A stretch of 64,000 nt of DNA from Candidatus Vogelbacteria bacterium (GTDB lineage: Bacteria > Patescibacteriota > Minisyncoccia > Phycocordibacterales > XYD1-FULL-46-19), in NCBI GenBank assembly GCA_903864935.1, contig CAIPHT010000015.1, positions 6,618-70,617 of the forward strand. Direction: 5' to 3'. The position numbers and the translations under genes were made by a program. Below the pieces are notes generated by a model. The model was not told where the DNA came from and made no database searches. It was given only the letters and a program-made list of their open reading frames with translations. This document shows positions 1-64,000 of this stretch, piece by piece; position 1 is the first letter of the stretch, and the number at the start of each line of letters is the position of its first letter.

Positions 1-867
1 GCCGGTGATGTTATCCCGGATATCGTGCGGGTGCTTACTGAGTTACGCACGGGTAAGGAAAAAGTTTTTAAATGGCCAACGAGTCTTGAGGCTTGCTCGG
101 GCCCCATCGAGCGTATCCCGGGACAAGCAGCATGGCGTTGTGTCGATAAGAATTCTTATGCTCAACAGAAGCGCAAATTTTATCACTTTACTTCTAAGCA
201 TGCCTTCGATATTGAGAATCTCGGCCCGAAGATTGTTGATCAATTGATGGATGGGGGCTTGCTCGCTACTTATGCTGATATCTTCAGATTAGAGAAGGGC
301 GATCTCTTGGCTTTGCCTCGTTTTGCGGAGAAGTCGGCTGACAATTTAATCAAGTCTATTAATGAGCGCCGAACAATAGAACTCTCAAGATTTATTGTGG
401 GACTCTCTATCCCTAATGTGGGCGAAGAAACGGCCGAAGACGTGGCCGAACATTTTGGCACTCTGTCTAAAATTCAAAATGTAAAAGTAGAAGAACTCCA
501 AGCGATAGAGGGTGTAGGGGGGATTGTGGCTCAGTCTATTTATGACTGGTTCCGTGATTCTAACAACAATAACCTTGTCCAGGCATTGCTTAGCCAAATT
601 AGCATTTCCCACGAGACTAAGTCTCGTGGCAAAGAAGCTGGGAAGTTAAGAGGCAAGACCTTCGTCCTGACCGGCACCTTGCCGACACTCTCGCGAGATG
701 AAGCCAAGGTGCTAATTAAGAAAAATGGCGGCGAAGTCTCAAGTGCTGTCTCGTCTAAGACGAGTTATGTCTTGGCGGGCAGTGAGGCAGGCTCCAAACT
801 CAAGCAAGCTGAGCGATTAAATGTTACAATCATTAGCGAAACAGAGTTTTATAAATTGATAAAGTAA
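1..867 (+). CDS. ligA: NAD-dependent DNA ligase LigA, C-terminal part (the gene starts upstream of the window)
   Basis: Frame 1 is open from nt 1 and translates AGDVIPDIVRVL, the LigA OB-fold motif. HhH repeats follow and a C-terminal BRCT domain (GKTFVLTGTLPTLSRDEAKVLIKKNGGEVSSAVSSKTSYVLAG) ends at a TAA. Confidence 0.85.
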   Translation, partial: AGDVIPDIVRVLTELRTGKEKVFKWPTSLEACSGPIERIPGQAAWRCVDKNSYAQQKRKFYHFTSKHAFDIENLGPKIVDQLMDGGLLATYADIFRLEKGDLLALPRFAEKSADNLIKSINERRTIELSRFIVGLSIPNVGEETAEDVAEHFGTLSKIQNVKVEELQAIEGVGGIVAQSIYDWFRDSNNNNLVQALLSQISISHETKSRGKEAGKLRGKTFVLTGTLPTLSRDEAKVLIKKNGGEVSSAVSSKTSYVLAGSEAGSKLKQAERLNVTIISETEFYKLIK

Positions 868-873
868 AAAATG

Positions 874-913
874 ATGTTAACACTTTTTGACGGCCGTCAA
901 AAAGTGTTAACAT
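874..913. repeat. Perfect 40-nt palindrome atgttaacactttttgacgg|ccgtcaaaaagtgttaacat (P-element copy P1), intergenic between ligA and the pseudouridine synthase gene
   Basis: Exact reverse-complement symmetry was read directly from the sequence. The core TTGACGGCCGTCAA recurs at five other loci. Confidence 0.8.
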
Positions 914-924
914 TAAGAAAAATT

Positions 925-1641
925 ATGAGTGATTTAATTAACTACCCCATTCGAATAAATAGATATCTTGAGCTACAAGGTGTAGCGACTAGGCGTGGCG
1001 CGGATGACCTGATTGCTGAAGGTTTGGTTTTTGTGAATGGCAAGAGAGCCGTCCTCGGTTATAAAGTTAATAAAAATGATAAGGTTGAAGTCTCGCCCAA
1101 GGCGGGGATTAAGGAGAAGGTCTTCGAATATTTTGCGTTCTACAAACCGCGCGGGATTGTTACTCACTCACCACAAGAAGATGAGAGAGAGATTTCGGAT
1201 CTAACTAAGCGCAAAGATATTTTTCCCCTTGGACGTCTCGATAAAGAATCTGAAGGTTTAATTATCCTTACTAACGATGGCCGTATCACCGACCGTTTGC
1301 TTAATCCGAAGTATGAGCACGAGAAGGAGTATGAGGTAGAGGTAAAAGAGAAAGTTTCTCCCATGCATAAGAAGATTCTTGAGGGTGGGATTATTTCGCT
1401 CCGGGAAATGCTCAAAGCCAAACACGTGGAGATTACGGGGCCAAGCACGATGACCATACTCCTAACTGAAGGTAAGAAGCATCAAATTCGCCGCATGTTA
1501 GATGGCGCTCATTTGACAGTGAAGAGCCTAAAGAGGGTGCGAGTGATGAACATAAAACTAGGCAAATTACGCTCTGGTGAGTGGCGCGCTCTTGGTGGTA
1601 AAGAACTCTCTGATTTCTTCTCCGAAATTGGCCTAAAATAA
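925..1641 (+). CDS. RsuA/RluB-family rRNA pseudouridine synthase (S4 domain plus catalytic domain)
   Basis: S4-like N-terminus (YPIRINRYLELQGVATRRGADDLIAEGLVFVNGKR) and the catalytic motif FAFYKPRGIVTH...LGRLDKESEGLIILTNDG. The start was moved to the ATG at 925 because the upstream ATG at 871 lies inside palindrome P1. Confidence 0.8.
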   Translation: MSDLINYPIRINRYLELQGVATRRGADDLIAEGLVFVNGKRAVLGYKVNKNDKVEVSPKAGIKEKVFEYFAFYKPRGIVTHSPQEDEREISDLTKRKDIFPLGRLDKESEGLIILTNDGRITDRLLNPKYEHEKEYEVEVKEKVSPMHKKILEGGIISLREMLKAKHVEITGPSTMTILLTEGKKHQIRRMLDGAHLTVKSLKRVRVMNIKLGKLRSGEWRALGGKELSDFFSEIGLK

Positions 1642-1656
1642 GGAGTTTTTTGGCTC

Positions 1657-1686
1657 TTGACAAGTAGGGTGTTTTGGGTGTATAAT
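1657..1686 (+). promoter_or_regulatory. Sigma70-like promoter TTGACA-N18-TATAAT upstream of the small high-GC ORF
   Basis: Consensus -35 at 1657-1662 and -10 at 1681-1686. Confidence 0.4.
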
Positions 1687-1751
1687 AAAAAGGTATTTGA
1701 ACATGTAAAACTGTATGCAGGCTTTGGCCGCGTACTTAAGAAAGGACTGTC

Positions 1752-2030
1752 GTGAAAAAGTATGCTATTTCCGTTGCCGTTTGTCTTCTCGTCTCGGCCC
1801 TCATTTTTGGTGGAACGGGACCGGTGTGGTGCCTCATCGGACTTTTCGAGGCTTGGGCATTCGGAAAGATGAGCCAGTCGACCTACACCCTCCTGCTTTG
1901 GAAGAGCACTGACAGAGAAGGTCTCTCTTACTGGAAGAGTGGATACCGAAAAGTGTCGGGCTGGATCACCATTATGGTTTTGGGCCCACTGGCCATCTTC
2001 TGGATGATGGGCCGGTATGCCCAGCTCTAG
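1752..2030 (+). CDS. Small hypothetical membrane protein (92 aa) in a local high-GC patch
   Basis: Two predicted TM helices. GC is clearly higher than in the flanking DNA. Confidence 0.4.
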   Translation: MKKYAISVAVCLLVSALIFGGTGPVWCLIGLFEAWAFGKMSQSTYTLLLWKSTDREGLSYWKSGYRKVSGWITIMVLGPLAIFWMMGRYAQL

Positions 2031-2057
2031 GCCCACCGTTTTTTTTGCCCTGTTGCG

Positions 2058-2090
2058 AGGCCCTGCCTCCAACAGGGCCTTCGTGTTTTC
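2058..2090 (+). terminator. Rho-independent terminator candidate
   Basis: Hairpin aggccctg-cctccaa-cagggcct followed by tcgtgttttc. Confidence 0.45.
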
Positions 2091-2118
2091 AATTTTCAAA
2101 ACTTATTTTTAATGCTAT

Positions 2119-2428
2119 ACTGGCCCGTATGTTAGAGCGAAAAGATATTGATAATCTGGCGAATTTGGCCAGAATTGCCTTGTCTGAAGAAGAGAAGGAC
2201 AAGCTCCAGAAGGATATGGAGTCTATTTTGGGCTATATTGGCGAATTGCAAAAGGCCCCCTCCTTCGCTGAAGCTTCGGAGGGCAAGCCCGGTAATCATT
2301 ATCTTCGTAACGTTATGCGTGAAGATGTTGAGCCTTTTGAGGCGGGAGCAAATACCGAATCAATTTTATCGCAAGCGCCTAAGCGTCGCGGTGATTATTT
2401 TGTGGTGAAGAAAATACTCGACAATTAG
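2119..2428 (+). CDS. gatC: Glu-tRNA(Gln)/Asp-tRNA(Asn) amidotransferase subunit C
   Basis: MLERKDIDNLANLARIALSEEEKDKLQKDMESILGYIGEL is a typical GatC, and it lies directly upstream of gatA. Confidence 0.8.
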
Positions 2429-2477
2429 ATTGTCTCAAAATTTCTAATTTCTAATTTCTAAATTTAAAAACTAACAA

Positions 2478-3977
2478 ATGAAACTAACTGCAGAAAAACT
2501 AAAGGATTTGACTATTCGATCAGCGCACGAGGCGTTGATGAAGGGGGACTTCACGGCGGTTGAATTAGCTGAGGCTTACTTGGCCGAGATTGAGAAGAAG
2601 AATCCCGAGCTCAATGCTTATCTTGAAGTTTTTGCGGATGTTATTGATCAGGCTAAAGAGGCTGATAGAAAAATTGCTGAAGCCAAGAAAGAAGGGAAAG
2701 AAAGCGAGCTCGATATTTTGATTGGTATTCCCATGGCCATTAAAGATAATATTTTGATCAAGGGGCGCATTGCCTCATCGGCCTCGAAGATGCTTGAGAA
2801 TTATACGGCAACTTATAGTGCTACTGTTATTGAAAAATTAAAAGCCAAAGGGGTTGTCTTTTTGGGCCGAACAAACATGGATGAATTTGCGATGGGTGGT
2901 TCTACCGAGAACTCTGCTTATGGTATTACCAAGAATCCCCATGACCCTACTTGTGTTCCTGGTGGTTCCTCTGGTGGCTCAGCGACAGCCGTTGGAGGTA
3001 ATATGTGCCTCGCGGCCTTAGGTTCAGACACTGGTGGTTCGATTCGTCAGCCGTCGGCCTTTTGCGGGACCGTTGGTCTCAAGCCAACTTATGGCTCGGT
3101 CTCTCGTTATGGCGTGATGGCCATGGCCTCATCGCTCGATCAGATTGGACCGATTGCTAAGACGGTGGAGGATGCGGAGATTATCTATGATGCTATTCGC
3201 GGCTTCGATCGCTACGACTCTACTAGCTATGACTTGCCCGAAATACCCGCCTCCGCTAAGAGCTTCGGCGAGGCGAGGAAGATTAAAATAGGCGTACCTG
3301 AATCTTTCTTAAACCAAGGTGGTATTGATGAAGTTGTACTCAAGAACTTCCGTGAGACTCTGGCTAAGTTAGAGAAGGCGGGTTGTGAGATTAAGACGGT
3401 TGAGATGCCTAATCTCCATTATTCTCTCGCCACTTATTACATTACTGTTTTCTCTGAAGTCTCGGCCAATATGGCTCGTTTCGACGGGGTGCGTTATGGC
3501 TCGCACTTAGAGGGCAAAGATTTGCTCGAAGATTATATGAAGACGCGTGGTGAGAAACTTGGCCGTGAAGTTCGTCGTCGCATCATGCTCGGCACCTACG
3601 TGCTCTCGGCCGGCTACTATGATGCTTATTATAATAAGGCGACACAAGTGCGCGAATTGATTCGTCGTGATTATGCTAAAGCTTTCGACGAAGTGGATAT
3701 CGTGGCGACCCCAGTTGCTCCGTCATCAGCTTATCCGATTGGCAAGAATACCAATGACCCGCTCCAGATGTATCTAGAAGATATCTTCACTGTGCCGATC
3801 AATATGGCGGGTGTCCCTGGGATGGCGGTGCCAACCCGCCTAGGCTCGTCCGAGCTTCGGCGAGGCGAGGCAGGCAACACGGATCACTTGCCACTCTCGA
3901 TCCAAATAGTTGCCCCCTGGCGCAGGGATGACATTTTGTTCACACTTGGTAAAATAATAGAATCATGCCGGGCTTAA
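2478..3977 (+). CDS. gatA: Glu-tRNA(Gln) amidotransferase subunit A (amidase signature family)
   Basis: Amidase signature GGSSGGSA plus the Ser-cisSer-Lys context. There is a short C-terminal insertion (TRLGSSELRRGEAGNTDH) relative to a typical GatA. Confidence 0.9.
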   Translation: MKLTAEKLKDLTIRSAHEALMKGDFTAVELAEAYLAEIEKKNPELNAYLEVFADVIDQAKEADRKIAEAKKEGKESELDILIGIPMAIKDNILIKGRIASSASKMLENYTATYSATVIEKLKAKGVVFLGRTNMDEFAMGGSTENSAYGITKNPHDPTCVPGGSSGGSATAVGGNMCLAALGSDTGGSIRQPSAFCGTVGLKPTYGSVSRYGVMAMASSLDQIGPIAKTVEDAEIIYDAIRGFDRYDSTSYDLPEIPASAKSFGEARKIKIGVPESFLNQGGIDEVVLKNFRETLAKLEKAGCEIKTVEMPNLHYSLATYYITVFSEVSANMARFDGVRYGSHLEGKDLLEDYMKTRGEKLGREVRRRIMLGTYVLSAGYYDAYYNKATQVRELIRRDYAKAFDEVDIVATPVAPSSAYPIGKNTNDPLQMYLEDIFTVPINMAGVPGMAVPTRLGSSELRRGEAGNTDHLPLSIQIVAPWRRDDILFTLGKIIESCRA

Positions 3978-4558
3978 ATTTTGATTACCTCTTATATGTA
4001 TTTTATGACTTCTTGGCGACCTTGTGGCGAATGATTTTCGATCCTTCTTTGCGATCGGGTCTCTTTAGTTGGTTTGATTGGTTGTGGTGGGTTTGCCTTA
4101 TCGTCTCTTTGCCTCTTTTGGCTGGTCTCATTTATTTTGTTTATAGTTACGAACAGATTCTGAAGGAACAACGCGAGAGGGTCTATGGTAAGCCTGGTAA
4201 TATTGTGGAGGCAGTTAAAGAAGATTTGGTTGTCGCTCCACCGGTGCGCAATGAAGCTTGGGAAAGGGTAACGAAGTTAATTGGCTCAGATAATCCAAAT
4301 GATTGGAAGTTTGCTATTATTGAGGCTGATAAAATACTCGAAATGGTTGTTGATACTTTTGCTGTGCCAGGAGATAATATGGGAGACAAAATGAAGAATA
4401 TTGAGCGTGGCGATTTCCAAACTATTGATGAGGCTTGGCAAGCACACAAGATTCGTAATCGAATTGCTCACGAGAGTAATTATCACATTAGTCAAAGAGA
4501 GGCCCGAATGGCCATAGCCAATTTCGAAAAAGTTTTTCAGGAATTTGACTTTATCTAG
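3965..4558 (+). CDS. Hypothetical protein with N-terminal TM helices and a C-terminal HEPN-like (DUF4145-like) domain
   Basis: Hydrophobic N-terminus, then a C-terminal KIRNRIAHES that matches the Rx4H HEPN signature. This was recognised by eye only. Confidence 0.35.
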   Translation: MPGLNFDYLLYVFYDFLATLWRMIFDPSLRSGLFSWFDWLWWVCLIVSLPLLAGLIYFVYSYEQILKEQRERVYGKPGNIVEAVKEDLVVAPPVRNEAWERVTKLIGSDNPNDWKFAIIEADKILEMVVDTFAVPGDNMGDKMKNIERGDFQTIDEAWQAHKIRNRIAHESNYHISQREARMAIANFEKVFQEFDFI

Positions 4559-4577
4559 CTTGATAGTATAATTAGAG

Positions 4578-4648
4578 AGCGGGGTAGAGTAATGGTAATT
4601 CGTAAGGCTCATAACCTTGAGACGCCGGTCCGAATCCGGCCCCCGCAA
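4578..4648 (+). tRNA. tRNA-Met (anticodon CAU), initiator-like
   Basis: Hand-folded cloverleaf with anticodon loop CUCAUAA and T-loop TCCGAAT. The A1·A72 mismatch and A11:U24 pair are features of initiator tRNAs. CC is encoded after discriminator A. Confidence 0.55.
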
Positions 4649-4657
4649 CCGCGTAAA

Positions 4658-4695
4658 GAAAAAGACAAGTTGAAAAACTTGTCTTTTTCGGTTAA
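4658..4695 (+). terminator. Hairpin (aagacaagtt-gaaa-aacttgtctt) plus a T-tract, lying between two tRNA genes
   Basis: 10-bp stem followed by tttcgg. Confidence 0.5.
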
Positions 4696-4707
4696 GATGT
4701 ACCCATT

Positions 4708-4784
4708 GTCGGCGTAGCTCAGTTGGTTAGAGCGTGGGACTCATAAGCCCAAGGTCGGAGGTTCGATTCCTCCCGCCGACACCA
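4708..4784 (+). tRNA. tRNA-Met (CAU), with G1-C72, so elongator Met or possibly tRNA-Ile2. CCA is encoded.
   Basis: Cloverleaf gtcggcg...cgccgac-A-CCA with anticodon loop CUCAUAA and T-loop TTCGATT. Confidence 0.8.
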
Positions 4785-4868
4785 CGTAAAGTCTTACTTT
4801 AGCGTGACCACGTGGCATAGCCCCTTTGATTTGATAATCTTGGGAGATTATGTCAAAATAGGACGTCT

Positions 4869-4943
4869 GCGGTCGTAGCTCAATTTGGTTAGAGCATCCG
4901 CCTGTCACGCGGAAGGTTGCCGGTTCAAGTCCGGTCGACCGCG
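4869..4943 (+). tRNA. tRNA-Asp (GUC)
   Basis: Acceptor gcggtcg/cgaccgc, anticodon loop CUGUCAC, T-loop TTCAAGT. Confidence 0.85.
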
Positions 4944-4973
4944 CAGAATAAGTTCTTTAAAATAGAAATACAT

Positions 4974-5046
4974 GCCGTTGTAGCTCAGTTGGTAGAGCAC
5001 GTCATTGGTAATGACGAGGTCGACAGTTCAATCCTGTCCAACGGCT
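4974..5046 (+). tRNA. tRNA-Thr (GGU)
   Basis: Acceptor gccgttg/caacggc, anticodon loop TTGGTAA, T-loop TTCAATC. Confidence 0.85.
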
Positions 5047-5076
5047 CCGAGCAATAAAAGGTGACCATCTCAAAAT

Positions 5077-5105
5077 TTGACACTGGTCTACGTGTTTTAT
5101 ATAAT
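5077..5105 (+). promoter_or_regulatory. Perfect consensus sigma70 promoter TTGACA-N17-TATAAT whose predicted start site coincides with the ATG of the HNH gene (leaderless)
   Basis: -35 at 5077-5082, a 17-nt spacer and -10 at 5100-5105. The ATG at 5112 lies 6 nt downstream of the -10. Confidence 0.5.
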
Positions 5106-5111
5106 TAAGAC

Positions 5112-5567
5112 ATGTTGAGACCGAAGATAGCTAACGATGGATGTTTGGTTTGTGGCAAAGAGAAAGCCCGGGCTAAGTATAAATATTGCAGTAATGCCTG
5201 CCAGATTGAATATCAGTATCAATCTTATATTAAGAGTTGGAAAGAAGGTAAAGAGAGTGGATTGCAAGGCTTAGGTATCGTCTCTGGTTATGTTAAGAGG
5301 TACTTAAGAATAAAATTCAAAAATAAATGTTGTCTATGTGGTTGGTCAAAAATTAATACGAAAATAGGATATTCTCCATTGGTTGCGGATCATATTGATG
5401 GAAATTGGCGAAATAACAAAGAGAGCAATCTTCGCTTAATTTGTCCAAATTGTGACTCGCTGACGTCAACGTATGCGGGATTAAATAGAGGGAAAGGAAG
5501 GGGTAATCGGGTTAGAAGCAAAAGGGCAACAGAGGGTCGTGGTTATGCTACAAATAAGCCGTCCTAG
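5112..5567 (+). CDS. Free-standing HNH (His-Me finger) endonuclease with an N-terminal Cys4 zinc finger, inserted in the tRNA array
   Basis: CLVCGKEK...CSNAC zinc finger followed by the HNH motif CCLCGW...ADHIDGNWRNN...NLRLICPNCD. The region is AT-rich and the 3' end overlaps tRNA-Thr(CGU) by 10 nt. Confidence 0.75.
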   Translation: MLRPKIANDGCLVCGKEKARAKYKYCSNACQIEYQYQSYIKSWKEGKESGLQGLGIVSGYVKRYLRIKFKNKCCLCGWSKINTKIGYSPLVADHIDGNWRNNKESNLRLICPNCDSLTSTYAGLNRGKGRGNRVRSKRATEGRGYATNKPS

Positions 5568-5630
5568 CTCAATTGGTAGAGCAATGGTATCGTAAACCAT
5601 AGGTTGTCGGTTCAATTCCGACGGACGGCT
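5558..5630 (+). tRNA. tRNA-Thr (CGU)
   Basis: Acceptor gccgtcc/ggacggc, anticodon stem atggt/accat with loop ATCGTAA, T-loop TTCAATT. There is no long variable arm, so it is not Tyr. Confidence 0.8.
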
Positions 5631-5634
5631 CAGT

Positions 5635-6504
5635 ATGGATGAAATCAAACAAAAAATAGAAGCGATAGAAGCAGAGATGCTCCAGCCGGATTTTTGGTCC
5701 AATAAAGATTTGGCCCAAGAAAAAATTAAAGAGCTGAATCAACTTAAAGAAGATTTAGCCGGGGTTAATAAATATGACAAGAGTGATGCCATTATCACTA
5801 TCTTTGCTGGAGCGGGGGGCGATGATGCGGAGGATTGGGCGCGTATGCTCTTCGAGATGTATTTTAAGTGGGCCGATAACCACAAGTTTGAGTTCGCTCT
5901 TATCCACCAGAATATGAATGATCGCAATGGTTATCGCAATGTCACCTTCGAACTTCGTGGTAAAGGTGTTTATGGTTTGCTTAAGAACGAATCGGGCGTG
6001 CATCGCTTGGTGCGCATCTCTCCTTTTAACGCCAAGAGCTTGCGTCACACCTCTTTTGCTTTGGTTGAAGTTATCCCGCGCTTTGAGAAGATGGGAGAGA
6101 TTAAGATCCCCGATGACGACCTGAAGATTGAGTTTGCGCGTTCCTCTGGTCCGGGCGGTCAGAATGTTAATAAACGAGAGACGGCGGTGCGTATTGTCCA
6201 TTTGTCAACAAACATCGCTGTCCATGTTGATTCAGAACGGTCCCAGCTCCAGAATCGAGAGAAGGCGATGGCGATTTTGGCCGGCAAGCTCTACAAGAAA
6301 GCGGAGGAAGATCGGCAAAAAGCGGAGAAGGGTATGTATGTGAGTAAGACGACCGAGATCGAGTGGGGTAGTCAGATTCGCTCTTATGTCTTGCATCCTT
6401 ATAAAATGGTTAAGGATCACCGAACAGAAATAGAGACTAGTGATGTGGAGGCGGTCTTGTCTGGGGATTTAGATGTTTTCCTTGAAGCCGAAAAAGGTTT
6501 ATAA
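5635..6504 (+). CDS. prfB: Peptide chain release factor 2 (compact N-terminus, no programmed frameshift)
   Basis: SPF tripeptide (RISPFNAKS), the GGQ motif (SGPGGQNVNK), and a start immediately after the tRNA. Confidence 0.85.
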   Translation: MDEIKQKIEAIEAEMLQPDFWSNKDLAQEKIKELNQLKEDLAGVNKYDKSDAIITIFAGAGGDDAEDWARMLFEMYFKWADNHKFEFALIHQNMNDRNGYRNVTFELRGKGVYGLLKNESGVHRLVRISPFNAKSLRHTSFALVEVIPRFEKMGEIKIPDDDLKIEFARSSGPGGQNVNKRETAVRIVHLSTNIAVHVDSERSQLQNREKAMAILAGKLYKKAEEDRQKAEKGMYVSKTTEIEWGSQIRSYVLHPYKMVKDHRTEIETSDVEAVLSGDLDVFLEAEKGL

Positions 6505-6512
6505 TAAGGACA

Positions 6513-7190
6513 ATGATTTACTTTGATAAAGTTTGCAAAATTTACTCTAATTCAGTGGCTTTAGAGGACGTGACCTTCACTGTTCTGCCAGGAGAGTTTA
6601 TCTCTATTGTTGGTCATTCTGGCGCCGGCAAGACAACTCTCCTGAAGATGATTCTGGCCGAAGATTGCCCAACTTCGGGTAATGTTTATTTTGACTCTGT
6701 CGATATTCATAAAGTTAGCAAAGGTAAATTGCCGTTACTTCGTCGTCGCATCGGGTCGGTTTTTCAAGACTTTCGCCTTTTGCCCAATAAGACCGCTTAT
6801 GAGAATATCGCTTTTACTATGGAGGCCTCTGGCCGGCCAGACGACGAGATTAAGTCTGATATTCCTCACGTGCTTGAACTTGTGGGCTTGGGGGGCAAGC
6901 TAGCTAATTTCCCACACGAACTTTCTGGGGGGGAGAGACAGCGCCTGGCGATTGCTCGGGCCATTATCAATCAACCTGACCTTCTTATTGCTGATGAACC
7001 AACAGGCAATCTTGATCCGATTAATACAGCGGAGATTATTGAAATTTTCAAGAAAATTAATCAGATCGGCACGACGGTGATACTTACCACTCACAATAAG
7101 AAAGTCATCGATAGTCTTGGTCGACGAGTTATCACTTTAGATCAGGGCCGGGTGGTGAGAGATGACAAGGAGGGTAAGTATGCTTTATAA
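6513..7190 (+). CDS. ftsE: Cell-division ABC transporter ATP-binding protein FtsE
   Basis: Walker A GHSGAGKTT, ABC signature LSGGERQR, Walker B LLIADEPT, and adjacency to ftsX. Confidence 0.9.
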   Translation: MIYFDKVCKIYSNSVALEDVTFTVLPGEFISIVGHSGAGKTTLLKMILAEDCPTSGNVYFDSVDIHKVSKGKLPLLRRRIGSVFQDFRLLPNKTAYENIAFTMEASGRPDDEIKSDIPHVLELVGLGGKLANFPHELSGGERQRLAIARAIINQPDLLIADEPTGNLDPINTAEIIEIFKKINQIGTTVILTTHNKKVIDSLGRRVITLDQGRVVRDDKEGKYAL

Positions 7191-7198
7191 TTAAAATA

Positions 7199-8116
7199 AT
7201 GGTTTGGATTAATATCAAAAGAATTCTTAAGCTTGGTTTTGTCAATTTTTGGCGCAACGGCTTAGTCTCGGTGGCTTCGGTCTTTGCTATGACCATTACT
7301 CTATTTGCGATTGGTTCTATTTATCTGGGGACTAATTTCTTAAACTCAGCTTTGAGCGAAGTTAAGAATAAGGTGGATATTAGTATTGCCTTCAAGCTTG
7401 ATGCGCCAGAGGATCAAATTGTCGCCTTGCAAAAAGATTTGACTCTTTTGCCCGAAGTTAAAGAAGTTGTTTATTCTTCTAAGGATCAAGAGCTCACCGC
7501 TTTTCGTGCTCGGCATCAAGACAACGCTGTTTTAATTGGTTCTCTCGACGAAGTTGGCAATCCTTTTGGCGCGCGACTTAATATCCGAGCAGTTGATCCG
7601 ACCCAATATGAAAAAATTGCTCGCTTTATCGGTACTAAGAACGACCCGTCCACGGGTGGCGGCAACATTATTGATCAGGTTAGTTATAAGAAAGATGTTG
7701 TCGACAAGATGGCTGATCTTATAAACACGAGTCAGCGTGTTGGTTGGGCAGTGGCTCTGGTTCTAGCCTTGCTTTCTATTTTTGCCGTCTTTAATACCAT
7801 CTCTCTCGCTATCTATACTTCGCGCGAAGAAATCTCAGTGATGCGTCTAGTGGGGGCCGGCAACCCCTACGTTAAAGGTCCCTTTATGATTGAGGGCGTT
7901 ATTGCTGGAGTTATTGCTTCACTCTTGGCCCTAATCTTGCTCTACCCGAGTGTGCTCTGGGTGAGAGATACCACCGTGGGTGTTTATGGAGGGATTAATC
8001 TCGTCTCTTTCTACTTCAGCAATTTTGGTATTATTCTTGTCTTGTTGTTGGGCTCGGGCATTCTTCTTGGACTTCTCGCCAGCTACTGGGCTGTTCGTCG
8101 TTACGCCAAAATTTAA
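7199..8116 (+). CDS. ftsX: Cell-division permease FtsX
   Basis: Four-TM FtsX-like topology with a large periplasmic loop, directly downstream of ftsE. Confidence 0.85.
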   Translation: MVWINIKRILKLGFVNFWRNGLVSVASVFAMTITLFAIGSIYLGTNFLNSALSEVKNKVDISIAFKLDAPEDQIVALQKDLTLLPEVKEVVYSSKDQELTAFRARHQDNAVLIGSLDEVGNPFGARLNIRAVDPTQYEKIARFIGTKNDPSTGGGNIIDQVSYKKDVVDKMADLINTSQRVGWAVALVLALLSIFAVFNTISLAIYTSREEISVMRLVGAGNPYVKGPFMIEGVIAGVIASLLALILLYPSVLWVRDTTVGVYGGINLVSFYFSNFGIILVLLLGSGILLGLLASYWAVRRYAKI

Positions 8117-8230
8117 ATAAAATCATATGAAAGACACCAACATCTCCTCCCCACCATAAACAGGGGGATGAGGCCCGTTGGTTCTTTTTGTTATATTAAT
8201 AAAGTCATTGTCTAATTTTTAAAAAGTAAG

Positions 8231-9886
8231 ATGAAAAAGCACAAGTATATTTTTGTTTTAGGGGGAGTGATGTCGGGTGTTGGTAAGGGGGTGACGGCGT
8301 CGTCAATTGGGAAGATCCTGCAATCGCGCGGTTATAAAGTTAATCCGATCAAGATTGACCCGTATCTTAATGTCGATGCCGGGACAATGAATCCGATTGA
8401 GCATGGCGAAGTCTTCGTGCTTGATTCGGGGCTCGAGTGCGATCAAGATATGGGCAATTATGAGCGCTTCTTGGACGTGAGTGTGCCCCATGAGAGTTAT
8501 ATGACAAGTGGCATGGTCTATAAATATGTGATTGATAAAGAGCGAGCCCTAGGTTATGGCGGTCGTTGTGTGGACCCCGTGCCTTTTATCGGTGAAGAGA
8601 TTTATCGTCGCATTAATCTCTCGATTAAGAAGACAGGCTCAGACATTACCATTATTGAGATTGGGGGGACAATTGGTGAATATCAGAATGTGATGTTTAT
8701 CGAAGCAGCCCGTGTGCTTAAATTAAGGAATCCTGAAGACGTGCTCTTTGTTCTCGTGAGTTACTTGCCGGTACCAAATAAGATTGGCGAGATGAAGACC
8801 AAACCAACTCAATCGGCCGTGCAAACTATGAACTCTTATGGTATCCATCCTGATATTATTATTGCTCGCGCTGATCGCCCGCTTGATACAAGACGCAAAG
8901 AGAAGATCGCTTTCATGAGTAATATCACGACCGAGAGCATTATCTCGGCGCCGGATATTGAGAGTATTTATGACATCCCCATTAATTTTGAGAAAGATCA
9001 TCTTGGTGAGCGTTTGCTGAAATTACTTAAACTTAAATCTAAAACCAGTGACCTTAAGGCTTGGGCCAAGATGACCGAGAAAGTTAAGAAAGCGAAGACT
9101 GAGGTAAGGATTGGGATTGTGGGGAAATATTTCAAAACGGGGGACTTCGTTTTATCAGATGTTTATATTTCAGTAATCGAATCGCTTAAGCACGCGGCGA
9201 CCTCTCTTGATAAGAAGGTGAAAATTGATTGGCTCGATTCACATGATTATGAAGAGGATCCAAAGAAATTAAAAGATCTAAAAAAATATCAGGGCATCTT
9301 AGTGCCGGGGGGTTTCGGCGAGCGGGGGATAGAAGGTAAGATTCGCGCGATTCAATTTGCGAGAGAGAACAAGATTCCTTATTTTGGTTTGTGTTATGGG
9401 ATGCAATTAGCGGTCATTGAATTTGCCCGTCACGTGGTGGGGCTTAAAGACGCCCACACGACCGAGATTAATCCCGAGACCAAGAATCCGGTGGTGGTGA
9501 TTATGGATGAACAGCGCAAGCTTATGGCGAATAAGAATTATGGGGGCACTATGCGCCTCGGGGCCTATCCTTGTCTTCTTAAGCCCAAAACCATTGCCCT
9601 AGAGGCCTACAAGGCCGGTGGGAGGCTAGAGAAGGGGGATAAAATCAGCGAACGTCACAGACACCGCTTCGAGGTGAATCCGGCCTATGTCGAGCAATTG
9701 GAGGCCAAGGGGCTCGTTTTCTCCGGTACTTCGCCCAATGGTGTCTTGATGGAGATTGCCGAGTTGCCTCGCAAAGATCACCCCTTCTTCTTAGGTTCCC
9801 AATTCCACCCTGAGTTCAAATCCTCACCCTTAAATCCCCACCCACTCTTCGTGGAGTTCGTAAAATCCGCCAGCAGACAAAAATAA
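8231..9886 (+). CDS. pyrG: CTP synthase
   Basis: N-terminal synthetase domain (YIFVLGGVMSGVGKGVTASS) and a C-terminal class-I glutamine amidotransferase domain (GLCYGMQ...H..E). Confidence 0.95.
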   Translation: MKKHKYIFVLGGVMSGVGKGVTASSIGKILQSRGYKVNPIKIDPYLNVDAGTMNPIEHGEVFVLDSGLECDQDMGNYERFLDVSVPHESYMTSGMVYKYVIDKERALGYGGRCVDPVPFIGEEIYRRINLSIKKTGSDITIIEIGGTIGEYQNVMFIEAARVLKLRNPEDVLFVLVSYLPVPNKIGEMKTKPTQSAVQTMNSYGIHPDIIIARADRPLDTRRKEKIAFMSNITTESIISAPDIESIYDIPINFEKDHLGERLLKLLKLKSKTSDLKAWAKMTEKVKKAKTEVRIGIVGKYFKTGDFVLSDVYISVIESLKHAATSLDKKVKIDWLDSHDYEEDPKKLKDLKKYQGILVPGGFGERGIEGKIRAIQFARENKIPYFGLCYGMQLAVIEFARHVVGLKDAHTTEINPETKNPVVVIMDEQRKLMANKNYGGTMRLGAYPCLLKPKTIALEAYKAGGRLEKGDKISERHRHRFEVNPAYVEQLEAKGLVFSGTSPNGVLMEIAELPRKDHPFFLGSQFHPEFKSSPLNPHPLFVEFVKSASRQK

Positions 9887-9935
9887 TCAAGGGCGTGCCT
9901 TGATTAAAAAATAGGCTAGTCTTATAATTATCTTC

Positions 9936-10610
9936 ATGCAAAGAAATTTTTCTTTTAGTGTGGGAGAAATTTATCATCTTTATAATCGCGGAGTTAATAA
10001 ACAGCCTATTTTTTTAAATGAACATGACAGAGTTCGTTTTTTAATTTTGCTTTATCTTTGCAACGGGAGCAATGATGTCCATATTAGTAACAATAATCAA
10101 GGGCGTGCCTTGATTGAGCGAGAGTACTTTGATCTAGATAAGGGGGAGCCTCTTGTTGAAATTATTGCTTACTGCTTAATGCCAAATCATTTTCACCTTT
10201 TAGTTAAGGAAAAAGAAGAGGGTGGTATTTCTAAATTTATGTTGAAGCTTCTGACTGGCTATGGAATGTATTTTAACAAAAGAAATCAAAGAACCGGACC
10301 AATTTTTGAAGGTCGTTTTAAAGCGAAACATGTTTTTGAAGATTCTTATTTAGAATACTTGCTTGCTTATATTCATTTGAATCCTGTTAAAATAAAAGAT
10401 GAAGAAGGTTGGAATGGAAAAAGTATCCCTGATCTAGCTAGGGCGAAGGAATTCCTTGAAGACTATCGATTTTCTAGCTACCTATTTTTTCTCGGTCAAG
10501 ATCGGCCAGAAAATAGCATTTTTAATATTGAAGCTTTATCAGAAGAAGTTTTGGGAGAGCAAAAAAATCTTAAAGAGTTAGTTAAGCTTTGGTCAGACTT
10601 TGAAGTTTAG
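9936..10610 (+). CDS. IS200/IS605-family or REP-associated tyrosine (Y1, HUH) transposase
   Basis: HUH motif PNHFHLLV and catalytic-Tyr region YLLAYIHLNPV (COG1943-like). Confidence 0.7.
   Translation: MQRNFSFSVGEIYHLYNRGVNKQPIFLNEHDRVRFLILLYLCNGSNDVHISNNNQGRALIEREYFDLDKGEPLVEIIAYCLMPNHFHLLVKEKEEGGISKFMLKLLTGYGMYFNKRNQRTGPIFEGRFKAKHVFEDSYLEYLLAYIHLNPVKIKDEEGWNGKSIPDLARAKEFLEDYRFSSYLFFLGQDRPENSIFNIEALSEEVLGEQKNLKELVKLWSDFEV
10095..10115 (+). repeat. Third copy of the REP-like hairpin, in frame inside the transposase ORF (it encodes NNQGRALI)
   Basis: The 24-nt string aataatcaagggcgtgccttgatt is identical to the left flanking copy at 9882-9905. Confidence 0.75.
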
Positions 10611-10638
10611 ATAAAAAATAATCAAGGCACGCCCTTGA

Positions 10639-11835
10639 TTATTGGGGAGAGGTTTGATTTTTTAATTCTTCAACAATTTGCTCGTGAGATTTTCTCTTTG
10701 GCCAGACTAAATTACCATCAGTATCATAAATAGGGATTAAGAGCTCCGGGGTATGGCCATACGTTCTTAGTAAAAGATTTCCTAAATCATCAACAACTCT
10801 GTCTGCATCAATAAAGTCTTTTTCGCGAAGAGAGATTAGGTCAATGACAATCCCTCTAAAAGATGTTGGTTTTATGCTTGGAGTTAACACAAAACCATAT
10901 TCAGAGGTTGGAACAGGCCGGCCTTCTTCATTGAAGCTCCCAACCATATACCCTTTTTTGTTTCTTAAATCTTCCCTGGTAAGATCTCTGCCTTGAGCTT
11001 TTTTCATTTCTTCGTAAAGACCAAAGAGTTGGGGGTCATTGTGTTGGTATTTTTTCCCCTCAATAATTTTGTCTTTATTTCTGTAAATAGAACTTTCTTT
11101 CCCTTCGCCAGGTAACTCATCGAAAGATTCTATGTCGAATAGTAAGGCAATAGAATTTGGAGAAATCCAGTGAGAACTAGCAATTTCAGTTTTACCTATA
11201 GAAAAATATTTTTTTTCATGTCCGCCTCGACCAGTTATATTAAAATGAACAAAAACATTTTTACCCCCTTCAGGGGATCGGTTCTTCTCATATGAAGTTA
11301 GGGCCTTATCTATAAAACCTTCTCTATCTAGGCGATCATCGTCTTCATAATTTAATCCCAATAACCCACGATTTAAGATTCTTCTTATGTTAAACAATTC
11401 TTTTCTCCAGTCTTCCTCGAAAGCTTCTTTCTCCCGTTCCGGCAAACTGTTCCACATTTCCCATATTTCTTGTTCAACTTGAACTCTGGTCTTTCCTTTT
11501 GTTGGCCAATCTCTTGTTTTTTGCTCGGCTTCTTTCGCTAATCTGTTAGATTTCCATATTGCAGCTATATTCGAATAGGCGGTCCCTTTTGCGTCAATAT
11601 CCTGGACTTTAGTCATAATCTTTTCGATCACCTCTGGTGTTAATTTAATTTCTCCTTTATGAGGGACAGCTTCTCTCCGTTTAATATCCAACAATTCATC
11701 TTCAAGATCATATTGACCGCCAGAAAATGAACCTTTTTGTCCTGGATGTTTTTCACCAAGACTTGTTCTTAATTCCTCGGCTTCTTTGAGGGCGTCGCCT
11801 AAATTTAGTGGTTTTTGTTCAAATTTTTCAGGCAT
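10639..11835 (-). CDS. Hypothetical protein (398 aa)
   Basis: Long clean ORF with no recognisable motif. Confidence 0.5.
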   Translation of the reverse strand: MPEKFEQKPLNLGDALKEAEELRTSLGEKHPGQKGSFSGGQYDLEDELLDIKRREAVPHKGEIKLTPEVIEKIMTKVQDIDAKGTAYSNIAAIWKSNRLAKEAEQKTRDWPTKGKTRVQVEQEIWEMWNSLPEREKEAFEEDWRKELFNIRRILNRGLLGLNYEDDDRLDREGFIDKALTSYEKNRSPEGGKNVFVHFNITGRGGHEKKYFSIGKTEIASSHWISPNSIALLFDIESFDELPGEGKESSIYRNKDKIIEGKKYQHNDPQLFGLYEEMKKAQGRDLTREDLRNKKGYMVGSFNEEGRPVPTSEYGFVLTPSIKPTSFRGIVIDLISLREKDFIDADRVVDDLGNLLLRTYGHTPELLIPIYDTDGNLVWPKRKSHEQIVEELKNQTSPQ

Positions 11836-11849
11836 AATTTTCTAAGTAA

Positions 11850-12563
11850 CTAAATTAATTTCCCTAGGTAGTGATTGAGCGTATAAATCCAATCTTCGTC
11901 ATCGGCTTCGCCCTCTAATTTTTGCTTCAGGAGCCATTCGAGATAACCGCGGTCGGTCTTGGCGACATCGGCGATAGCTTCGTCTTTGTGCTTGCCAAAA
12001 TTAAACTTCTTGTAGAGAGCCGGCGTGTTCGAAATCTTAATCATCTTCGCGATGGTCTCGTCGTCACTTAAGCCCTCGGACTTAATCTTTTGGAATTGAC
12101 GGTTGAAGATGGCTTCGAGCACATTCACATCACCTTCGGCATCATGCGCCCCACCCTCGATCTCAAGATCAAGGTAATAGCGTAAGAATTGCAAATTATA
12201 CTCGGGGATAATCGCCTCGGTATCAAGATAGCGAGCCACGCGCAGGGTACAAATAAAGTGGGGGACCTTGAGACCCTCGGCCTCGAGAATAGCGATATCA
12301 AACTTGGCATTATGGGCGATTAAGACGTGGTCGGCGAGCAAGGTCTCTAGTTCTTGCTTCATAGCGCTACCTTCGAAGGCAGGTTTGTCTTCAACCATCT
12401 TGTTAGTGATGTGGGTGATACTTGATGACTTGGTTGAGATAGGAAGCGGTGGTTTGAAGTATTCGGTTCTGGTCCCGTCTTTGGTGCGATAACAGACTTG
12501 GCAGAGACGATCCTTGGCCACTTCATTGCCGGTGGTCTCAGTGTCTAAGAAAAGTAGATTCAT
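11850..12563 (-). CDS. DEDDh 3'-5' exonuclease (DnaQ/ExoX-like) with an ExoX-like C-terminal domain
   Basis: Exo I FLDTETTG, Exo II HNAKFDIAIL, Exo III HDAEGDVNV, and a C-terminal FNFGKHKDEAIADVAKTDRGYLEWL. Confidence 0.75.
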   Translation of the reverse strand: MNLLFLDTETTGNEVAKDRLCQVCYRTKDGTRTEYFKPPLPISTKSSSITHITNKMVEDKPAFEGSAMKQELETLLADHVLIAHNAKFDIAILEAEGLKVPHFICTLRVARYLDTEAIIPEYNLQFLRYYLDLEIEGGAHDAEGDVNVLEAIFNRQFQKIKSEGLSDDETIAKMIKISNTPALYKKFNFGKHKDEAIADVAKTDRGYLEWLLKQKLEGEADDEDWIYTLNHYLGKLI

Positions 12564-12575
12564 ATTGTTTTATCT

Positions 12576-13214
12576 TTAGTTGCGATTAATGCCTTCGATT
12601 AATTTTGGTTTGCCACTGGTGTCGATAATTCGTGCCGGGGCGCTGTAGTTATCCGTCTTAATCTTGCTTTGATCTAAAGTGAGGACTTTGGTTTGGGCGT
12701 CATCAACTATTTTTTTGTAACCATCAATTTGAGTTTGGGTTAAGCCTGAATCCTCCGGAGAGAGTCCGCTGATCGCTGCGCTGAGATCGTTGAGGTAATC
12801 TAAAACAATCTTACGATTTTCTTCGGAGAGACTCTGGAGACTTGAGTTAGAGAGAGACCCTGGTTCGGCGATAAGTTTGGCCCAGTCTTGGAGGAGCTTG
12901 TTTAACTCGGCTCTTTTGGTATTGATTAACTTTTTATCATTAAGATTAGCCAGACGAATTTTGATCTCGGGGTTAGGCCCTAGGGGGTTAGAGAAGAGAC
13001 TGTCGGTCCCTGATTGAAGGGCGTCTCTTGCTCCGATATAAGTTAGGGCGGGGATATTAGAGCTTTGGTTGCTGGAGTTTTCTTGAATCATTTTTTCGAT
13101 CTTGGCGTCACTTGTTGCTTGGGGAGTAATGGCCGGGCTCATCTTGTGGAAGAACCAAAAGCCAATAATAATGATTATTAAGATAAGGCTAGTGATTAAA
13201 AATATTTTTTTCAT
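12576..13214 (-). CDS. Hypothetical membrane-anchored protein
   Basis: N-terminal TM helix followed by a low-complexity Ser/Asn-rich region. Confidence 0.5.
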   Translation of the reverse strand: MKKIFLITSLILIIIIIGFWFFHKMSPAITPQATSDAKIEKMIQENSSNQSSNIPALTYIGARDALQSGTDSLFSNPLGPNPEIKIRLANLNDKKLINTKRAELNKLLQDWAKLIAEPGSLSNSSLQSLSEENRKIVLDYLNDLSAAISGLSPEDSGLTQTQIDGYKKIVDDAQTKVLTLDQSKIKTDNYSAPARIIDTSGKPKLIEGINRN

Positions 13215-13232
13215 TCCATTTATCTTACACTA

Positions 13233-13958
13233 CTAATGAGCTTGGGTGAAGAGGACACGGGCAGGCCCGTCAGCCTTCTTGGTCTTCTCGTTATAGTCGT
13301 GGAAAGAACTTATAAATAATTGGTAACCATAGCGATGACCATTGCCCTGCTTAAGATCCCCCGGGTCGTTTGTTAAGAACTCCTGCTTGCTGTCATCATA
13401 ACCACGAATCACCATCACGTGATAGGAGGAACCATTCGGAGCAAAGGGGATATTGGGGTTCTTAAGATCAAAACCGTGGTGGAAGCTGACAACAGGGTGA
13501 CCTTCTCTCAATTCATTTTTAATTTCTTCGAGCGTTGGATTATCTTTTATTACAGCGCGATAAGATTCATAATTATTTATCAGATAAGCCGTGCGCAGGG
13601 CAGAGGAGTTGTCGTTGCTACCATAGAGTTTGTCTTGGGTGGCAAAAAGAATTTTCATTGCCTCGACGGCAGTGCTTGTGCTAATGGTCTTATCACCTTG
13701 GTAGAACTTCGCAATCATGGTCATGCTGGCCTCTTCGCAGGCGTTGACCCAGGGGCGTTTCTCTATCCCCTCGGGCATCTCGCTGGCATAAGGAACGGGC
13801 AAGTCTACTTTATTAGCAATAGTGACAAAACTTTGTTCGCTTGATTTTGTTGGAAGCTTAATTTCAAAATGCGTAATTAAGCCATAGGCAATTAGGCCGA
13901 TAGAAAAGATAAAGAGAATTAAATAAGTAAAAAACTGTTTTGGCGTAAACATGTTCAA
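13233..13958 (-). CDS. Membrane-anchored protein with a C39-like (papain-fold) cysteine peptidase domain
   Basis: N-terminal TM helix, a Cys in PWVNACEEASMTM and a His in SSYHVMVIRGYDD. Confidence 0.4.
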   Translation of the reverse strand: MNMFTPKQFFTYLILFIFSIGLIAYGLITHFEIKLPTKSSEQSFVTIANKVDLPVPYASEMPEGIEKRPWVNACEEASMTMIAKFYQGDKTISTSTAVEAMKILFATQDKLYGSNDNSSALRTAYLINNYESYRAVIKDNPTLEEIKNELREGHPVVSFHHGFDLKNPNIPFAPNGSSYHVMVIRGYDDSKQEFLTNDPGDLKQGNGHRYGYQLFISSFHDYNEKTKKADGPARVLFTQAH

Positions 13959-13964
13959 CCTGGA

Positions 13965-15098
13965 CTATTGATACTGAATAAAGCTTGGCTGAGGTTTAAC
14001 TCTCAAGACCTCGGTGGGGGTCATCATGCGGCCTCCCTCCTCTTTATAATCATTTTTATAGAAGAGCTTGAAGCCGGTAAATTGGATAGGATAATCGTAG
14101 ATGTAGTTTTTATAAGTATTCAATTTGCGCGCTTGCATGCCCCAGCCATCCATATCCATAACAATCTGAACTTCAGGCAAGGGCTTGATACTCATGGCGT
14201 TGGTCACCATGTTTTGGGTGAAGCGATGAACGATGAGAATCTTGGGTGGGAGATTGTTGTCGCGCACTAACTTGGCCAAATAATTGGCCGTCACATTTAC
14301 CTCGCTCCCGTCGACCGTGCCGATATAGTCGCCCGGCTTCTGGCCGTTCTTCATGCAAAATTCGGGATCAATCGCGAGGTGCACTTGAGGAAGTTTGAGA
14401 TAGGGTTCGAGGACCTTAATCTCTCGCTGGAGATTACCAAGGCCCGGTTGAACTTCTAAAATTACGATAGCCTGCTTCTTGGCGGCCATCTTGATAACCT
14501 TATCAATCTCGGTGCTTGGCATACGTAAGCTATAATCTCCGTCTTGTCCGGCACTGCCTTGGGCGGTAGCGACAATATAATCAAGCGCGGGTTGCACGGG
14601 GGTATTGGGGTCAGCGAGTTCCCACTTCTTAATCTCAACTTCGAGACGTCTTAACATTTCCGCTTCGGGATACTCACCAAGAACCCCCATCCTGGTGGAG
14701 TAGAGGTTGCCATAATAAGCGACGACTCGTTTGAAGGGGAGGATGGCGCCGGCGTTAGGGTAAACGGCTTTGGCGGGCCAAAGACTTTTTATTTTTTTGG
14801 TCGAACTAGCGGTACTACTTGAGATTGTTGCTGAGGGAATATTTTTGCTGGTGGTGGCATTAGCTAATTGCCAGAGTTTGAGATCATAGGCGACCTTATC
14901 TAAGACAGGGACAGTGTTGACGGGCAGAGTACTGGTGGAGCTTGTGGCCTGATTGACTAAGGCGAGAGCCTCAGCTTGGTTATAGTGAGCGGGGAAGAGG
15001 TAGCCTGAATACATATAGCCAAAAACCAAAAAAGCGCCCAAAAAGGTTATTCCCATGATTCGAGTCCGAAACCCTTTATTGTGACGTTTTTTTGTCAT
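13965..15098 (-). CDS. Hypothetical membrane-anchored protein
   Basis: The start was set at MTKKRHNK (nt 15098) because the longer ORF overlaps the dedA-like gene. Confidence 0.45.
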   Translation of the reverse strand: MTKKRHNKGFRTRIMGITFLGAFLVFGYMYSGYLFPAHYNQAEALALVNQATSSTSTLPVNTVPVLDKVAYDLKLWQLANATTSKNIPSATISSSTASSTKKIKSLWPAKAVYPNAGAILPFKRVVAYYGNLYSTRMGVLGEYPEAEMLRRLEVEIKKWELADPNTPVQPALDYIVATAQGSAGQDGDYSLRMPSTEIDKVIKMAAKKQAIVILEVQPGLGNLQREIKVLEPYLKLPQVHLAIDPEFCMKNGQKPGDYIGTVDGSEVNVTANYLAKLVRDNNLPPKILIVHRFTQNMVTNAMSIKPLPEVQIVMDMDGWGMQARKLNTYKNYIYDYPIQFTGFKLFYKNDYKEEGGRMMTPTEVLRVKPQPSFIQYQ

Positions 15099-15681
15099 AC
15101 TGAGCCCTAATTGTAGCATAAATAAGGAAGATAACGATGAAGATGGCGAGGGGAACGAGAGTGAGGGTGGCCCCATAATTCTGAAATTGATCGCCAAAAA
15201 AATAACCGCCCAAGCTGAAGAGGGCGACATCTAGAGCTTCGCCGATGAGGTCAATAAGTAAAAATTTTTGGAAAGAGATATTGGAGGACAAACCTGACAG
15301 AACATTGACCACTGGCCCGGCCGCTGTGACAAAACGACTAAAAAAGATTGTGGGAACGGGATGTCTTTTGACATATTGCTCAGCTTCTCGGTAATAACGA
15401 TATCCGGCGACGCGCCTAATCCCCCTAAACTTCAGAACTTTTGGCCCGTAGAAACGAGCAAGAAGGAAACCCGAACAATCGCCCAAAACGAAGCCGAGAA
15501 AAGCGACCACGATGGTTAGAGGCAAACTAACATAACCGCTCCCGGCAAAGACGCTCATGGCGGTGAGGCTGGTGGTGGCTGGAAGGGGGAGGGCCAGAGA
15601 TGCTGTGAAGCAAATTAAAAATAGGGCCCAATACTTATAGACTAAGACGAAGGGGACTAAGGTATCAAGAAGGAGAGACAT
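15076..15681 (-). CDS. DedA/TVP38-family membrane protein
   Basis: VTT-domain motif FFSRFVTAAGPVVNVLSGLS plus multiple TM helices. Confidence 0.7.
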   Translation of the reverse strand: MSLLLDTLVPFVLVYKYWALFLICFTASLALPLPATTSLTAMSVFAGSGYVSLPLTIVVAFLGFVLGDCSGFLLARFYGPKVLKFRGIRRVAGYRYYREAEQYVKRHPVPTIFFSRFVTAAGPVVNVLSGLSSNISFQKFLLIDLIGEALDVALFSLGGYFFGDQFQNYGATLTLVPLAIFIVIFLIYATIRAQYDKKTSQ

Positions 15682-16027
15682 AGTTTAGGTAATTACCGAT
15701 GGCACTTCGAACTTCTTCTAAGAATTTGAGATGATCGAGCTTGTGGCGGTCGGCATAAGCCTCGATTGAGATATTGGGATACTTGCTGTCGGGAGCGGGG
15801 AGCTGGCTCTCGAGATAGGTTGGTGGAAGGCGGAAGACAAAATTGAGATAGTCAAAAGTGAGCCAAGACTGAACTCGCCCAAGATCGTTCTTGGTCCAGG
15901 CTTGATGTCTTTGTGTGGGGCGAAGATGGAGGGGCTGGCTTGTTTTGTTGACGAGAAAAGCGACGCCACCAAGAAGAATCATGACAATAATAAGTGCCAA
16001 AAGGATCTCTTGTTTGGGCTTCTCCAT
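15665..16027 (-). CDS. Hypothetical membrane-anchored protein
   Basis: Single N-terminal TM helix. Confidence 0.4.
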   Translation of the reverse strand: MEKPKQEILLALIIVMILLGGVAFLVNKTSQPLHLRPTQRHQAWTKNDLGRVQSWLTFDYLNFVFRLPPTYLESQLPAPDSKYPNISIEAYADRHKLDHLKFLEEVRSAIGNYLNYVSPS

Positions 16028-16046
16028 CTAGAAAGTATAGCGCAAT

Positions 16047-16631
16047 TTAGAAGCCGAAGATACGTCCAAAGAATTGTCTAAACATCCCAACTCGAGGGGC
16101 CACTCGTCTGTCGCTTGTTGTCGCTAGGGTTGAGCTAGCCTTCCCCTCCTTATGGCCAAATATTTTTTCTTTGTCACCAAGCTTGATTCTTGGTCCACCA
16201 AGTTGACCTTCACGAATCAAATTGGCGGTGACGCTGGTGCCACTCACTGTCCCAGCGATCATGACAGCGTTACCGACAGTGAGACCTGAGATTGTCCCGG
16301 TGGCATTGTTCTTGATTACAATTTTGGCTTTGCTGGCATCTACCGTGTAGCTAACTAAAGTTGAAGTACTATTGTTCCCCATCATGGCTCGGCCTTGGCG
16401 ACCAGAGACGGTGAGGGTTGTGCCGTTAATAGCGGTAATCGTGCCGAAGATGCCATTAAGACCCGGCTTTTCTCCTCGTACAAGGTTGCCAATCCCGCGC
16501 ATTAGGCCAGGTCGCCTCGCTTCGGGCTTGGTAGTGCTACCATTCTCGGCCGCCAGAGCTTGCCCGGCGAAGGCGGTGGCCGCAATAATGGCTAAACTTA
16601 AAGCGCCCAGGGCATATTTTTTGTTTTTCAT
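16047..16631 (-). CDS. Hypothetical secreted protein
   Basis: Signal peptide MKNKKYALGALSLAIIAATAFA followed by a Gly/Thr-rich beta-rich region. Confidence 0.5.
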   Translation of the reverse strand: MKNKKYALGALSLAIIAATAFAGQALAAENGSTTKPEARRPGLMRGIGNLVRGEKPGLNGIFGTITAINGTTLTVSGRQGRAMMGNNSTSTLVSYTVDASKAKIVIKNNATGTISGLTVGNAVMIAGTVSGTSVTANLIREGQLGGPRIKLGDKEKIFGHKEGKASSTLATTSDRRVAPRVGMFRQFFGRIFGF

Positions 16632-16730
16632 ATTTTTATTTTTCCCGTTAGACGGGTTTGATTAATAATCCTACCTTACTTCTTAATACGCACAAGGAAC
16701 TTAAAAAGTTTCAAAAATAGATGGGAGTTC

Positions 16731-17213
16731 TTATTTGTTGAACTCCGCTTCAGCCCGGGAGGCGAGATCCATGAGTTTAGAAATATCTTCGGTTGAGAAC
16801 TTGCGAGGTTTGGTATCCTTAATACATAGAACGCCAATATTCATTCCCATCTTGTCATAGAGAGCCACGCCGGCGTAGAAGCGAATATAAGGTTTGCCAA
16901 TGACCATGGGGTTATCTTTGAAACGTTCGTCCTCCAAAGCATCTTCAACAATGAAGACGTCTCGCGACAACATGGCATGAGCACAAAAAGAGATGGCTCG
17001 TGGTGCCTCGGTGCTGTCTAAACCTTGGCGAGACTTATACCACTCGCGGTCCTTGTCCATAATTGTGATTGTTGAAATAGGTACATTAAAAGCGGTCATC
17101 GCTTCACGAGTGATAGTATCGAAGCGTTCCTCTGGTGCACTATCTAGTAGCCCGAGGTCCATAATCTTCTTCAAGCGCTCGTCTTCATTTGTTGGTAATG
17201 GTGCTGATTGCAT
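16731..17213 (-). CDS. GAF domain protein
   Basis: GAF-like core of about 150 aa, resembling free-Met-R-sulfoxide reductase/GAF proteins. Confidence 0.65.
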   Translation of the reverse strand: MQSAPLPTNEDERLKKIMDLGLLDSAPEERFDTITREAMTAFNVPISTITIMDKDREWYKSRQGLDSTEAPRAISFCAHAMLSRDVFIVEDALEDERFKDNPMVIGKPYIRFYAGVALYDKMGMNIGVLCIKDTKPRKFSTEDISKLMDLASRAEAEFNK

Positions 17214-17292
17214 GGGTTAATTATAACAAATCTGAATCTTTTGGGAACAACATCCCCAAGTGTGCAACACTAAGTGTTGCACAGTAGCCATC

Positions 17293-17997
17293 TTATTTTT
17301 TAGGATTCAAAAATTCTTCCATTTCTTCATTGGGAACATAAACTGTCGCTTCGGCGGGGTTTAAAAAAGTTGTATTTAGATAAAGCTCTTTTTCTACTGG
17401 CTCGCCAATCATTGGGTCGTAAATTAAATTATCATTTTGGCATACTGAGTGGCCCCCCCATGTTACCCTCCCCGAATAACGACGAGGGATAAGATCTTCG
17501 GTATTGCCTCCAAGATCGGTCTTCCTCCCCCTTATGTCTAGTATCTGAGGGTGTCCACCTTCGGCTATTAACAGTCTTGCAACATCACACGCAATAAGAC
17601 TGCAGGCGTGATTTGTGCCATAATCATTCTCTAGTTCAGAGAAGTTATCCTTCAGGTATTGCAAAGTTTTACCGAATCTCACTTCTTCTTTAATTTGCCA
17701 AATATCTTTTCTCTCATTAAATTTCTCTCTCTCAATTCTCTCTTCGTCAGGATAGGGGATGCCGGCTTTGCTCCCAGTAAAAACTATATGAATTAAGTCA
17801 GGGTATCCTTCCCATAGTCTAACTGTTCCTACCTGTCTCTCGCCGTCATAGCGTCCCCAAGGTTGGAAGCTTACTTCTTTGCCCTCGCCAAATTCTACAC
17901 TCCCCAAAGTTGCCAATTGATCGAAGTCTTTAATATGGGCTTCTTTTTCCTCTTTCCCTTCGGGTAATTCGCTGTTGTTATTCATATCGACATTCAA
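17293..17997 (-). CDS. Hypothetical protein with a candidate papain/transglutaminase-like Cys-His-Asp triad
   Basis: NHACSLIACDVARL ... GGHSVCQNDNLIYDP. Confidence 0.35.
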   Translation of the reverse strand: MNVDMNNNSELPEGKEEKEAHIKDFDQLATLGSVEFGEGKEVSFQPWGRYDGERQVGTVRLWEGYPDLIHIVFTGSKAGIPYPDEERIEREKFNERKDIWQIKEEVRFGKTLQYLKDNFSELENDYGTNHACSLIACDVARLLIAEGGHPQILDIRGRKTDLGGNTEDLIPRRYSGRVTWGGHSVCQNDNLIYDPMIGEPVEKELYLNTTFLNPAEATVYVPNEEMEEFLNPKK

Positions 17998-18007
17998 GTA
18001 TGGAAGA

Positions 18008-18598
18008 CTATTTTAAGACTAAAATGATATCTTTTTCTGTTGTCTGATCTTTCAAAATATCACTATGGGCAACAGTCATACCCATTTGTGAAAATGACGG
18101 TTGGAAGCTGGACCATATGCCGCTTTCGTCAGGATATACCAGTATTACTTTGTCCATCAGGTCACCCCATTTCTTAAAAGCCTCTTGATATTGTTCAGAA
18201 CTTAATGAGTCAATTCCGCTTAGGGAATTAAATATTTTACCGGCAACATCTTGAATATCACGTGTTCTGAATTTGGGAATTCCCGGAAAGCCACCAGCTT
18301 CGAGTCTCTCTTTTTCGGCAAGACGAGCTCCTTCACTTATATAATCATCTCCAGATTCAATATCTTCATGGACTTTCGTCGTTAGACTACCGTCAAGGAC
18401 TTTCAAATTATTGACTGCAACCCCTGACAATTCAATTGCCCTTTCGATGTTTCCTCCGTGTAAATGTAGCCTAACTATATTAAAGCCTGCGACTGAAAGT
18501 TCTTGCTTTTCTATCTGACTTCCGTCTTCAGCTCCTTGTTTTCTTGACCCCTCACCCCCTAAGGTTTCTTTAGTTGTTTGTTGTTTAGGATTTTCCAT
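18008..18598 (-). CDS. Hypothetical protein
   Basis: ORF only. It is tightly linked upstream of the 17293..17997 gene. Confidence 0.4.
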   Translation of the reverse strand: MENPKQQTTKETLGGEGSRKQGAEDGSQIEKQELSVAGFNIVRLHLHGGNIERAIELSGVAVNNLKVLDGSLTTKVHEDIESGDDYISEGARLAEKERLEAGGFPGIPKFRTRDIQDVAGKIFNSLSGIDSLSSEQYQEAFKKWGDLMDKVILVYPDESGIWSSFQPSFSQMGMTVAHSDILKDQTTEKDIILVLK

Positions 18599-18834
18599 AT
18601 TATTTAAAATAATTACTAATATCTAAATTTTATAGGATAGTCCACTTATTGTCCATGTCGAAATTGGGGTGGGCTCGAGCTAGAATCTTTTTGTGCGCCA
18701 CTTAGTGGCGCACAGCAGTAAGGGCTTGGTAGGGCTAGATTTTTAGCCAAATTCTTGCTAAATTGTACTAGTTATTGCCAGATCGTCCCTGGCCGGGCAG
18801 GCTAATGATGGGACACATTGCGATAATAAAATAT

Positions 18835-18905
18835 TGCCGGATCATCTAATGGTAGGATTCACCCCTCTGGAGGGTGCTATCTTGGTTCGAGTCCAAGTCC
18901 GGCAG
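18835..18905 (+). tRNA. tRNA-Gln (CUG)
   Basis: The U1-A72 start is typical of bacterial tRNA-Gln. Acceptor tgccgga/tccggca, anticodon loop CUCUGGA, T-loop TTCGAGT. Confidence 0.75.
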
Positions 18906-19006
18906 CAGCCAATTTTTAACGAGCGAAGCGACTATAAAAATTGAGCTTCCCGAGCATTTGCGAGGGACAGGATTTTTCAATGAGCACATTTTGACGAATA
19001 AAATTT

Positions 19007-19255
19007 ATGTATTTTGTCTATATCCTTGAATGTGCCGACGAGACCCTCTATGTTGGTTGTACCAATAATTTGGACAAGAGGTTGGAGCAACACAACAATT
19101 CCAAATCGGGCGCTCACTATACTAAGATCAGACGACCGGTAAGCTTGAAATATAAAGAAGTTTTTGAGACACTGAAAGAGGCTCGGGCGAGAGAAGCAGA
19201 GCTAAAAACTTGGCGAAGAGAGAAAAAATTAAATTTGTGCCTAACTGGAAAATAA
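19007..19255 (+). CDS. GIY-YIG nuclease superfamily protein (YhbQ/UPF0213-like, 82 aa)
   Basis: N-terminal YFVYILEC...[16 protein letters not shown] (GIY...YIG...R...E). It lies 100 nt downstream of tRNA-Gln. Confidence 0.75.
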
Positions 19256-19266
19256 TATAAAAAATT

Positions 19267-19890
19267 ATGAAACTATTTCTTGCTTCATCTCTCGATAAGA
19301 CAGCTTCGTTATTAAAGCCATTTTTGCCGAAGACTAATTGTCGCGTGGCTTTTATTGCTAATGCTGCCGATATCTATAAAGGAGATAATTGGTGGATTGA
19401 GGCTGACAGGAAGGCTCTGAAGGAGATTTGTTGTGAGATTGTGGATGTCGATTTAAGACAAATGACCGAAGAGGGCTTCTCCGAGATTTTAAAAAATGTA
19501 GATGTCGTTCATTTCTGCGGGGGAAGTGTTCTTTATTTAATTGGGTTAATAAAAGAAAAGAAATTAAAAGATCTGATTGTTGATTTTGTAAAAAATGGCG
19601 GTCTGTATACTGGCACCAGCGCGGGTTCAATGATTGTCTCGGCTGATTTAATGTTGAGTACCGCCGATCCGGAGGAGAAGGACTATATCGAGACGGCGAA
19701 TATAAAAGAATATTCGGGGCTTGGCTTAGTTGATTTTCTTATCATTCCACACTGCAATAATCCCGAATTTGTCGCCGGTAACAAAGATTTGGTAGAATTG
19801 ATGCCTAAGACCAACAGGCCTCTTGTCTGGATATATGACAATCAGGTTGTTGTAGTGGAAGACAAAAGTTTTCAAATCATTAATACTTAA
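19267..19890 (+). CDS. Peptidase S51 (dipeptidase E-like)
   Basis: FCGGSVLYL ... YTGTSAGSM matches the S51 catalytic Ser context. Confidence 0.65.
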   Translation: MKLFLASSLDKTASLLKPFLPKTNCRVAFIANAADIYKGDNWWIEADRKALKEICCEIVDVDLRQMTEEGFSEILKNVDVVHFCGGSVLYLIGLIKEKKLKDLIVDFVKNGGLYTGTSAGSMIVSADLMLSTADPEEKDYIETANIKEYSGLGLVDFLIIPHCNNPEFVAGNKDLVELMPKTNRPLVWIYDNQVVVVEDKSFQIINT

Positions 19891-19896
19891 AGTAGC

Positions 19897-20253
19897 ATGT
19901 TTATTAAGAAGACATATTTGGATAAATCGGCAATTCAGGGCATAGGGTTGTTTAGTGGAGAAGAAATTAAAAAGGGTGAACTGGTTTATAAACATTCGCC
20001 CAAGCTCCAGCAGGTTTTGACTCCCGAAGAATTAAATCTACTTGAGGAGGATGAGAAAAAAACTTTTACCCATTATGGATATCTCTGGGAAGGGAAATGG
20101 TATTTAGATTTTGATGATATAAGGTTTCTTAACCATGCTGACGAACCCAGCCTTGCTCTGACCCAAGAAGGTATTGTTGCCACGAGAGATATTGCCAAAG
20201 GGGAAGAATTAACTCAAGATTATAAAGACTTCGAAGATAAAATTAGATTTTAA
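19897..20253 (+). CDS. SET-domain protein (putative lysine methyltransferase)
   Basis: GIGLFSGEEIKKGELV ... RFLNHADEPS ... ELTQDY matches the SET motifs GxG, NH(S/A)xxPN and ELxxDY. Confidence 0.6.
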   Translation: MFIKKTYLDKSAIQGIGLFSGEEIKKGELVYKHSPKLQQVLTPEELNLLEEDEKKTFTHYGYLWEGKWYLDFDDIRFLNHADEPSLALTQEGIVATRDIAKGEELTQDYKDFEDKIRF

Positions 20254-20325
20254 AATTTTAGCCTGGAACGACTATTCTCATCTGGGATAAAACAAAAATC
20301 TAGTGTATACTGGACACGATAATTT

Positions 20326-20991
20326 ATGAAAGATAAAAAAGATAATAATCCAATCCCCCAAGAGATACGTTTTGCCGCTTTAGCGGTGGATATTGTTTGC
20401 TTCCGCGTTGCCGACGGGGATTTAGAAGTTCTCTTGGGAAAAGTCGCCACCGATAATAATAAATACAAGGGCTGGTGGGCTCATGTCGGGGGACTGGTCC
20501 AGATAGACGAGACAGCCGAACAAGCCGTTGATCGGTTATTGTCTGATAAGGCTGGTATTAACAAAATATACAAGGAACAACTTTATACCTTCAGCGCTAT
20601 CAATCGCGACCCCCGTGGCCGGGTTGTCTCGGTTGCCTACATTGCTCTAACTGACGGGACAAATACTCAAGACTTGGCCAAGGCTCGTGTCGAGACGGTG
20701 TGGAAGAGGGTGGGGAGCTTGCCCAAACTTGCCTATGATCACGACGAGATAATAAGAGTGGCCATTGAGCGTTTGCGATCTAAGATTATGTATACCGATA
20801 TTGCCCGCTATTTCATGCCTAAAGAGTTCACATTGTCTGAATTGCAAAAAGTCTATGAGGCCGTCACGGGGGAGGGGGTTGATAAAAGAAATTTTAGAAA
20901 GAGGATAATTGCTCTCGGTATTTTGAAGGATACCAGACGAACTATTAAGAAGGGGGTGATGCGACCAGCCTCCCTTTATACCTTTAAATAG
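20326..20991 (+). CDS. nrtR: NrtR-like Nudix-related transcriptional regulator of NAD metabolism
   Basis: N-terminal Nudix-fold domain followed by a C-terminal winged-helix domain. It sits directly upstream of nadV. Confidence 0.7.
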   Translation: MKDKKDNNPIPQEIRFAALAVDIVCFRVADGDLEVLLGKVATDNNKYKGWWAHVGGLVQIDETAEQAVDRLLSDKAGINKIYKEQLYTFSAINRDPRGRVVSVAYIALTDGTNTQDLAKARVETVWKRVGSLPKLAYDHDEIIRVAIERLRSKIMYTDIARYFMPKEFTLSELQKVYEAVTGEGVDKRNFRKRIIALGILKDTRRTIKKGVMRPASLYTFK

Positions 20992-21047
20992 CAACGTATT
21001 TTCGTCTTTTGCTGTCTTAAACTAGGCCCCTAATCGGGGTTTTATTT

Positions 21048-21115
21048 AGTGTACACTTGACACCAAATATCCCCTCGTATATAGTGTACTCAGAACACTA
21101 GGTACACTTCGTACC
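21048..21115 (+). promoter_or_regulatory. nadV promoter (TTGACA-N17-TATAGT) overlapped by three AGTGT/ACACT-type palindromes, candidate NrtR operators
   Basis: agtgtacact (21048-57), tagtgt-N7-acacta (21082-21100) and ggtac-acttc-gtacc (21101-15). A similar site agtgtatactggacac at 20302-17 lies upstream of nrtR. Confidence 0.45.
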
Positions 21116-21155
21116 TCAAATTTGGTCCTTTACAACTCACACAGGAGATACAGCC

Positions 21156-22565
21156 ATGTTGAAGAACATCTTGCTCATGACGGATTCCTACAAGGTTTCC
21201 CACTACCGCCAGTACCCGAAGGGTACCACCAAGATCTATTCGTATCTCGAGGCCCGCAAGGGTGGCGAGTACGCCGAAGTTATGTTCTTCGGTTTGCAAT
21301 ATCTGATCAAGCGTTATCTGTTGGGACAAGTTGTTACCCAGCAGAAGATTGATCAGGCCGAAGCCCTCTTCACGGCACACTTCGGTGATGCCAGCCTCTT
21401 CAATCGTGCTGGCTGGGAACACATTCTCAATGAGCACGACGGCAAGTTGCCGGTCGAGATCAAAGCGGTGCCCGAGGGAATGATTGTTCCCGAAGGCAAT
21501 GTGCTCTTGACCATCGAGAACACCTGCCCGGATTGTTACTGGCTGGTGAACTACCTCGAGACGCTCTTGGTGCAGGTCTGGTATAGTTGCACCACGGGCA
21601 CCATCTCGCGCGAGATGAAGAAGCTCATCAAGAACGCGCTGGTGAAGTCGGGAACCGACACTCCAGAGAACCTGGCGTTCAAGCTCCATGACTTCGGCTA
21701 TCGTGGTGTCAGCTCTTCGGAGTCGGCAGCTATCGGTGGCGCGGCCCATTTGGTCAACTTCATGGGTACCGACACTCTCGCAGCAATCGAAATGCTCATG
21801 GAGTACTACGGTGCGACGATGCCGGGCTTCAGTATCCCGGCGGCCGAGCACTCGACGATCACGACCTGGGGCGAAGAAGGGGAAGAGGCGGCATATCGCA
21901 ATATGCTTGACCAATATCCCACCGGCCTTGTCGCTGTGGTCTCGGATTCTTGGGATATCCGCAATGCGGTGGAGAACATTTGGGGCGATCGTCTTCGCAA
22001 CAAAATCATCTTCCGTGATGGGGTCCTCATTATCCGGCCTGACTCGGGCGATCCCATCAAGATCTTGCCCGAACTCTTCGAGAGTATCGGACGACGTTTT
22101 GGCACCACTACGAACGAGAAGGGTTACAAGGAGCTCCACAAGAAAGTTCGGGTCATTCAGGGCGACGGCATCAATCGCCGCAGCTTGGGAAAAATTCTCG
22201 ACGCACTGATGGAGCACGGTTGGTCGGTCGATGGCATTGCCTTCGGCTCTGGTGGTGGATTGTTGCAGAATTGCGATCGTGACACTCAACGTTTTGCGAT
22301 GAAGTGCTCCTACGCTGAAGTGAACGGTGTTGGGCGGGATGTCTACAAGCAGCCCGCCACCGACAAGACCAAGAACAGCAAACGGGGCCGGCTGATGCTC
22401 GTGGAGAACGCGATATTCGAGACCACTCACGGTTCGAGGTTCGCGACTTTACCCGAAGGCACCAAGGGCTTCACTGACATTCTCGTGACAGTCTTCAGAG
22501 ACGGCGAGTTGCTCTGTGATCAGACTCTTGATGAGATTCGGGTCAGGGCGGCGATCGCCTCCTGA
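21156..22565 (+). CDS. nadV: Nicotinamide phosphoribosyltransferase (NAMPT/NadV)
   Basis: N-terminus MLKNILLMTDSYKVSHYRQYP and overall type-II PRTase architecture. The GC content is high. Confidence 0.9.
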   Translation: MLKNILLMTDSYKVSHYRQYPKGTTKIYSYLEARKGGEYAEVMFFGLQYLIKRYLLGQVVTQQKIDQAEALFTAHFGDASLFNRAGWEHILNEHDGKLPVEIKAVPEGMIVPEGNVLLTIENTCPDCYWLVNYLETLLVQVWYSCTTGTISREMKKLIKNALVKSGTDTPENLAFKLHDFGYRGVSSSESAAIGGAAHLVNFMGTDTLAAIEMLMEYYGATMPGFSIPAAEHSTITTWGEEGEEAAYRNMLDQYPTGLVAVVSDSWDIRNAVENIWGDRLRNKIIFRDGVLIIRPDSGDPIKILPELFESIGRRFGTTTNEKGYKELHKKVRVIQGDGINRRSLGKILDALMEHGWSVDGIAFGSGGGLLQNCDRDTQRFAMKCSYAEVNGVGRDVYKQPATDKTKNSKRGRLMLVENAIFETTHGSRFATLPEGTKGFTDILVTVFRDGELLCDQTLDEIRVRAAIAS

Positions 22566-22643
22566 CGCAAGAGTTACAACCACAACGAGCCTCCGTATCC
22601 GACTTTGGGTGCGGAGGCTCAACTTATCTAAGGAAAAACCATC

Positions 22644-23357
22644 ATGAAAATAAGAATCAGAGATTATGAAGTTCCCGTTAGGGGTAAGAGCGTTCGCCTG
22701 GCGATTAAGTCTCACCTCTTCAAAAAGTGGATTGAGTCCCTCGACCCTCTCTTCATTGTTGTCGGTATTGAGATCCAATCTGTCGACACGGTGAAGCGCA
22801 AGGGGGAAGAGAAGGTTCTCTTTCTCAAGTTGAAGGCTGAGATTACTGACAAAACGGGACGGATTTACCCAGGAATCTTTTTTCTCCGGGGAGACTCCGT
22901 CGCCATTCTTGTCATTCTTGAGACGCCAGAGAAAAAATACGTCGTGGTCATCGAGAGTCATCTCCCTTCTATCGGCAAGAGGAATTCTCTTCAATTGCCA
23001 GCAGGGATGATGGATACCGAGACTGATGCTCTGCAAGTGGCCCTACGAGAGATGGAGGAGGAGACGGGTCTTAATCCGGCCCTTGGCCAGATGATTCATC
23101 TTGGTCACATCTATCCCTCTCCCGGTGCCTGTGACGAAGCGATCCATCTTTTTCTCTTTGAGGCAAAGATGAGTGAAGCTGAGGTCATGCTACTCCAAGG
23201 CACGACAACGGGTCTTGCGGAGGAAGGAGAACACCTTGTCGTTAAATTGGTGGAGCTCGACGAGCTTTGCCCCAAAACTCAAGACCCGAAGGCTCATTCA
23301 GCGCATATGCTATATTGTGCCTTGAAAATGAAAGGGAATTACCATGAAAACGATTGA
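22644..23357 (+). CDS. Nudix hydrolase (probable ADP-ribose pyrophosphatase)
   Basis: Nudix-box-like GMMDTETDALQVALREMEEETGL, in a nadV/NMNAT context. Confidence 0.55.
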   Translation: MKIRIRDYEVPVRGKSVRLAIKSHLFKKWIESLDPLFIVVGIEIQSVDTVKRKGEEKVLFLKLKAEITDKTGRIYPGIFFLRGDSVAILVILETPEKKYVVVIESHLPSIGKRNSLQLPAGMMDTETDALQVALREMEEETGLNPALGQMIHLGHIYPSPGACDEAIHLFLFEAKMSEAEVMLLQGTTTGLAEEGEHLVVKLVELDELCPKTQDPKAHSAHMLYCALKMKGNYHEND

Positions 23358-24477
23358 AGACAAAATTGCCGCTTTGCATGCCGGGAGGCTGAAGGTCTGC
23401 CTTGTTTGCACCGGAGCGGGAGCTGGCACTCAGAACCTGATTGCTCAAGTTCCCGGTGCCTCGAACACTTTGCTCGAATGTCTCTTCCCCTACAGTAAGG
23501 AATCACTGGCCGACTTTCTCGGTGCCGAGCCGGAGAAGTTTGCCTCTGAAGAAACAGCCATGAAGATGGCGGCCAGGGCCTGGCGAAGGGGGCAAGAACT
23601 CGTGGTGAGACAAGGTGGAGACGTTAGAGACGTTGTTGGCTTGGCCGTAACAGCGGTTATTGCCACCAATCGATCACTGCGTGGTGAGCACCGAGTCTTC
23701 ATTGCGGCCCGTACGGCCGGGGGATTCTTCGTCTCTCACGCTGGCTTCGCCAAAGGGGAAGACGGTCTCTCTGTTCTTGGCCGCAAGCGAGAAGGAGAAC
23801 TCTGCGATATCCTCACTCTCAACATGCTTCTCTACTTAGCGGGCATTGAGCCGGTAAACGTCCCAGAGGATGTGACCCTCTCTCCTCGTCAGGTGGAATA
23901 TCGGTTAGAGATTGACGAAGCGAAGTATTGTTTTGTTGAAGTTGATGGAACTCCGGCCGAGCTCTCCTCCCTCGATCCGAGCAAGCACGTTCTCTTTCCT
24001 GGTTCCTTCCGCCCGCTTCACTTTGGTCACGAGAAAATCGCCACTGAGGTGGAGAGTCTGGCTGGCAAGAAAGTTGTCTACATGATCACTAATTGTCACC
24101 CAGACAAAGGTGAAATCGAACGAGAAGAATTGCTCGGGCGCCTTGACCAGTTCAGATACGTGGCACCGGTTCTGGTGACGAACGATCTCAGCCTCTGCCT
24201 CGACAAGGCTAGAGCCTTCCCCGGCTTCAGCTTCATCATTGGCGCCGACACACTCAAGCGACTTCTTGACCCGAAGTATTACACGACAACGGTAGAGGAG
24301 GTTCTGGATGAGCTTCAACAACTTGGTGTTCACTTCTATGTTGCTGGTCGGCATGAGGGAGGTGAGGTAGTAGATCTGGAGACTCTGAGGGATATCATCC
24401 CGACACCGTTCTGGGGCTTGTTTACCCAGTTGGCCACTGTCATCCAAGTATCTTCTACTGATATACGAGGGGTGTGA
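23344..24477 (+). CDS. Bifunctional protein: CinA-C/PncC-like (NMN deamidase-like) N-domain fused to nicotinamide/nicotinate mononucleotide adenylyltransferase
   Basis: N-terminal LVCTGAGAGTQNLIAQVPGAS...YSKESLADFLGA resembles the PncC ESCTGG...YSNEAK pattern. The C-terminal FPGSFRPLHFGH carries the (H/T)xGH nucleotidyltransferase motif. Confidence 0.65.
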   Translation: MKTIEDKIAALHAGRLKVCLVCTGAGAGTQNLIAQVPGASNTLLECLFPYSKESLADFLGAEPEKFASEETAMKMAARAWRRGQELVVRQGGDVRDVVGLAVTAVIATNRSLRGEHRVFIAARTAGGFFVSHAGFAKGEDGLSVLGRKREGELCDILTLNMLLYLAGIEPVNVPEDVTLSPRQVEYRLEIDEAKYCFVEVDGTPAELSSLDPSKHVLFPGSFRPLHFGHEKIATEVESLAGKKVVYMITNCHPDKGEIEREELLGRLDQFRYVAPVLVTNDLSLCLDKARAFPGFSFIIGADTLKRLLDPKYYTTTVEEVLDELQQLGVHFYVAGRHEGGEVVDLETLRDIIPTPFWGLFTQLATVIQVSSTDIRGV

Positions 24478-24496
24478 GTTGAGAACACTAAAATCA

Positions 24497-24535
24497 CGGG
24501 TTGCGCCTACATATAGGCGCAACCCGTTTTCTTTT
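24497..24535 (+). terminator. Rho-independent terminator ending the NAD-salvage operon
   Basis: cgggttgcgcc-tacatata-ggcgcaacccg followed by ttttctttt. Confidence 0.7.
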
Positions 24536-24565
24536 GGTATAATTCTATATATAAGATATTAATTT

Positions 24566-24955
24566 ATGAACCTCTCACAAGAACAAAGCATTGAATCCGA
24601 AAACCAGATTGAACAACGTCTCTTACTGGTGGCAAAAAATTTAATTTCAAATTTTGACCAAACGCTTGAGGCTATGGGCTATATTGAGGGTGCGGGCTGG
24701 TTAGAGAGGCAACGTGACATTCTGACTAATCAGAAAGAAGTCTCTTTGCCAACGAGTGTTGCTGGAGCGCAGAAATTTCTCGAAGAGAGGGCTGAGGACG
24801 AAGAAAGTTTTGGTCCGGATTCTTATTGTGTCTACGGTCAGGGCGGCTTCCATCGTTATTGGGTTATGTCAGACGGGGAAGTAATTTTTGACTCTTATTA
24901 CGCTCAGGGTCAGGAGATCGAAAAAGCGAAACGGGTCGGTTTTAAAATAAGATAA
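24566..24955 (+). CDS. Hypothetical protein
   Basis: ORF only, low GC. Confidence 0.45.
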   Translation: MNLSQEQSIESENQIEQRLLLVAKNLISNFDQTLEAMGYIEGAGWLERQRDILTNQKEVSLPTSVAGAQKFLEERAEDEESFGPDSYCVYGQGGFHRYWVMSDGEVIFDSYYAQGQEIEKAKRVGFKIR

Positions 24956-24974
24956 TATTCTATATAATCATAGT

Positions 24975-25412
24975 ATGAATGAATCAATGAATTTTGGCTC
25001 GGGACAGGAGAATCAAGAGGAAGAGGATAATGCGCGTTGTGCTGATTATCTGGAAAGACATCCAACTCCGGTTTTTGTTCAATTAGAGAGTTCCCCTGAT
25101 TTTGAAAGTCTTGTTGCCGATTTCGAGAAAAAGCACTCACTGGATGAATTGCTGGAGATTGGTCAACTTAGTGCCGGGCTTTTTGGTATGTTTTCTAAAG
25201 ATCGAGATGTCCCAGAAGAAACGATAGAATGGCTGGTTAGCGCCTTATCACCAGAAGATGCTCAAAGGTACCGGGCAAGGACATCGGCCAAGCAAGACCT
25301 TAAGCCAATTGTTGAAGCTCTGAAGTCTCATTCTAGCGGTCGCGAAGCCTATATGAAGTTGTCACGAGCGGTTGGTATGATAAGTGGGAATGAGGTTGTT
25401 CATGATCGGTAA
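24975..25412 (+). CDS. Hypothetical protein
   Basis: ORF only. Confidence 0.45.
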   Translation: MNESMNFGSGQENQEEEDNARCADYLERHPTPVFVQLESSPDFESLVADFEKKHSLDELLEIGQLSAGLFGMFSKDRDVPEETIEWLVSALSPEDAQRYRARTSAKQDLKPIVEALKSHSSGREAYMKLSRAVGMISGNEVVHDR

Positions 25413-25469
25413 GAATTCAAAGGGAAGTAATTATCTGCCGGTAATGACCAGGCCCAGTAGAATATATTA

Positions 25470-25970
25470 ATGTTGGATTTAATTTTTAGATCAGAATCTC
25501 CACAACTTGAGAAAGAGGCTCAGGAGTATATAGATATTTGGAGTCAGCAAGGAGAAAATATTTTGGGCGTTCTTGAGAAGGTCTCCGGTCTTGAATTTAA
25601 ACAAAAGAAGATTGAGGTTCTCGTCTACGAAGGCCCCAGCTCTTCTGGGGGGCCGGAGATTCCAATGAAATTGCGTGCCAGCTACAGCAAGGAGGTCAAA
25701 ATGGGCACCTTGGTCCATGAGCTTGGACATCGCCTACTTGAATCCCTGTCTTCTCGACCCGAAGGACTTGACGAACATCAGACCTTGAACCTTTTTCTTT
25801 ATGATTCTTGGTTTGAGCTATTTGGTAAAAATTTTGCCGATATGATGGTTGGGGTTGAGAGTGAGAGAAAGGGAATTTACGATTACAAAAAAGCTTGGGA
25901 CTGGTTTTTGTCCTTGTCTAAAGATGATGGCAGTTCTTTGCGGATAAAATTATCTGATAAAAATAAATAA
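25470..25970 (+). CDS. Hypothetical protein with an HExxH zinc-metallopeptidase motif
   Basis: VHELGHRL. Confidence 0.4.
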   Translation: MLDLIFRSESPQLEKEAQEYIDIWSQQGENILGVLEKVSGLEFKQKKIEVLVYEGPSSSGGPEIPMKLRASYSKEVKMGTLVHELGHRLLESLSSRPEGLDEHQTLNLFLYDSWFELFGKNFADMMVGVESERKGIYDYKKAWDWFLSLSKDDGSSLRIKLSDKNK

Positions 25971-25974
25971 AACA

Positions 25975-26496
25975 ATGAACTCATCACACGAAAAAATTCT
26001 TGAATCGGACCCCAAGTGGGCCGAGGCTTATGCCGAGGAGGCAGAAAAACTCAGGCCGGTCTTTGGTGAGTCTTTGGTTGAGATTGAACATATTGGTAGC
26101 ACTTCCATACCGGGCCTCGCTGCGAAGCCAATCGTTGATATTGCGGTCTTGATTAAGAATCACGAAGAGGCCGATAATTTTATCGAGCCCCTCCTTGCTC
26201 TTGGTTACAAGTTTGACCGAGAGATGCACGAGAAAACTGAATTTCCTGAGCGCCACTTCTTTCGCAAAAGTGAGCCGACTCAATTTCATTTATCTATTGC
26301 TTATGCTGACAAGGCAAAATTCTGGCCCAGGCAAATTCTCTTCCGTGATTACTTACGCTCTCACCCTGAAGACCGAGACCGTTATGGGGAGTTAAAGAAA
26401 AAACTACTCGAAGCCGACCCTACCGGTGTGGGTTCTTATATCTCTGGCAAGACTGAATTTGTACAAGAAATTCTTAATAAGGCGGGGTTTAACTAA
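25975..26496 (+). CDS. GrpB/UPF0157 family protein
   Basis: IEHIGSTSIPGLAAKPIVDI is the characteristic GrpB motif. Confidence 0.7.
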   Translation: MNSSHEKILESDPKWAEAYAEEAEKLRPVFGESLVEIEHIGSTSIPGLAAKPIVDIAVLIKNHEEADNFIEPLLALGYKFDREMHEKTEFPERHFFRKSEPTQFHLSIAYADKAKFWPRQILFRDYLRSHPEDRDRYGELKKKLLEADPTGVGSYISGKTEFVQEILNKAGFN

Positions 26497-26505
26497 AAAA
26501 TAATC

Positions 26506-27375
26506 ATGCTAAAAATCATTGTGAAGAAGGATATCGAGAAAGACATTGCCCTAATAAAAAGAGAGCTTTTTGATGGGGGAGAGAATTACCGTCAGAGGAT
26601 TTTGAGTTATTATAAAACTTTGGCTGAAGAAATTAAGAACAAATCAAGAGAAGAAGCCGAGGAAATTGCCGATAATTTTTTCCGCAGGCAATACCATAAG
26701 ATGGCAGAAGATATTGACGAGATTGTTAAGGAGAGCCAAGAAATTTTAGAAGATAGATCAGAAGCTTGCCTCAATAAGCTTGTCGAACTAATGGACTATA
26801 AAATAAAAAGGGACGAAGAGTTTGTGGTTATTCCTACGTTGTTACCATATTCTCCTTTCCATCGGCCAACCGTTTATTTTTCTTTAATTACTCGACTGTA
26901 TTTGGGTAGAGGAAACATGATTTTGGATATCGCTATTCACGAGATATCCCACTTCTTATTTTTTGATATATTGAATGAGATTGGAGCGGATATCATAAAA
27001 ATTGAACCTAAAGAGTTTGGCTTCTGGTATCTCTTTAAAGAAGCTCTGACAGGGATGCTCTTGTCAGAAAAAGAGTTAGAAGATTTACTTGAAAGAAAAG
27101 GTTATAAGGGTAATCCTGAAGTTGAGAATCTCTCTGTCCAGAAAGAGGGCTCGGCTGATAAGATAACGCTAAGAGAATATTTAAGAGAAAGGCTCAACGA
27201 CCATAAGCAGAACGGCTCATGCTTTAATTCCTTTATTAAAGAGATTATTTCTGAACTCCGACCTCAAGTGGAAGCCTTTGAGGCAAAGAATAATTTTTGG
27301 GTTAAGAATGAGGAGGAAATAAAAAAATGGAATCAAGATTTAATTAGAGAGTACGAGGAGCCAATTTTAATTTAA
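26506..27375 (+). CDS. Hypothetical protein with an HExxH motif
   Basis: IAIHEISHFLF. Confidence 0.4.
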   Translation: MLKIIVKKDIEKDIALIKRELFDGGENYRQRILSYYKTLAEEIKNKSREEAEEIADNFFRRQYHKMAEDIDEIVKESQEILEDRSEACLNKLVELMDYKIKRDEEFVVIPTLLPYSPFHRPTVYFSLITRLYLGRGNMILDIAIHEISHFLFFDILNEIGADIIKIEPKEFGFWYLFKEALTGMLLSEKELEDLLERKGYKGNPEVENLSVQKEGSADKITLREYLRERLNDHKQNGSCFNSFIKEIISELRPQVEAFEAKNNFWVKNEEEIKKWNQDLIREYEEPILI

Positions 27376-27382
27376 TTACAAA

Positions 27383-27982
27383 ATGAAAAAGATTGGTGAA
27401 GGTTGGCAATATGGTGTCTATGATTTAGAGAACGGGCGGGTGTTGAAGAAATTTCACTCACCGCTAAAATCGTACTGGGTAATATTAAAAGATATTTTTC
27501 CTTTTAAACAGGATTCGATTTTTGAGATACCCGGTTTTTCGCGGGGGATGAAAGTTAAGGCCCTTGAGTCATTCGAAATTCTGAAAAAGAAAAATCTCCC
27601 GCCGGAATGGCTGGGGAATCCTAAATTTATAAATGATCTAGACTTCGAGCAAGATAAGGCCTTTCCTCTCCATGACATTTTTTCTCAATCCGAGGTTGAA
27701 GAAGCGAAGGGGATTATTGATAAATTTGTTGAGTTTAATAAAAAGTTATTAGAGAGAGGGGTGATAGATAAGAGCTTTAACATCACTAAGAATTATGGGC
27801 TAAATAGTGACGGAGAAATTGTCTTGATTGATATTGGAGAATTATTTGATAATCCGGAAAGAATAAAAGAACAATGCGCGGGTCGCGCTTGGGCCAAGGA
27901 TTATGTTGCTGGCCGTATTGCCAATGACGTGGCAAGAGAGTATTTTATTAAGGAGATGGATAAGAATTTTGAATCTAATTAA
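27383..27982 (+). CDS. Hypothetical protein, possibly an atypical kinase-like fold
   Basis: Gly-rich IGEGWQYGVY followed by VLKKF, and later LIDIGE. The call is weak. Confidence 0.3.
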   Translation: MKKIGEGWQYGVYDLENGRVLKKFHSPLKSYWVILKDIFPFKQDSIFEIPGFSRGMKVKALESFEILKKKNLPPEWLGNPKFINDLDFEQDKAFPLHDIFSQSEVEEAKGIIDKFVEFNKKLLERGVIDKSFNITKNYGLNSDGEIVLIDIGELFDNPERIKEQCAGRAWAKDYVAGRIANDVAREYFIKEMDKNFESN

Positions 27983-28501
27983 ATGAAAAAGAAAATCACC
28001 GTAAATGATTTAATGCAGAAGGGCTATATTTATTATCTCACGGAGTTAGAAGGGAAGAATTTTGCTAAAGACTTCAAACCGGATTTGTCGCCCAAACAAA
28101 TGCTTAAGTTGGGTGTCTTCGGTGGGCGCTATATGCGTGATTGCCAGAAAGAGTTTCCATCAGACTGGTTCAAGGGGGCCAAACTCTTGCCGATGGGAGT
28201 GAGGGGTCATGATCCTAAATTAAACCTCTTCGGGGTAGATGCTTCGCAGCCACTTGCGGTGTGGCGCAAGAAGGGCTGGATTAATGAAGAGCATGACCCG
28301 AGGGGTTGGTTCCAATGGTACTGTCGTTATTATCTGGGGCGTCGTTTGCCAGAGGAGGATGAGAAACAGATTAAGCGTTGGCGCGCCATTAATCGTCATT
28401 TGGCACAGTTAAGAAAAAACTGTAGGGTCGGGGATCTAAATTGCCGCCGTCGCCAACGTCAGGCTGTTCTCCACTGGGCCTATGATAGTCGCAAAATTTA
28501 G
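27983..28501 (+). CDS. Hypothetical protein
   Basis: ORF only. Confidence 0.4.
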   Translation: MKKKITVNDLMQKGYIYYLTELEGKNFAKDFKPDLSPKQMLKLGVFGGRYMRDCQKEFPSDWFKGAKLLPMGVRGHDPKLNLFGVDASQPLAVWRKKGWINEEHDPRGWFQWYCRYYLGRRLPEEDEKQIKRWRAINRHLAQLRKNCRVGDLNCRRRQRQAVLHWAYDSRKI

Positions 28502-28515
28502 GGTATAAATAATAT

Positions 28516-28965
28516 ATGTCTGAAGAAAAAAAGAGAGTGGGTGCGGGGTTTGGAGTTATTCTTGAGAAAGATGGCAAAATTCTCATGGGACTAAGGCACC
28601 CTGATCCGGACAAAGCGGACTCGGCTTTTAGAAGCTCTGGTGAATGGTGTTTGCCGGGTGGTAAACTGGAGTGGGGTGAATCTTTTGAAGATGGGGCAGT
28701 CCGCGAAGTTAAGGAGGAGACAGATATTGATATTAAAAATCCTCAAGTTATTTCTGTCCATAATTGCAAGAACGAGCATGCCCACTTCATGACCGTGGGC
28801 CTTATCACTCACGAGTGGCAAGGGGAGGCCAAGGTCACCGAGCCTGATGAGATTGTCGACTGGCAATGGTTTGGACTAAAACAACTTCCCGAGAAAATTT
28901 ATTTTCCCAGTCAAGAAGTAATTGAGAATTATTTGCAAGGTAAGTTTTATATTGAGAGAAAGTAA
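28516..28965 (+). CDS. NUDIX hydrolase
   Basis: Canonical Nudix box GGKLEWGESFEDGAVREVKEETDI. Confidence 0.8.
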   Translation: MSEEKKRVGAGFGVILEKDGKILMGLRHPDPDKADSAFRSSGEWCLPGGKLEWGESFEDGAVREVKEETDIDIKNPQVISVHNCKNEHAHFMTVGLITHEWQGEAKVTEPDEIVDWQWFGLKQLPEKIYFPSQEVIENYLQGKFYIERK

Positions 28966-28969
28966 ATTT

Positions 28970-29308
28970 ATGATAACTATTGAAGATTTTGAAAAAGTTG
29001 ATATTCGGGTCGGGAAGATTGTGGGAATTGCCGATTTTCCTGAAGCGAAGAAGCCGGCTTATAAATTGAAGATTGATTTTGGTCCTGAGTTGGGGATTAA
29101 AGTCTCTAGCGTGCAGGCAGTCGGTGCTCATACCAAAGAGGAGCTCCTTAACTCTCTGGTTTGTTGTGTTGTTAATTTCCCGCCGAGACAGATTGGACCT
29201 TTTCTCTCCGAAGTCTTAACCCTTGGTTTTAAAAATAATGCTGGCACTGGTTGGGTCCTGATCACTACAAAAAATGGCAATGTCGATCTTGGTTCAAAAT
29301 TAGCTTAA
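28970..29308 (+). CDS. tRNA-binding domain protein (CsaA/Trbp111-like)
   Basis: FEKVDIRVGKIVGIADFPEAKKPAYKLKIDFG matches the Myf/EMAP tRNA-binding OB fold. Confidence 0.75.
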   Translation: MITIEDFEKVDIRVGKIVGIADFPEAKKPAYKLKIDFGPELGIKVSSVQAVGAHTKEELLNSLVCCVVNFPPRQIGPFLSEVLTLGFKNNAGTGWVLITTKNGNVDLGSKLA

Positions 29309-29316
29309 AAAATAAC

Positions 29317-29925
29317 ATGCAAAAAATTTCTACAATTTGCGTTTTTGGAGACAGCACCGCTTGGGGGGCTTGGGATATGGAGAAGGGTGGTTGGGTCAAT
29401 CGGCTGTGGTTTTATATTGGTCAGAAAACTGATGGCGATTGCGAAGTTTATAACTTGAGTATCTCTGGCGGGACAACACAGACGATTCTTGACCGTTTTG
29501 AAGCTGAGGCAAAAATTAGGGATGCCGATGCTCTCATCTTCCAGTCCGGGGGCAATGACGCCTGCCTCTTGGGTAAGGCTGGCTCTAATAGAATACCTCT
29601 AGAACAATTCAGGAGAAACTTAGAAAAAATTATCAGCTGGGCCAAAAATCTAACAACGAATATTGCCTTCGTCGGATTTGATATTGTTGATGAGACAAAA
29701 ACGACACCCGTGCCTTGGGGCGATTTTTATTATACTAATTCTGAAATTGAGAGGTATAACAAAGAGATGGAAAAGGTTTGCAACGAGCAGGGGATTTTAT
29801 TTTTAGATATTTTTAATCTCCTTTCTAAAGAAGATCTCGAAGATGGTTTGCATCCTAATGTGCGAGGCCATGAGAAAACCTTTGTAATGGCCAAAGACTT
29901 TTTGGAGAAAAACGGCTGGTTTTAG
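29317..29925 (+). CDS. SGNH/GDSL hydrolase
   Basis: Block I FGDSTAWG, GGND block, and a DGLHP block. Confidence 0.75.
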   Translation: MQKISTICVFGDSTAWGAWDMEKGGWVNRLWFYIGQKTDGDCEVYNLSISGGTTQTILDRFEAEAKIRDADALIFQSGGNDACLLGKAGSNRIPLEQFRRNLEKIISWAKNLTTNIAFVGFDIVDETKTTPVPWGDFYYTNSEIERYNKEMEKVCNEQGILFLDIFNLLSKEDLEDGLHPNVRGHEKTFVMAKDFLEKNGWF

Positions 29926-30007
29926 GCCTTATTGGCGGACTTGACAGGCTTTTGGGTAGTTATTATAATCAAGAAAGTATTTTATTATTAATTAGTCACT
30001 AATTTAG

Positions 30008-31084
30008 ATGAAAAACAAAAAATTGTTATGGCTCGTGGTTGCTGTCATTATTATTGTTGTTCTCGTTATTATCTTTAAATCTTCTCCTGCTAAGACGGCT
30101 CTCACTTCTGAGTCCGGCACCTTCACCGTTGGGGCTGTCCTCCCTATGACTGGTCCGGCTGCTCTCTGGGGCGAGACGGTTAAGAACGGTATGGAGTTGG
30201 CTCTTGCTAAGAAGTCGGGGATTAAGGTCCTCTATGAGGATAGTAAGTCGACGGCCGCTGATGGTATCTCCGCTTATAATTTATTGCAGAGCAAGAAGGT
30301 AGATCTCACTGTCTCTGAATTATCTCTGGTGGCCGTTCCTCTCTCTAAGATTGCTCTTGAGACCAAAGCTCCACTCTTGGTTTCTCTTGTGGCCGCTAAA
30401 CATACCTCAATTGTTAATGATTATACAACTCGTTATTATACTAATCCGACTAACTATGCGACCCCCGCTTTTACCGATGCAATGTCTCCCGTTCTTAAGG
30501 CTAAGAAAATTGCTCTCCTTACTCGCAATGACGAACTCGGGATCTCTGTTCGTGACAAGATTAAAGAGTTAAGCTCTGCTAATGGCAAAGAGATTGTCTA
30601 CCAGGATTCTTTTGTTCCGGCTGAGAAGGATTATCGCACAACCCTCTTGAAGGCTAAGAACTCTGGTGCCGACGTCTTCATCTTTGTCGCTTCAACTCCG
30701 GGCGAAGCTCTGGGGATTGTAAAGACTGCCAGTGAGATTAAGCTTGGCATGCCAATTGTTGAGTCATCCGCTGTTTTTGCTGATCTGGCTACTCGCAAGC
30801 AGGCTGAAGGGATTTCTTTCTACGCTACTTCTTATGATTTTTCTCTCCCCGGCAAGGCTGAAGACTTCAAAACTAGTTATCTCGCCAAGTTTGGCAAGGA
30901 ACCGAATTTTGGTGCGGCCTTTGGTTATGACATGGTTAATCTGATTGATGTCTGTAAGGCTAAGAAAGAAGCGGTTCGAGATTGTCTCTCTGGAGTCAAA
31001 CAACTCGAAGGTGTTGCTGGTGTTGCCACTCAAGTTGAAGCCGGTGACTTTGTTGTCCCAATGCATCTAGAGAAAGTAAACTAA
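30008..31084 (+). CDS. Periplasmic-binding-protein type I (LivK-like, branched-chain amino acid binding family) with an N-terminal membrane anchor
   Basis: GAVLPMTGPAALWGETVKNGMELA is a typical Leu/Ile/Val-binding-protein start. Confidence 0.7.
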   Translation: MKNKKLLWLVVAVIIIVVLVIIFKSSPAKTALTSESGTFTVGAVLPMTGPAALWGETVKNGMELALAKKSGIKVLYEDSKSTAADGISAYNLLQSKKVDLTVSELSLVAVPLSKIALETKAPLLVSLVAAKHTSIVNDYTTRYYTNPTNYATPAFTDAMSPVLKAKKIALLTRNDELGISVRDKIKELSSANGKEIVYQDSFVPAEKDYRTTLLKAKNSGADVFIFVASTPGEALGIVKTASEIKLGMPIVESSAVFADLATRKQAEGISFYATSYDFSLPGKAEDFKTSYLAKFGKEPNFGAAFGYDMVNLIDVCKAKKEAVRDCLSGVKQLEGVAGVATQVEAGDFVVPMHLEKVN

Positions 31085-31112
31085 GTTTCAAAAGTTTTAA
31101 GTATAAAAAGTA

Positions 31113-31142
31113 AAGCGCCTCGGGTCGAAACCCGGGGCGCTT
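31113..31142 (-). terminator. Hairpin terminator serving the minus-strand high-GC gene, with a T-tract on the minus strand
   Basis: aagcgcc-tcgggtcgaaacccgg-ggcgctt. The minus strand continues with tactttttatac. Confidence 0.5.
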
Positions 31143-31183
31143 GTCGAATGTTGGGAACGTGGACAGTACTTGTTGCGGAGGGC

Positions 31184-32200
31184 CTAGGCCTTCTTGCCTT
31201 CGGACTCCGGCGGGGTGGCCTCGTCTTCGGGTTTGACCAACTTTGTGACCTCGGCGAGGAGCTCAAGCAATGAGTCGCGGGCATCGCTGGCGTCGTTGAT
31301 GCGCTCGGCGAGCCCCTCGAGGTCCTTGCGGTAGGTCCTGATGTTGTCCTCGAGGCTGTTGCCCTCGGAGTCCTCTTCGATGTTGTCGAGGAGATCCCCG
31401 ATTTCCTTCTTGAGGGCGTCGATGGCTTGGAAGGCCCCGTAGATGCCGGTGTCGTTGTCATCCAACGCGACGGCACGGGCTTTGAGGGCCTCGAACTTGG
31501 CCTTCAACTCTTCGGCTGGGCCCATGAGTTTCTCTGCGGCTTCGATACTCGCCTTGTGGTCGGCGAAGTATCCGTTTATGCGGTTATACTTGGCCTTGGC
31601 GTCATTATCTCCCTCGTCTTCGAGGTTGGACAGGCCTTTGCGAATTTCGTCATCGACATTGTCGGCGTCAGACAGAGCCTGGTCGCGCAATCTCCGGGCT
31701 TCTTGCAACCGGTTGACTCGATTCTTGATTTCCTCTTGCCTGGCCACGAGTTCCTCAACTTGCCGCATTTGTTCATCGTGACCCAAGTTGGCTTTCTCGA
31801 ATTGCTCCGTTCTGGCTAGCTGGTCGGCCAGCGAGAGTTTGAGTTCTCCCACTTTGTGGGCGGGACTTTCTTCTTTGAGACCCTCCATAACTTGTTCAAT
31901 CTCTCTCCCTGTCCGGCCACTTTTGTTGAGCATGTAGTCGGTACTTGCTCTCCAGTCTCTCAGCTTGATGTTTTCCTGGACCAGCTCGCGTTTTTTGTAA
32001 GCTTGGACCAGGGAAATGAGCAGGATAGCCACGAGACTTAAGGCTATGGCACCGGCGCAGCGTTTGTCCAGATCGGTCGGGTTGTTGGCGACCATTTCGA
32101 CAACGTTGTCGTTTTGGTGGAGTGATACGCGGGGGGTTGTGGCAATGACAACCAAACTCCCCACCACAAAAATCAAAAACAGCAATTTCACAAGGTTCAT
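31184..32200 (-). CDS. Membrane-anchored coiled-coil protein (339 aa) in a high-GC island
   Basis: The start was set at MNLVKLLFLIFVV, preceded by GAGGGAG. The protein carries long acidic coiled-coil segments and has about 55% GC. Confidence 0.5.
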   Translation of the reverse strand: MNLVKLLFLIFVVGSLVVIATTPRVSLHQNDNVVEMVANNPTDLDKRCAGAIALSLVAILLISLVQAYKKRELVQENIKLRDWRASTDYMLNKSGRTGREIEQVMEGLKEESPAHKVGELKLSLADQLARTEQFEKANLGHDEQMRQVEELVARQEEIKNRVNRLQEARRLRDQALSDADNVDDEIRKGLSNLEDEGDNDAKAKYNRINGYFADHKASIEAAEKLMGPAEELKAKFEALKARAVALDDNDTGIYGAFQAIDALKKEIGDLLDNIEEDSEGNSLEDNIRTYRKDLEGLAERINDASDARDSLLELLAEVTKLVKPEDEATPPESEGKKA

Positions 32201-32349
32201 CTGACGTTCTCCCTCATTTTTTCCGCCGGAGCGGAACAAGTTTTCCTGAGCGGAATGCCCAGGTCTGGGCATACATATAGCACTAAAGGTAAGGGGTGTC
32301 AATGGCTACTTCTTGCTATTTTTTAAGAATAGTGATATAATTAGAATAT

Positions 32350-32943
32350 ATGAAAAACTTTAATCAAGGAGGAGGTAATCGCTTTGGCGGTAACCGTAGT
32401 GGAGGTTCTCGTTTTGGTGGCGGTCGCCCTGGTGGAGATCGTGGCCCGGTAACTATGCATAAGGCTATTTGTAGCGATTGTGGTAATTCTTGTGAAGTAC
32501 CTTTTCGCCCTACTGGTGATAAGCCAATCTTCTGTAGCGATTGTTTCAGCGCCAAGCGTGGCGGAGATGCTCCTCGTGAGTCATCTCGAGCCGGTAGCTT
32601 TGGTGGCGATCGTTTACCTCGTAAGGACTTCAGCGATCGTGGCCCACGTCCTAGCTTCGGTGGTGCCTCTAGCGCCCCACGTGGCAATGACGATGTTAAG
32701 AAGCAATTAGAATTTTTGGGTCTTAAGATTGACCGTCTGACCAAGATTGTTGAAGGCTTAACTCCTGGGCATGCTCACACTACGCCAGAAAAATCTGCTC
32801 AAGTTAAGGAGGCTATCAAGGATGCCACTTCAACTAAGAAAGTTATGGTTAAGGAAGTGAAGGCTCCGGTTAAAAAAACTGTTGCCAAAACTCCAGCTAA
32901 GGCTGTTGTTAAGAAGGCTGTTAAGAAAACAGTCAAGAAATAA
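32350..32943 (+). CDS. RGG/Gly-Arg-rich protein with a CxxC...CxxC zinc ribbon and a lysine-rich, histone-H1-like C-terminal tail
   Basis: GGNRFGGNRSGGSRFGGGRPGG, then CSDCGNSC...CSDC, then KKTVAKTPAKAVVKKAVKKTVKK. Confidence 0.5.
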   Translation: MKNFNQGGGNRFGGNRSGGSRFGGGRPGGDRGPVTMHKAICSDCGNSCEVPFRPTGDKPIFCSDCFSAKRGGDAPRESSRAGSFGGDRLPRKDFSDRGPRPSFGGASSAPRGNDDVKKQLEFLGLKIDRLTKIVEGLTPGHAHTTPEKSAQVKEAIKDATSTKKVMVKEVKAPVKKTVAKTPAKAVVKKAVKKTVKK

Positions 32944-32958
32944 AACATAAAACAAAAA

Positions 32959-32990
32959 GGCCTCTCCGGAGGCCCTTTTTGTTTTTTTAT
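32959..32990. terminator. Bidirectional terminator hairpin ggcctc-tccg-gaggcc with flanking A and T tracts
   Basis: aaaaa before the hairpin and ctttttgttttttt after it. Confidence 0.7.
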
Positions 32991-33376
32991 TATTTATTAC
33001 TCTCAGTTAATTCATCGAGCTTATCTTCAATCGTGTTTAATTCTCGGAGAACTTTTTTGAGTTGATCTTCTTCGCCCAATATTTCTTCTTCAGTTTTCTC
33101 AATTATTTTTTTCTCACCTTTAAGACTAGAGATGATGAAGCGATCTCCAATGAAGTAAGAGACGAAGAGGCCGGTGGCTAGCAGTATAATTATGCTAATA
33201 ATTAGGGCATCTAGATTTGATAATCCCATATCTTCGGAGAGACCCCAAACCGCACGCCAGAAGAGGACTATCCCAATTCCGCCAATTAAGGCATAGGCAA
33301 TGGGGAATTTGCTCAGAGACTTTCGGACATGGTCCTCTAATTTGTCAAAAAAGTTGAAGATTTTTTTGAATAACAT
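32990..33376 (-). CDS. Hypothetical membrane protein with a C-terminal coiled coil
   Basis: TM helices followed by an acidic C-terminal coiled coil. Confidence 0.45.
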   Translation of the reverse strand: MLFKKIFNFFDKLEDHVRKSLSKFPIAYALIGGIGIVLFWRAVWGLSEDMGLSNLDALIISIIILLATGLFVSYFIGDRFIISSLKGEKKIIEKTEEEILGEEDQLKKVLRELNTIEDKLDELTESNK

Positions 33377-33424
33377 ATCTCGTATTTTACCGTTTTTGTG
33401 TTAAAATAGCCAATAGTAAAACAT

Positions 33425-34318
33425 ATGAGCAAGATTGCAATTATCGGCGCGGGAGAATTAGGTCAGGCCTTGGGGGAGATTCTTTCTTCTTCGCGAGAGG
33501 TTTTTTATTGGGATCGGAGTGAAGACCAATTGGCCAAGCTAAATTTACCCTTACTTTCTTTACCTGAAGTTGTGGCGGGAGCGGATTTTGTTTTTCTCTG
33601 TATCCCATCTTGGTGCGTAAGAGAGGCTCTCGCTTTTCTCTTGCCTTATTGGCCGGTCTCGGCGACCGCTGTCTTCTTCTCTAAGGGCATAGATGGGCCA
33701 ACGGGCAAATTACCCTTTGAGATGGCACAAAAATTGTTACCTAAGAAAGTTGATTTTGTTGTCGTGTCTGGCGCGATGATTGCTGAAGAAATTCGGACCG
33801 GACATTTTGGCGCTTGTCTGGTGGCCTCTAAGGGGCTTGAACCAAGCCAAAGAGTGGCAGAGATTTTTGCGGGGACGAATATTATGGCCGTTCCCTCGGC
33901 CGACCTTAAGGGCGTGGCCTGGGCTGGTGCTCTTAAGAATATTTATGCTCTAGGTGTCGGTATTGCTGAGGGTCTTGATTGGACGGTCAATGAGCGAGGA
34001 CTTCTCTTTGGTCAAGCCAACGAAGAAATTTTGAAATTGATTAAGCTCTTGGGTGGCAAACGTGAGACTTGGCTTATGGCCCCAATTTTGGGCGACTTTG
34101 CTGTTACCAGTTTTGACAATCATTCGCTTAATCATCAGGTTGGATTAGAACTTGGCCGTAATGGCCAGACCGAGAAGCGAAGCGAGGGCACCATGTCTCT
34201 GGCTCCGCTCATTGATCGCCTGAAGAAAAAAGGCCCCAAGGATTTTCCCATCCTCTTCAATCTTGCCCAAATCATCATCGCCCACGAAGATCCGAAGAAA
34301 GTCTTCGGAAAGTATTAA
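33425..34318 (+). CDS. gpsA: NAD(P)H-dependent glycerol-3-phosphate dehydrogenase
   Basis: IAIIGAGELGQALG Rossmann fold plus ALKNIYALGVGIAEGLDWTVNERGLLFGQANEEILKL, which matches the GpsA catalytic region. Confidence 0.75.
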   Translation: MSKIAIIGAGELGQALGEILSSSREVFYWDRSEDQLAKLNLPLLSLPEVVAGADFVFLCIPSWCVREALAFLLPYWPVSATAVFFSKGIDGPTGKLPFEMAQKLLPKKVDFVVVSGAMIAEEIRTGHFGACLVASKGLEPSQRVAEIFAGTNIMAVPSADLKGVAWAGALKNIYALGVGIAEGLDWTVNERGLLFGQANEEILKLIKLLGGKRETWLMAPILGDFAVTSFDNHSLNHQVGLELGRNGQTEKRSEGTMSLAPLIDRLKKKGPKDFPILFNLAQIIIAHEDPKKVFGKY

Positions 34319-34333
34319 ACCCTCCCCACCGCC

Positions 34334-34373
34334 CCCGCCAGACCTCGGGCTCTCTTGAGGTCTGGCGGGTTTC
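34334..34373. repeat. REP-like hairpin H1 (cccgccagacctc-N10-gaggtctggcggg) plus a T-tract. It terminates gpsA and is the inverted member of a three-copy family.
   Basis: 13-bp stem. Its reverse complement matches the hairpins at 43772-43811 and 46204-46238. Confidence 0.65.
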
Positions 34374-34465
34374 TATGCCCTTGACAAATAGGTCTATTTG
34401 GGTCTATAATGATAGACAGATAATCGAGACAGTGATGTCTCACAACAATCCCGTGAGGGAACCCG

Positions 34466-34906
34466 GTGACGGGAAGAAGGAATCTCGAAATGAACTTTGG
34501 CAAAGGTACCGTTAACGCCATCCTCCAAGGTCAGAGGAACCTCGACCAGATGAGAGAAGAAGTCAACCAGTTTCTTGGCATGCTCGTTGGTATGGTGTCG
34601 AGCGACGAGTGGGGCAGGTTTTTGGGTAAGGCTAACTCGGCCTCTATCCCCAGCCCGATTGTCACGGTGGGTGACTCCCCCTGTTACTGGGAGTTCCGGG
34701 TCAGCAGACCAGTCCCCTTCGAGTTGTGGTTTGTTTATGGACACAGAGGCGAGGAGGTCTACAACTTCAAGGGACAGTGGAAAGACCTCAAGTACGTGGA
34801 GTTGGTCCGTGGACAACTTCATGAGCTCTTGAAGCTCTTTGTTGATACCTTCCCTGGTCTTGAAGGCCGCCTCCAGCCCTTCCTCAAGGCCTCTAAGATG
34901 GTCTGA
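34466..34906 (+). CDS. Hypothetical protein (high GC)
   Basis: ORF only. The composition is atypical. Confidence 0.4.
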   Translation: MTGRRNLEMNFGKGTVNAILQGQRNLDQMREEVNQFLGMLVGMVSSDEWGRFLGKANSASIPSPIVTVGDSPCYWEFRVSRPVPFELWFVYGHRGEEVYNFKGQWKDLKYVELVRGQLHELLKLFVDTFPGLEGRLQPFLKASKMV

Positions 34907-34912
34907 TTACCG

Positions 34913-34960
34913 CCCCGCACAAGAAGCCTCGCGCTTCATGTGCGGGGCTTCTTTGATTCT
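34913..34960 (+). terminator. Rho-independent terminator
   Basis: ccccgcacaagaagc-ctcgc-gcttcatgtgcgggg followed by cttctttgattcttcc. Confidence 0.6.
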
Positions 34961-34967
34961 TCCTCAA

Positions 34968-35008
34968 ATTTATTAACATTACTGACGGTCGTCACAAACT
35001 GTAATAAA
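34968..35008. repeat. P-element copy P2 (imperfect palindrome with core ctgacggtcgtcac), downstream of the PaaX-like gene
   Basis: The core TGACGG-N-CGTCA is shared with P1 and P3-P6. Confidence 0.6.
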
Positions 35009-35037
35009 TTTTCAATGTGAGTAAACAAAAAAGGAAA

Positions 35038-35556
35038 TTAAATAATATCCGTCTCTTTAACTTCAAAAAATTTCAGATGAGGAATAAGTTTCATATATTT
35101 GAGATCCTCAATAAATTCTTTTGGTAATGGAGCTGGGCCAAGCCAGACACTTTTTTGTAAGAGTTTAAAGTTTAGATGGAGCAATTGAAGACGTAGCCAA
35201 TTTCTATTTTTTCTCTCTGCTTCTGGTACGTCAAAAGTAATGATAATTTTTTTGTCTGATTTAGGAATAGGGGGATAGGAGGGATGCTTTTTATCTTGGC
35301 CTTGTTTTTTTGCTTTTTCCTTTCCTTGCCTCGTTGTCTCCCAAAAGTGACCATCATTCTTTACTAGCCCGTTTTTCTTGAGTCTTGAGAGTGTCACACG
35401 AAAAGAATTTTCTAGGGCTTTTATCTCTGCCCTTCTTCTTTTGTTTTGGTCTATTTGATCTTCTAAATAAAGATCACCCAGCATCAAAGATCTTAGCTGG
35501 CGATAATTTCCTGGGTGATTGGACAAGAGGATTAGAATTCTATCACTTATTCTCAT
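35038..35556 (-). CDS. PaaX-like transcriptional regulator (winged HTH plus a PaaX_C/Cas2-like C-terminal domain)
   Basis: wHTH region FRVTLSRLKKNGLV, and IIITFDVPEAERKNRNWLRLQLLHLNFKLLQKSVWLGP matching the PaaX_C consensus (W..s..vPE..r.lRd.lr..L.wlGF..lq.SVW..P). Confidence 0.55.
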   Translation of the reverse strand: MRISDRILILLSNHPGNYRQLRSLMLGDLYLEDQIDQNKRRRAEIKALENSFRVTLSRLKKNGLVKNDGHFWETTRQGKEKAKKQGQDKKHPSYPPIPKSDKKIIITFDVPEAERKNRNWLRLQLLHLNFKLLQKSVWLGPAPLPKEFIEDLKYMKLIPHLKFFEVKETDII

Positions 35557-35567
35557 ATCTCTAAAAT

Positions 35568-35600
35568 ATTACACTAAATGACGGTCGTCTAAAATGTTAA
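35568..35600. repeat. P-element copy P3 (core atgacggtcgtcta), upstream of the PaaX-like gene
   Basis: Shares the core motif with the other P copies. Confidence 0.55.
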
Positions 35601-35660
35601 TAAGTGGATAATGATGAGTTGGTTGGGGGGTGTGACTAAAGGTGAAAAGAGAAAATATCT

Positions 35661-36110
35661 TTAGAATAAACTCTCCACCACTTCTTTAATCACATTGCCG
35701 TCGGCGGCGCCTCTGGCTTCTTTGGAGATGGCGCCGATGAGCATGCCCATCTTTGTTTTGTCGGTGACACCGAGTTCGGCTTTTTTGGCTTCGGCGATTT
35801 TCACAATTTCTTCACGAGACATCTGGGCGGGAAGGAAGCTCTCGACAATGGCGAGTTCTCGCTTCTCACTCTCAGCCATCTCTGGGCGGTTGCCAATGGT
35901 GAATTGCTCGATCGATTCTTTGCGTTGTTTAGCGAGACGCTTGAGTACTGTGAGAGCCCCATCGTCGTCGATAAGTTCATCGGGTTTCTTGCCCTTGGCC
36001 ATTACTTCGCTAGTAAAGGCACTGACAATATTTCTAAGGGCACTTAAGCGCTCAGCTTCTTTGGCGAGCATGGCTTTCTTAATCTCGTCTTTGATTTGTT
36101 GGTGTAACAT
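35661..36110 (-). CDS. GatB/YqeY domain protein
   Basis: MLHQQIKDEIKKAMLAKEAERLSALRNI is a typical YqeY start. Confidence 0.8.
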   Translation of the reverse strand: MLHQQIKDEIKKAMLAKEAERLSALRNIVSAFTSEVMAKGKKPDELIDDDGALTVLKRLAKQRKESIEQFTIGNRPEMAESEKRELAIVESFLPAQMSREEIVKIAEAKKAELGVTDKTKMGMLIGAISKEARGAADGNVIKEVVESLF

Positions 36111-36152
36111 ATTATGTATGATTATGTCTAATATTTAGATAATAGCACAATT

Positions 36153-39100
36153 TTGAACAGATTTGCTATAATCTGGAGAATGATTACCGAAGAATTTAAA
36201 GAAGCTTATAAACGCTTAAACAAGGCCCAGAAGGAAGCGGTAGATACTATCGAGGGGCCAGTCTTGGTAGCGGCGGGGCCGGGGACAGGCAAGACGCAGA
36301 TCTTGGCCTTGCGTATTGCTAATATTTTACTCAAGACTGATGTTAAGCCTGAGAATATCTTGGCCATTACTTTTACTGAGTCGGGAGTGCTCGCAATGAG
36401 ACGACGTTTGGCTGAAGTTATTGGGACACCGGCTTATGCGGTCTCGATCAACACCTTCCACGGTTTCTGTAATGATATTATTAAAGACGAGCCCGAGAGC
36501 TTCCCCAATATTATTGGAGCGACCAACATTACAGATGTTGATCAGATTCGGATTCTCGAAGAAGTGTTGTCCGAAGGAAAGTTTTCTGAACTCGTTACTC
36601 GTAATGACCTTTTCTATTATCTGCGCGCTATACTCTCGGCGATCAATGAGCTTAAACGCGAGGGCGTGAGCGTGGAGAGATTCCAAAAAGAAATTAAACA
36701 AGGTCTAAAAGATTTTGAGAGTATCCCCGATCTTTATAATGAGAAGGGCAAGTATGCTGGTCAGATGAAGACGAAGTACGCGGATGAGCAGAAGCGTTTG
36801 AGGAAAAATGAAGAGCTGGGTGTTATTTATGAAGCTTATCAGGCCAAGCTTCGTAAAGAGAAACATTATGACTATACGGACATGATTAGTGAGGTGGCCG
36901 AAGTTCTCGCCGAGAACCCTTCGACAAGCTCAGGGCCGGCCAATCAGCTCCTTCTTAAACTTCAAGAGCAGTATCAATATATCTTGGTTGATGAGCACCA
37001 GGATACGAATAATGCTCAGAATAAAGTGGTTGAACTTCTGGCTAATTATTTTGATAATCCAAATTTGTTTGTAGTGGGAGATGACAAGCAGGCGATATAC
37101 CGCTTCCAAGGAGCCTCTTTAGAGAACTTTCTATATTTCAAACAAAAATATCCTGAGCTTAAATTAATTGTCCTTGAAGAAAATTATCGTTCGAGCCAGA
37201 TGATTCTTGATGCTGCGGATAGTTTGCTTTCTGGCGACAAGAAGCTAAAAGCAAAAAGTGGTCACGAAGACGAGCCTGTGAAACTTTGCGAGTTTAGCCA
37301 GAAGGCGGTAGAAGATTATTTTCTTGCTCAAGATATTTCTAATAAGATAAAGTCTGGCATCGCGCCTGAACAAGTCGCTGTCTTTTATCGTGATAATGGC
37401 GACGTCTTTGCTATTGCCAAAGCTCTTGAACAAGCCGGTGTCCCGGTGGTAATTGAGTCTAATCAGGATATCTTGAGCGATATTGATTTGCACAAGCTTG
37501 TTACTATATTTCGTGCGGTTGAGAAGGTTGGTGACGAGAAATTATTTGCTGAGACCTTACATATCGATTTTCTTAATTTCCCTCCACTTGAAGTTTATAA
37601 ATTAATTCAAGAGGGCTACAAAAAGAAGATTTCTATCATCGACTTAGCTAAAGATAATGAGGTCTTTTCTGCTTGGTGTGAGAAATTTATGAAGCTGGCT
37701 GGTGTGGCGAAGAATGAAGGCTTGGCCGAATGCTTCGAACATATTGTTCGCGAGAGTGGATTCTTGAATTACCTTTTGTCTAAACCCGAGACGGTCGAGA
37801 AACTTGAGAAATTGAATGGCTTATTCACTGAAGCCAAGGGCTTAATCGAAAGGCATAAAGAAGGGCGGTTGTCTGATTTTATTAGCTATCTCGATCTTCT
37901 CTCTACCCACAACATCTTACTTAAGAAAAGTGCTGAGGCCGTTGCTTCGAAGAGAGTAAGGTTGATGACTGCTCATAAGTCTAAGGGCTTGGAGTTTGAA
38001 CATGTCTATATCACCTATGCTTATGACGGTCACTGGGGCAATAAGAAAAAACGTGACTTAATAAAATTGCCGAGACATATTTTTTCCCTTACCGAAGATA
38101 AGGCTGTCGAAGAAGACCCTTCGACTACGCTCAGGGCAAGCAACGATGATGAGAGGAGGTTATTCTATGTTGCTTTAACTCGAGCCAAGAAGACGGCCAC
38201 AATTACTTATTCGCGCCAAGATGAGAATAAACGGGAATTATTGCCATCGCAATTTATTAGTGAGCTTAAGCCCGAACTCGTAGAGAAGATGGATGTGTCT
38301 AAATATGAACAGAGTTTTGCTGAGCATCCCGAGATAATTTTTTCTCCGCGGATTTCTAAATCTGTCTCGGTGCAAGATAAGGAGTTCGTTAAGACTCTTT
38401 TTGAAGAACGGGGTCTGGCCGTGACTCATCTCAATAATTATCTTAAATGTCCGTGGAATTATTTTTATACTAATCTTTTGCGTCTGCCTAAGGCGCAGGC
38501 CCCACACTTAATGTTTGGGACGGCGATTCATGGGGCGCTCGAAGATTTTTTCAAGAAGTTTGGCGGAGATGAAGATCCTGACAAATCGTATCTGTTGGCA
38601 CGTTTTGAAGATTACTTAAGCAAGCAACCGCTCATGGCGCGCGATTACGGTTCTCTCTTGGAGCGAGGAGAGAGGGATCTTGGTGGTTATTATGACTTCT
38701 GGCAAGGACAATGGCGCACACGAGTTCTCACTGAATTTAATATTCCTGGAGTGGTGCTTACTCCGGAGATTCGTCTGACTGGTAAGGTAGACAAGATGGA
38801 ATTCTTTGGTGATGGAGGAGAAGTTAACGTCGTTGATTATAAAACTGGCAAGCCTAAGACTCGCGGTTATGTGGAGGGTAGCACTAAGAATTCTGAAGGG
38901 GATATCAAGCGCCAAATTGTTTTTTATAAATTATTACTCGACAATTATATGGATGGCAAATATAAGATGGTGAGTGCCACTATTGATTTTGTCGAACCGG
39001 ATGAGAAAGGCAAATATAAGCAGGAAAACTTCACGGTAATGCGTGAAGAGGAAGAGGAATTAACTGCTCTAATTAAAAAAGTCTCAGCCGAAATCTTGAA

Positions 39101-39173
39101 TCTCGACTTCTGGGACAAAAAATGTGATGACCCGGATTGCGAATTTTGCTCTCTTCGCGAGATGATGCAATAA
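36153..39173 (+). CDS. UvrD/PcrA-family helicase fused to a C-terminal PD-(D/E)xK nuclease with an Fe-S cysteine cluster (AddA/AddB-like single-chain helicase-nuclease)
   Basis: Walker A AAGPGTGKTQ, helicase motifs (DEHQDTN, VVGDDKQAIYRFQGA), a C-terminal VVDYKTGKPK...QIVFYKLLL nuclease core, and CDDPDCEFC at the C-terminus. The true start may be the ATG at 36180 after a TATAAT at 36165-70. Confidence 0.8.
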   Translation: MNRFAIIWRMITEEFKEAYKRLNKAQKEAVDTIEGPVLVAAGPGTGKTQILALRIANILLKTDVKPENILAITFTESGVLAMRRRLAEVIGTPAYAVSINTFHGFCNDIIKDEPESFPNIIGATNITDVDQIRILEEVLSEGKFSELVTRNDLFYYLRAILSAINELKREGVSVERFQKEIKQGLKDFESIPDLYNEKGKYAGQMKTKYADEQKRLRKNEELGVIYEAYQAKLRKEKHYDYTDMISEVAEVLAENPSTSSGPANQLLLKLQEQYQYILVDEHQDTNNAQNKVVELLANYFDNPNLFVVGDDKQAIYRFQGASLENFLYFKQKYPELKLIVLEENYRSSQMILDAADSLLSGDKKLKAKSGHEDEPVKLCEFSQKAVEDYFLAQDISNKIKSGIAPEQVAVFYRDNGDVFAIAKALEQAGVPVVIESNQDILSDIDLHKLVTIFRAVEKVGDEKLFAETLHIDFLNFPPLEVYKLIQEGYKKKISIIDLAKDNEVFSAWCEKFMKLAGVAKNEGLAECFEHIVRESGFLNYLLSKPETVEKLEKLNGLFTEAKGLIERHKEGRLSDFISYLDLLSTHNILLKKSAEAVASKRVRLMTAHKSKGLEFEHVYITYAYDGHWGNKKKRDLIKLPRHIFSLTEDKAVEEDPSTTLRASNDDERRLFYVALTRAKKTATITYSRQDENKRELLPSQFISELKPELVEKMDVSKYEQSFAEHPEIIFSPRISKSVSVQDKEFVKTLFEERGLAVTHLNNYLKCPWNYFYTNLLRLPKAQAPHLMFGTAIHGALEDFFKKFGGDEDPDKSYLLARFEDYLSKQPLMARDYGSLLERGERDLGGYYDFWQGQWRTRVLTEFNIPGVVLTPEIRLTGKVDKMEFFGDGGEVNVVDYKTGKPKTRGYVEGSTKNSEGDIKRQIVFYKLLLDNYMDGKYKMVSATIDFVEPDEKGKYKQENFTVMREEEEELTALIKKVSAEILNLDFWDKKCDDPDCEFCSLREMMQ

Positions 39174-39511
39174 TAGATGTTGTGAAATTAGAAAATAACC
39201 AAGAAAAACATGACCCCATAGCAGACTTACGAGTTTGGCGTTTTAGCTATTCGGACGAAATACCAAAAGAAATTATTCGTGGTTCTGGACACGCAATAGA
39301 ATACAAAGTCAAGAAAACTTCCTGGATGATTCCTGTTGGGTGTTTATCCCTTTTAGTTTATTCTGGGAGGTTAGATGGGGAACTTAAGGAAGAAGCCGAA
39401 AGATTTATAGAAAAATTTAGTTCAGAATCTTTTAATCAACGCTTAGTTACTGCTGAAGACATCGCCGAAGCTAATTCTCTTATTGATAGAGTTTTACAAT
39501 CAATAAAATAA
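39137..39511 (+). CDS. Hypothetical protein (its start is uncertain; a GTG at 39182 is possible)
   Basis: ORF that overlaps the helicase 3' end. Confidence 0.3.
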   Translation: MRILLSSRDDAIIDVVKLENNQEKHDPIADLRVWRFSYSDEIPKEIIRGSGHAIEYKVKKTSWMIPVGCLSLLVYSGRLDGELKEEAERFIEKFSSESFNQRLVTAEDIAEANSLIDRVLQSIK

Positions 39512-39512
39512 A

Positions 39513-39552
39513 ATGTTATCAAAAATTGACGGTCGTCAAAAAGTGTTAACAT
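39513..39552. repeat. P-element copy P4, a 40-nt near-perfect palindrome atgttatcaaaaattgacgg|tcgtcaaaaagtgttaacat
   Basis: Its right half is identical to that of P1. Confidence 0.75.
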
Positions 39553-39586
39553 TGGGATTTATTGCTGGGCCTAATCTTTTGTGCTA

Positions 39587-39649
39587 GTTTGAGGTCAGAC
39601 TAGAAACTCAAGTGGCTCTAAGGGGCCCTAACTAGTGGAGGATTTTGTT
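39587..39649 (+). promoter_or_regulatory. Conserved leader R1: a possible promoter (TTGTGC...TAGAAA), a conserved hairpin ggctc-uaag-gggcc and the SD GGAGG. It is about 87% identical to R2.
   Basis: Aligned by eye to 40134-40206. The GGAGG-N8-ATG geometry is identical in both copies. Confidence 0.5.
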
Positions 39650-39862
39650 ATGAAAAATGGCAGGAAGAAACCGGTATTAAAAACCGGAACGAGGAGTCTG
39701 GCCGATGTCCATCTTCCTCACATGGAGACACCGCCCGTTCCTCGGCAGGCCATCCGTGGGTGTGGCGTCATTGGAGGGCGGTCTGTCTTACCTGATGACC
39801 TCTCCAGTGGGTCAGGTTTTGTCGCCCGGGAGATTGATATCCTCAAGGGTGACGAGAGGTAG
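39650..39862 (+). CDS. Small hypothetical protein (70 aa), cassette 1
   Basis: ATG 8 nt after GGAGG. High GC. Confidence 0.45.
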   Translation: MKNGRKKPVLKTGTRSLADVHLPHMETPPVPRQAIRGCGVIGGRSVLPDDLSSGSGFVAREIDILKGDER

Positions 39863-39878
39863 AGTTTTCAGTGTTTGT

Positions 39879-39906
39879 GCCCCGCGTCGGCAAGCCGACG
39901 CGGGGC
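39879..39906 (+). terminator. GC-rich hairpin T1 (gccccgcgtcggc-aa-gccgacgcggggc), near-identical to T2
   Basis: 13-bp stem. There is no strong T-tract after this copy. Confidence 0.45.
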
Positions 39907-39946
39907 AGTGTCATTTATAGATCACTTAAAGAAGGACAAGTTAACA

Positions 39947-39985
39947 GGTAATAAACTGTTCACGGTCGTGAGCGGTTTATTACCA
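39947..39985. repeat. P-element copy P5 (ggtaataaactgttcacgg|tcgtgagcggtttattacc)
   Basis: Imperfect palindrome with the core cacggtcgtgag. Confidence 0.55.
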
Positions 39986-39995
39986 TTCACAAAAA

Positions 39996-40035
39996 ATGTT
40001 ATCAAAAGTTGACGATCGGCAGGGATTGATAACAT
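39996..40035. repeat. P-element copy P6, a degenerate relative of P4 (atgttatcaa...ttgacgatcggc...ttgataacat)
   Basis: The arms atgttatcaa/ttgataacat are perfectly complementary, while the core is degraded. Confidence 0.5.
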
Positions 40036-40133
40036 TACCCCCCCTCATCATTCCTCGCCATACCCCAAGGGAGCCCCGCCTGCCTTGCGTTGCAAAGCAT
40101 TGCGGTCAGGCCGAGGTGTGGCGGGTTTTTTGG

Positions 40134-40206
40134 TTTTGTGCTAGTTTGAAAACAGATTGAAAACTCAAGTGGCTCTAACGGGCCCTAACCAGTGGAGGAT
40201 GTTGCT
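40134..40206 (+). promoter_or_regulatory. Conserved leader R2, a paralog of R1
   Basis: About 87% identity to R1 over roughly 75 nt, including ttttgtgctagtttga and aaactcaagtggctctaa. Confidence 0.5.
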
Positions 40207-40581
40207 ATGTCTCAGAAGAAGGTTTCAGTCAGGTTTTTGTACGGTTTTGGGTTCGACTCACCCCGCCGTCGTAGCGGGCCCACTGTTGCAATAAACCTCG
40301 GGGCGTTATTTAGCCTTGTCTATAGATTTGCCGAAGAGATATCTTTGTTGGCAGACAAGGAGGGGGGCTATTTCATCATTGAGGCCGTGGTCGACCAGAA
40401 CGGGGAGAATTTTTCTTCTAGACCTGACGTCAAAGGGTGGAAAGACTCATGCTTCCTCGGCCGAAGACAGGACGACTTTTGTATTCGAGAAGGGAAGCTT
40501 CTGGTCTCGAATAAAGAAGTCACTCCGGCAGAGGCCTCCAGCTTTGTTTGGAATAAGTTCAAGGAGGCTTCTAAGGGGTAA
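40207..40581 (+). CDS. Small hypothetical protein (124 aa), cassette 2
   Basis: ATG 8 nt after GGAGG. Unrelated in sequence to the cassette-1 ORF. Confidence 0.45.
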   Translation: MSQKKVSVRFLYGFGFDSPRRRSGPTVAINLGALFSLVYRFAEEISLLADKEGGYFIIEAVVDQNGENFSSRPDVKGWKDSCFLGRRQDDFCIREGKLLVSNKEVTPAEASSFVWNKFKEASKG

Positions 40582-40606
40582 TCTTGGTAAATTTGTGCCC
40601 CGTGTC

Positions 40607-40645
40607 GGCTTGCCGACGCGGGGCACCTTTTATTTTGTATCCACC
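40607..40645. terminator. Hairpin T2 (gccccgtgtcggc-tt-gccgacgcggggc) plus ccttttattttgt. It overlaps the 3' end of the convergent MFS gene and is probably bidirectional.
   Basis: Near-identical to T1. A T-tract follows. Confidence 0.6.
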
Positions 40646-41820
40646 AAGTCCCAAGCGAATTTGAAGCCGAGGAGCATGACGAGGCCGAGACAGATAAAAA
40701 TATATTTGAATTCGAACGAAGTAAGAATCAGCGAAACAAAAATTGGTCCAAGGAGATAAGAGAAAGGAACGCTGATGCGAGAGAGAGCCACAATTCCTGA
40801 ATCTTTGCCCGAGATTTTTTTGAACAAATAAGTCTCTTTCATAATCTCAATACTGGCGGCCCCGGTGCGGGTGATGAAGAGAAGGATGGCCCAGAGGACC
40901 CAATTGGTAGTATTCAAGAAAGAGCAGGCGATGGTTGAGGCGACAATAATGAGTATCCCGCCAATGAGAATCTCTTTCTCGCCAAGATATTTGTCAGCAA
41001 TACGTCCAAGCGGTAGCTCGAAGAGAACGAAGGGTAGAAGCATCACGGTGAAAGTGAGACCAATCTGTTCCCAAGATAAGCCAACATGATTGTGAAGATA
41101 TAGAGGCATATAAACGACCATCACGGCGTAGAAAAAATTAAGCAAAAAATCAACCACAAGAATCCGATGGATATTGCCCGCTTCGGGAATCCTCTTACCC
41201 CAGATATTCTTGAGGCTCGCCCAGACCGAAGCGCCTGGGACCACACAGTGGGGGCAACTCGTCTCCTTAAGACCAAGAGTGATGATTAAGAGAAGGGGGA
41301 TAAGGATAGTGCCCGCGAGTCCATAAACCAAACCATAATTGCCCGTGCTGGCGAGGTACCCAGCAAGAAAAGGTGAGACCAACCAAGCGAGATTGTAGAA
41401 AGTTGAGTAGACGCCGCGGATAAGACCGGTTCCCTGGTCGGTCGAGATATTCTCAAGATAAACATCAAGCACGTAGCGCACCAGGTAACCAAGTATAATA
41501 TAGAGACTGAAGGCTCCAAGCGCGACAAAGATCGTTGGGGTGTAGCCAAACATTGGTCCAGCAATTGGGAGAATGGAGAGAAAAGAAATAACCGTGAGCC
41601 AGAACAAAACTTTTCTATTTCCAAAATGGCTGATGAGCCTTGGTGTGGAGATCATCAGGATTATGGTAATGATTGAGGTGAAGGCGTAGAGGAAACCAAT
41701 CTTTGTTTCGGGAATATAGTTTGCGAGGAACGAAGAATTAATATAAGCCGGGAGCGAAGAATAGGCCGCCATAAAAACGGCACCAATATAAGTGTAGATG
41801 CGTAATTTTTTATTTAACAT
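40630..41820 (-). CDS. MFS transporter
   Basis: Twelve predicted TM helices. The MFS motif region GRIADKYLGEK is present. Confidence 0.75.
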   Translation of the reverse strand: MLNKKLRIYTYIGAVFMAAYSSLPAYINSSFLANYIPETKIGFLYAFTSIITIILMISTPRLISHFGNRKVLFWLTVISFLSILPIAGPMFGYTPTIFVALGAFSLYIILGYLVRYVLDVYLENISTDQGTGLIRGVYSTFYNLAWLVSPFLAGYLASTGNYGLVYGLAGTILIPLLLIITLGLKETSCPHCVVPGASVWASLKNIWGKRIPEAGNIHRILVVDFLLNFFYAVMVVYMPLYLHNHVGLSWEQIGLTFTVMLLPFVLFELPLGRIADKYLGEKEILIGGILIIVASTIACSFLNTTNWVLWAILLFITRTGAASIEIMKETYLFKKISGKDSGIVALSRISVPFSYLLGPIFVSLILTSFEFKYIFICLGLVMLLGFKFAWDLVDTK

Positions 41821-41845
41821 TACGTTTATTATAACGTAAAAAGTT

Positions 41846-43759
41846 TTAGACTTCTATCAACACGGGGAGAATGATTGGACGCTTGTGAGTTTTTTGGAAG
41901 AGGTATTTGCCAAGTTCTTCGCGGACAGTATTCTTCACATAATCCATATTGATAGGGTGCATCTTCGCGGCTGAGTCCTCAATACTTTTCTTTGTTAAGA
42001 TACGAACATAACGTAAGAGGTCTTGTGATTCTTTGAGATAGACAAAACCACGCGAGATAATGTCGGGTGATTTACGCACCTTGCCCGTGCTCATATCAAC
42101 CACAGCGATTAAGACAAACATGCCATCTTGGGCGAGGAGTTGGCGATCACGAATGACTACCTCTTGGACGTTACCGGTCCCAAGGCCATCCACCATCACC
42201 AAGCGTGAGGAAGTGGTATTCTTGAGCATGGTAATCTTCTGTCCGCCTTCTTGAATCTCAATGATTGAACCGTCGTCGGGAACAACAATATTTCTCTCGG
42301 GAGTGCCTATGCGCTCAGCCAGATCAGCGTGAACGCGGAGCATGTAATGATGACCGTGGGCGGGCATGAAGAACTTAGGTTTGATCATGCGGTGGATCCA
42401 CTCCAACTCGCCTTGATAAGCGTGACCGGAGGAGTGCACATCGGCAATGCCATAGTGCACAATCTTGGCTCCTTGGCGGGAGAGATTATCCTTGAGCTTC
42501 TGTACTGCTTTCTCGTTGCCAGGGATAACTGAAGAGGAGAGGAGGATCGTGTCACCCTTCTTTAACTTCACATTGCGATGTTCCTTCTGTGAGATACGCA
42601 TTAGAGCGGCATATTCGTCGCCTTGAGCGCCGGTGGCGAGAATGACAATCTTATTATCAGGGTAATTATCAATATCTTCGGAACTGATAAAAACATTTTT
42701 ATTAACTTTAAGATAACCAAGCTCCTTGGCAATCTCAATATTAGTCTTCATCGCGCGACCTTCAACCGCCACCTTCTTCCCTAATTGTTCGCAGGCCTCA
42801 ATAATGGAGATGACGCGCTCGAAGAGCGAGGCGAAGGTCCCGATAATAATACGACCATGAACTTTCTCAATGATACTCTTAAGATTCTTCTGAACCTCTT
42901 CTTCGGAGAAGGAAAAACCAGGCTTCTCCACATTGGTAGACTCGGCAATTAGGAGGAGATTTTTTTCTTCGCCTAATTTCTTGTAAACATCATTCTCAAT
43001 TTCTTTAATTTGTCCATTCTCGTGCTCAAGCTTGATGTCGCCGGTGACGATAATGTTGCCGTAAGGTGTCTCGACGATAATACCGATCGAATCGGGAATA
43101 GTGTGGTTGGTGGCAAAGAAGCGAACAGTAAGATCGCCTAATTTTAATTTATCTTTAGCCTCGATCACTTGGATGTTGAGACGGGCGACATGAGGGAATT
43201 CTTCTTGGCGTTTCTTAATCATTACGGCCGTGAGGAGTGAGGTGTAGATGGGCGGATTGCCCATTTTCTCCATTAAGTAGGGGATGCCACCAATGTGGTC
43301 GAGGTGGCCATGGGTCACGAGGAGGCCACGAATTTTGCTCTTTCTTTCTTCAAGATAAGTGGTATCGGGGATAACATAATCTACGCCCGGAACTTCTTCG
43401 CCGGGGAGGAGAAAACCGGCATCCACCACAAGAATATCGTTGCCGTATTCAATCATGGTCATATTTTTGCCAACTTCTTCAACCCCACCAAGAGGAATAA
43501 TACGAACATTGCCAGGAGCGAGTGGTGGGACCTTCTCTTTTGGTTTATTATTTTCTTCGTCGCGATTCTCGTTTTTGGCAAAACTAAATTTGCGTCCACC
43601 GGGAGATCGTCGAGGAGCGTGTGAGTTGTGGGGCGAACGGGGGGCATGAGGAAGACGAGGAGCTTGAGGTCCTTTGATTGCGGGAACTTTTTTCTTGCCG
43701 GCTTCGAAAGTTTCAACGTTGCCGTTACTGTCGACGCGCATGCGTCTGATTTTTAACAT
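41846..43759 (-). CDS. rnj: Ribonuclease J (metallo-beta-lactamase/beta-CASP) with a basic N-terminal extension
   Basis: HGHLDHIGGIPYL motif and beta-CASP architecture. The start was trimmed to MLKIRRMR because the longer ORF runs into hairpin H2. Confidence 0.8.
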   Translation of the reverse strand: MLKIRRMRVDSNGNVETFEAGKKKVPAIKGPQAPRLPHAPRSPHNSHAPRRSPGGRKFSFAKNENRDEENNKPKEKVPPLAPGNVRIIPLGGVEEVGKNMTMIEYGNDILVVDAGFLLPGEEVPGVDYVIPDTTYLEERKSKIRGLLVTHGHLDHIGGIPYLMEKMGNPPIYTSLLTAVMIKKRQEEFPHVARLNIQVIEAKDKLKLGDLTVRFFATNHTIPDSIGIIVETPYGNIIVTGDIKLEHENGQIKEIENDVYKKLGEEKNLLLIAESTNVEKPGFSFSEEEVQKNLKSIIEKVHGRIIIGTFASLFERVISIIEACEQLGKKVAVEGRAMKTNIEIAKELGYLKVNKNVFISSEDIDNYPDNKIVILATGAQGDEYAALMRISQKEHRNVKLKKGDTILLSSSVIPGNEKAVQKLKDNLSRQGAKIVHYGIADVHSSGHAYQGELEWIHRMIKPKFFMPAHGHHYMLRVHADLAERIGTPERNIVVPDDGSIIEIQEGGQKITMLKNTTSSRLVMVDGLGTGNVQEVVIRDRQLLAQDGMFVLIAVVDMSTGKVRKSPDIISRGFVYLKESQDLLRYVRILTKKSIEDSAAKMHPINMDYVKNTVREELGKYLFQKTHKRPIILPVLIEV

Positions 43760-43771
43760 AAAAGGGTGTGG

Positions 43772-43811
43772 CCCCCGCCAGACCTTAAGGGAGCCCAAGG
43801 TCTGGCGGGGG
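43772..43811. repeat. REP-like hairpin H2 (cccccgccagacctt-aagggagccc-aaggtctggcggggg)
   Basis: 15-bp stem, a member of the H1/H3 family. It lies downstream of the minus-strand binding-protein gene. Confidence 0.65.
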
Positions 43812-43850
43812 ATTTAATAATATTAATTAACTAATAATGTACATAATAAT

Positions 43851-45653
43851 TTAGAAATAAGAAGCCACACGAGCAAAAATTGTCCACACCCGATCGGTCT
43901 TGAAGTACCAACGATAGATGCCCGAGAAGCGGTCTGAGGGGCTAGCGATGATTGGTAGCTGGACGCCCTTTAGGCCACTTGGTATGGCATAAAGAAAATC
44001 TGGCTGATAAAGGAATATGGCCGGTTGATCGTTGTTGATCTCGGTGGCGAGGGCTTGATATTTACTCCCTAGATCCTTGATCTGATTAGACTCGCGAATT
44101 TCTTCAAGAAGTTGGTCGGCTTTATTGTTGGCATAAAGAGCAATATTAAGACCGGGATCTAGGCGCTGTGATGAGTGCCAGAAGGGGTAGAGGTCATAAT
44201 CACGACCAACAACTTCGCCAAAGAGGATGGCATCATAACGACGGGGACGAATGATGTCTTGATTTAAATCGCCAGGTTCGAAAATTTCGATATTAACCTT
44301 GATTCCTAATTTGCCCCAATCTTGGGCGATTAGCTCGGCGGCAGTTTTAAGCTCACTAATATTAGCGGTCGCGAGGGTAAAGCTGATGGGGCCTGAAGCG
44401 GCGCTCTTGGTCGTGACCGTCACCAGTTTGCCTTTACTATTCTTGACCTTACTGGTCGTAATCTTTGCTTGCTTCTCTAATTGACCATTGGCGTTTATCT
44501 GCCAGCCATTAGTCTGAAGGAGAGTTAGAGCCGGACCTATCCCCTTGGTCGTGATCTGGCTCTGACCGGCAATGGACTCAGGGAGAACACCATTTAGTGG
44601 GACACCATAATCTGAGAGAACATTCTTAATAATTGCCTCACGATCAATGGCGAGATTAAGGGCTTGGCGGATGACGGGATCAACAAAGATCTGATTGCGG
44701 CTCTGGTTTAAGAAGACGGCAAAAGTTCTTGGCAGTGGAGCTTGGATAATTTTTTGGCCACTGCTCGAAAGTTTCTTGGCGGTATTTGGGGTGATGGCAC
44801 TAGCGCTCCCAATCTCACCGTTATTTAGACTCGAGATAAGTTCTTTCTCATTATTGTAAAAACGAAGGGTCAAATTAATTCGAGGTGTCCCTAAGGCAAA
44901 ATTTTTAAAAGGTTTAAGATTATAACTCAAGGGGATACCGGCTCCGTCTCGATTGACGTTGGTCACTTCATAAGGGCCACTACCAATAGGGTTGATGTTG
45001 AGACTAGAGAGAGGAAATTGCTCGGGCTTGATCTTATCCCATAGATGTTTGGGCAAGATACCCAACGTTGTATTCTCTAAGAAAAAGTTGTAAGGCTTCT
45101 TGAGGGAGAATTGGATGGTTTGGTCATCAATTTTTCTCACGGTCACCCCGTTCCAGCTGCCACGCTTAGGACTCTTGTAGTCTTGATCCTGAGCTTTCTC
45201 AATGGTGAAGATAATGTCATCGGCCGTCAACTTCTGTCCGTCGGACCAAGACAAATTTTTGCGGAGGTGGAAGGTGTAGGTTAGCCCATCGGTGGAGACC
45301 TCATAACTCTCGGCTAGGTCTGTCTCATAACCTCGTCCGGGCGCGAGACGTAAGAGCCCAGAATAGACAAGGGTCGTGAGATCACGATCTACATCGGAGG
45401 TGGCAAGAAGCGGGTTGATAAAACGAGGAGAGCCAACAACCCCCTCGGTCAGGGATCCTCCCGTGATAGGCACATCGGTCATTAATTTGTTATTTATTTT
45501 GCTGGCAATGGCTAGTGTACTGACAACGAAGATTATCATTAAGACGATAAAAACTTTTTTTGTTGTTGAGCCAAGAGTCTCAAAAGCAAAAAAGAGTTCC
45601 TCGCGAGAAGGTAGATTCAAACGTTTAAGCCAAGAGAAAAATTTTTCTTTCAC
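43851..45653 (-). CDS. ABC transporter substrate-binding protein, family 5 (peptide/nickel, DppA/OppA-like), membrane-anchored
   Basis: SBP_bac_5-like core (SGPYEV..., FHLRKNLSWSDGQKLTADDIIFT). Confidence 0.8.
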   Translation of the reverse strand: MKEKFFSWLKRLNLPSREELFFAFETLGSTTKKVFIVLMIIFVVSTLAIASKINNKLMTDVPITGGSLTEGVVGSPRFINPLLATSDVDRDLTTLVYSGLLRLAPGRGYETDLAESYEVSTDGLTYTFHLRKNLSWSDGQKLTADDIIFTIEKAQDQDYKSPKRGSWNGVTVRKIDDQTIQFSLKKPYNFFLENTTLGILPKHLWDKIKPEQFPLSSLNINPIGSGPYEVTNVNRDGAGIPLSYNLKPFKNFALGTPRINLTLRFYNNEKELISSLNNGEIGSASAITPNTAKKLSSSGQKIIQAPLPRTFAVFLNQSRNQIFVDPVIRQALNLAIDREAIIKNVLSDYGVPLNGVLPESIAGQSQITTKGIGPALTLLQTNGWQINANGQLEKQAKITTSKVKNSKGKLVTVTTKSAASGPISFTLATANISELKTAAELIAQDWGKLGIKVNIEIFEPGDLNQDIIRPRRYDAILFGEVVGRDYDLYPFWHSSQRLDPGLNIALYANNKADQLLEEIRESNQIKDLGSKYQALATEINNDQPAIFLYQPDFLYAIPSGLKGVQLPIIASPSDRFSGIYRWYFKTDRVWTIFARVASYF

Positions 45654-45694
45654 GATAGTTTAAAAATAGAGGGAGTTGTAAAACTAATTAGTAG

Positions 45695-45919
45695 TTATTT
45701 GAAGAGGGCGAGAACGGCTGAGATGGCAAAGAGAATGGCGATAACAATAGTGGCAATGAAGAGTTGCTTCTCAAGACCGCGCTTGGTGTGCCAGCCGGAA
45801 CCACTCTGACTCCCGCCAAAAGCGGAGCCGAGACTGCCTTCACTTTGTTGCAACAAAATAGCGCCAACCAAAAGGACGGATAGGATAATTTGGACGTACG
45901 GTAAATAGGTCGCTAACAT
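45695..45919 (-). CDS. secG: Preprotein translocase subunit SecG
   Basis: Two TM helices and a Gly-rich loop GSLGSAFGGSQSGSG. Confidence 0.7.
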   Translation of the reverse strand: MLATYLPYVQIILSVLLVGAILLQQSEGSLGSAFGGSQSGSGWHTKRGLEKQLFIATIVIAILFAISAVLALFK

Positions 45920-45958
45920 TGGTTTCTAGTATAGCAGAATATCTAAAAAAGGCAATAT

Positions 45959-46177
45959 TTATAAAATCTCCACTACTTTCGCCGAAGAAGTGTGACCGGA
46001 TTTGATAGTGATGAGGGGCTTGGGTTTATCAAAATATTCAGCCAAAACGCGGACAACGCCCTTGTTGGCTTGGCCGTGCTGGGGTGGCTCTTTGACCCAG
46101 ACTATATAATGAGTGTCGTCAGTTTTATCCACCTTATCACCCCCGGCCCCCGGCCTCGTTTTCACAAAAATTCGCAT
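45959..46177 (-). CDS. YggU/DUF167 family protein
   Basis: MRIFVKTRPGAGGDKV...HYIVWVKEPPQHGQANKGVVRVLAEYF. The start was trimmed to exclude hairpin H3. Confidence 0.6.
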   Translation of the reverse strand: MRIFVKTRPGAGGDKVDKTDDTHYIVWVKEPPQHGQANKGVVRVLAEYFDKPKPLITIKSGHTSSAKVVEIL

Positions 46178-46203
46178 TAGGCTTATTCTAGCACACCCAC
46201 GCT

Positions 46204-46238
46204 CCCGCCAAACCTCAAGTGAGCCCAAGGTCTGGCAG
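46204..46238. repeat. REP-like hairpin H3, a decayed copy with three stem mismatches
   Basis: cccgccaaacctc-aagtgagccc-aaggtctggcagg. Confidence 0.5.
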
Positions 46239-46304
46239 GACAAAGCTTTTAGTGGTATTATAATAGGGTCAAAATTATCATTAATTATTTTATAAAATAT
46301 TATT

Positions 46305-46856
46305 ATGATGTGGATTCTCTTAATTATCGTTGTTGTTATCGTCGCTTGGCTTGCTCTAAGTTATAACGGTTTTGTTCGTCTGGTTAATCAGACCAAGGAG
46401 GCTTGGGCCGACATTGATGTTCAACTCAAGCGTCGCTATGATCTTATCCCTAATTTGATTGAGGCCGTTAAAGGTTATGCTGCTCACGAGGAATCGGTTT
46501 TTGCTAAAGTTACCGAAGCTCGCGCTAATGCGCTCTCGGCTCAAGGTCCTGTTGAGAAAGGTAAGGCTGAGAATATGCTGACCGATAGTCTTAAGAGTGT
46601 TTTTGCTGTCGCCGAAGCCTACCCAGCTTTGCGTGCCGTGGAGAGTTTTACTAATCTTCAGAACGAACTCTCGGATACTGAGAACAAAATTCAAGCCGCT
46701 CGTCGCTTCTACAATGGTAACGTCCGTGACTTGAATATTAAAGTTGAGACCTTCCCTTCTAATCTTATTGCCGGCATCTTCCACTTCACCAAGCAAGAAT
46801 TCTTCCAGCTTGAAGAAAACTCTGTCGAGAAACAGCCTGTCGCCGTTAAGTTCTAA
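46305..46856 (+). CDS. LemA family protein
   Basis: N-terminal TM helix followed by YNGFVRLVNQTKEAWADIDVQLKRRYDLIPNLIE. Confidence 0.85.
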   Translation: MMWILLIIVVVIVAWLALSYNGFVRLVNQTKEAWADIDVQLKRRYDLIPNLIEAVKGYAAHEESVFAKVTEARANALSAQGPVEKGKAENMLTDSLKSVFAVAEAYPALRAVESFTNLQNELSDTENKIQAARRFYNGNVRDLNIKVETFPSNLIAGIFHFTKQEFFQLEENSVEKQPVAVKF

Positions 46857-46868
46857 ATTAATTTAAGC

Positions 46869-47762
46869 ATGGCGACTTTGTACACACAGCAGGCGAGTAA
46901 TACTCGGCGCACCTGGCTACTCATGGCCGTGTTTTTGGCATTGGTGGTGGCGTTGGGTTATCTGATTAGTTTTTACTATAACAATCAGGCCATACTTTAT
47001 ATCGCAATTGTTTTTAGTTTGGCCATGAACTTTGCCAGTTATTGGTGGAGTGACAAAATTGTCTTAAGTTTGGCTGGGGCGAGACCAGCTGACCATGATT
47101 CGAATACTGAGCTCTATCATATTGTGGAGAATCTCTCTATTACGGCCGGACTCCCGATGCCTAAGCTCTATATAATAGAAGATAGTGCACCAAATGCTTT
47201 TGCCACTGGTCGTGATAAGAAGCATGCGGTGGTGGCGGTGACTTCGGGCTTGCTCGCGATGCTAAATAAAAATGAATTAGAAGGAGTCATTGCCCATGAA
47301 CTCTCGCATATTGGCAATCGTGACATCTTATTGTCATCAGTGATTGCCGTTCTTGTTGGCTTGATTGCCATTTTGTCGGACATGTTTATTCGGTCCCGAT
47401 TTATTTTTGGTGGGGGAGATGATGATAATAAAGCTGGGGGAGTCATGGCCATTGTCGGCATCATCTTTATTGTTTTATCTCCAATCATTGCGACTATTAT
47501 TCAACTCGCTGTCTCACGTCAACGCGAATTCTTGGCCGATACTGATGGCGCACTCCTCACTCGTTATCCCGAAGGTCTTGCCAGTGCCCTAGAAAAAATT
47601 GGTGCTTATAATCAGCCAATGACCAAGGCCTCCAACGCTATGGCCCATATGTACATTTCTAATCCCTTCGGTGCCAAGGCGGCTAAGGGCATTAGCAAAC
47701 TCTTCATGACTCATCCGCCCATTGAAGAACGAGTGGCTAAGTTGCGAGGACTAAATTCTTAA
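46869..47762 (+). CDS. htpX: Zinc metalloprotease HtpX (M48)
   Basis: HELSHIGN HExxH motif and four TM helices. Confidence 0.85.
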   Translation: MATLYTQQASNTRRTWLLMAVFLALVVALGYLISFYYNNQAILYIAIVFSLAMNFASYWWSDKIVLSLAGARPADHDSNTELYHIVENLSITAGLPMPKLYIIEDSAPNAFATGRDKKHAVVAVTSGLLAMLNKNELEGVIAHELSHIGNRDILLSSVIAVLVGLIAILSDMFIRSRFIFGGGDDDNKAGGVMAIVGIIFIVLSPIIATIIQLAVSRQREFLADTDGALLTRYPEGLASALEKIGAYNQPMTKASNAMAHMYISNPFGAKAAKGISKLFMTHPPIEERVAKLRGLNS

Positions 47763-47815
47763 AACTAGTCCCTTGGTCTTTTGGGTTTTGCTTTGTTATA
47801 ATTAAAAGCAATATT

Positions 47816-50644
47816 ATGAAAAGGCCTTTTTCTCTTGCCTCCTCTTTTCTTCTTGGTCTAATGATTATTTTTAGTTTTCCGGCCTTAGCCAGCGCGGCGA
47901 CGTATTATGTTCGTGCGGATGGGACAGTGACTTGTGCAAATAAGGCGAATGCTACCAGCCCAGATTTAGCCAGCACTTCGTTAAGCGTTTTAAGCAGTGC
48001 AAATGGAGTTAATGGTTGTAATACTTTTTTACCTGGCGATACGATATATTTTTCTGCCAAAGGAGGCTCATACACGGCGGTAAATAGTGCCATTGATGCT
48101 ATCCCCACAGCAATTTATATACCCCAGGCTTCGGGAGTAGTTGGTAATCCTATAAATTATATTGGACTTTCTGACAATTCCTCTACTACAACTTTAGCTA
48201 ACGGAGCGACAAATAATTATCCCCTTGTTGATGTCAGTGCTGTTGCTGGAGGAAATGGTGTTACAGGGGGTTCTGCTGGGATAAGAGTTGCTCATGTCAA
48301 TTATGTAACAGTTCAAAATTTTAACATTAAAGGTAGCGGTGGCTCTGGCGCTGCTGTTTTTCAAATGGATAATTCTTCTGGGACAGCAGGAAACGGATAC
48401 ACTAACGTATTTACAAACATAAATGTGCTTCAAGGTTATGGTGCCTCAACTGGCAATGATGATTGCTTTGGGGGCGGATCCTCTGCCGGTGAGAATGCGC
48501 AGGGTGTCTTTAATAATATTTATGCTAGCGGTTGTCGGCCCAATCCTCAATCCTCTATGAGTGACCAATGCTTTACTCTCCACGAGAACGCCAAGGCTCA
48601 AATCAATGGTATGTATTGTACAGATTCTAATAATGGAATTACTGATACTTTGAATACCCAATTAACAGCGACAAACATTACAATTAATAATGCTTATATA
48701 AATGTTATCTCTGCAGGTGGAATGACAAGCTCTGGTTATGTAACAGTTACAAATTCAACCTTTAATGTTAATGGAACGGGTGATTTACTTAATATCCCCG
48801 CTGGCAATGGGGCGGTTGTCGTTACAATATCAAGCAGTACAATTAATGCTACTGCGGGTGGTACTGGTTTTGTTTTTGGGGGCATTGCTAATTTTATTAG
48901 CAATATTTGGTCCATTAATTCATCTGCTTTTCAAGAAAAGGCTGAAGCTGGTGGAACAATTAATATTATTGGGCAAAATATTTTTTCTTTAAGTACAACG
49001 CCTTCGTCCGCGATGTTTTATGCTGATTCTGGTTCACCGGTCTCAACTCTTAATATCTCAGGAGCTACTTTTAATGGTGGTACTGGCGGGGGCGATTTAA
49101 TTGCCAACACTGGAACGGGGACTGTTAATGCCCATAACAATATTTTTACTAATTTTGGTGGGCTAGAGGCTCCTGGTTGGGCTTTTAATGGATCAGGAGT
49201 TTCTAATTGGTTTAATAATACTTTTTATAATACAAGCAAAACAGGCTCTGCCTTTCGTAACCAGAGTCCTTTAGTTGCCACCATAAATAATAAAAATAAT
49301 ATCTTTTATAATGTCGCAAACCCGTGTTATGGAGGAGACTGTGGCGCTACGGGTTATACTTCGTCTTACAATGATTATTACAACTATACGGCGATAACTA
49401 ATCCTGGCGCGGGGAGTATTCTAACTGATCCAAAATTTATAACCCCCGGAACCGACTTCCGTCTTCAGCCAACGTCTCCCGCAATTAATATGGGAACAAA
49501 TGTTTCTTTGACCTCTGATTTCTTGGGCAATAGTGTTCCTCAAGGTTCGGCTCCAGATATCGGAGTTTATGAATTTGTCATTCCTTCTGCTCCATCATCT
49601 CTTGCTCAATACAAAGCCGATGGGACAACGAACATCGCTTCCGGCCGATGGACTAGTGACCCAACCGTCGTGCTGAAGTTTTTGATGTCTTCAGTTAATG
49701 GTTCTGATTCTTTAACTCCGCAAGTAGAAATTCAACCGATGGGAACGGCTTTTACTAATATTACAACTAATTCAGGCAATGCGGTTGCTTATTCTGGTTC
49801 CTCGGTAGTAGGAGTAGTTACAATTGCTGGCTTAAGTTCTGGTCGAACTTATCATTGGCAAGCGCGAGTTAGTAATTCTGTCGGGACAAGCTCTTGGTCG
49901 GCAATGGGTGGTAATCCTGACTTTGGGGTTGGCTCTTCTGACGCTTCGCTTAGTAATCTTACGCTTAGCTCTGGCACTTTAAGTCCGACTTTTGCTTCTA
50001 GCACGACCTCGTACACGGGTGAAGTCTCTAATAGTGTTAACAGTTTAACCGTTATCCCGACCGCTGGTCAGGCCAGTTCAACTATAACGGTTAACGGCAC
50101 AACTGTTACTTCTGGTTCGACTTCAATACCCGTAAATTTAAATGTTGGCAATAATATTATTAATATTGTCGTTGTTGCTCAGGACGGCTCAACCACTAAT
50201 ACCTATACGGTTAATGTGGCGAGGGCGAGCGGCTCTGTGGTCTCTGGTTCTTCATCTGGCAATTCAGTCGCGAATCAAATCGATAATCTCAATGCGATGG
50301 GGAATACCAAACTAGCGGGTGACTTGAGGCTCAAATACAATCTTGCGACTTCTACCCAATCCCGTAAAGTCGCTACGCTCCCACGGGACGCAGCCACCAT
50401 CACTCGCACTCTAAGTTACAAGATGACGAGCAAGGAGGTGAAACTCTTGCAACAATTCTTAAATACTCACGGCTTCGCAGTCGCCAAGAAGGGGACAGGC
50501 TCGCTCGGTCACGAGACCACCTACTTCGGTCTCTCCACTAAAGCGGCCGTCATTAAATTCCAAAAGGCCAACAAAATCAAACCAGCGAATGGCTTGGTGG
50601 GGCCACTGACCAGAAAAGCGATTCTCAAACTACTTTCTTCTTAG
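47816..50644 (+). CDS. Secreted parallel beta-helix (pectate-lyase-fold) repeat protein with a cadherin-like beta-sandwich domain and a C-terminal peptidoglycan-binding (PG_binding_1) domain
   Basis: Signal peptide, Asn/Gly/Thr-rich beta-helix repeats, LSNLTLSSGTLSPTFASSTTSYTGEV (cadherin-like), and a C-terminal LLQQFLNTHGF...YFGLSTKAAVIKFQKANKI. Confidence 0.55.
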   Translation: MKRPFSLASSFLLGLMIIFSFPALASAATYYVRADGTVTCANKANATSPDLASTSLSVLSSANGVNGCNTFLPGDTIYFSAKGGSYTAVNSAIDAIPTAIYIPQASGVVGNPINYIGLSDNSSTTTLANGATNNYPLVDVSAVAGGNGVTGGSAGIRVAHVNYVTVQNFNIKGSGGSGAAVFQMDNSSGTAGNGYTNVFTNINVLQGYGASTGNDDCFGGGSSAGENAQGVFNNIYASGCRPNPQSSMSDQCFTLHENAKAQINGMYCTDSNNGITDTLNTQLTATNITINNAYINVISAGGMTSSGYVTVTNSTFNVNGTGDLLNIPAGNGAVVVTISSSTINATAGGTGFVFGGIANFISNIWSINSSAFQEKAEAGGTINIIGQNIFSLSTTPSSAMFYADSGSPVSTLNISGATFNGGTGGGDLIANTGTGTVNAHNNIFTNFGGLEAPGWAFNGSGVSNWFNNTFYNTSKTGSAFRNQSPLVATINNKNNIFYNVANPCYGGDCGATGYTSSYNDYYNYTAITNPGAGSILTDPKFITPGTDFRLQPTSPAINMGTNVSLTSDFLGNSVPQGSAPDIGVYEFVIPSAPSSLAQYKADGTTNIASGRWTSDPTVVLKFLMSSVNGSDSLTPQVEIQPMGTAFTNITTNSGNAVAYSGSSVVGVVTIAGLSSGRTYHWQARVSNSVGTSSWSAMGGNPDFGVGSSDASLSNLTLSSGTLSPTFASSTTSYTGEVSNSVNSLTVIPTAGQASSTITVNGTTVTSGSTSIPVNLNVGNNIINIVVVAQDGSTTNTYTVNVARASGSVVSGSSSGNSVANQIDNLNAMGNTKLAGDLRLKYNLATSTQSRKVATLPRDAATITRTLSYKMTSKEVKLLQQFLNTHGFAVAKKGTGSLGHETTYFGLSTKAAVIKFQKANKIKPANGLVGPLTRKAILKLLSS

Positions 50645-50670
50645 TTTCGAATATGGTTTAATTTAGAAAT

Positions 50671-51312
50671 ATGGAATCTTTAGACAAAAATATTGAACAG
50701 CAATTGGCTGAGGCGCAAGAATTATTGCGCCAAAGTGAGGCACGGATTATTGAACTAGAAGGAGAAAACAAAAAATTAAGGGAAGATTTAATTCACGATG
50801 CTTTAACTGGTTTGAAGACACGCTCGTTTCTTGAAGCGCGAGCGCACGAGATTCTCTCGGAGATGTCTTCGTCTGAAGAACGCCGGCGGGGCCTTTATGA
50901 GAATGTCGGTTTTGTCTTTTGTGATATTGATGACTTCAAATTAATTAATGATACTTATGGTCATGATGTTGGAGACCTCGTTTTGAAGGCGGTAGCCGAA
51001 GTATTATCTAATGGGGTCCGCGAATCAGACGTTTTTTGTCGTTGGGGTGGGGAAGAGATGGTGGGGATAATGTTGGGGGCAGACTTGGCTAATTCTCACG
51101 AGAAAGCTGAGAAGTTAAGACAAGATGTTGAGGCTCTTAAATTTCCCGATTATCCTAACCTTAAAGTTACCGCCAGTTTTGGCGTTTCGTCTTTCTCGGC
51201 TGAGGGAGAGAAGTCGTCGGCGACTGAGCTCGTTAAGCAATTGATTGATCAGGCTGATGAGGCCTTATATTTGGCCAAGAAAAACGGGAAGAATCAGGTT
51301 AGGTATTTATAA
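50671..51312 (+). CDS. GGDEF-domain diguanylate cyclase with an N-terminal coiled coil
   Basis: RWGGEEMVG active-site variant with I-site-like context, and the preceding DFKLINDTYGHDVGD. Confidence 0.7.
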   Translation: MESLDKNIEQQLAEAQELLRQSEARIIELEGENKKLREDLIHDALTGLKTRSFLEARAHEILSEMSSSEERRRGLYENVGFVFCDIDDFKLINDTYGHDVGDLVLKAVAEVLSNGVRESDVFCRWGGEEMVGIMLGADLANSHEKAEKLRQDVEALKFPDYPNLKVTASFGVSSFSAEGEKSSATELVKQLIDQADEALYLAKKNGKNQVRYL

Positions 51313-51390
51313 TCCTTTGTGTCTCTCTGGTGATTATAATATTTGCAAAAGAGGCGTTTTTTCTGCTATCCTGTAGGGGTTGGAGGGTCG

Positions 51391-51467
51391 CCCCGCCAAG
51401 TGATTTAAGCTTAAATCACTTGGCGGGGTAAACATAGTTGGTCTAGTTTACCCCGTAATCTGCGGGG
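51391..51467. repeat. Cluster of three overlapping hairpins (a 38-nt perfect palindrome ccccgccaagtgatttaa-gc-ttaaatcacttggcgggg, then ggggtaaac...gtttacccc, then ccccg-taatct-gcgggg)
   Basis: Read directly from the sequence. Adjacent hairpins share G4/C4 arms, so the structures are mutually exclusive. Confidence 0.6.
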
Positions 51468-51477
51468 TGCGCATAAA

Positions 51478-51729
51478 ATGTACCACGTCTATATTTTGAA
51501 AAGTCTCAGAGACAACGGATATTATATAGGGTGCACTTCTGATTTAGATAAGAGAATCCGCGAACATAATTCTGGCAAAACGGTCTCTTTGCGAAATCGG
51601 CGACCACTGGAAATTATTTACTCTGAGAGGTATGATAACCAGGCAGAGGCTTATAGTAGAGAAAAACAAATAAAGTCATACAAAGGAGGTTCTGCCTTTA
51701 AAAAATTAATACACGGAGAGGTCGCATAG
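51478..51729 (+). CDS. GIY-YIG nuclease superfamily protein (second paralog), with a 3' end overlapping tRNA-Ser
   Basis: YHVYILKS...YYIGCTSDLDKRIREHN. Its last 15 nt overlap the 5' end of the tRNA. Confidence 0.7.
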   Translation: MYHVYILKSLRDNGYYIGCTSDLDKRIREHNSGKTVSLRNRRPLEIIYSERYDNQAEAYSREKQIKSYKGGSAFKKLIHGEVA

Positions 51730-51804
51730 TGGTCTAGTGCGCACGCTTGGAAAGCGTGTGAGGTGTCAAAGCCTCCGAGGGTTCGAATCCCTCTCTCTCC
51801 GCCA
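51715..51804 (+). tRNA. tRNA-Ser (GGA), long variable arm, CCA encoded
   Basis: Acceptor ggagagg/tctctcc, anticodon loop TTGGAAA, variable arm tgaggtgtcaaagcctc, T-loop TTCGAAT. Confidence 0.75.
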
Positions 51805-51841
51805 AGAAAATTTAGTATCGGTGTGACCCGAATACCTAAAA

Positions 51842-52210
51842 ATGCTTATGAACGACATAACCAAAATAATCTATGATTTAGAGCTATCGCTCTTGAAACC
51901 CGAGGTAAGATCTTCGAAGGAAGCTCTTGATAAGTTGCTTGCTGATGATTTTATAGAATTTGGAAGTTCCGGTAATAAATATACAAAGCAGGATATTCTT
52001 GAAAGACTCCCAAATACTCTTGAAAAGGTTGAATATTTGGTGAGCGATTTCAACGTTGATACACCTTCTGAAAATATAGTCATCGCAACATTTAAAACAG
52101 TGAGGACTACGGACGGCAAAGATAAAGTTGTTTCTCTAAGAAGTTCACACTGGCGAAAAGCCGATGGGAGTTGGCAGATGTTTTTTCATCAAGGAACCCC
52201 GATTCAGTAG
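51842..52210 (+). CDS. DUF4440/SnoaL-like (NTF2 fold) protein
   Basis: The pattern of about 120 aa ([12 protein letters not shown]...[16 protein letters not shown]) is typical of DUF4440. Confidence 0.55.
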
Positions 52211-52351
52211 AATTTGCGAAAACTCGGTCCGACCCACACACCTTATTTTTACCTCCAAAAGTCTGCTAAAATACCCTTAGGGTATCTCACCACTTTGGTA
52301 CTGAACCCACAACCCCCGCCTTCGGTCAGTTGGGTTTTCATCTGGCAAATC

Positions 52352-52618
52352 TTATTTCTCTAACTCCTCCAACCTCTTTTGCAAACAAGCTTCTAAATTT
52401 TCTATACCAAGTCTATCAGATAGGATGAGGGTTCCAATTAGCAGATTAGATAGTTTCTCTTCAACTCCCGCCTTATCCTCAGGATGATTTAAGGTGACTG
52501 TCCATAGCTTTGTTAGAGCTTCATTTAGACCGAGAATTTCTCCTTCGAGGCTGAGCTTTTTATCGAACTTAGCAGTGACCTTTTTAACTTCTTGGACCCA
52601 ATTGTTTAAATCGAGCAT
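52352..52618 (-). CDS. Small hypothetical protein, possibly a MazG-like all-alpha NTP pyrophosphohydrolase fold
   Basis: Weak EGEILGLNEAL-type motif. Confidence 0.3.
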   Translation of the reverse strand: MLDLNNWVQEVKKVTAKFDKKLSLEGEILGLNEALTKLWTVTLNHPEDKAGVEEKLSNLLIGTLILSDRLGIENLEACLQKRLEELEK

Positions 52619-52766
52619 ATTTCAATTTTATTAAGCTAATAAAAGGGGATTTGTACTACTAAGAAGTCTATTCTTTTAATTGTTTTGTGACAATTATGGT
52701 TATCCCCAAGTTCTTATTTTTTCTTGCAACTTTTGTGCCCTTTTCTTGCTATAATTAGAGAGTCCA

Positions 52767-55700
52767 ATGCTTAAGTCAAAGACCAACAGACTGGTCAAAT
52801 TTTTGGCGCTATTTTGCGGTAGCGGGATTTTGCTATTAACCCTTCTTCCTCTTACTACTACAGCCGCTTTTACTAAGCAGATTAACTATCAAGGCAAATT
52901 ATCTGACGGCACGGGAGCCTCCGTGGTTGATGGGACTTATTCAATTACCTTCAAACTCTATGATGCCCCAACTGGCGGTTCAGCTCTCTGGACCGAAACC
53001 CAGTCCGTGGTTGTTGCTTCAGGTCTCTTCTCCACCATGCTTGGCTCGGTTTCTTCGCTTGATAATATTAATTTTAATCAGGCTCTTTACCTTACTTTGA
53101 ATGTTAATGGCGACGGCGAGATGAGTCCGCGCAAGGTAATTGGGGCTGTCCCGGCCGCCTTCCAAACCTCGCGTTTAGACGGGAGCGCTTCAACTACGGT
53201 GGTTGATGTTAGTGATTATCTTTCGGTTAGTGGTCTAACGAACTTAGCGACCACGAGTCTTAGTGGCGACATTTTCATTAATAGCCTAACGAATTTGAGC
53301 GGTACTGATTATCAGAATTTTGTTCAAACTGGTTATGTCTATACTGACGACTGGGCGGGAGATACTGTTGCTTCTCTCTATAGCCAGTCAGACAGTGGCG
53401 TTGGCTTAACTGGCCAAGGGAATTATGGCGTTATAGGTCGTGGCAGTATTGGTATTATCGGTGAAGGTTTGGATATTGGCGTTGCTGGTATAACTAAGAA
53501 TGATTCTAGTATTGCTGGGGAGTTTTATACCGATGGTAATTATTCCACTGGCCTTAAGGTTGAGACCGGTGGCCTTGGAGGATTAGGAGTTGATATATAT
53601 ACCGGCAACGCTGAAAAGGCTTTAAATGTCTACAATAGTAGCTCCACCGCTTACTCTATCTATTCGGCAGGGGGGTTAAATCAATTTGAAGGTAGCACTG
53701 TTTTTGGTTCCAGTCCTAATACCTTGAGTATCTCTCAAGTTGATTTTGTTCCAGGGCTTCTCTCTGGGATGGAGCTAAGCGGTATAACGAATCTTGGCTT
53801 ACCTTTCTTTAGTATTAAGAATGGTCTTTTCTTGCGCGGGGCCGATGTTTATCCTGGAATAACTTTTGGTGATAGTACTTTTACGTACCAGTCGAGCATT
53901 GCTTATTCTACTACGACGCGAGCAATGAATTTCAATAACGCGAGTGTCTATAATTTTGATCAGGATCTCTCAGTTAGCGGTACAGTTAAAGCCACCTGTT
54001 TCTCTAATGACGGAGGTCTTACCTGCATCACGGGTGGCGCCGGTGTCAGTGGCGGGGGAGATTCTTTGTGGGCCACAACGTCTTTGTCTGGGAGAGTTAT
54101 TCATCCAAGCGTCTCTAATGTTTATCCGGTGGTTATTGGTGACAACGCGACGACTTCTGATTCGATCTTCGAGGTCAATGGTGATACTAAATTAAGGAAT
54201 AATTTAACTGTTGGGGGTCTTTCCTTCTTATCTGGGGTTACGGTTTCTAGCTTGAGTATCGGATCTCTCTCGGGCCTACTTTTCGGTGTTGGTGGAGCTG
54301 TTGGCTCTTTAGCGACTTCTTCACTGGGTTTGATCACTACCAATGTCGCGGAGGGTTCTAATTTATATTGGACAAATAACCGTTTTGATTCTCGCTTAAT
54401 GGCAACAACTTCGTTGCCTAACCTTGCGACTCTCTCCGGCCTCTCAAGTCTCGGTTCTTCTACCGGACAGACAACGATCTTGGGCAAAACAATTTTAACC
54501 AACGCTTCGACCACGGCTCTCTCTGTCTCTGGCCAGACTTATCTTACTGGCCTGCTAACGGGGGTTAATGCTAACTTTACGGGGACCCTTGGGGTAACTG
54601 GCAAGACAACTCTGGCCAACGCTTCGACCACGGCTCTCTCTGTCTCTGGCCAGACTTATCTTACGGGTAATCTTGGTATCGGTTTGACGAACCCTTCGAC
54701 AGCTCTGTCTGTTCTCGGTGTTGCTTCTTCAACTGGTCTCCAAGTTAACGGAAATGGATTTTTGACTGGGGCTCTCTCGGTCGGGACGAGTTCGGTCGCT
54801 TCTAAATTTAATTTGCAAGGATCGCCAGGTCTCTCTGTTCTCAATATTTCTTCGTCAACGGGAGCGTCTATTTTTACCATTGCGGGTAATGGGAGTATTG
54901 GTATAGGGACTTCAACCCCAAGCTCTAGTCTGTCAATTGCGACAAAGAATGCTGGTGATGGATTGAATATCGATGGGACTTCGAGTTTCTCTCCTTTTGT
55001 TACCTTTAGTTATAATTCTACTCAAGCTGGAGGGCTTGGTCTGGCTTTGGTGGGGAACCATGGAGTCACAGGAGCCAATCCTTTTGATATGGTTCTCTTG
55101 GCCAAGAGTGCGGGGAGTAATTTGTTGTTTGGGGCTAGCAATACCGAATATATGATGATTTCTGGCAACGGTAATATTGGTATGGGAACCAATACTCCGG
55201 TGGCGGCGCTTGATATTTATAATTCACGCAATCTCACTGACTTTACTTCGGTGATTGATTCAACGACGGTCTCGGTGCCCTCAAGTCCTCTGCTTAGCGC
55301 TGGTTATAAAATAAATAGCACCGGCCTTAATTCGGTTATGTTGGGAGCCTACTCAACGAGCTCTATGGCTTACACTTTTTCTTATGGTCAAAATAATCTC
55401 TTCACTAGACTTGGCATTGTGGGGGAATACGACACCGTTTTTGGATCTAACAATCGATTCAATGCAAGTATGGGTAGCTTAACCGTTGGTAACAATAATA
55501 ATTCGCACCTTCTTGGTAGTTCTTATCTTTTTGGTAACAATAACGACGTCTCTGGTATTGGAACAAAACAATTTGTTTTGGGTAACGGCAACCTTATCTC
55601 ATCCCTTTTTGGAGATAATTATGTCTTCGGTTCTGACAACAACATGCATTCGGCCGAGAACTTTGTCGTTGGGAACAATAACAATCTTTCTCAGGAGGGA

Positions 55701-56879
55701 TCATATGTTTTTGGTAGCAATAATTATAATGATGATGGTAACACCAGCGCCCCTTCATATATCCTTGGTTCTAATTCCACGACAACAACGGGTTATGCTT
55801 TTGTCTTTGGTAATAATCTGTCTGTAACAGCGACGAGCTCTTTCCTCTTTGGGGTTGATAATGGAACCTATGCGGTAAATAAAAATTATATTTTATCGGT
55901 GATGGGAGCAAGAAACGGTATTGGCTTTGGGACAACGACACCAGCTTATGCTTTCGTCGTCGGTAGCGGAGCCAAGGCGGCCACCTCATCTATCCAGGTT
56001 CCGCGGGGTGGCATTTGTGTTGATGACGATGGTTGGTGTACTCCTACTGATGGCAAGGTCTCAGCTGTCAATTATACGACTGGTCACTCGGACTTAGCGG
56101 AGAATTATCCAGCTTTTGAAAGAGACCTTGGTGCTGGTGATATTGTCTCTATCTCTTCTCTTAATAATTCGGGTCTTGCTTTCAAGGCTGATTTTGGGGT
56201 TAAGAAGGCGGTGTCGGGAGAAACGTCCTTGGGAGTTATCTCCACGAACCCAGGCATTACTCTTGGTCTTGATAATGAGATTAATAATATTGGCCAAGTC
56301 CCAGTAGCTCTGTCCGGCCGAGTTCCTGTTAAGGTTAATCTTGAGGGGGGGGTCATCAATGTGGGTGACCGCATAACCCTCTCGTCTTTTGCCGGAGTTG
56401 GCACCAAGGCAACCTCTTCAGCTGAGACTATTGGTATCGCGTTAGGAGCCTTCAATGCCCTCTCTCCTCAGACAAATGGTATTGGACAAGTCCTTGTCTT
56501 TGTTAATCTTGGCTATGCTCATCTTGATACTTCATCTGTCAACCGACCGCTTGGCACCTTCTCTGATTTCTCGGGTCAGACCCTGGCTAATGTCCAAGCC
56601 ATCATTTCCTCGAGTGGTAATTGGAGTATTGATAGCTCTGGCAATCTCACGGCGAAAACGCTTACCGCAGACAAACTTTGTCTCGGGTTGACCTGTGTGA
56701 CAGAGGGGGAGTTGAGGACAATCCTTGAAAAAGCCGGCCTCCTCTCTTCACCGGTTGTAACTCCGTCCCCTGATCCGACAAGCTCAGACCCTGTTATCGA
56801 GACCAAAGACACAGCCCCTGAGGCCACAAGCTCTGAGTCGATAAGTGTTGACCCAATTATTACCCCTGAATCTCAATAG
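52767..56879 (+). CDS. Giant secreted cell-surface protein (1370 aa) made of Gly/Ser/Thr-rich beta repeats with a tail-fibre-like C-terminal region
   Basis: Signal peptide, long low-complexity beta repeats (LSVSGQTYLTG motifs), a C-terminal YTTGHSDLAENYP segment, and a proline-rich C-terminus. Confidence 0.55.
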   Translation: MLKSKTNRLVKFLALFCGSGILLLTLLPLTTTAAFTKQINYQGKLSDGTGASVVDGTYSITFKLYDAPTGGSALWTETQSVVVASGLFSTMLGSVSSLDNINFNQALYLTLNVNGDGEMSPRKVIGAVPAAFQTSRLDGSASTTVVDVSDYLSVSGLTNLATTSLSGDIFINSLTNLSGTDYQNFVQTGYVYTDDWAGDTVASLYSQSDSGVGLTGQGNYGVIGRGSIGIIGEGLDIGVAGITKNDSSIAGEFYTDGNYSTGLKVETGGLGGLGVDIYTGNAEKALNVYNSSSTAYSIYSAGGLNQFEGSTVFGSSPNTLSISQVDFVPGLLSGMELSGITNLGLPFFSIKNGLFLRGADVYPGITFGDSTFTYQSSIAYSTTTRAMNFNNASVYNFDQDLSVSGTVKATCFSNDGGLTCITGGAGVSGGGDSLWATTSLSGRVIHPSVSNVYPVVIGDNATTSDSIFEVNGDTKLRNNLTVGGLSFLSGVTVSSLSIGSLSGLLFGVGGAVGSLATSSLGLITTNVAEGSNLYWTNNRFDSRLMATTSLPNLATLSGLSSLGSSTGQTTILGKTILTNASTTALSVSGQTYLTGLLTGVNANFTGTLGVTGKTTLANASTTALSVSGQTYLTGNLGIGLTNPSTALSVLGVASSTGLQVNGNGFLTGALSVGTSSVASKFNLQGSPGLSVLNISSSTGASIFTIAGNGSIGIGTSTPSSSLSIATKNAGDGLNIDGTSSFSPFVTFSYNSTQAGGLGLALVGNHGVTGANPFDMVLLAKSAGSNLLFGASNTEYMMISGNGNIGMGTNTPVAALDIYNSRNLTDFTSVIDSTTVSVPSSPLLSAGYKINSTGLNSVMLGAYSTSSMAYTFSYGQNNLFTRLGIVGEYDTVFGSNNRFNASMGSLTVGNNNNSHLLGSSYLFGNNNDVSGIGTKQFVLGNGNLISSLFGDNYVFGSDNNMHSAENFVVGNNNNLSQEGSYVFGSNNYNDDGNTSAPSYILGSNSTTTTGYAFVFGNNLSVTATSSFLFGVDNGTYAVNKNYILSVMGARNGIGFGTTTPAYAFVVGSGAKAATSSIQVPRGGICVDDDGWCTPTDGKVSAVNYTTGHSDLAENYPAFERDLGAGDIVSISSLNNSGLAFKADFGVKKAVSGETSLGVISTNPGITLGLDNEINNIGQVPVALSGRVPVKVNLEGGVINVGDRITLSSFAGVGTKATSSAETIGIALGAFNALSPQTNGIGQVLVFVNLGYAHLDTSSVNRPLGTFSDFSGQTLANVQAIISSSGNWSIDSSGNLTAKTLTADKLCLGLTCVTEGELRTILEKAGLLSSPVVTPSPDPTSSDPVIETKDTAPEATSSESISVDPIITPESQ
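54501..54664 (+). repeat. In-frame tandem duplication inside the giant gene: an exact 47-nt repeat (aacgcttcgaccacggctctctctgtctctggccagacttatcttac) at 54501-54547 and 54618-54664
   Basis: Exact identity with a 117-nt period. It encodes NASTTALSVSGQTYLTG twice. Confidence 0.8.
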
Positions 56880-56886
56880 ATACGAC

Positions 56887-57936
56887 ATGAACAAAAAAAT
56901 TTTTCTAGCCCCGTTATTTTTATTTCCAGTCATTTCTTTTGGAGCTAATTTTACCGATGTGCGAATTAATGAATTTTTGCCTCAACCGACGAGCGGTTCG
57001 GGTTGGGTTGAACTTATCAATTCCTCCTCTTCGGATATAAATTTAGCCGGCTGGACGATTGGCCATCTTAACTTTACAGAAGAATCTGGGACAACAACAT
57101 CACGTGAGGCCCTTGGTGGCCTAATTCCTCGAGGGGGTCTCGTTTCTTTTGATATTGATCTTCGGCCGGAAGGGGATCAATTAATTCTAAGTGATGAAGA
57201 TGGGGCACTTATCCACGGGGTCAGTTATGGTGATGCAGTTATCTCAACGACAGACTCTTTTGACATTCCCCCGAGCTTGGGTCAATCGGCGATAACGGCC
57301 AGTAATGATGGTGGCTTTTGGACCACAACCGACATGCCTAGTCATAATTGGTTTAATCAGTCTCCGACGAAGACGGATATTTTGGATACTTTGCCTGCTG
57401 GCGTCTCTAGTAATTTAGATGTTTCTTCTGATTGGACAATTTTGGGAGATATTATTTTCTCTCGTGAGGGCTTTGAGCCTGTTATTTGGACTGGCCCACA
57501 CAATCTGACTGGGGCCGTCGAGAGGGCTGAGTTTGCTCGTCTTGGTACGGAGTTAGTTAATCGTGTGGTTCTTCCTGTTTTGCCATCAAGCGGCGGAGGT
57601 GGAGGAGGCGGCGGGAGCCCTACTGCTTCAGGAGGGGTGGTCGCTACCCCAGTAGACCCTTTAATTGGTCTTGTTTTAGGGACCTCAACTTCTCGTCGCC
57701 CCTTTACCTTTAGCCGTATTTTGCGGCCTGGGATGCGTGGGCCAGATGTCCAAGAATTGCAGAAAATTTTGCAAAGGGACGGCTTTTTTAAAGCTCAAAT
57801 TACCACTTATTTTGGCCCCCTAACTTCTCGAGCCCTAAGTCTCTGGCAAAAAAAGAATAATATTCGACCGGCGACCGGGGTGGCAGGGAAGCCGACTCTG
57901 AGATATCTCAACCTTCTTGGGAGCTTGGACGGATGA
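56887..57936 (+). CDS. Secreted lamin-tail-domain (LTD) protein with a C-terminal peptidoglycan-binding domain
   Basis: RINEFLPQPTSGSGWVELINSSSSDINLAGWTI (LTD), a Gly-rich linker, and C-terminal MRGPDVQELQKILQ...YFGPLTSRALSLWQKKNNI (PG_binding_1). Confidence 0.6.
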   Translation: MNKKIFLAPLFLFPVISFGANFTDVRINEFLPQPTSGSGWVELINSSSSDINLAGWTIGHLNFTEESGTTTSREALGGLIPRGGLVSFDIDLRPEGDQLILSDEDGALIHGVSYGDAVISTTDSFDIPPSLGQSAITASNDGGFWTTTDMPSHNWFNQSPTKTDILDTLPAGVSSNLDVSSDWTILGDIIFSREGFEPVIWTGPHNLTGAVERAEFARLGTELVNRVVLPVLPSSGGGGGGGGSPTASGGVVATPVDPLIGLVLGTSTSRRPFTFSRILRPGMRGPDVQELQKILQRDGFFKAQITTYFGPLTSRALSLWQKKNNIRPATGVAGKPTLRYLNLLGSLDG

Positions 57937-58032
57937 GTCTAAAACTGTGGATAAATATTGTTTTTTCTGGCACAAACGGTGTATACTTAGAGTTAATATA
58001 AACAGTCATTTTATTATAAACAACAAAATTTT

Positions 58033-58698
58033 ATGAACAAATCTATCCTTGCTTTTACCACTGTCTCCTTTGTTCTTTTTTTGATGATCTACCCTGCGCT
58101 TGAGGCTGGTTTGGCAACAGCGGCTTCTACGGCGACAGTAGTGGCTAAGCAACAGGTAACCTCAGAGATTTCATTAACGGTGGCGAGTTCAACTATGGCG
58201 CTTCTCCCGGCTATCCCCGGTCTTACTGGTGGTACGGGTAATGCCTCAACTTCGGTCAACGTTATTACCAACAATAAAGCGGGCTACACGGTGACCGTCC
58301 AAGGCGCGGCAACGGCGGGGAAGACCGCGGCAATGGTTGGAGATACGACGGCAGGTGTTATTGCTGATTATGCTACGACCACCGGCCCTATCACTGATGC
58401 TACTTGGGCTGATACAAGTACTAACGGTGTTTCGCAATTTGGTTTTGGTATTACTAACACCTCATTGTCTTCAGCTAATGGTGCTCCTGGCTATGGCACT
58501 TGCACTCTTGTGGATTCTTGTTGGATGAAGTTAGGTACTACTACGACTCGGACAGTTGTGAATGTCTCTACTTATACATCCAACCTGGGGGACACTTTTC
58601 ATCTTAAGTTCCGCGTTCACTTACCAGCCAACTCCAACCCTTTAGTGCCCCAAGATTGGTATACAGCCACTACCACAGTAACCGCTATTGTCACTTAG
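58033..58698 (+). CDS. Secreted beta-rich protein, paralog A of a three-member family (conserved C-terminal Y-x-ATTT-x-TA strand, two conserved Cys)
   Basis: About 60% identical to 59778..60452. Signal peptide. Shared blocks SEISLTV.SSTM.LLP, GFGITNTSLSSANGA.GYGTC and LVPQDWYTATTT. Confidence 0.55.
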   Translation: MNKSILAFTTVSFVLFLMIYPALEAGLATAASTATVVAKQQVTSEISLTVASSTMALLPAIPGLTGGTGNASTSVNVITNNKAGYTVTVQGAATAGKTAAMVGDTTAGVIADYATTTGPITDATWADTSTNGVSQFGFGITNTSLSSANGAPGYGTCTLVDSCWMKLGTTTTRTVVNVSTYTSNLGDTFHLKFRVHLPANSNPLVPQDWYTATTTVTAIVT

Positions 58699-58734
58699 TT
58701 TAATTGTTCTTAATTATTATTATTTATAAAAAAT

Positions 58735-59778
58735 ATGCTTAAATACTCTCGTTCTTTGATTTTTATGGCTTTGCTTCTGGCCAATGTGGCCATGGCTTCG
58801 CTTGCCTTTGCTTACGCCACAGAGCCCGTGCAGATTGATCCTAGTCGACAAGATTTCGTCGTTGGTCCGGGTAAGACCGACCTCACTCTTACCCCTGGAG
58901 AATCAACCGTTGTTGAGTTGATGGTCTCTAACCGTACAGGGGTTGATCGTAATTTTGAAATTAAATTTGAAGACTTTGTGGGAAGTCAAGACTTGAGTTC
59001 CCCTGTCGTTTTTACTAATGAGAAGGGGGCGACAACGATGGCCGATTATCTTTCTGTCCCAGAGAAGACATTTTTCTTAAAGAATGGTGAGAGAGCGCGT
59101 ATCCCTGTCACTATCACTGTCCCAGCTGGCGCTGAGGCTGGAGGCCGCTACGCGAGTGTCCTCATCTCAACCTTGGTCCCCGTTGAGAAGACGGCGATAA
59201 ATGGTGATGAGAGAAAGGGTGGCGTGCCACTTATTACTCAGACCGGAACTTTAGTCTTCGTGACAATCCCTGGTAATGTTAAGAAGGAAGGCGCTTTAAC
59301 AGAATTTTTCACTCAAAACAAGAAATCATTTTTCTCTGTCCCCAAGGATGTCGTCTTTAGTTTAATTTTTAGCAATACCGGCAAGATCCACCTTAAGCCA
59401 TCTGGGACGATCTCGGTCAAGAACATTTTTGGTCAAGAAATTAAGAACATTGAGGTCACGCCTTGGTTTGCCATGCCCAATTCACTTCGCCTTCGTGAGG
59501 TCAATTTGATTGCCGACCCAGTTAAAGAAAAGCCGTTCATGCTCGGGCGTTATGTGGCTGAGGCCAAGATCTTCCGCGATTACGATAATCTTACTGATAC
59601 CAAGTCCTTTGCTTTCTGGATCATCCCTTGGAAGTTGCTTCTCGTAATCTTCTTAATCCTTCTTGTCATTGTCTTCTTAATCAGCTTGGGTGTTAAGTAT
59701 GTCTCTTCTCATTTTGAATTTAAGGCCAAACCGACAGAAGTGAAGCCAACAGAAGTAGTTCCTCCTCAAACATCATAA
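58735..59778 (+). CDS. Cell-surface protein with two beta-sandwich domains and a C-terminal TM anchor (DUF916/DUF3324-like, CscA-like architecture)
   Basis: Signal peptide, FVVGPGKTDLTLTPGESTVVELMVSNRTGVDRNFEIKFEDF, and a C-terminal hydrophobic anchor FAFWIIPWKLLLVIFLILLVIVFLI. Confidence 0.45.
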   Translation: MLKYSRSLIFMALLLANVAMASLAFAYATEPVQIDPSRQDFVVGPGKTDLTLTPGESTVVELMVSNRTGVDRNFEIKFEDFVGSQDLSSPVVFTNEKGATTMADYLSVPEKTFFLKNGERARIPVTITVPAGAEAGGRYASVLISTLVPVEKTAINGDERKGGVPLITQTGTLVFVTIPGNVKKEGALTEFFTQNKKSFFSVPKDVVFSLIFSNTGKIHLKPSGTISVKNIFGQEIKNIEVTPWFAMPNSLRLREVNLIADPVKEKPFMLGRYVAEAKIFRDYDNLTDTKSFAFWIIPWKLLLVIFLILLVIVFLISLGVKYVSSHFEFKAKPTEVKPTEVVPPQTS

Positions 59779-60452
59779 TGAAGTTAACATTTCTAAATCA
59801 TTATCATTCCCCTTTGGCATTGACCTTGGTCATCTTCTTTCTCCTGCTCGCTGTTTACCCAATGGTTGAAGCCGGTTTTGTCACGGCGGCCTCTAGTGCG
59901 ACTGTCGTCTCTAAACAACAAATTACCTCAGAGATATCCCTGACGGTGTCTAGCTCGACAATGGTCCTCTTGCCATCTATCGCTGGTCTTACTGGTGGCG
60001 CGGGATATGCTTCAACAACGGTTAATATTGTCACTAACAACAAGAATGGGTATACGGTGAATATTCAAGGGACGACAACTCCTGGTGAGTTGGGGGAGAT
60101 GAGTGGGGATACCACCGCTGGTTATTTTGGTGATTATCCGGCCACGGTGCCCGAGACTTGGGCGAGTTCTTCGGCCAACGGTGTGTCTCGTTTTGGCTTC
60201 GGCATTACCAATACTTCACTGTCTTCGGCTAATGGCGCATCTGGTTATGGGACTTGCGCTGGCTTCGAGTCTTGCTGGTCTAAGTTGGCGACCACAACAG
60301 CTAAGGCTGTGGTGACAACCAGCACCTTCACTCCTTATTCTGGCGACAACTTCCAGCTTAAATTCCACGCTCAGGTCCCGGCCAACTCTAATCCGCTTGT
60401 CCCCCAAGACTGGTATACGGCGACGACCACTTTGACAGCGGTTGTGATTTAG
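59778..60452 (+). CDS. Secreted beta-rich protein, paralog B
   Basis: Paralog of 58033..58698. Confidence 0.55.
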   Translation: MKLTFLNHYHSPLALTLVIFFLLLAVYPMVEAGFVTAASSATVVSKQQITSEISLTVSSSTMVLLPSIAGLTGGAGYASTTVNIVTNNKNGYTVNIQGTTTPGELGEMSGDTTAGYFGDYPATVPETWASSSANGVSRFGFGITNTSLSSANGASGYGTCAGFESCWSKLATTTAKAVVTTSTFTPYSGDNFQLKFHAQVPANSNPLVPQDWYTATTTLTAVVI

Positions 60453-60458
60453 TTTTCT

Positions 60459-61934
60459 ATGAAAATCTTTAGAGTGTGGCTGATTTTACTTTTTTTCGCT
60501 TTTGGTCTGTTTAACGGCCAGCCGGTTTTGGCTTCTACTGCGGCGGATGTCACTGCCAAAGTTTTTGTCTCTTCAGAGGCCACGACTTTGTCGGCCCCAA
60601 TTAATCTCTTAGCCGTAGTGGTATCTAGCACCCAGATAGATTTATCTTGGTCGCCACCTGAAGATATGACTGGGGTAGCGGGTTATTATATTTATCGCGA
60701 TGGTGTTCGTTTGGTTAGCACCAATAATTTAGCTTATTCTGACCAGAATCTATTACCTTCAACGACATACCAATATTACTTAACCTCGTTTGATAATATT
60801 GGTCGAGAGTCTTTGCCTACCCCAACGGTCACCGTTACGACAAATGATTTTGTCACTCCAGCCCCCGTCCCTGTTGTTGAGACGGGGAGCCACCTCTCAA
60901 GCAGCCTCTTTCGTCTGACTAATTTCAAAATTGTACCAGTTAAGAATAATGGTCGGCGTTCTTTAGTTGTCTCCTTCGATACTAATTGGCCGACGCTGGC
61001 GACACTTCGTTATGGTCTAAAGGAGGACACGTCACTAGCGATAATTAATGGGACGGGCTATGTTCAGCATCACAGCTACTCGCTAGATTCTCTCCCTAAG
61101 AGTTTGCAGTATTATATTAATATTAAACTCATTGCTTCGAACGGGTATTCGCCCACTTTGAGTTTAGTTTATGTCGACGGGAGAATCTTTGGCGATATTT
61201 TTAGACCCGGAGATGTCAGCGATCTTGACCTAAGGGCTCAAGGGAACTCAATTATTTTGTCTTGGCAGAATCCTGAGGCCACAACTTTTGAAAATATTTA
61301 TGTTGTTCGTTCGGATAAATTTTATCCGGTAACACGATTTTTTGGTTTGCCTCTCTGGCAGGGTCAGATGACAAGTTATGTTGATAAGGGCTTAGAATTT
61401 AATAAGAATTATTATTATGGAATTTTTGTTTGTGATAAGGATAAGATCTGTTCCCTCGGTTCATATGCAGTCGCTTACTTAGAGTCGGGCAACGGATTAA
61501 ATTTGATTACGGCAACAAGCTCTGCCCAAATTGTCGGGCGTTATTGTGAGCAAAAAAAAGTTTTTAGTGGTGACAAATTTTCTCTTTCTGTCTTGGCTGA
61601 TAAGAGGGAGGATAATCCAAGGCTTTGTCTTGTCCGTCTGACTAGGGGAGGGAAGATTATTGGGCTGCATCAATTGCTTGAGACCGAAGATGGACTTTTT
61701 GAATCCTCAGCTTTTTCTATTACGGAGGCGGGGATTTATCGTTATAATGTTGAATGTTATGATGCCTTTGGGTCCAATTTGAATAAAGTTGCTTGTGGAG
61801 AAATTACTGTGGCTGGGGCCAAACCACTTACCGGGGGAGCTCTCCGGTGTTGGATTAGTTGGTTTATAATTTTGGTTATCCTTATTTTGATTTGGTATTT
61901 TTTATTAAAATCAAAAAAACAAAATAAAAAATGA
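60459..61934 (+). CDS. Surface protein with a fibronectin type III domain and a C-terminal TM anchor
   Basis: LAVVVSSTQIDLSWSPPEDMTGVAGYYIYRDGVRL (FN3), and a C-terminal WISWFIILVILILIWYFLLKSKKQNKK. Confidence 0.55.
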   Translation: MKIFRVWLILLFFAFGLFNGQPVLASTAADVTAKVFVSSEATTLSAPINLLAVVVSSTQIDLSWSPPEDMTGVAGYYIYRDGVRLVSTNNLAYSDQNLLPSTTYQYYLTSFDNIGRESLPTPTVTVTTNDFVTPAPVPVVETGSHLSSSLFRLTNFKIVPVKNNGRRSLVVSFDTNWPTLATLRYGLKEDTSLAIINGTGYVQHHSYSLDSLPKSLQYYINIKLIASNGYSPTLSLVYVDGRIFGDIFRPGDVSDLDLRAQGNSIILSWQNPEATTFENIYVVRSDKFYPVTRFFGLPLWQGQMTSYVDKGLEFNKNYYYGIFVCDKDKICSLGSYAVAYLESGNGLNLITATSSAQIVGRYCEQKKVFSGDKFSLSVLADKREDNPRLCLVRLTRGGKIIGLHQLLETEDGLFESSAFSITEAGIYRYNVECYDAFGSNLNKVACGEITVAGAKPLTGGALRCWISWFIILVILILIWYFLLKSKKQNKK

Positions 61935-62692
61935 CTCTTAAAAAAATAATTTTCTCTACCTCCCTTATAATTGTTGTCTGGGCGACCCACGGTGTTTGGG
62001 GTGCGATGACGGGCGGAACATACAAAATTGACAGTGATAGCATTAATTCTGGTGGGATTGAGGACTCATCTTTTGGGAATTATAATCTCAATGATACGGT
62101 AGGTGAAATCTCCATTGGTAATTCTACCAGTTCTAATTATCAAATGATGGCGGGCTATCGACAGATGGAGGACGCGAGTCTGGCGATTGGTGTCTCTTTG
62201 CAGAATATCAATCTTGTGCCGGACCTTGGCGGTATCTCGGGTGGGACCTCAACCGGAGCGACCGAGGTTATTGTTACTACCGATGATCCGGCCGGTTATT
62301 CTCTCACGATCCAATCCGGTAATACTCCCGCTCTAACCTCTGATAGTGATACGATTGCTGATTATTCGCCGGCCGGAGCTATTCCCGATTACGGCTTTGT
62401 GGTCTCGGTGGGGCAATCTGTCTTCGGCTTTACCCCAGAGGGACCAGATATCGTTGATCGTTATCGCGACGATGGCAGTGGCACCTGTGGCATTGTGAAT
62501 GGCGGTGACACGACCAATAAATGTTGGGATGGTTTGGCCACAATCGCCAAGCCCATTGCTTACCGTGGCTTCGAGACGCCAAATAATGGAGCCACCACCA
62601 CCCTACGCTTCTCGGCGGGGATTGGTGCCAATCGTCTCCAACGCAACGGCTCTTATTACGCGACAACCACAATTACCGCTCTAGCGCTTTAA
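61931..62692 (+). CDS. Secreted beta-rich protein, divergent paralog C (C-terminal YYATTTITALAL)
   Basis: Shares the two-Cys core and C-terminal strand motif with A and B. Confidence 0.45.
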   Translation: MTLKKIIFSTSLIIVVWATHGVWGAMTGGTYKIDSDSINSGGIEDSSFGNYNLNDTVGEISIGNSTSSNYQMMAGYRQMEDASLAIGVSLQNINLVPDLGGISGGTSTGATEVIVTTDDPAGYSLTIQSGNTPALTSDSDTIADYSPAGAIPDYGFVVSVGQSVFGFTPEGPDIVDRYRDDGSGTCGIVNGGDTTNKCWDGLATIAKPIAYRGFETPNNGATTTLRFSAGIGANRLQRNGSYYATTTITALAL

Positions 62693-62752
62693 AACCTTTT
62701 GTTTTTTATTTTTCTTGGCCTGGGCTTGGTTTTTTTGATATACTTTCAAACA

Positions 62753-64000
62753 GTGATTAAGTTTAAATTTTTTCTTGCTGTTAGTTTTTTGATCGGAGCG
62801 TTTCTCGGGGTTTTGTCGGTGTCGGCCGCGACGGTTGGTTCAGCGAATAATCTTGGCTTGGTCGGTTATTGGCCTTTGGATGAAGGCCGCGGCACTTCTG
62901 TTGGGGACATGAGCGGTAAAGGTAATAACGGTTCAATAATTGGTAGCCCTGTCTGGTCTCTGGGTAATCGTTCGAGAGCCTTAAGATTTGACGGAGTAGA
63001 CGATAATATCCAAGTTCCTTCTTCAAGTAGCTTAAATCCGGGGCCAGATATGACCATGGCCGCTTGGGTTTATTGGGCTGGAGGGACTGGAGACAAAAAT
63101 ATCATAACCAAAGAGAGTTCTTATGAAATGAGAGTTAATGGCGGTTATGTTAATTATGCCACTACCCCTTGGGATTGGCGGGGAGGAACAAGTTCTCCGG
63201 TAAGTCAAAATCAATGGGCTTTTGTTGCCGTCACAAATGATGCTGACGGGCTACAAAAAATCTATATCAATGGGGTAGAAAAGTTCAGCTATTCTTCTGG
63301 TGGAGCGATTGTCTCTAATACTAATCCTTTAGAGATTGCTTCTCGTTATACAGGAACAATAAACTTTTTTAATGGCCTTATTGATGAACCAAGAGTTTAT
63401 AACCGGGTTTTATCAGCGGATGAAATTTTGAAGTTATATCAAACGGGGGCGGTTAATTATAACGTTTCGCGAACAAATAATCCGCTTACTTCTAGCTTGG
63501 TCGGTCACTGGACCTTCGATGGGAAAAGTCTGACAAACACTACCGCACTGGATCTTTCGGTGTCTGGGAATAACGGATCCTTGGTTGATGGAGCTGTACC
63601 TGGAATTGGTAGGATAGGTCAGTCTATTAAATTGAATGGGCTCAATAGCCGAGTTCATATTTCTGATGTGGCTAGTCTTAAATATGTCGGAGGAGATATG
63701 ACAATTTCTCTTTGGACCTTTATTAATCCCAGCGAGACAGGAGGAGCGACTATCGTGAGTAAACCATGGAATGGGTCTGGCCAGTATAATTATCGAATAA
63801 CTTTGACAGCTGCTAGGAGAATACAAATTAACTTGTATGCCGACGCTGGTTTCACTTCTGCTCTTAGCACTAATGCCCTGACTGTCGGGGAGTGGCATAA
63901 TATTATATTGAAGCTGACAACTGATAAAAAAGTTCAAGTATTTATTGACGGTAATCTTGAGATTAATGACTCGCACGGATTCACTAATTGGGTCCCTGGT
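62753..64000 (+). CDS. Secreted protein with tandem LamG/concanavalin-A-like lectin domains (GTG start; the 3' end lies beyond the window)
   Basis: Signal peptide VIKFKFFLAVSFLIGAFLGVLSVSAA. LVGYWPLDEG...GNNGSIIGSPVWSLGNRSRALRFDGVDDNIQV...MTMAAWVY fits the LamG_3 pattern twice. The frame stays open to nt 64000. Confidence 0.55.
   Translation, partial: MIKFKFFLAVSFLIGAFLGVLSVSAATVGSANNLGLVGYWPLDEGRGTSVGDMSGKGNNGSIIGSPVWSLGNRSRALRFDGVDDNIQVPSSSSLNPGPDMTMAAWVYWAGGTGDKNIITKESSYEMRVNGGYVNYATTPWDWRGGTSSPVSQNQWAFVAVTNDADGLQKIYINGVEKFSYSSGGAIVSNTNPLEIASRYTGTINFFNGLIDEPRVYNRVLSADEILKLYQTGAVNYNVSRTNNPLTSSLVGHWTFDGKSLTNTTALDLSVSGNNGSLVDGAVPGIGRIGQSIKLNGLNSRVHISDVASLKYVGGDMTISLWTFINPSETGGATIVSKPWNGSGQYNYRITLTAARRIQINLYADAGFTSALSTNALTVGEWHNIILKLTTDKKVQVFIDGNLEINDSHGFTNWVPG

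Follow-up and report, generated by a model that had tools for sequence, protein, structure and literature searches.

What has placed nearly identical expression signals around two small ORFs that do not resemble each other? The question arises at a locus in a 64-kb window (the whole stretch of DNA analyzed here, 64,000 nt), a chromosome segment of a Candidatus Paceibacterota (CPR) bacterium with housekeeping genes on board, as judged by Pfam scans of its ORFs. ENA contigs all match the window except for a few single-base differences and the first 33 nt of the contig L008, which diverge upstream of 39835. ORF1 is present in an ENA/NCBI record of sample ERZ1426711, and metagenome assemblies of BUCK21-1 (SAMEA68729xx) have contigs with both ORFs; no sister strain with alternative cargo in the same leader and terminator frames was found. 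A sequence-only reading had described two promoter-leader-terminator cassettes wrapped around unrelated genes and had likened them to integron cassettes. We consider it moderately probable that the locus is instead an accessory hot-spot insertion composed of a conserved small gene (orfA) and two autonomous, moron-like ORFan units, the flanks of which were duplicated or recombined locally. The features are collected in Table 1, where R designates the leaders, T the hairpins behind the ORFs, and P the palindromes.

Table 1. Features of the insertion between the helicase-nuclease and MFS transporter genes (window coordinates)
Feature	Position	Strand	Remarks
Lineage-specific insertion	39174..40629	.	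~1.46 kb; separates the stop codons of the helicase-nuclease (+) and MFS transporter (-), two convergent genes
orfA	39182..39511	+	Small conserved protein of unknown function; GTG start at 39182 set from homologues
P1	39512..39553	+	Palindrome, putative module 1 promoter (and terminator or operator); TTGACG-N12-TGT-TAACAT; stem-loop
R1	39577..39652	+	Hairpin 39614-39627, GGAGG 39637-39641, ATG 39650-39652
ORF1	39650..39862	+	70 aa, orphan, doubtful coding status; frame score best of six but weak
T1	39874..39907	+	TTTG, then 14-bp GC hairpin; putative module 1 terminator; z = -7.2
P2	39947..39984	+	Degenerate P palindrome, centre CACGGTCGTG; 17-bp stem
P3	39995..40036	+	Palindrome, putative module 2 promoter; TTGACG-N12-TGA-TAACAT on + strand only
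P3-R2 hairpin	40053..40131	+	GC-rich, branched, followed by T6; fold -37 kcal/mol
R2	40134..40209	+	Hairpin 40171-40184, GGAGG 40194-40198, ATG 40207-40209
ORF2	40207..40581	+	124 aa, orphan; frame score 0.14, best of six
T2	40592..40626	+	TTTG, 15-bp GC hairpin, T-rich tail; putative module 2 terminator; z = -6.1

The two units lie in an accessory insertion at a recurrent hot spot

Both units reside in an accessory insertion, and the junction that holds it, where two core genes converge, is a recurrent hot spot. The helicase-nuclease and MFS transporter genes are spaced by 9 to 16 nt in five relatives (L010, L012, L023, L029, and L037), and the same junction holds unrelated insertions of ~86 nt in L017, ~186 nt in L009, ~440 nt in L030, ~844 nt in L021, and ~1,755 nt in L011. 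The insertion studied here was found in no relative: in blastn comparisons with all related loci, a P palindrome was its sole match, and R and T are missing from the other small-gene insertions at this junction. The GC contents are 55.7% for ORF1 and 49.7% for ORF2 vs 42% for the helicase gene. A functional tie of the units to the helicase-nuclease was considered and rejected, as the units are missing in relatives whose helicases are 49 to 89% identical.

The units had been placed immediately downstream of the helicase-nuclease gene; orfA intervenes, and they are therefore not directly 3′ of it. Gene callers start orfA at a TTG codon (39146), vs the GTG supported by homologues. These homologues, P0005 (49% identity) and P0006 (43%), have the C-terminal motif RLTTAEDIAEAN in common with orfA and reside in other genomic contexts, with ordinary terminators 3′ and neither R nor T. 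No orfA relatives were found in IMG/VR.

Homologous leaders and terminators enclose unrelated ORFs

R1 and R2 align without gaps over 76 nt at 87% identity, ATG included (within-window blastn E = 2e-14), and the homology ends at this codon. Both carry GGAGG-N8-ATG and a 5-bp hairpin (GGCUC-UAAS-GGGCC). The identity and these two motifs had been reported before; the repeat proved slightly longer than first stated, as it runs through the ATG. A 28-nt core, AACTCAAGTGGCTCTAA(G/C)GGGCCCTAAC, varies between the copies at one loop base only and occurs twice in the window against zero expected occurrences. The two leaders are identical over no more than 18 consecutive nt, which gives no hint of very recent homologous exchange.

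Likewise, the near identity previously noted for the GC-rich hairpins T1 and T2 holds up, at 91%, with stems of 14 to 15 bp. Both are called terminator-like on the + strand and lie 13 to 15 nt past the stop codon, for ORF1 and ORF2 alike. The single stem difference of T2 from T1 forms a G-U pair in + strand RNA vs an A-C mismatch in the - strand. T2 reaches to within 3 nt of the MFS stop codon and probably also terminates this convergent gene. The heptamer TTTGTGC makes up the 5′ edge of both R and T.

The enclosed ORFs are unrelated, as the sequence-only reading had it, and their comparison scores stay at the null level for both DNA (local score of 20 vs a null of 17.8 ± 2.1) and protein (23 vs 23.2 ± 4.2), with all frame pairs scoring poorly. 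The flanks are thus paralogous and the ORFs are not, which excludes the plain tandem duplication of a single gene as an explanation for the locus. That reading had allowed for a simple tandem duplication with R and T restricted to two copies and with homologous ORFs; the restriction to two copies is borne out in the sequences searched, whereas the interiors are at random level.

A similar pattern was found between genomes. Island A of the window (34318-35666) and an island in the relative L013, located at the orthologous gpsA/yqeY junction, have similar flanks and different ORFs. Their promoter-leader regions reach a local score of 25 vs a null of 9.0 ± 1.6 (maximum of 16 in 1,000), the figures for terminator and P palindrome are 80% and 85%, respectively, and the ORF bodies show no similarity. 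Unrelated ORFs within homologous flanks thus occur both within the genome (the R/T pair) and between the window and L013. The latter pattern could instead be due to ORFs that diverged past recognition while constrained flanks persisted.

Such persistence of flanks beyond ORF similarity between genomes is what an old tandem duplication of a whole P-R-ORF-T unit would call for, with purifying selection or gene conversion keeping the flanks while the ORFs diverged or ORF1 decayed to an open noncoding remnant. The collinear arrangement of P, R, and T, in equal order in both units, and an ORF1 that is predicted to be unstructured and has a poor coding score agree with this scenario. We nonetheless regard it as unlikely, because homologous ORFs should remain recognizable at a flank divergence of 9 to 13%, and the interiors here score exactly as random sequence does. 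Besides, the ORFs are of unequal length (70 vs 124 aa), selection alone holding a 76-nt leader without a conserved fold at 87% identity would be unusual, and gene conversion would find little substrate in tracts of identity no longer than 18 nt.

Coding potential of ORF1 and ORF2

Both ORFs are orphans. ORF1 had no match other than itself in 5.8 billion protein clusters, and the same was true of ORF2 in a word-indexed protein search; neither matches a Pfam, PADLOC, or PHROGs family. ORF2 has no relatives in IMG/VR, and its predicted fold had no match in PDB at E ≤ 0.001. Run in full against 1.84 billion representatives, HMMER returned a sole hit for ORF2, a 5,830-aa repeat protein. We discarded this hit as inflated, since its score adds up from 21 near-identical repeats at ~25 bits each and its pairwise E value is 0.007. 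The frame score of ORF1, the best of its six frames, is 0.08 vs 0.28 for host genes. Low-confidence, single-sequence AlphaFold2 models are essentially without secondary structure for ORF1 (pTM 0.11) and contain strands and helices for ORF2 (pLDDT 57, pTM 0.45). On these predictions, ORF1 may turn out not to be a gene, and ORF2 is plausibly a real α/β protein.

Several overlapping open frames run through both interiors, which fold slightly better than shuffled sequences (z = -1.8 and -2.3). Together with the orphan status of both ORFs and the predicted disorder of ORF1, this is what would be expected if R...T were noncoding RNAs with a shared 5′ end, a shared 3′ hairpin, and variable middles, the ORFs being chance frames in GC-rich DNA. 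Such an origin appears improbable to us: the canonical GGAGG-N8-ATG is kept ahead of both ORFs, the annotated frame outscores the other five in each, the ORF2 model has regular α/β secondary structure, and the fold z-scores are unremarkable, with no Rfam match even at E ≤ 10. Searches with the interiors as guides or antisense sequences to other loci in the window yielded no matches longer than 14 nt.

R is a leader with a conserved hairpin

R had been taken for a promoter-leader. Our scan called no sigma-70-like promoter inside it, the sole promoter-like element being the upstream P palindrome, and R most likely provides the 5′ untranslated and ribosome-binding region only. A presumed resemblance of R to the promoters of T7/T3-like single-subunit RNA polymerases (CTCTAAGGGG vs CACTAAAGGGAGA) was dropped as superficial; the base at -1 differs between R1 and R2, and no such polymerase is present.

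The RNA structure analysis that had been proposed for R revealed no conserved fold beyond the 5-bp hairpin, a comparison of two copies that has no power for covariation. Folding predicts a three-way junction in R1 (z = -1.6) that R2 (z = +1.5) does not form, and R matches no Rfam family, either at the gathering threshold in the whole window or at E ≤ 10 in 39300-40800, the matches of these scans being tRNAs and noise only. A core with its hairpin identical save one loop base and located directly 5′ of the SD could still be the mark of a cis-regulatory RNA, i.e., a small riboswitch or protein-binding leader with the 5-bp hairpin as the sensor and both units in one regulon. The odds of this seem low to us, since the R1 junction is broken without compensation in R2, Rfam offers no counterpart, R precedes no further gene in the window or relatives, and two adjacent orphans would make an odd regulon.

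P palindromes as candidate promoters

The three P palindromes previously noticed near the units were all recovered (Table 1). P1 begins directly after the orfA stop codon, and its right arm is identical to that of a perfect P copy at 874-913. Six copies occur in the window, five of them within two insertion islands, and three in the relative L013/L024; each window copy lies just 3′ of a gene end. The -10-like hexamer of P precedes the ATG of a pseudouridine-synthase-like gene (925-927) by 11 nt and that of a PaaX-like gene by 9 nt, distances that fit promoters of leaderless mRNAs. The hexamers of P are separated by 15 nt, and a consensus scan with spacers of 16 to 18 nt calls no promoter in 39100-40800. 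P was not found in viral contigs in the IMG/VR scan. Its anatomy suggests a lineage-wide promoter-plus-stem-loop element that resembles the promoter-early stem-loops (PeSLs) of T4-type phages. Coupling of promoters to terminators and palindromes that double as operators are widespread according to a 2026 preprint. The PaaX-like regulator gene (35038-35556) has a P copy on either side, and its product would be a candidate P binder, but relatives carrying P show no homologue in the related loci searched.

Transcription of each unit would start at the P palindrome, a stem-loop with a TTGACG ... TGnTAACAT promoter-like pair that may additionally terminate or attenuate incoming transcription. The 5′ leader would come next, its last 76 nt (R) giving a strong GGAGG-N8-ATG translation start for an orphan protein encoded by each unit, and the transcript would end at the GC hairpin T. 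Module 2 contains an extra GC-rich segment of ~97 nt between P3 and R2 that ends in a hairpin and T6, so that P3 transcripts would stop before ORF2 unless read through. The tail of this hairpin resembles other CCCCGCC...GGCGGG terminators in the genome, and the hairpin has no Rfam family; it may be an attenuator or else what remains of a lost module's terminator.

R and T were encountered only as a single adjacent pair

A cassette reusable beyond the locus, as originally envisaged, was not encountered. The window has no further R or T copies with up to 3 mismatches allowed, and an R covariance model run over 320 kb (the window plus ~256 kb of related loci) retrieved nothing beyond R1 and R2. 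Exact scans for the R core gave no matches in species-representative genomes, JGI metagenomes, or IMG/VR, and an exact-pattern scan for T, confined to IMG/VR viral contigs, gave none there. The integron-cassette logic proposed for the locus fared no better. Pfam detected no integrase or recombinase domain in the neighboring ORFs of at least 150 aa at ~25-51 kb; the families found there include helicase, MFS transporter, RNase J, YqeY, GpsA, and PaaX-like, among others, and the tested ORFs at 25470-25967, 26506-27372, 27383-27979, 27983-28498, and 31187-32302 (372 aa) have no Pfam match. RYYYAAC cores are absent throughout the insertion, and GTTRRRY occurs in it only at 39335 and 39370, both within orfA. 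No match pointing to a phage origin was found in phage records, PHROGs, or IMG/VR scans.

A dedicated, genome-wide, integron-like cassette system with R and T (or TTTGTGC) as recombinase recognition sites would account for homology boundaries at the start codon and near the stop codon, for the heptamer that opens R and T alike, and for the location in an insertion hot spot, but is very improbable given that a third R or T copy was found neither in the window and related loci nor in three public collections, that the tested ORFs and the insertion lack a recombinase and attC-like cores, respectively, that the window's sole transposase, a RAYT (9936-10610), has its own, different REP hairpins, and that other hot-spot insertions have neither R nor T. 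The occurrence of only two R/T copies, in a strain-specific hot spot, thus points to local reuse of regulatory DNA and not to a new cassette system.

In the favored reading of an accessory insertion with locally duplicated or recombined flanks, R and T would be paralogous copies, and the ORFs would have differed from each other before their flanks were copied. The two units would thus stem from recombination or duplication events that involved the regulatory flanks. Such events may have placed or exchanged an ORF within an existing leader/terminator frame in a PeSL-like manner, with no dedicated cassette-mobilizing system involved.

Relation to known modular systems

Integron cassettes mostly lack promoters and depend on a common Pc for expression; the attC site at the 3′ end of each carries the R″ (RYYYAAC) and R′ (GTTRRRY) cores in an imperfect palindrome, and a gene for a tyrosine-recombinase integrase (intI) lies next to the array. 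The locus shares with them an array of small cargo ORFs, repeated boundary elements, and variability of the region. It differs in the lack of intI among the ORFs tested, of attI and attC, and of paired RYYYAAC/GTTRRRY cores, in the promoter-like P (a putative promoter) and terminator that each unit has of its own, and in having only two units.

Phage morons are reportedly (Juhala et al. 2000; Hendrix et al.) autonomous promoter-gene-terminator units inserted between genes. Likewise, the units described here are single small genes with a terminator and a putative promoter of their own, located between two conserved genes, unlike their neighbors in composition, and missing in close relatives. 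They differ from morons in having no prophage context (no PHROGs, phage-record, or IMG/VR match) and in their shared flanks, which are not a defining feature of morons. The term "moron" also appears in PMC2839356.

The arrangement had not been recognized in the sequence-only reading; PeSLs (PMC2839356, PMC4122927), besides phage morons, are described analogues. T4-type phages have PeSLs in their hyperplastic regions, mostly upstream of ORFans (Arbiol et al. 2010, PMC2839356; Comeau et al. 2014, PMC4122927). Their layout comprises a stop codon, an AT-rich stretch, -35 and -10 elements with an overlapping stem-loop, an SD, and a start codon (PMC2839356). They number ~50 per phage genome, the ORFs between the motifs are unrelated, and the motifs have been proposed to provide homology for modular exchange (PMC2839356, PMC4122927). 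The P palindromes resemble this anatomy, with a putative sigma-70-like pair over a stem-loop and a stop-to-start position, and the R/T frames resemble the logic. However, the host is a CPR bacterial chromosome rather than a T4-like phage, the 64-kb window has 6 copies of P and 2 of R/T vs ~50 PeSLs in a phage genome, the P hexamers are 15 nt apart, and the 76-nt R and the separate GC terminator T have no counterpart in the compact PeSL. Recombination between PeSL motifs that swaps or excises the ORFs would be marked by indels between sister genomes and by mini-circles; at the locus described here, a putative exchange has indirect support from the unrelated ORFs in homologous flanks, within the genome and between the window and L013.

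A broader interpretation, which we put forward only tentatively and rate as rather unlikely, is that conserved promoter-leader and terminator/palindrome modules act in this CPR lineage as portable adaptors that capture or exchange orphan genes at convergent-gene hot spots, a cellular-chromosome counterpart of phage PeSL shuffling, with the R/T pair and the island A/L013 pair as exchange products. Its evidence consists of one two-copy example and one cross-genome parallel. If true, it would show how tiny-genome CPR bacteria acquire and turn over orphan genes, with new ORFs entering preexisting expression frames at a small number of permissive junctions of convergent core genes. The conserved flanks would then serve both as expression signals and as homology for exchange, extending a mechanism of T4-type phages to bacterial chromosomes, and P, R, and T probes would be a practical handle for fast-turnover accessory genes in metagenomes.

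Finally, the locus is reminiscent of REP, BIME, and MITE elements, intergenic repeats with terminators or promoters on them, in its short palindromic repeats at gene 3′ ends, recurring at several loci. Unlike these elements, R and T are not dispersed; T is unlike the RAYT-associated hairpin, and R is not palindromic and bears a ribosome-binding site. REP-like hairpins surround the RAYT gene (9879-10641), a three-copy hairpin family occurs at 34331, 43771, and 46201, and relatives carry a MITE-like element of ~150 nt at two different junctions.

Duplicated leaders and terminators enclose unrelated ORFs

The locus is a genuine but local feature: a strain-specific hot-spot insertion holding two moron-like orphan-gene units with a duplicated leader and terminator. 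As proposed in the sequence-only reading, leaders R1 and R2 are near-identical (87% over 76 nt, gap-free; blastn inside the window, E = 2e-14), end in GGAGG-N8-ATG and carry the 5-bp hairpin GGCUC-UAAS-GGGCC. Their 28-nt core, differing between copies at one loop base only, occurs twice in the window versus zero occurrences expected. This hairpin is the only fold common to both; a three-way junction possible in R1 (z = -1.6) is broken without compensation in R2 (z = +1.5), and Rfam returned no relative of R, which we read as a plain 5′UTR plus ribosome-binding region. The terminators T1 and T2, also recognized earlier as near-identical GC-rich hairpins, share 91% identity, have GC stems of 14 to 15 bp (folding z-scores -7.2 and -6.1) and were both scored terminator-like on the + strand. 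Their sole stem difference gives a G-U pair in + strand RNA and an A-C mismatch in - strand RNA, which fits + strand function. T is a hairpin of the intrinsic-terminator type. Of the proposed promoter-leader-terminator cassette, the duplicated leader and terminator stand, whereas a promoter scan found no sigma-70-like promoter inside R. Module 2 has an additional GC-rich segment between palindrome P3 and R2. Near-identical terminator hairpins across loci are common in this genome, and families of hairpins at several loci, including REP-like copies around a RAYT-type transposase gene, indicate that terminator reuse is not unusual here.

Between these flanks, the module interiors are, by sequence comparison, unrelated, as the earlier reading held for the ORFs: the DNA local score was 20 (null, 17.8 ± 2.1) and the ORF1/ORF2 protein score 23 (null, 23.2 ± 4.2), no frame pair scoring higher. 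Both ORFs retrieved only themselves from 5.8 billion protein clusters and no family from Pfam, PADLOC or PHROGs. When 1.84 billion representatives were scanned in full with HMMER, ORF2 gained one match, which was discounted because 21 near-identical repeats of ~25 bits each account for its low E-value. The ORF2 model is alpha/beta, with low confidence and no significant match to PDB folds; that of ORF1 essentially lacks secondary structure (pTM 0.11). The annotated frame had the top coding score of six for ORF1 (0.08) and ORF2 (0.14), both low against host genes (0.28 ± 0.06). A real orphan gene is probable for ORF2 and doubtful for ORF1. A near-palindrome lies within ORF2 (arms of 24 to 28 nt, ~80% complementary; GACTTTTGTATTCGAGAAGGGAAGCTTC...).

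Features of the window
Feature	Position	Remarks
P	874-913	perfect, 40 bp
REP-like hairpins AATAATCAAGGGCGTGCCTTGATTA	9879; 10614; 10089	span 9879-10641; 10614 inverted; 10089 third copy, in gene
RAYT-type IS200-like Y1 transposase	9936-10610	Pfam Y1_Tnp
Segment missing from L009	29928-32311	2.4 kb
Periplasmic-binding-protein gene	30008-31084	
GC-rich block	31201-31600	400 nt, GC up to 60%
Second island	34318-35666	
GC hairpin family, stem CCCCCGCCAGACCT...	34331-34369; 43771-43809; 46201-46239	three copies, unrelated positions
Canonical promoter	~34381-34410	TTGACA-N17-TATAAT
P, two copies	~34965-35005; ~35565-35605	
Insertion	39174-40629	
orfA	39182-39511	small gene
P1	39512-39553	
R1	39577-39652	
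ORF1	39650-39862	70 aa
T1	39874-39907	
P2	39947-39984	
P3	39995-40036	
GC-rich segment, 97 nt	40053-40131 (hairpin)	hairpin plus T6 at its end
R2	40134-40209	
ORF2	40207-40581	124 aa
Near-palindrome	40474-40521	in ORF2
T2	40592-40625	

The modules occupy a recurrent insertion hot spot

Relatives of the neighboring helicase-nuclease (UvrD plus PD-(D/E)XK domains), 49-89% identical to it, occur in MAGs that bear the labels Candidatus Paceibacterota, Saccharibacteria or Patescibacteria, so the window is a CPR chromosome segment. The distance from the helicase gene to the convergent MFS gene is 1463 nt in the window and 9-16 nt in five related loci (L010, L012, L023, L029, L037), while others carry unrelated inserts of ~86 (L017), ~186 (L009), ~440 (L030), ~844 (L021) and ~1755 nt (L011). 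Small ORFs in the L021 insert come with an SD and a terminator of their own; the L011 insert (8943-10693, 1.75 kb) has a canonical promoter directly 3′ of the helicase stop, tRNA-His (9255-9329) and two ORFs. None of the other relatives' inserts at this junction contains R, T or the window ORFs. The short junctions and these unrelated inserts identify the window segment as an insertion specific to its lineage, at a junction that is a recurrent hot spot. For the modules, the helicase is a neighbor and not a partner, nor do they follow it immediately, as first described: orfA intervenes. This is a real gene with two homologues (43-49% identity) in different genomic contexts, both followed by an ordinary terminator and devoid of R and T.

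The search for further copies of R and T proposed earlier yielded none beyond the two: no third R or T at ≤3 mismatches in the window, no further R by covariance model in 320 kb of window and related loci, no exact R-core match in species-representative genomes, JGI metagenomes and IMG/VR, and no T match in IMG/VR. Several ENA assemblies contain the same organism, with contigs matching the window save for a few single-base differences and one 33-nt contig end. That contig (L008, sample SAMEA6872941) joins the window at 39835, within the 3′ end of ORF1; its nt 1-33 differ wholly from the window upstream, match nothing in the window or the related loci compared, and stem either from a chimeric assembly or from an alternative cargo allele of module 1. 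Elsewhere, the closest relative (L009) lacks a window segment comprising a periplasmic-binding-protein gene and a 372-aa minus-strand ORF without Pfam match; a GC-rich block also lies there.

P palindromes as putative promoters

The P family has the center TGACGGTCGTCA and AT-rich arms with TGTTAACAT-like ends. All six window copies lie just 3′ of a gene's end, five inside insertion islands; three more stand in tandem in relative L013/L024 (1326-1450), and the 15 kb of L009 compared contain none. In two cases a -10-like hexamer precedes the ATG by 11 and 9 nt, which suggests that P may combine a leaderless-mRNA promoter with a stem-loop. Its hexamer spacing is 15 nt, and a consensus scan (16-18 nt spacing) calls no promoter in the region; elsewhere the genome does use canonical promoters, as read from sequence at ~34381-34410. 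A promoter combined with a stem-loop would give P the anatomy described for promoter-early stem-loops (PeSLs) of T4-type phages (PMC2839356), and it agrees with a recent report that promoter/terminator coupling is frequent and that palindromes of this kind can also act as operators.

Origin of the paired modules

Flanks diverged by 9-13% around interiors at random level imply that the ORFs already differed when the flanks were copied, which excludes one-step tandem duplication and bears out the earlier view that simple duplication with homologous ORFs does not fit. Two copies are compatible with either of the two simplest routes: recombination within the regulatory flanks that inserted or swapped an ORF, for example if a circular R-ORF-T-P segment integrated through a single crossover, as in the PeSL mini-circle model (PMC2839356), or duplication in tandem, after which one of the ORFs was replaced. 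The longest identical R1/R2 tract, 18 nt, argues against very recent exchange.

A second island points the same way. It is inserted between convergent gpsA and yqeY, adjacent in L010, L012 and L023, and comprises, in this order, a terminator, a canonical promoter, a GC-rich ORFan of 141-146 aa, a second terminator, P, a PaaX-like regulator with a Cas2-like domain (PF20803) and another P. The counterpart at the same gpsA/yqeY junction in L013 (392-1475) shares its promoter-leader (local score 25 versus 9.0 ± 1.6, maximum 16 in 1000 shuffles), terminator (80%) and P (85%); homology ends near the start codon, and the enclosed ORFs, of 141 and 128 aa, are not detectably similar. By sequence comparison, this would be a second case of recombination in flanks; alternatively, the ORFs may have diverged beyond recognition, which the distance between the two genomes makes possible.

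The integron-cassette analogy failed on each feature tested: the neighbor genes tested include no integrase, the locus has no attC cores, and integron cassettes are mostly promoterless, whereas each of these units has its own putative promoter. The closest functional analogues would be phage morons and PeSLs, by layout and by the link to ORFans and hyperplastic sites. Strictly speaking, the locus does not belong to the PeSL family: its setting is a bacterial chromosome, R and T number only two copies each, and exchange is putative. That CPR chromosomes capture and exchange orphan genes via conserved regulatory modules we consider unlikely.

An element of ~150 nt, whose inverted ends follow the pattern GTTAAACAAC...GTTGTTTAAC, occurs at the helicase/MFS junction of L009 (~8979-9112) and the gpsA/yqeY junction of L013 (~408-555), with 76% identity over 148 nt; it resembles a MITE, or else a small element of structured RNA, that lands at convergent junctions.

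Follow-up and report, generated by a model that had tools for sequence, protein, structure and literature searches.

In 2026, Troman et al. (bioRxiv 10.64898/2026.03.03.709456) gave the first description of the Pam pilus, from ultra-small parasitic bacteria of the CPR. In Candidatus Mycosynbacter amalyticus it comprises the pilins PamA, PamB and PamE, the chaperones PamC and PamD, the tip protein PamT and the anchor PamR. The pilins combine a donor strand with a truncated Ig-like domain, the chaperones resemble PapD/FimC and end in a transmembrane (TM) helix, the FnIII protein has an additional N-terminal strand and a TM helix, and the tip is a single-domain pilin (bioRxiv 10.64898/2026.03.03.709456). 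TasA fibres, archaeal bundling pili and haloarchaeal Tat-fimbriae are likewise built from beta-rich subunits that polymerise by strand donation. In the WxL/Csc cell-surface clusters of Firmicutes, a strand of the WxL-interacting protein (WxLIP) is predicted to enter the WxL partner (PMC10599100). The WxL proteins themselves are regarded as peptidoglycan-bound surface proteins, not as fibres.

Five plus-strand open reading frames, A, D, B, E and C, were found at the positions given by an earlier note on the window, that is, on the whole analyzed stretch of 64,000 nucleotides. We read them, with a probability of roughly 0.77, as a compact operon for a Pam-type pilus in a member of the Patescibacteria (CPR). 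The kind of system would be the one described in 2026, and what is new here is most likely its stripped-down form with single-domain pilins. The genes are packed as in an operon: the stop of D overlaps the start of B, E and C share 4 nt, and the remaining gaps measure 36 and 6 nt. The features, all on the plus strand and with functions as predicted, are as follows.

58033-58698, +: gene A, 221 aa, single-domain major pilin
58129-58167, +: putative donor strand of A, TATVVAKQQVTSE, residues 33-45, at the mature N-terminus
58657-58695, +: C-terminal strand of A, WYTATTTVTAIVT, the final beta strand in the model (E214-220)
58735-59778, +: gene D, 347 aa, predicted membrane-anchored PapD/WxLIP-like assembly chaperone
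59778-60452, +: gene B, 224 aa, second single-domain pilin
59895-59933, +: donor-strand motif of B, SATVVSKQQITSE, counterpart of the strand of A
60459-61934, +: gene E, 491 aa, predicted PamR-like anchor/terminator
60540-60578, +: N-terminal strand of E, AADVTAKVFVSSE, a mimic of the donor strand of the pilin
61851-61907, +: hydrophobic (TM) helix of E, residues 465-483, followed by KSKKQNKK
61931-62692, +: gene C, 253 aa, predicted PamT-like tip pilin
62753-64000, continuing beyond the window, +: LamG-repeat secreted protein with a GTG start

Other large surface proteins are abundant nearby, among them a 1370-aa fibre-like protein and LTD+PG_binding, Cadherin-like+PG_binding and LamG proteins.

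The earlier note had taken A, B and C for paralogous secreted proteins with a two-cysteine core and a conserved C-terminal strand, and all of this was confirmed. A shares 66% identity with B and 32% with C, BLASTP matches to relatives run across the types (E about 9e-16 to 4e-9), and a cysteine pair (GYGTC...C-W) is common to the three. In A, a signal peptide with predicted cleavage after A30 is followed by an N-terminal strand and an incomplete Ig-like pilin domain. When the AF2 monomer model of A (pLDDT 84.7) was compared with the PDB, nearly all of the top 50 Foldseek matches were donor-strand pilins, including the TasA fibre, CS20, CfaB, FimA, PapE and FimG, at weak E-values (2e-3 to 0.2, best 1.9e-3; TM 0.3-0.56). 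The family profile of A retrieved 781 clusters. Neither A nor B matched any NCBIfam Pam model, and no sequence-level match to PapD or the fimbrial Pfam families was found.

The best single match of A was the TasA fibre 8aur (E 1.9e-3), and the N-terminal domains of some large relatives match the haloarchaeal TafC. Both observations would suit a chaperone-free, self-assembling fibre of the TasA, archaeal bundling-pilus or Tat-fimbria type, in which D and E are unrelated surface proteins. We consider such a fibre highly improbable. The resemblance stays at the level of the fold, with no Peptidase_M73/TasA family match in Pfam. Whereas TasA uses a dedicated signal peptidase, the cassette has no SipW-like peptidase gene. 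The fibres of this type need no chaperone, but here D and E accompany the pilins, in a fixed order, in 51 loci, and the pilin strand recurs in E.

The C-terminal Y-x-A-T-T-T-x-T-A strand is, along with the N-terminal strand, the best-conserved part of the pilin family; the two are likewise the most conserved parts of PamA and PamB (bioRxiv 10.64898/2026.03.03.709456). In 33 sequences of the family, Y210, A212, T213 and T215 of the C-terminal strand are invariant and Q40 and E45 of the putative donor strand almost so. Residues 33-45 form an undocked, low-confidence coil in the monomer model of A, and a motif of the TATVVAKQQVTSE type lies between the two domains of a relative that has two (P0357). 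In the pilin, the likely donor is the N-terminal strand, the one mimicked by the FN3 anchor protein, and the C-terminal strand of A probably lines the acceptor groove, to judge by the chaperone-usher pilins and the conservation figure of the Pam preprint. The donor-strand fibre that had been offered as an alternative in the earlier note is the best-supported reading, although with the roles of the strands changed: the conserved C-terminal strand is more likely the acceptor than the donor. Among the loci compared, a second pilin gene between the chaperone and anchor genes was seen only in this window and its near-identical contigs.

C has a signal peptide and an extra N-terminal module of ~45 aa (YKIDSDSINSGG...) ahead of an A/B-type pilin domain. 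It matches the NCBIfam model NF058579 (CPR_pilus_PamT) with an E of 1e-12 and 48 bits, over only the N-terminal half of the model, and so do all 52 of its 52 relatives, with a best E of 1.5e-14. Because all of these scores are far under the equivalog cut-off of 240 bits, they point to membership of the PamT superfamily, not to orthology. Within the C-type family C186 and C198 are invariant. C also keeps YQMMAGYRQMEDA, which aligns with the pilin donor strand and therefore fits poorly with a tip pilin said to have no donor strand. In relatives of C, LamG (lectin-like) or other domains are fused ahead of the N-terminal module.

The LamG protein noted downstream of C is present, and on a near-identical contig (L001) it is complete, with 708 aa, a signal peptide and three LamG repeats (Laminin_G_3). 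It lacks a pilin domain, and its place beside the cassette is not conserved. In the relatives L084 and P0368, PamT-like pilins are fused to a homologous LamG domain. The protein is possibly an accessory adhesin outside the conserved core.

The description of D as a two-domain beta-sandwich protein with a C-terminal membrane anchor agrees with its AF2 model (pLDDT 92.9), which shows a signal helix, beta-sandwich domains at residues 28-148 and 166-296, and a TM helix at 299-326 followed by a tail, FEFK(A/R)K, predicted to be cytoplasmic. Of its proposed DUF916/DUF3324 character, the DUF916 part held at the family level. D alone scored 18.1 bits against Pfam PF06030 (DUF916), under the gathering score of 27.3; the same model was matched by 78 of 84 close homologues, and the profile of the D family found the solved E. 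faecium WxLIP (EfmWxLIP1) with an E of 1.2e-9. At the family level, D is a DUF916/WxLIP_PGBD relative. DUF3324 was matched by none of the 84 homologues in Pfam, and hhalign of the D family with a plasmid DUF916+DUF3324 protein (probability 95.9%) aligned the first domain only. The Foldseek alignments of D with WxLIP span ~280 columns, that is, both domains. WxLIP entries (9i1y and 9i25, E 2e-13) were the top structural matches of the model, followed by CfaA, CsuC, YadV, CupB2, DraB, Caf1M, FimC and SafB (E 1e-9 to 1e-6). Pfam PapD or usher families were matched by neither D nor the 84 homologues, and the NCBIfam Pam models did not match D.

These relationships raise the question of a WxL/Csc-type complex that does not polymerise, with D as a WxL-interacting protein holding A, B and C by strand insertion and the three subunits as divergent WxL-like domains that serve as adhesins or substrate binders. 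D and WxLIP share the homologous DUF916 domain, two Ig-like domains and a C-terminal TM helix. Both systems have small and large versions of the subunit with the shared domain at the C-terminus, and the order of small subunit, DUF916 protein and further subunit is like that of plasmid-borne WxL clusters. A relaxed hhalign alignment was co-linear, with GY-x-VT opposite the GW-x-L motif and Y-x-ATTT-x-TA opposite Y..TLTWTL, but neither comparison of the A/B/C family with WxL proteins was significant (probability 0.4% and 1.9%, P 0.026). The WxL domain (PF13731) had no Pfam match in 33 members of the A/B/C family at E<=1. As the earlier note had remarked, canonical WxL motifs are not evident: there are zero W-x-L tripeptides in A, B and C. 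An LPXTG(-like) motif was found in none of A, B, C, D and E, nor was there a CscD-like LPXTG gene, and the phylum is Patescibacteria, not Firmicutes. The parallel with WxL/Csc that the note had drawn holds for the DUF916 relationship of D and is not supported for the WxL domain, the LPXTG protein and the taxon. Moreover, the subunit fold matches polymerising pilins, and the strand mimicry by the FN3 anchor, described below, is hard to explain without serial strand exchange. Altogether, we regard the non-polymerising complex as unlikely.

E was correctly seen as an FN3 protein with a membrane anchor. It consists of a signal peptide, an N-terminal strand, FN3 domains (residues 45-122 match Pfam fn3 with an E of 3.8e-9, and a second FN3-like stretch is present) and the C-terminal TM helix. 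No NCBIfam Pam model matched it. Its homologues, with 26-29% identity, hold the same position of the cassette in relatives. In 38 loci, the N-terminus of the anchor was compared with the strand of the cognate pilin and gave a mean BLOSUM62 score of 22.2, whereas permuted pairings scored 17.4 +/- 0.8 and shuffled queries 10.7 +/- 4.7. None of 20,000 permutations reached the observed score, and the likeness is closer within genomes than between them.

Among GTDB species representatives 233 relatives of D were found, and 80 of the loci were examined; all are labelled Patescibacteria apart from two contigs that were probably mis-binned. The order pilin, chaperone, PamT-like protein, FN3 anchor is kept in 51 of ~80 loci, in distinct Patescibacteria species, and most of the others, largely truncated by contig ends, hold sub-sets of the same order. 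No additional conserved gene was found in the four-gene cassette among the loci compared. The proposed dedicated surface-assembly module is supported, its gene set being shared by relatives, and an order of genes is indeed conserved, although the order in the window, with its duplicated pilin, is unusual. Relatives also have this pilin domain at the very C-terminus of proteins 412-1566 aa long, which include a two-domain pilin with a P-type strand as the inter-domain linker and fusions of a lectin with a PamT-like domain.

The region holds many other large surface proteins, so that A, B and C might be unrelated secreted beta-rich adhesins or S-layer-like proteins that cluster by chance and have no ordered assembly. 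The genes for those neighbors are not conserved beside the cassette in relatives, whereas the four core families are, and the evidence from folds and families also opposes a chance cluster. We give it hardly any credence.

The Pam-type reading is favored by several common traits. Both systems are restricted to CPR bacteria and lack an usher. Their pilins, exported by Sec (here as predicted), contain a donor strand, paired cysteines and an Ig-like acceptor domain. D is PapD-like with a C-terminal TM anchor, a likeness to PamC and PamD drawn from their description; E, like PamR, combines an N-terminal strand and a TM anchor with FnIII; C is PamT-like by the direct HMM match; and a large tail-fibre-like protein often adjoins. 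There are also differences. The shaft pilins have one domain here (~190 aa when mature) whereas PamA, PamB and PamE have two, and the donor strand is N-terminal here but forms a linker after a nine-strand N-terminal domain in Pam. There is one chaperone instead of two, and the core amounts to four genes, plus the duplicated pilin in this window. The window comes from a lineage akin to the Paceibacteria: its nearest named relatives are Candidatus Vogelbacteria, and it is probably a member of the Paceibacteria/Parcubacteria, while the preprint stresses Saccharimonadia and Microgenomatia. The window genes sampled did not include the ATP synthase neighborhood that has been reported near pam operons.

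Chaperone-usher pili are similar in the pilin fold with its N-terminal extension and in the two-domain fold of the chaperone, both by Foldseek. The resemblance would extend to donor-strand complementation and exchange, and relatives of the locus have a tip subunit made of lectin and pilin domains. In contrast, usher and outer membrane are absent here, the chaperone is membrane-anchored while theirs is soluble, and the fibre would be terminated and anchored by an FN3 membrane protein.

From the observed gene set, the predicted folds, the family relationships, the conserved cassette and the strand mimicry we infer a filament, its polarity and order of assembly, and the chaperone action of D. All five products, which carry signal peptides, would be exported by the Sec pathway. 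A and B would be the shaft pilins, each with one incomplete Ig-like domain and a free N-terminal strand ahead of it. D, held in the membrane by its C-terminal helix, would insert a strand into the open groove of newly exported pilins, as PapD/FimC do and as is predicted for WxLIP. Polymerisation would follow by head-to-tail donor-strand exchange: in each pilin the chaperone strand would give way to the N-terminal strand of the next subunit to arrive, which would pair with the invariant C-terminal strand there. Assembly would begin with C, which would sit at the distal end of the fibre and may bear or attract adhesive modules. E would terminate the fibre, plugging the last groove with its pilin-like N-terminal strand and tethering the filament to the cell membrane with its C-terminal helix. 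An usher would be unnecessary because the outer membrane is absent.

The kinship of D with WxLIP raises a broader and doubtful, though possible, idea that the Pam pili of CPR bacteria and the WxL/Csc clusters of Firmicutes are two branches of an ancient monoderm 'anchored-chaperone' assembly system. For the chaperone half, homology is well supported; for the subunit half it is possible, as the co-linear but non-significant profile alignment hints. If the idea is true, WxLIP (DUF916) would be a membrane-tethered donor-strand chaperone and the WxL domain a diverged acceptor domain of the pilin type, its two W-x-L motifs being equivalent to the strands GY-x-VT and Y-x-ATTT-x-TA of this locus. Strand complementation would in that case hold, and perhaps chain, the WxL proteins, which would not simply be bound to peptidoglycan.

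Five plus-strand ORFs occupied positions 58033-62692 of the window in a nearly gapless array, in which the stop of D overlapped the start of B, and E and C overlapped by four bases:

58033-58698, +, A, single-domain pilin, 221 aa
58735-59778, +, D, two-domain chaperone candidate, 347 aa
59778-60452, +, B, single-domain pilin, 224 aa
60459-61934, +, E, FN3 anchor protein, 491 aa
61931-62692, +, C, PamT-like protein, 253 aa

Promoter and terminator scans gave no excess over the shuffled expectation. A was 66% identical to B and 32% identical to C. The earlier note had described A, B, and C accurately: each carries a hydrophobic N-terminal signal, a Cys pair (GYGTC...C-W) and the C-terminal strand Y-x-A-T-T-T-x-T-A, four positions of which were invariant among 33 family members. 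The most conserved segments of the pilins were this strand and the N-terminal one. Counted from the predicted A-x-A cleavage site, position -7 was invariably Glu and position -5 invariably Gly in the signal peptides of A (window 58033-58125; E24 and G26) and its homologues. A Glu at -7 together with a Gly at -5 is unusual among Sec signals, and the pair might be the mark of a special processing or recognition step.

C matched the NCBIfam model NF058579, "CPR-type pilus protein PamT" (E 1e-12), and this match pointed to a preprint in which filaments of the CPR parasite Ca. Mycosynbacter amalyticus were solved by cryo-EM (bioRxiv 10.64898/2026.03.03.709456). In that system each of the pilins PamA, PamB, and PamE has a sandwich domain at the N-terminus, then a donor strand that serves as linker, and last a truncated Ig-like domain. 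PamT is a single-domain tip pilin, and the two chaperones, PamC (WP_260763277.1) and PamD (WP_260763284.1), resemble PapD/FimC and carry a transmembrane helix at the C-terminus. PamR (WP_260763282.1), an FnIII protein similar to RbmA, has an additional strand at its N-terminus and a TM helix at its C-terminus; its proposed role is to plug the last pilin and so to anchor the fibre. The N- and C-terminal strands are likewise the most conserved parts of PamA and PamB (bioRxiv 10.64898/2026.03.03.709456). Compared by the preprint's description, this parts list closely fits A-E, whereas Pam has two chaperones and two-domain pilins and the window locus one chaperone and one-domain pilins. No further Pam model was matched when the A/B and D families were scanned against NCBIfam, sequence searches of solved structures with A, C, and profiles A2 and A4 returned nothing useful, and none of the sampled window genes showed the ATP synthase association that has been reported for pam operons. 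We put at roughly three in four the probability that the five genes form a reduced donor-strand pilus operon of the Pam type, its pilins having a single domain, and we infer filament formation, chaperone action, and an assembly order for A-E. This kind of pilus is already known (2026); the reduced form with single-domain pilins is new.

AlphaFold modelled A (33-sequence alignment, pLDDT 84.7) as a signal helix, undocked low-confidence residues 28-45, and a beta domain closing with the conserved C-terminal strand. Foldseek comparison of this model with the PDB retrieved almost exclusively donor-strand pilins (the TasA fibre, CS20, CfaB, FimA, PapE, FimG, and others), with weak E-values of 2e-3 to 0.2 and a very consistent match list. 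The two domains of the relative P0357 are separated by the pilin strand motif, which equates the N-terminal strands of A and B with the linker of Pam pilins. In relatives, extra domains often stand ahead of the C-type module. Ahead of the PamT-like pilins of the relatives L084 (2551-4080, minus strand) and P0368, these are fused LamG domains, homologous and 35% identical to the LamG protein downstream of the locus. Such a lectin-plus-pilin architecture, as in FimH and PapG, supports a tip role of C and hints that the LamG protein works with the tip protein. One stretch of C itself still aligns with the donor strand, not obviously a feature to expect of a tip pilin. Regions N-terminal to the pilin domain in several large relatives (P0355, P0363, and P0368) matched the NCBIfam model TafC, a subunit of haloarchaeal Tat-dependent fimbriae, which hints at modules common to CPR and archaeal strand-donation fibres. 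In one database protein, P0412 (521 aa), the chaperone and a PamT-like pilin were fused in a single ORF, probably through a missed stop or an error of gene calling that joined two neighbouring genes.

E matched fn3 (Pfam), and a copy of the pilin N-terminal strand was found directly after the signal peptide of the FN3 anchor protein, as in the window and two relatives' loci:

window: pilin TATVVAKQQVTSE, anchor AADVTAKVFVSSE
locus L008: pilin EDQFTVKQTITAE, anchor EDQFTVKQLIGVD
locus L010: pilin YDQFTISQTVTAE, anchor YDSFTVSQTVTGV

Across 38 loci the cognate pilin and anchor strands scored 22.2, a value reached by 0 of 20,000 permuted pairings (17.4 ± 0.8), and shuffled queries scored 10.7 ± 4.7. 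Cognate scores above permuted, and permuted above shuffled, indicate a strand generic to the system that also co-varies within genomes. This co-variation may reflect the need of a terminator to plug the groove of the last pilin. At the sequence level, the mimicry supports the termination and anchoring step that has been proposed.

The parallel with the WxL/Csc surface clusters of Firmicutes, drawn in the earlier note, held for the chaperone. D alone matched WxLIP_PGBD/DUF916 weakly (Pfam, E 0.003, below threshold), but the relationship was evident at the family level, with PF06030 matched by 78 of the 84 D homologues and an E-value of 1.2e-9 between the D-family profile and EfmWxLIP1. With a plasmid-borne E. 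faecium DUF916+DUF3324 protein, hhalign gave 95.9% probability over the first domain. The AlphaFold model of D (84 sequences, pLDDT 92.9) showed two beta sandwiches and a TM helix; its best matches were the E. faecium WxLIP structures 9i1y and 9i25 (E 2e-13), followed by the chaperone-usher chaperones CfaA, CsuC, YadV, CupB2, DraB, Caf1M, FimC, and SafB, and also RbmA. The homology of chaperone D with the DUF916 protein of Firmicutes WxL clusters is solid. AlphaFold places a DUF916 strand inside the WxL partner (PMC10599100), in effect strand complementation. WxL and DUF916 are unmentioned in the Pam preprint (bioRxiv 10.64898/2026.03.03.709456), and none of the papers that our literature search listed linked DUF916 with CPR terms.

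A WxL domain in A, B, and C was not borne out: zero members of their family matched the WxL Pfam model, and hhalign comparison of the pilin family with one WxL protein was not significant. Neither was that of a 142-sequence pilin core with 11 WxL domains from Enterococcus, Lactococcus, Listeria, Lactiplantibacillus, Levilactobacillus, and Vagococcus plasmids (probability 1.9%, P 0.026). The relaxed alignment was co-linear, with GY-x-VT opposite the first W-x-L motif and Y-x-ATTT-x-TA opposite the second, and a relationship between the two domains may be taken as a lead, not a result.

A word-index search found 35 A-type, 344 C-type, and 480 D-type homologues, and an exhaustive search with the A2 profile yielded 781 clusters at 50% identity. 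The D family had 233 relatives in GTDB species genomes; the 80 fetched were Patescibacteria (Vogel-, Kaiser-, Taylor-, Zambryskii-, Nomura-, and Buchananbacteria, Paceibacterota), many of the records being labelled uncultured Saccharibacteria. Two contigs labelled otherwise, L039 (Nanoarchaeia archaeon; all four cassette genes) and L069 (Balneolia bacterium; truncated pilin-chaperone pair), are most likely mis-binned Patescibacteria. In an HMM survey of all fetched loci, pilin, chaperone, PamT-like protein, and FN3 anchor followed one another in this order on one strand in 51, and most other loci, many of them truncated contigs, held sub-sets of this order. The window's own order (pilin, chaperone, pilin, anchor, PamT-like) occurred only in the window and near-identical contigs; the window cassette is unusual in its gene order and its duplicated pilin. 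A DUF916 profile relationship and a conserved cassette order were both found, so that neither refuting condition of the earlier note holds.

The cassette is flanked by other genes, mostly of surface or secreted proteins:

47816-51312, +, Cadherin-like and PG_binding_1 surface protein (942 aa), then a stand-alone GGDEF diguanylate cyclase
52767-56879, +, secreted protein, 1370 aa, without Pfam or PHROG match
56845-57936, +, lamin-tail (LTD) and PG_binding_1 protein, 363 aa
62753-64000, +, LamG protein; full length (708 aa, three LamG repeats, no anchor) at 6460-8586 of the near-identical contig L001

The LamG gene was present after the locus, as previously noted; it was not a conserved neighbour of the cassette in relatives, nor were the LTD, Cadherin-like, and GGDEF genes. 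A pilin domain at the end of the LamG protein was ruled out, such a domain being absent. The 363-aa gene overlaps the end of the 1370-aa gene, and its PG_binding_1 domain has endolysin-like PHROG matches. The N-terminal motif of the 1370-aa protein (AAFTKQINYQGKL...LWTE) was shared, at 45-49% identity, with proteins of >1300 aa immediately beside the cassette in L008, L012, L013, L005, and L006, and a similar large neighbour occurred in 12-23 of about 80 loci. A locus-specific pilin-like strand in this protein was ruled out since the motif was identical across loci. Pam neighbourhoods contain a "tail fibre-like protein" (bioRxiv 10.64898/2026.03.03.709456). Elsewhere in the window, five tRNA genes cluster at 4578-5630, and one more, at 51715-51801, precedes the surface-protein region by about 1 kb. 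Five small plus-strand ORFs (166-289 aa) form a run at 25470-28501; the two sampled (25470-25970 and 26506-27375) and a 421-aa minus-strand ORF at 13965-15230 had no Pfam match at E<=1e-5.

To our knowledge, Pam pili, from one cultured Saccharimonadia species, are so far the sole structurally defined CPR-specific host-contact filaments. The reduced cassette occurs widely among Paceibacteria-like CPR bacteria, and the four genes in a large share of these genomes extend the likely range of the Pam system. A-E represent a simpler system, with one-domain pilins, one chaperone, a tip, and a membrane anchor, and offer a small, tractable set for reconstitution. The link between D and DUF916 suggests a concrete and testable mechanism for the enterococcal, listerial, and lactobacillar WxL clusters, whose function has been unclear since 2006.
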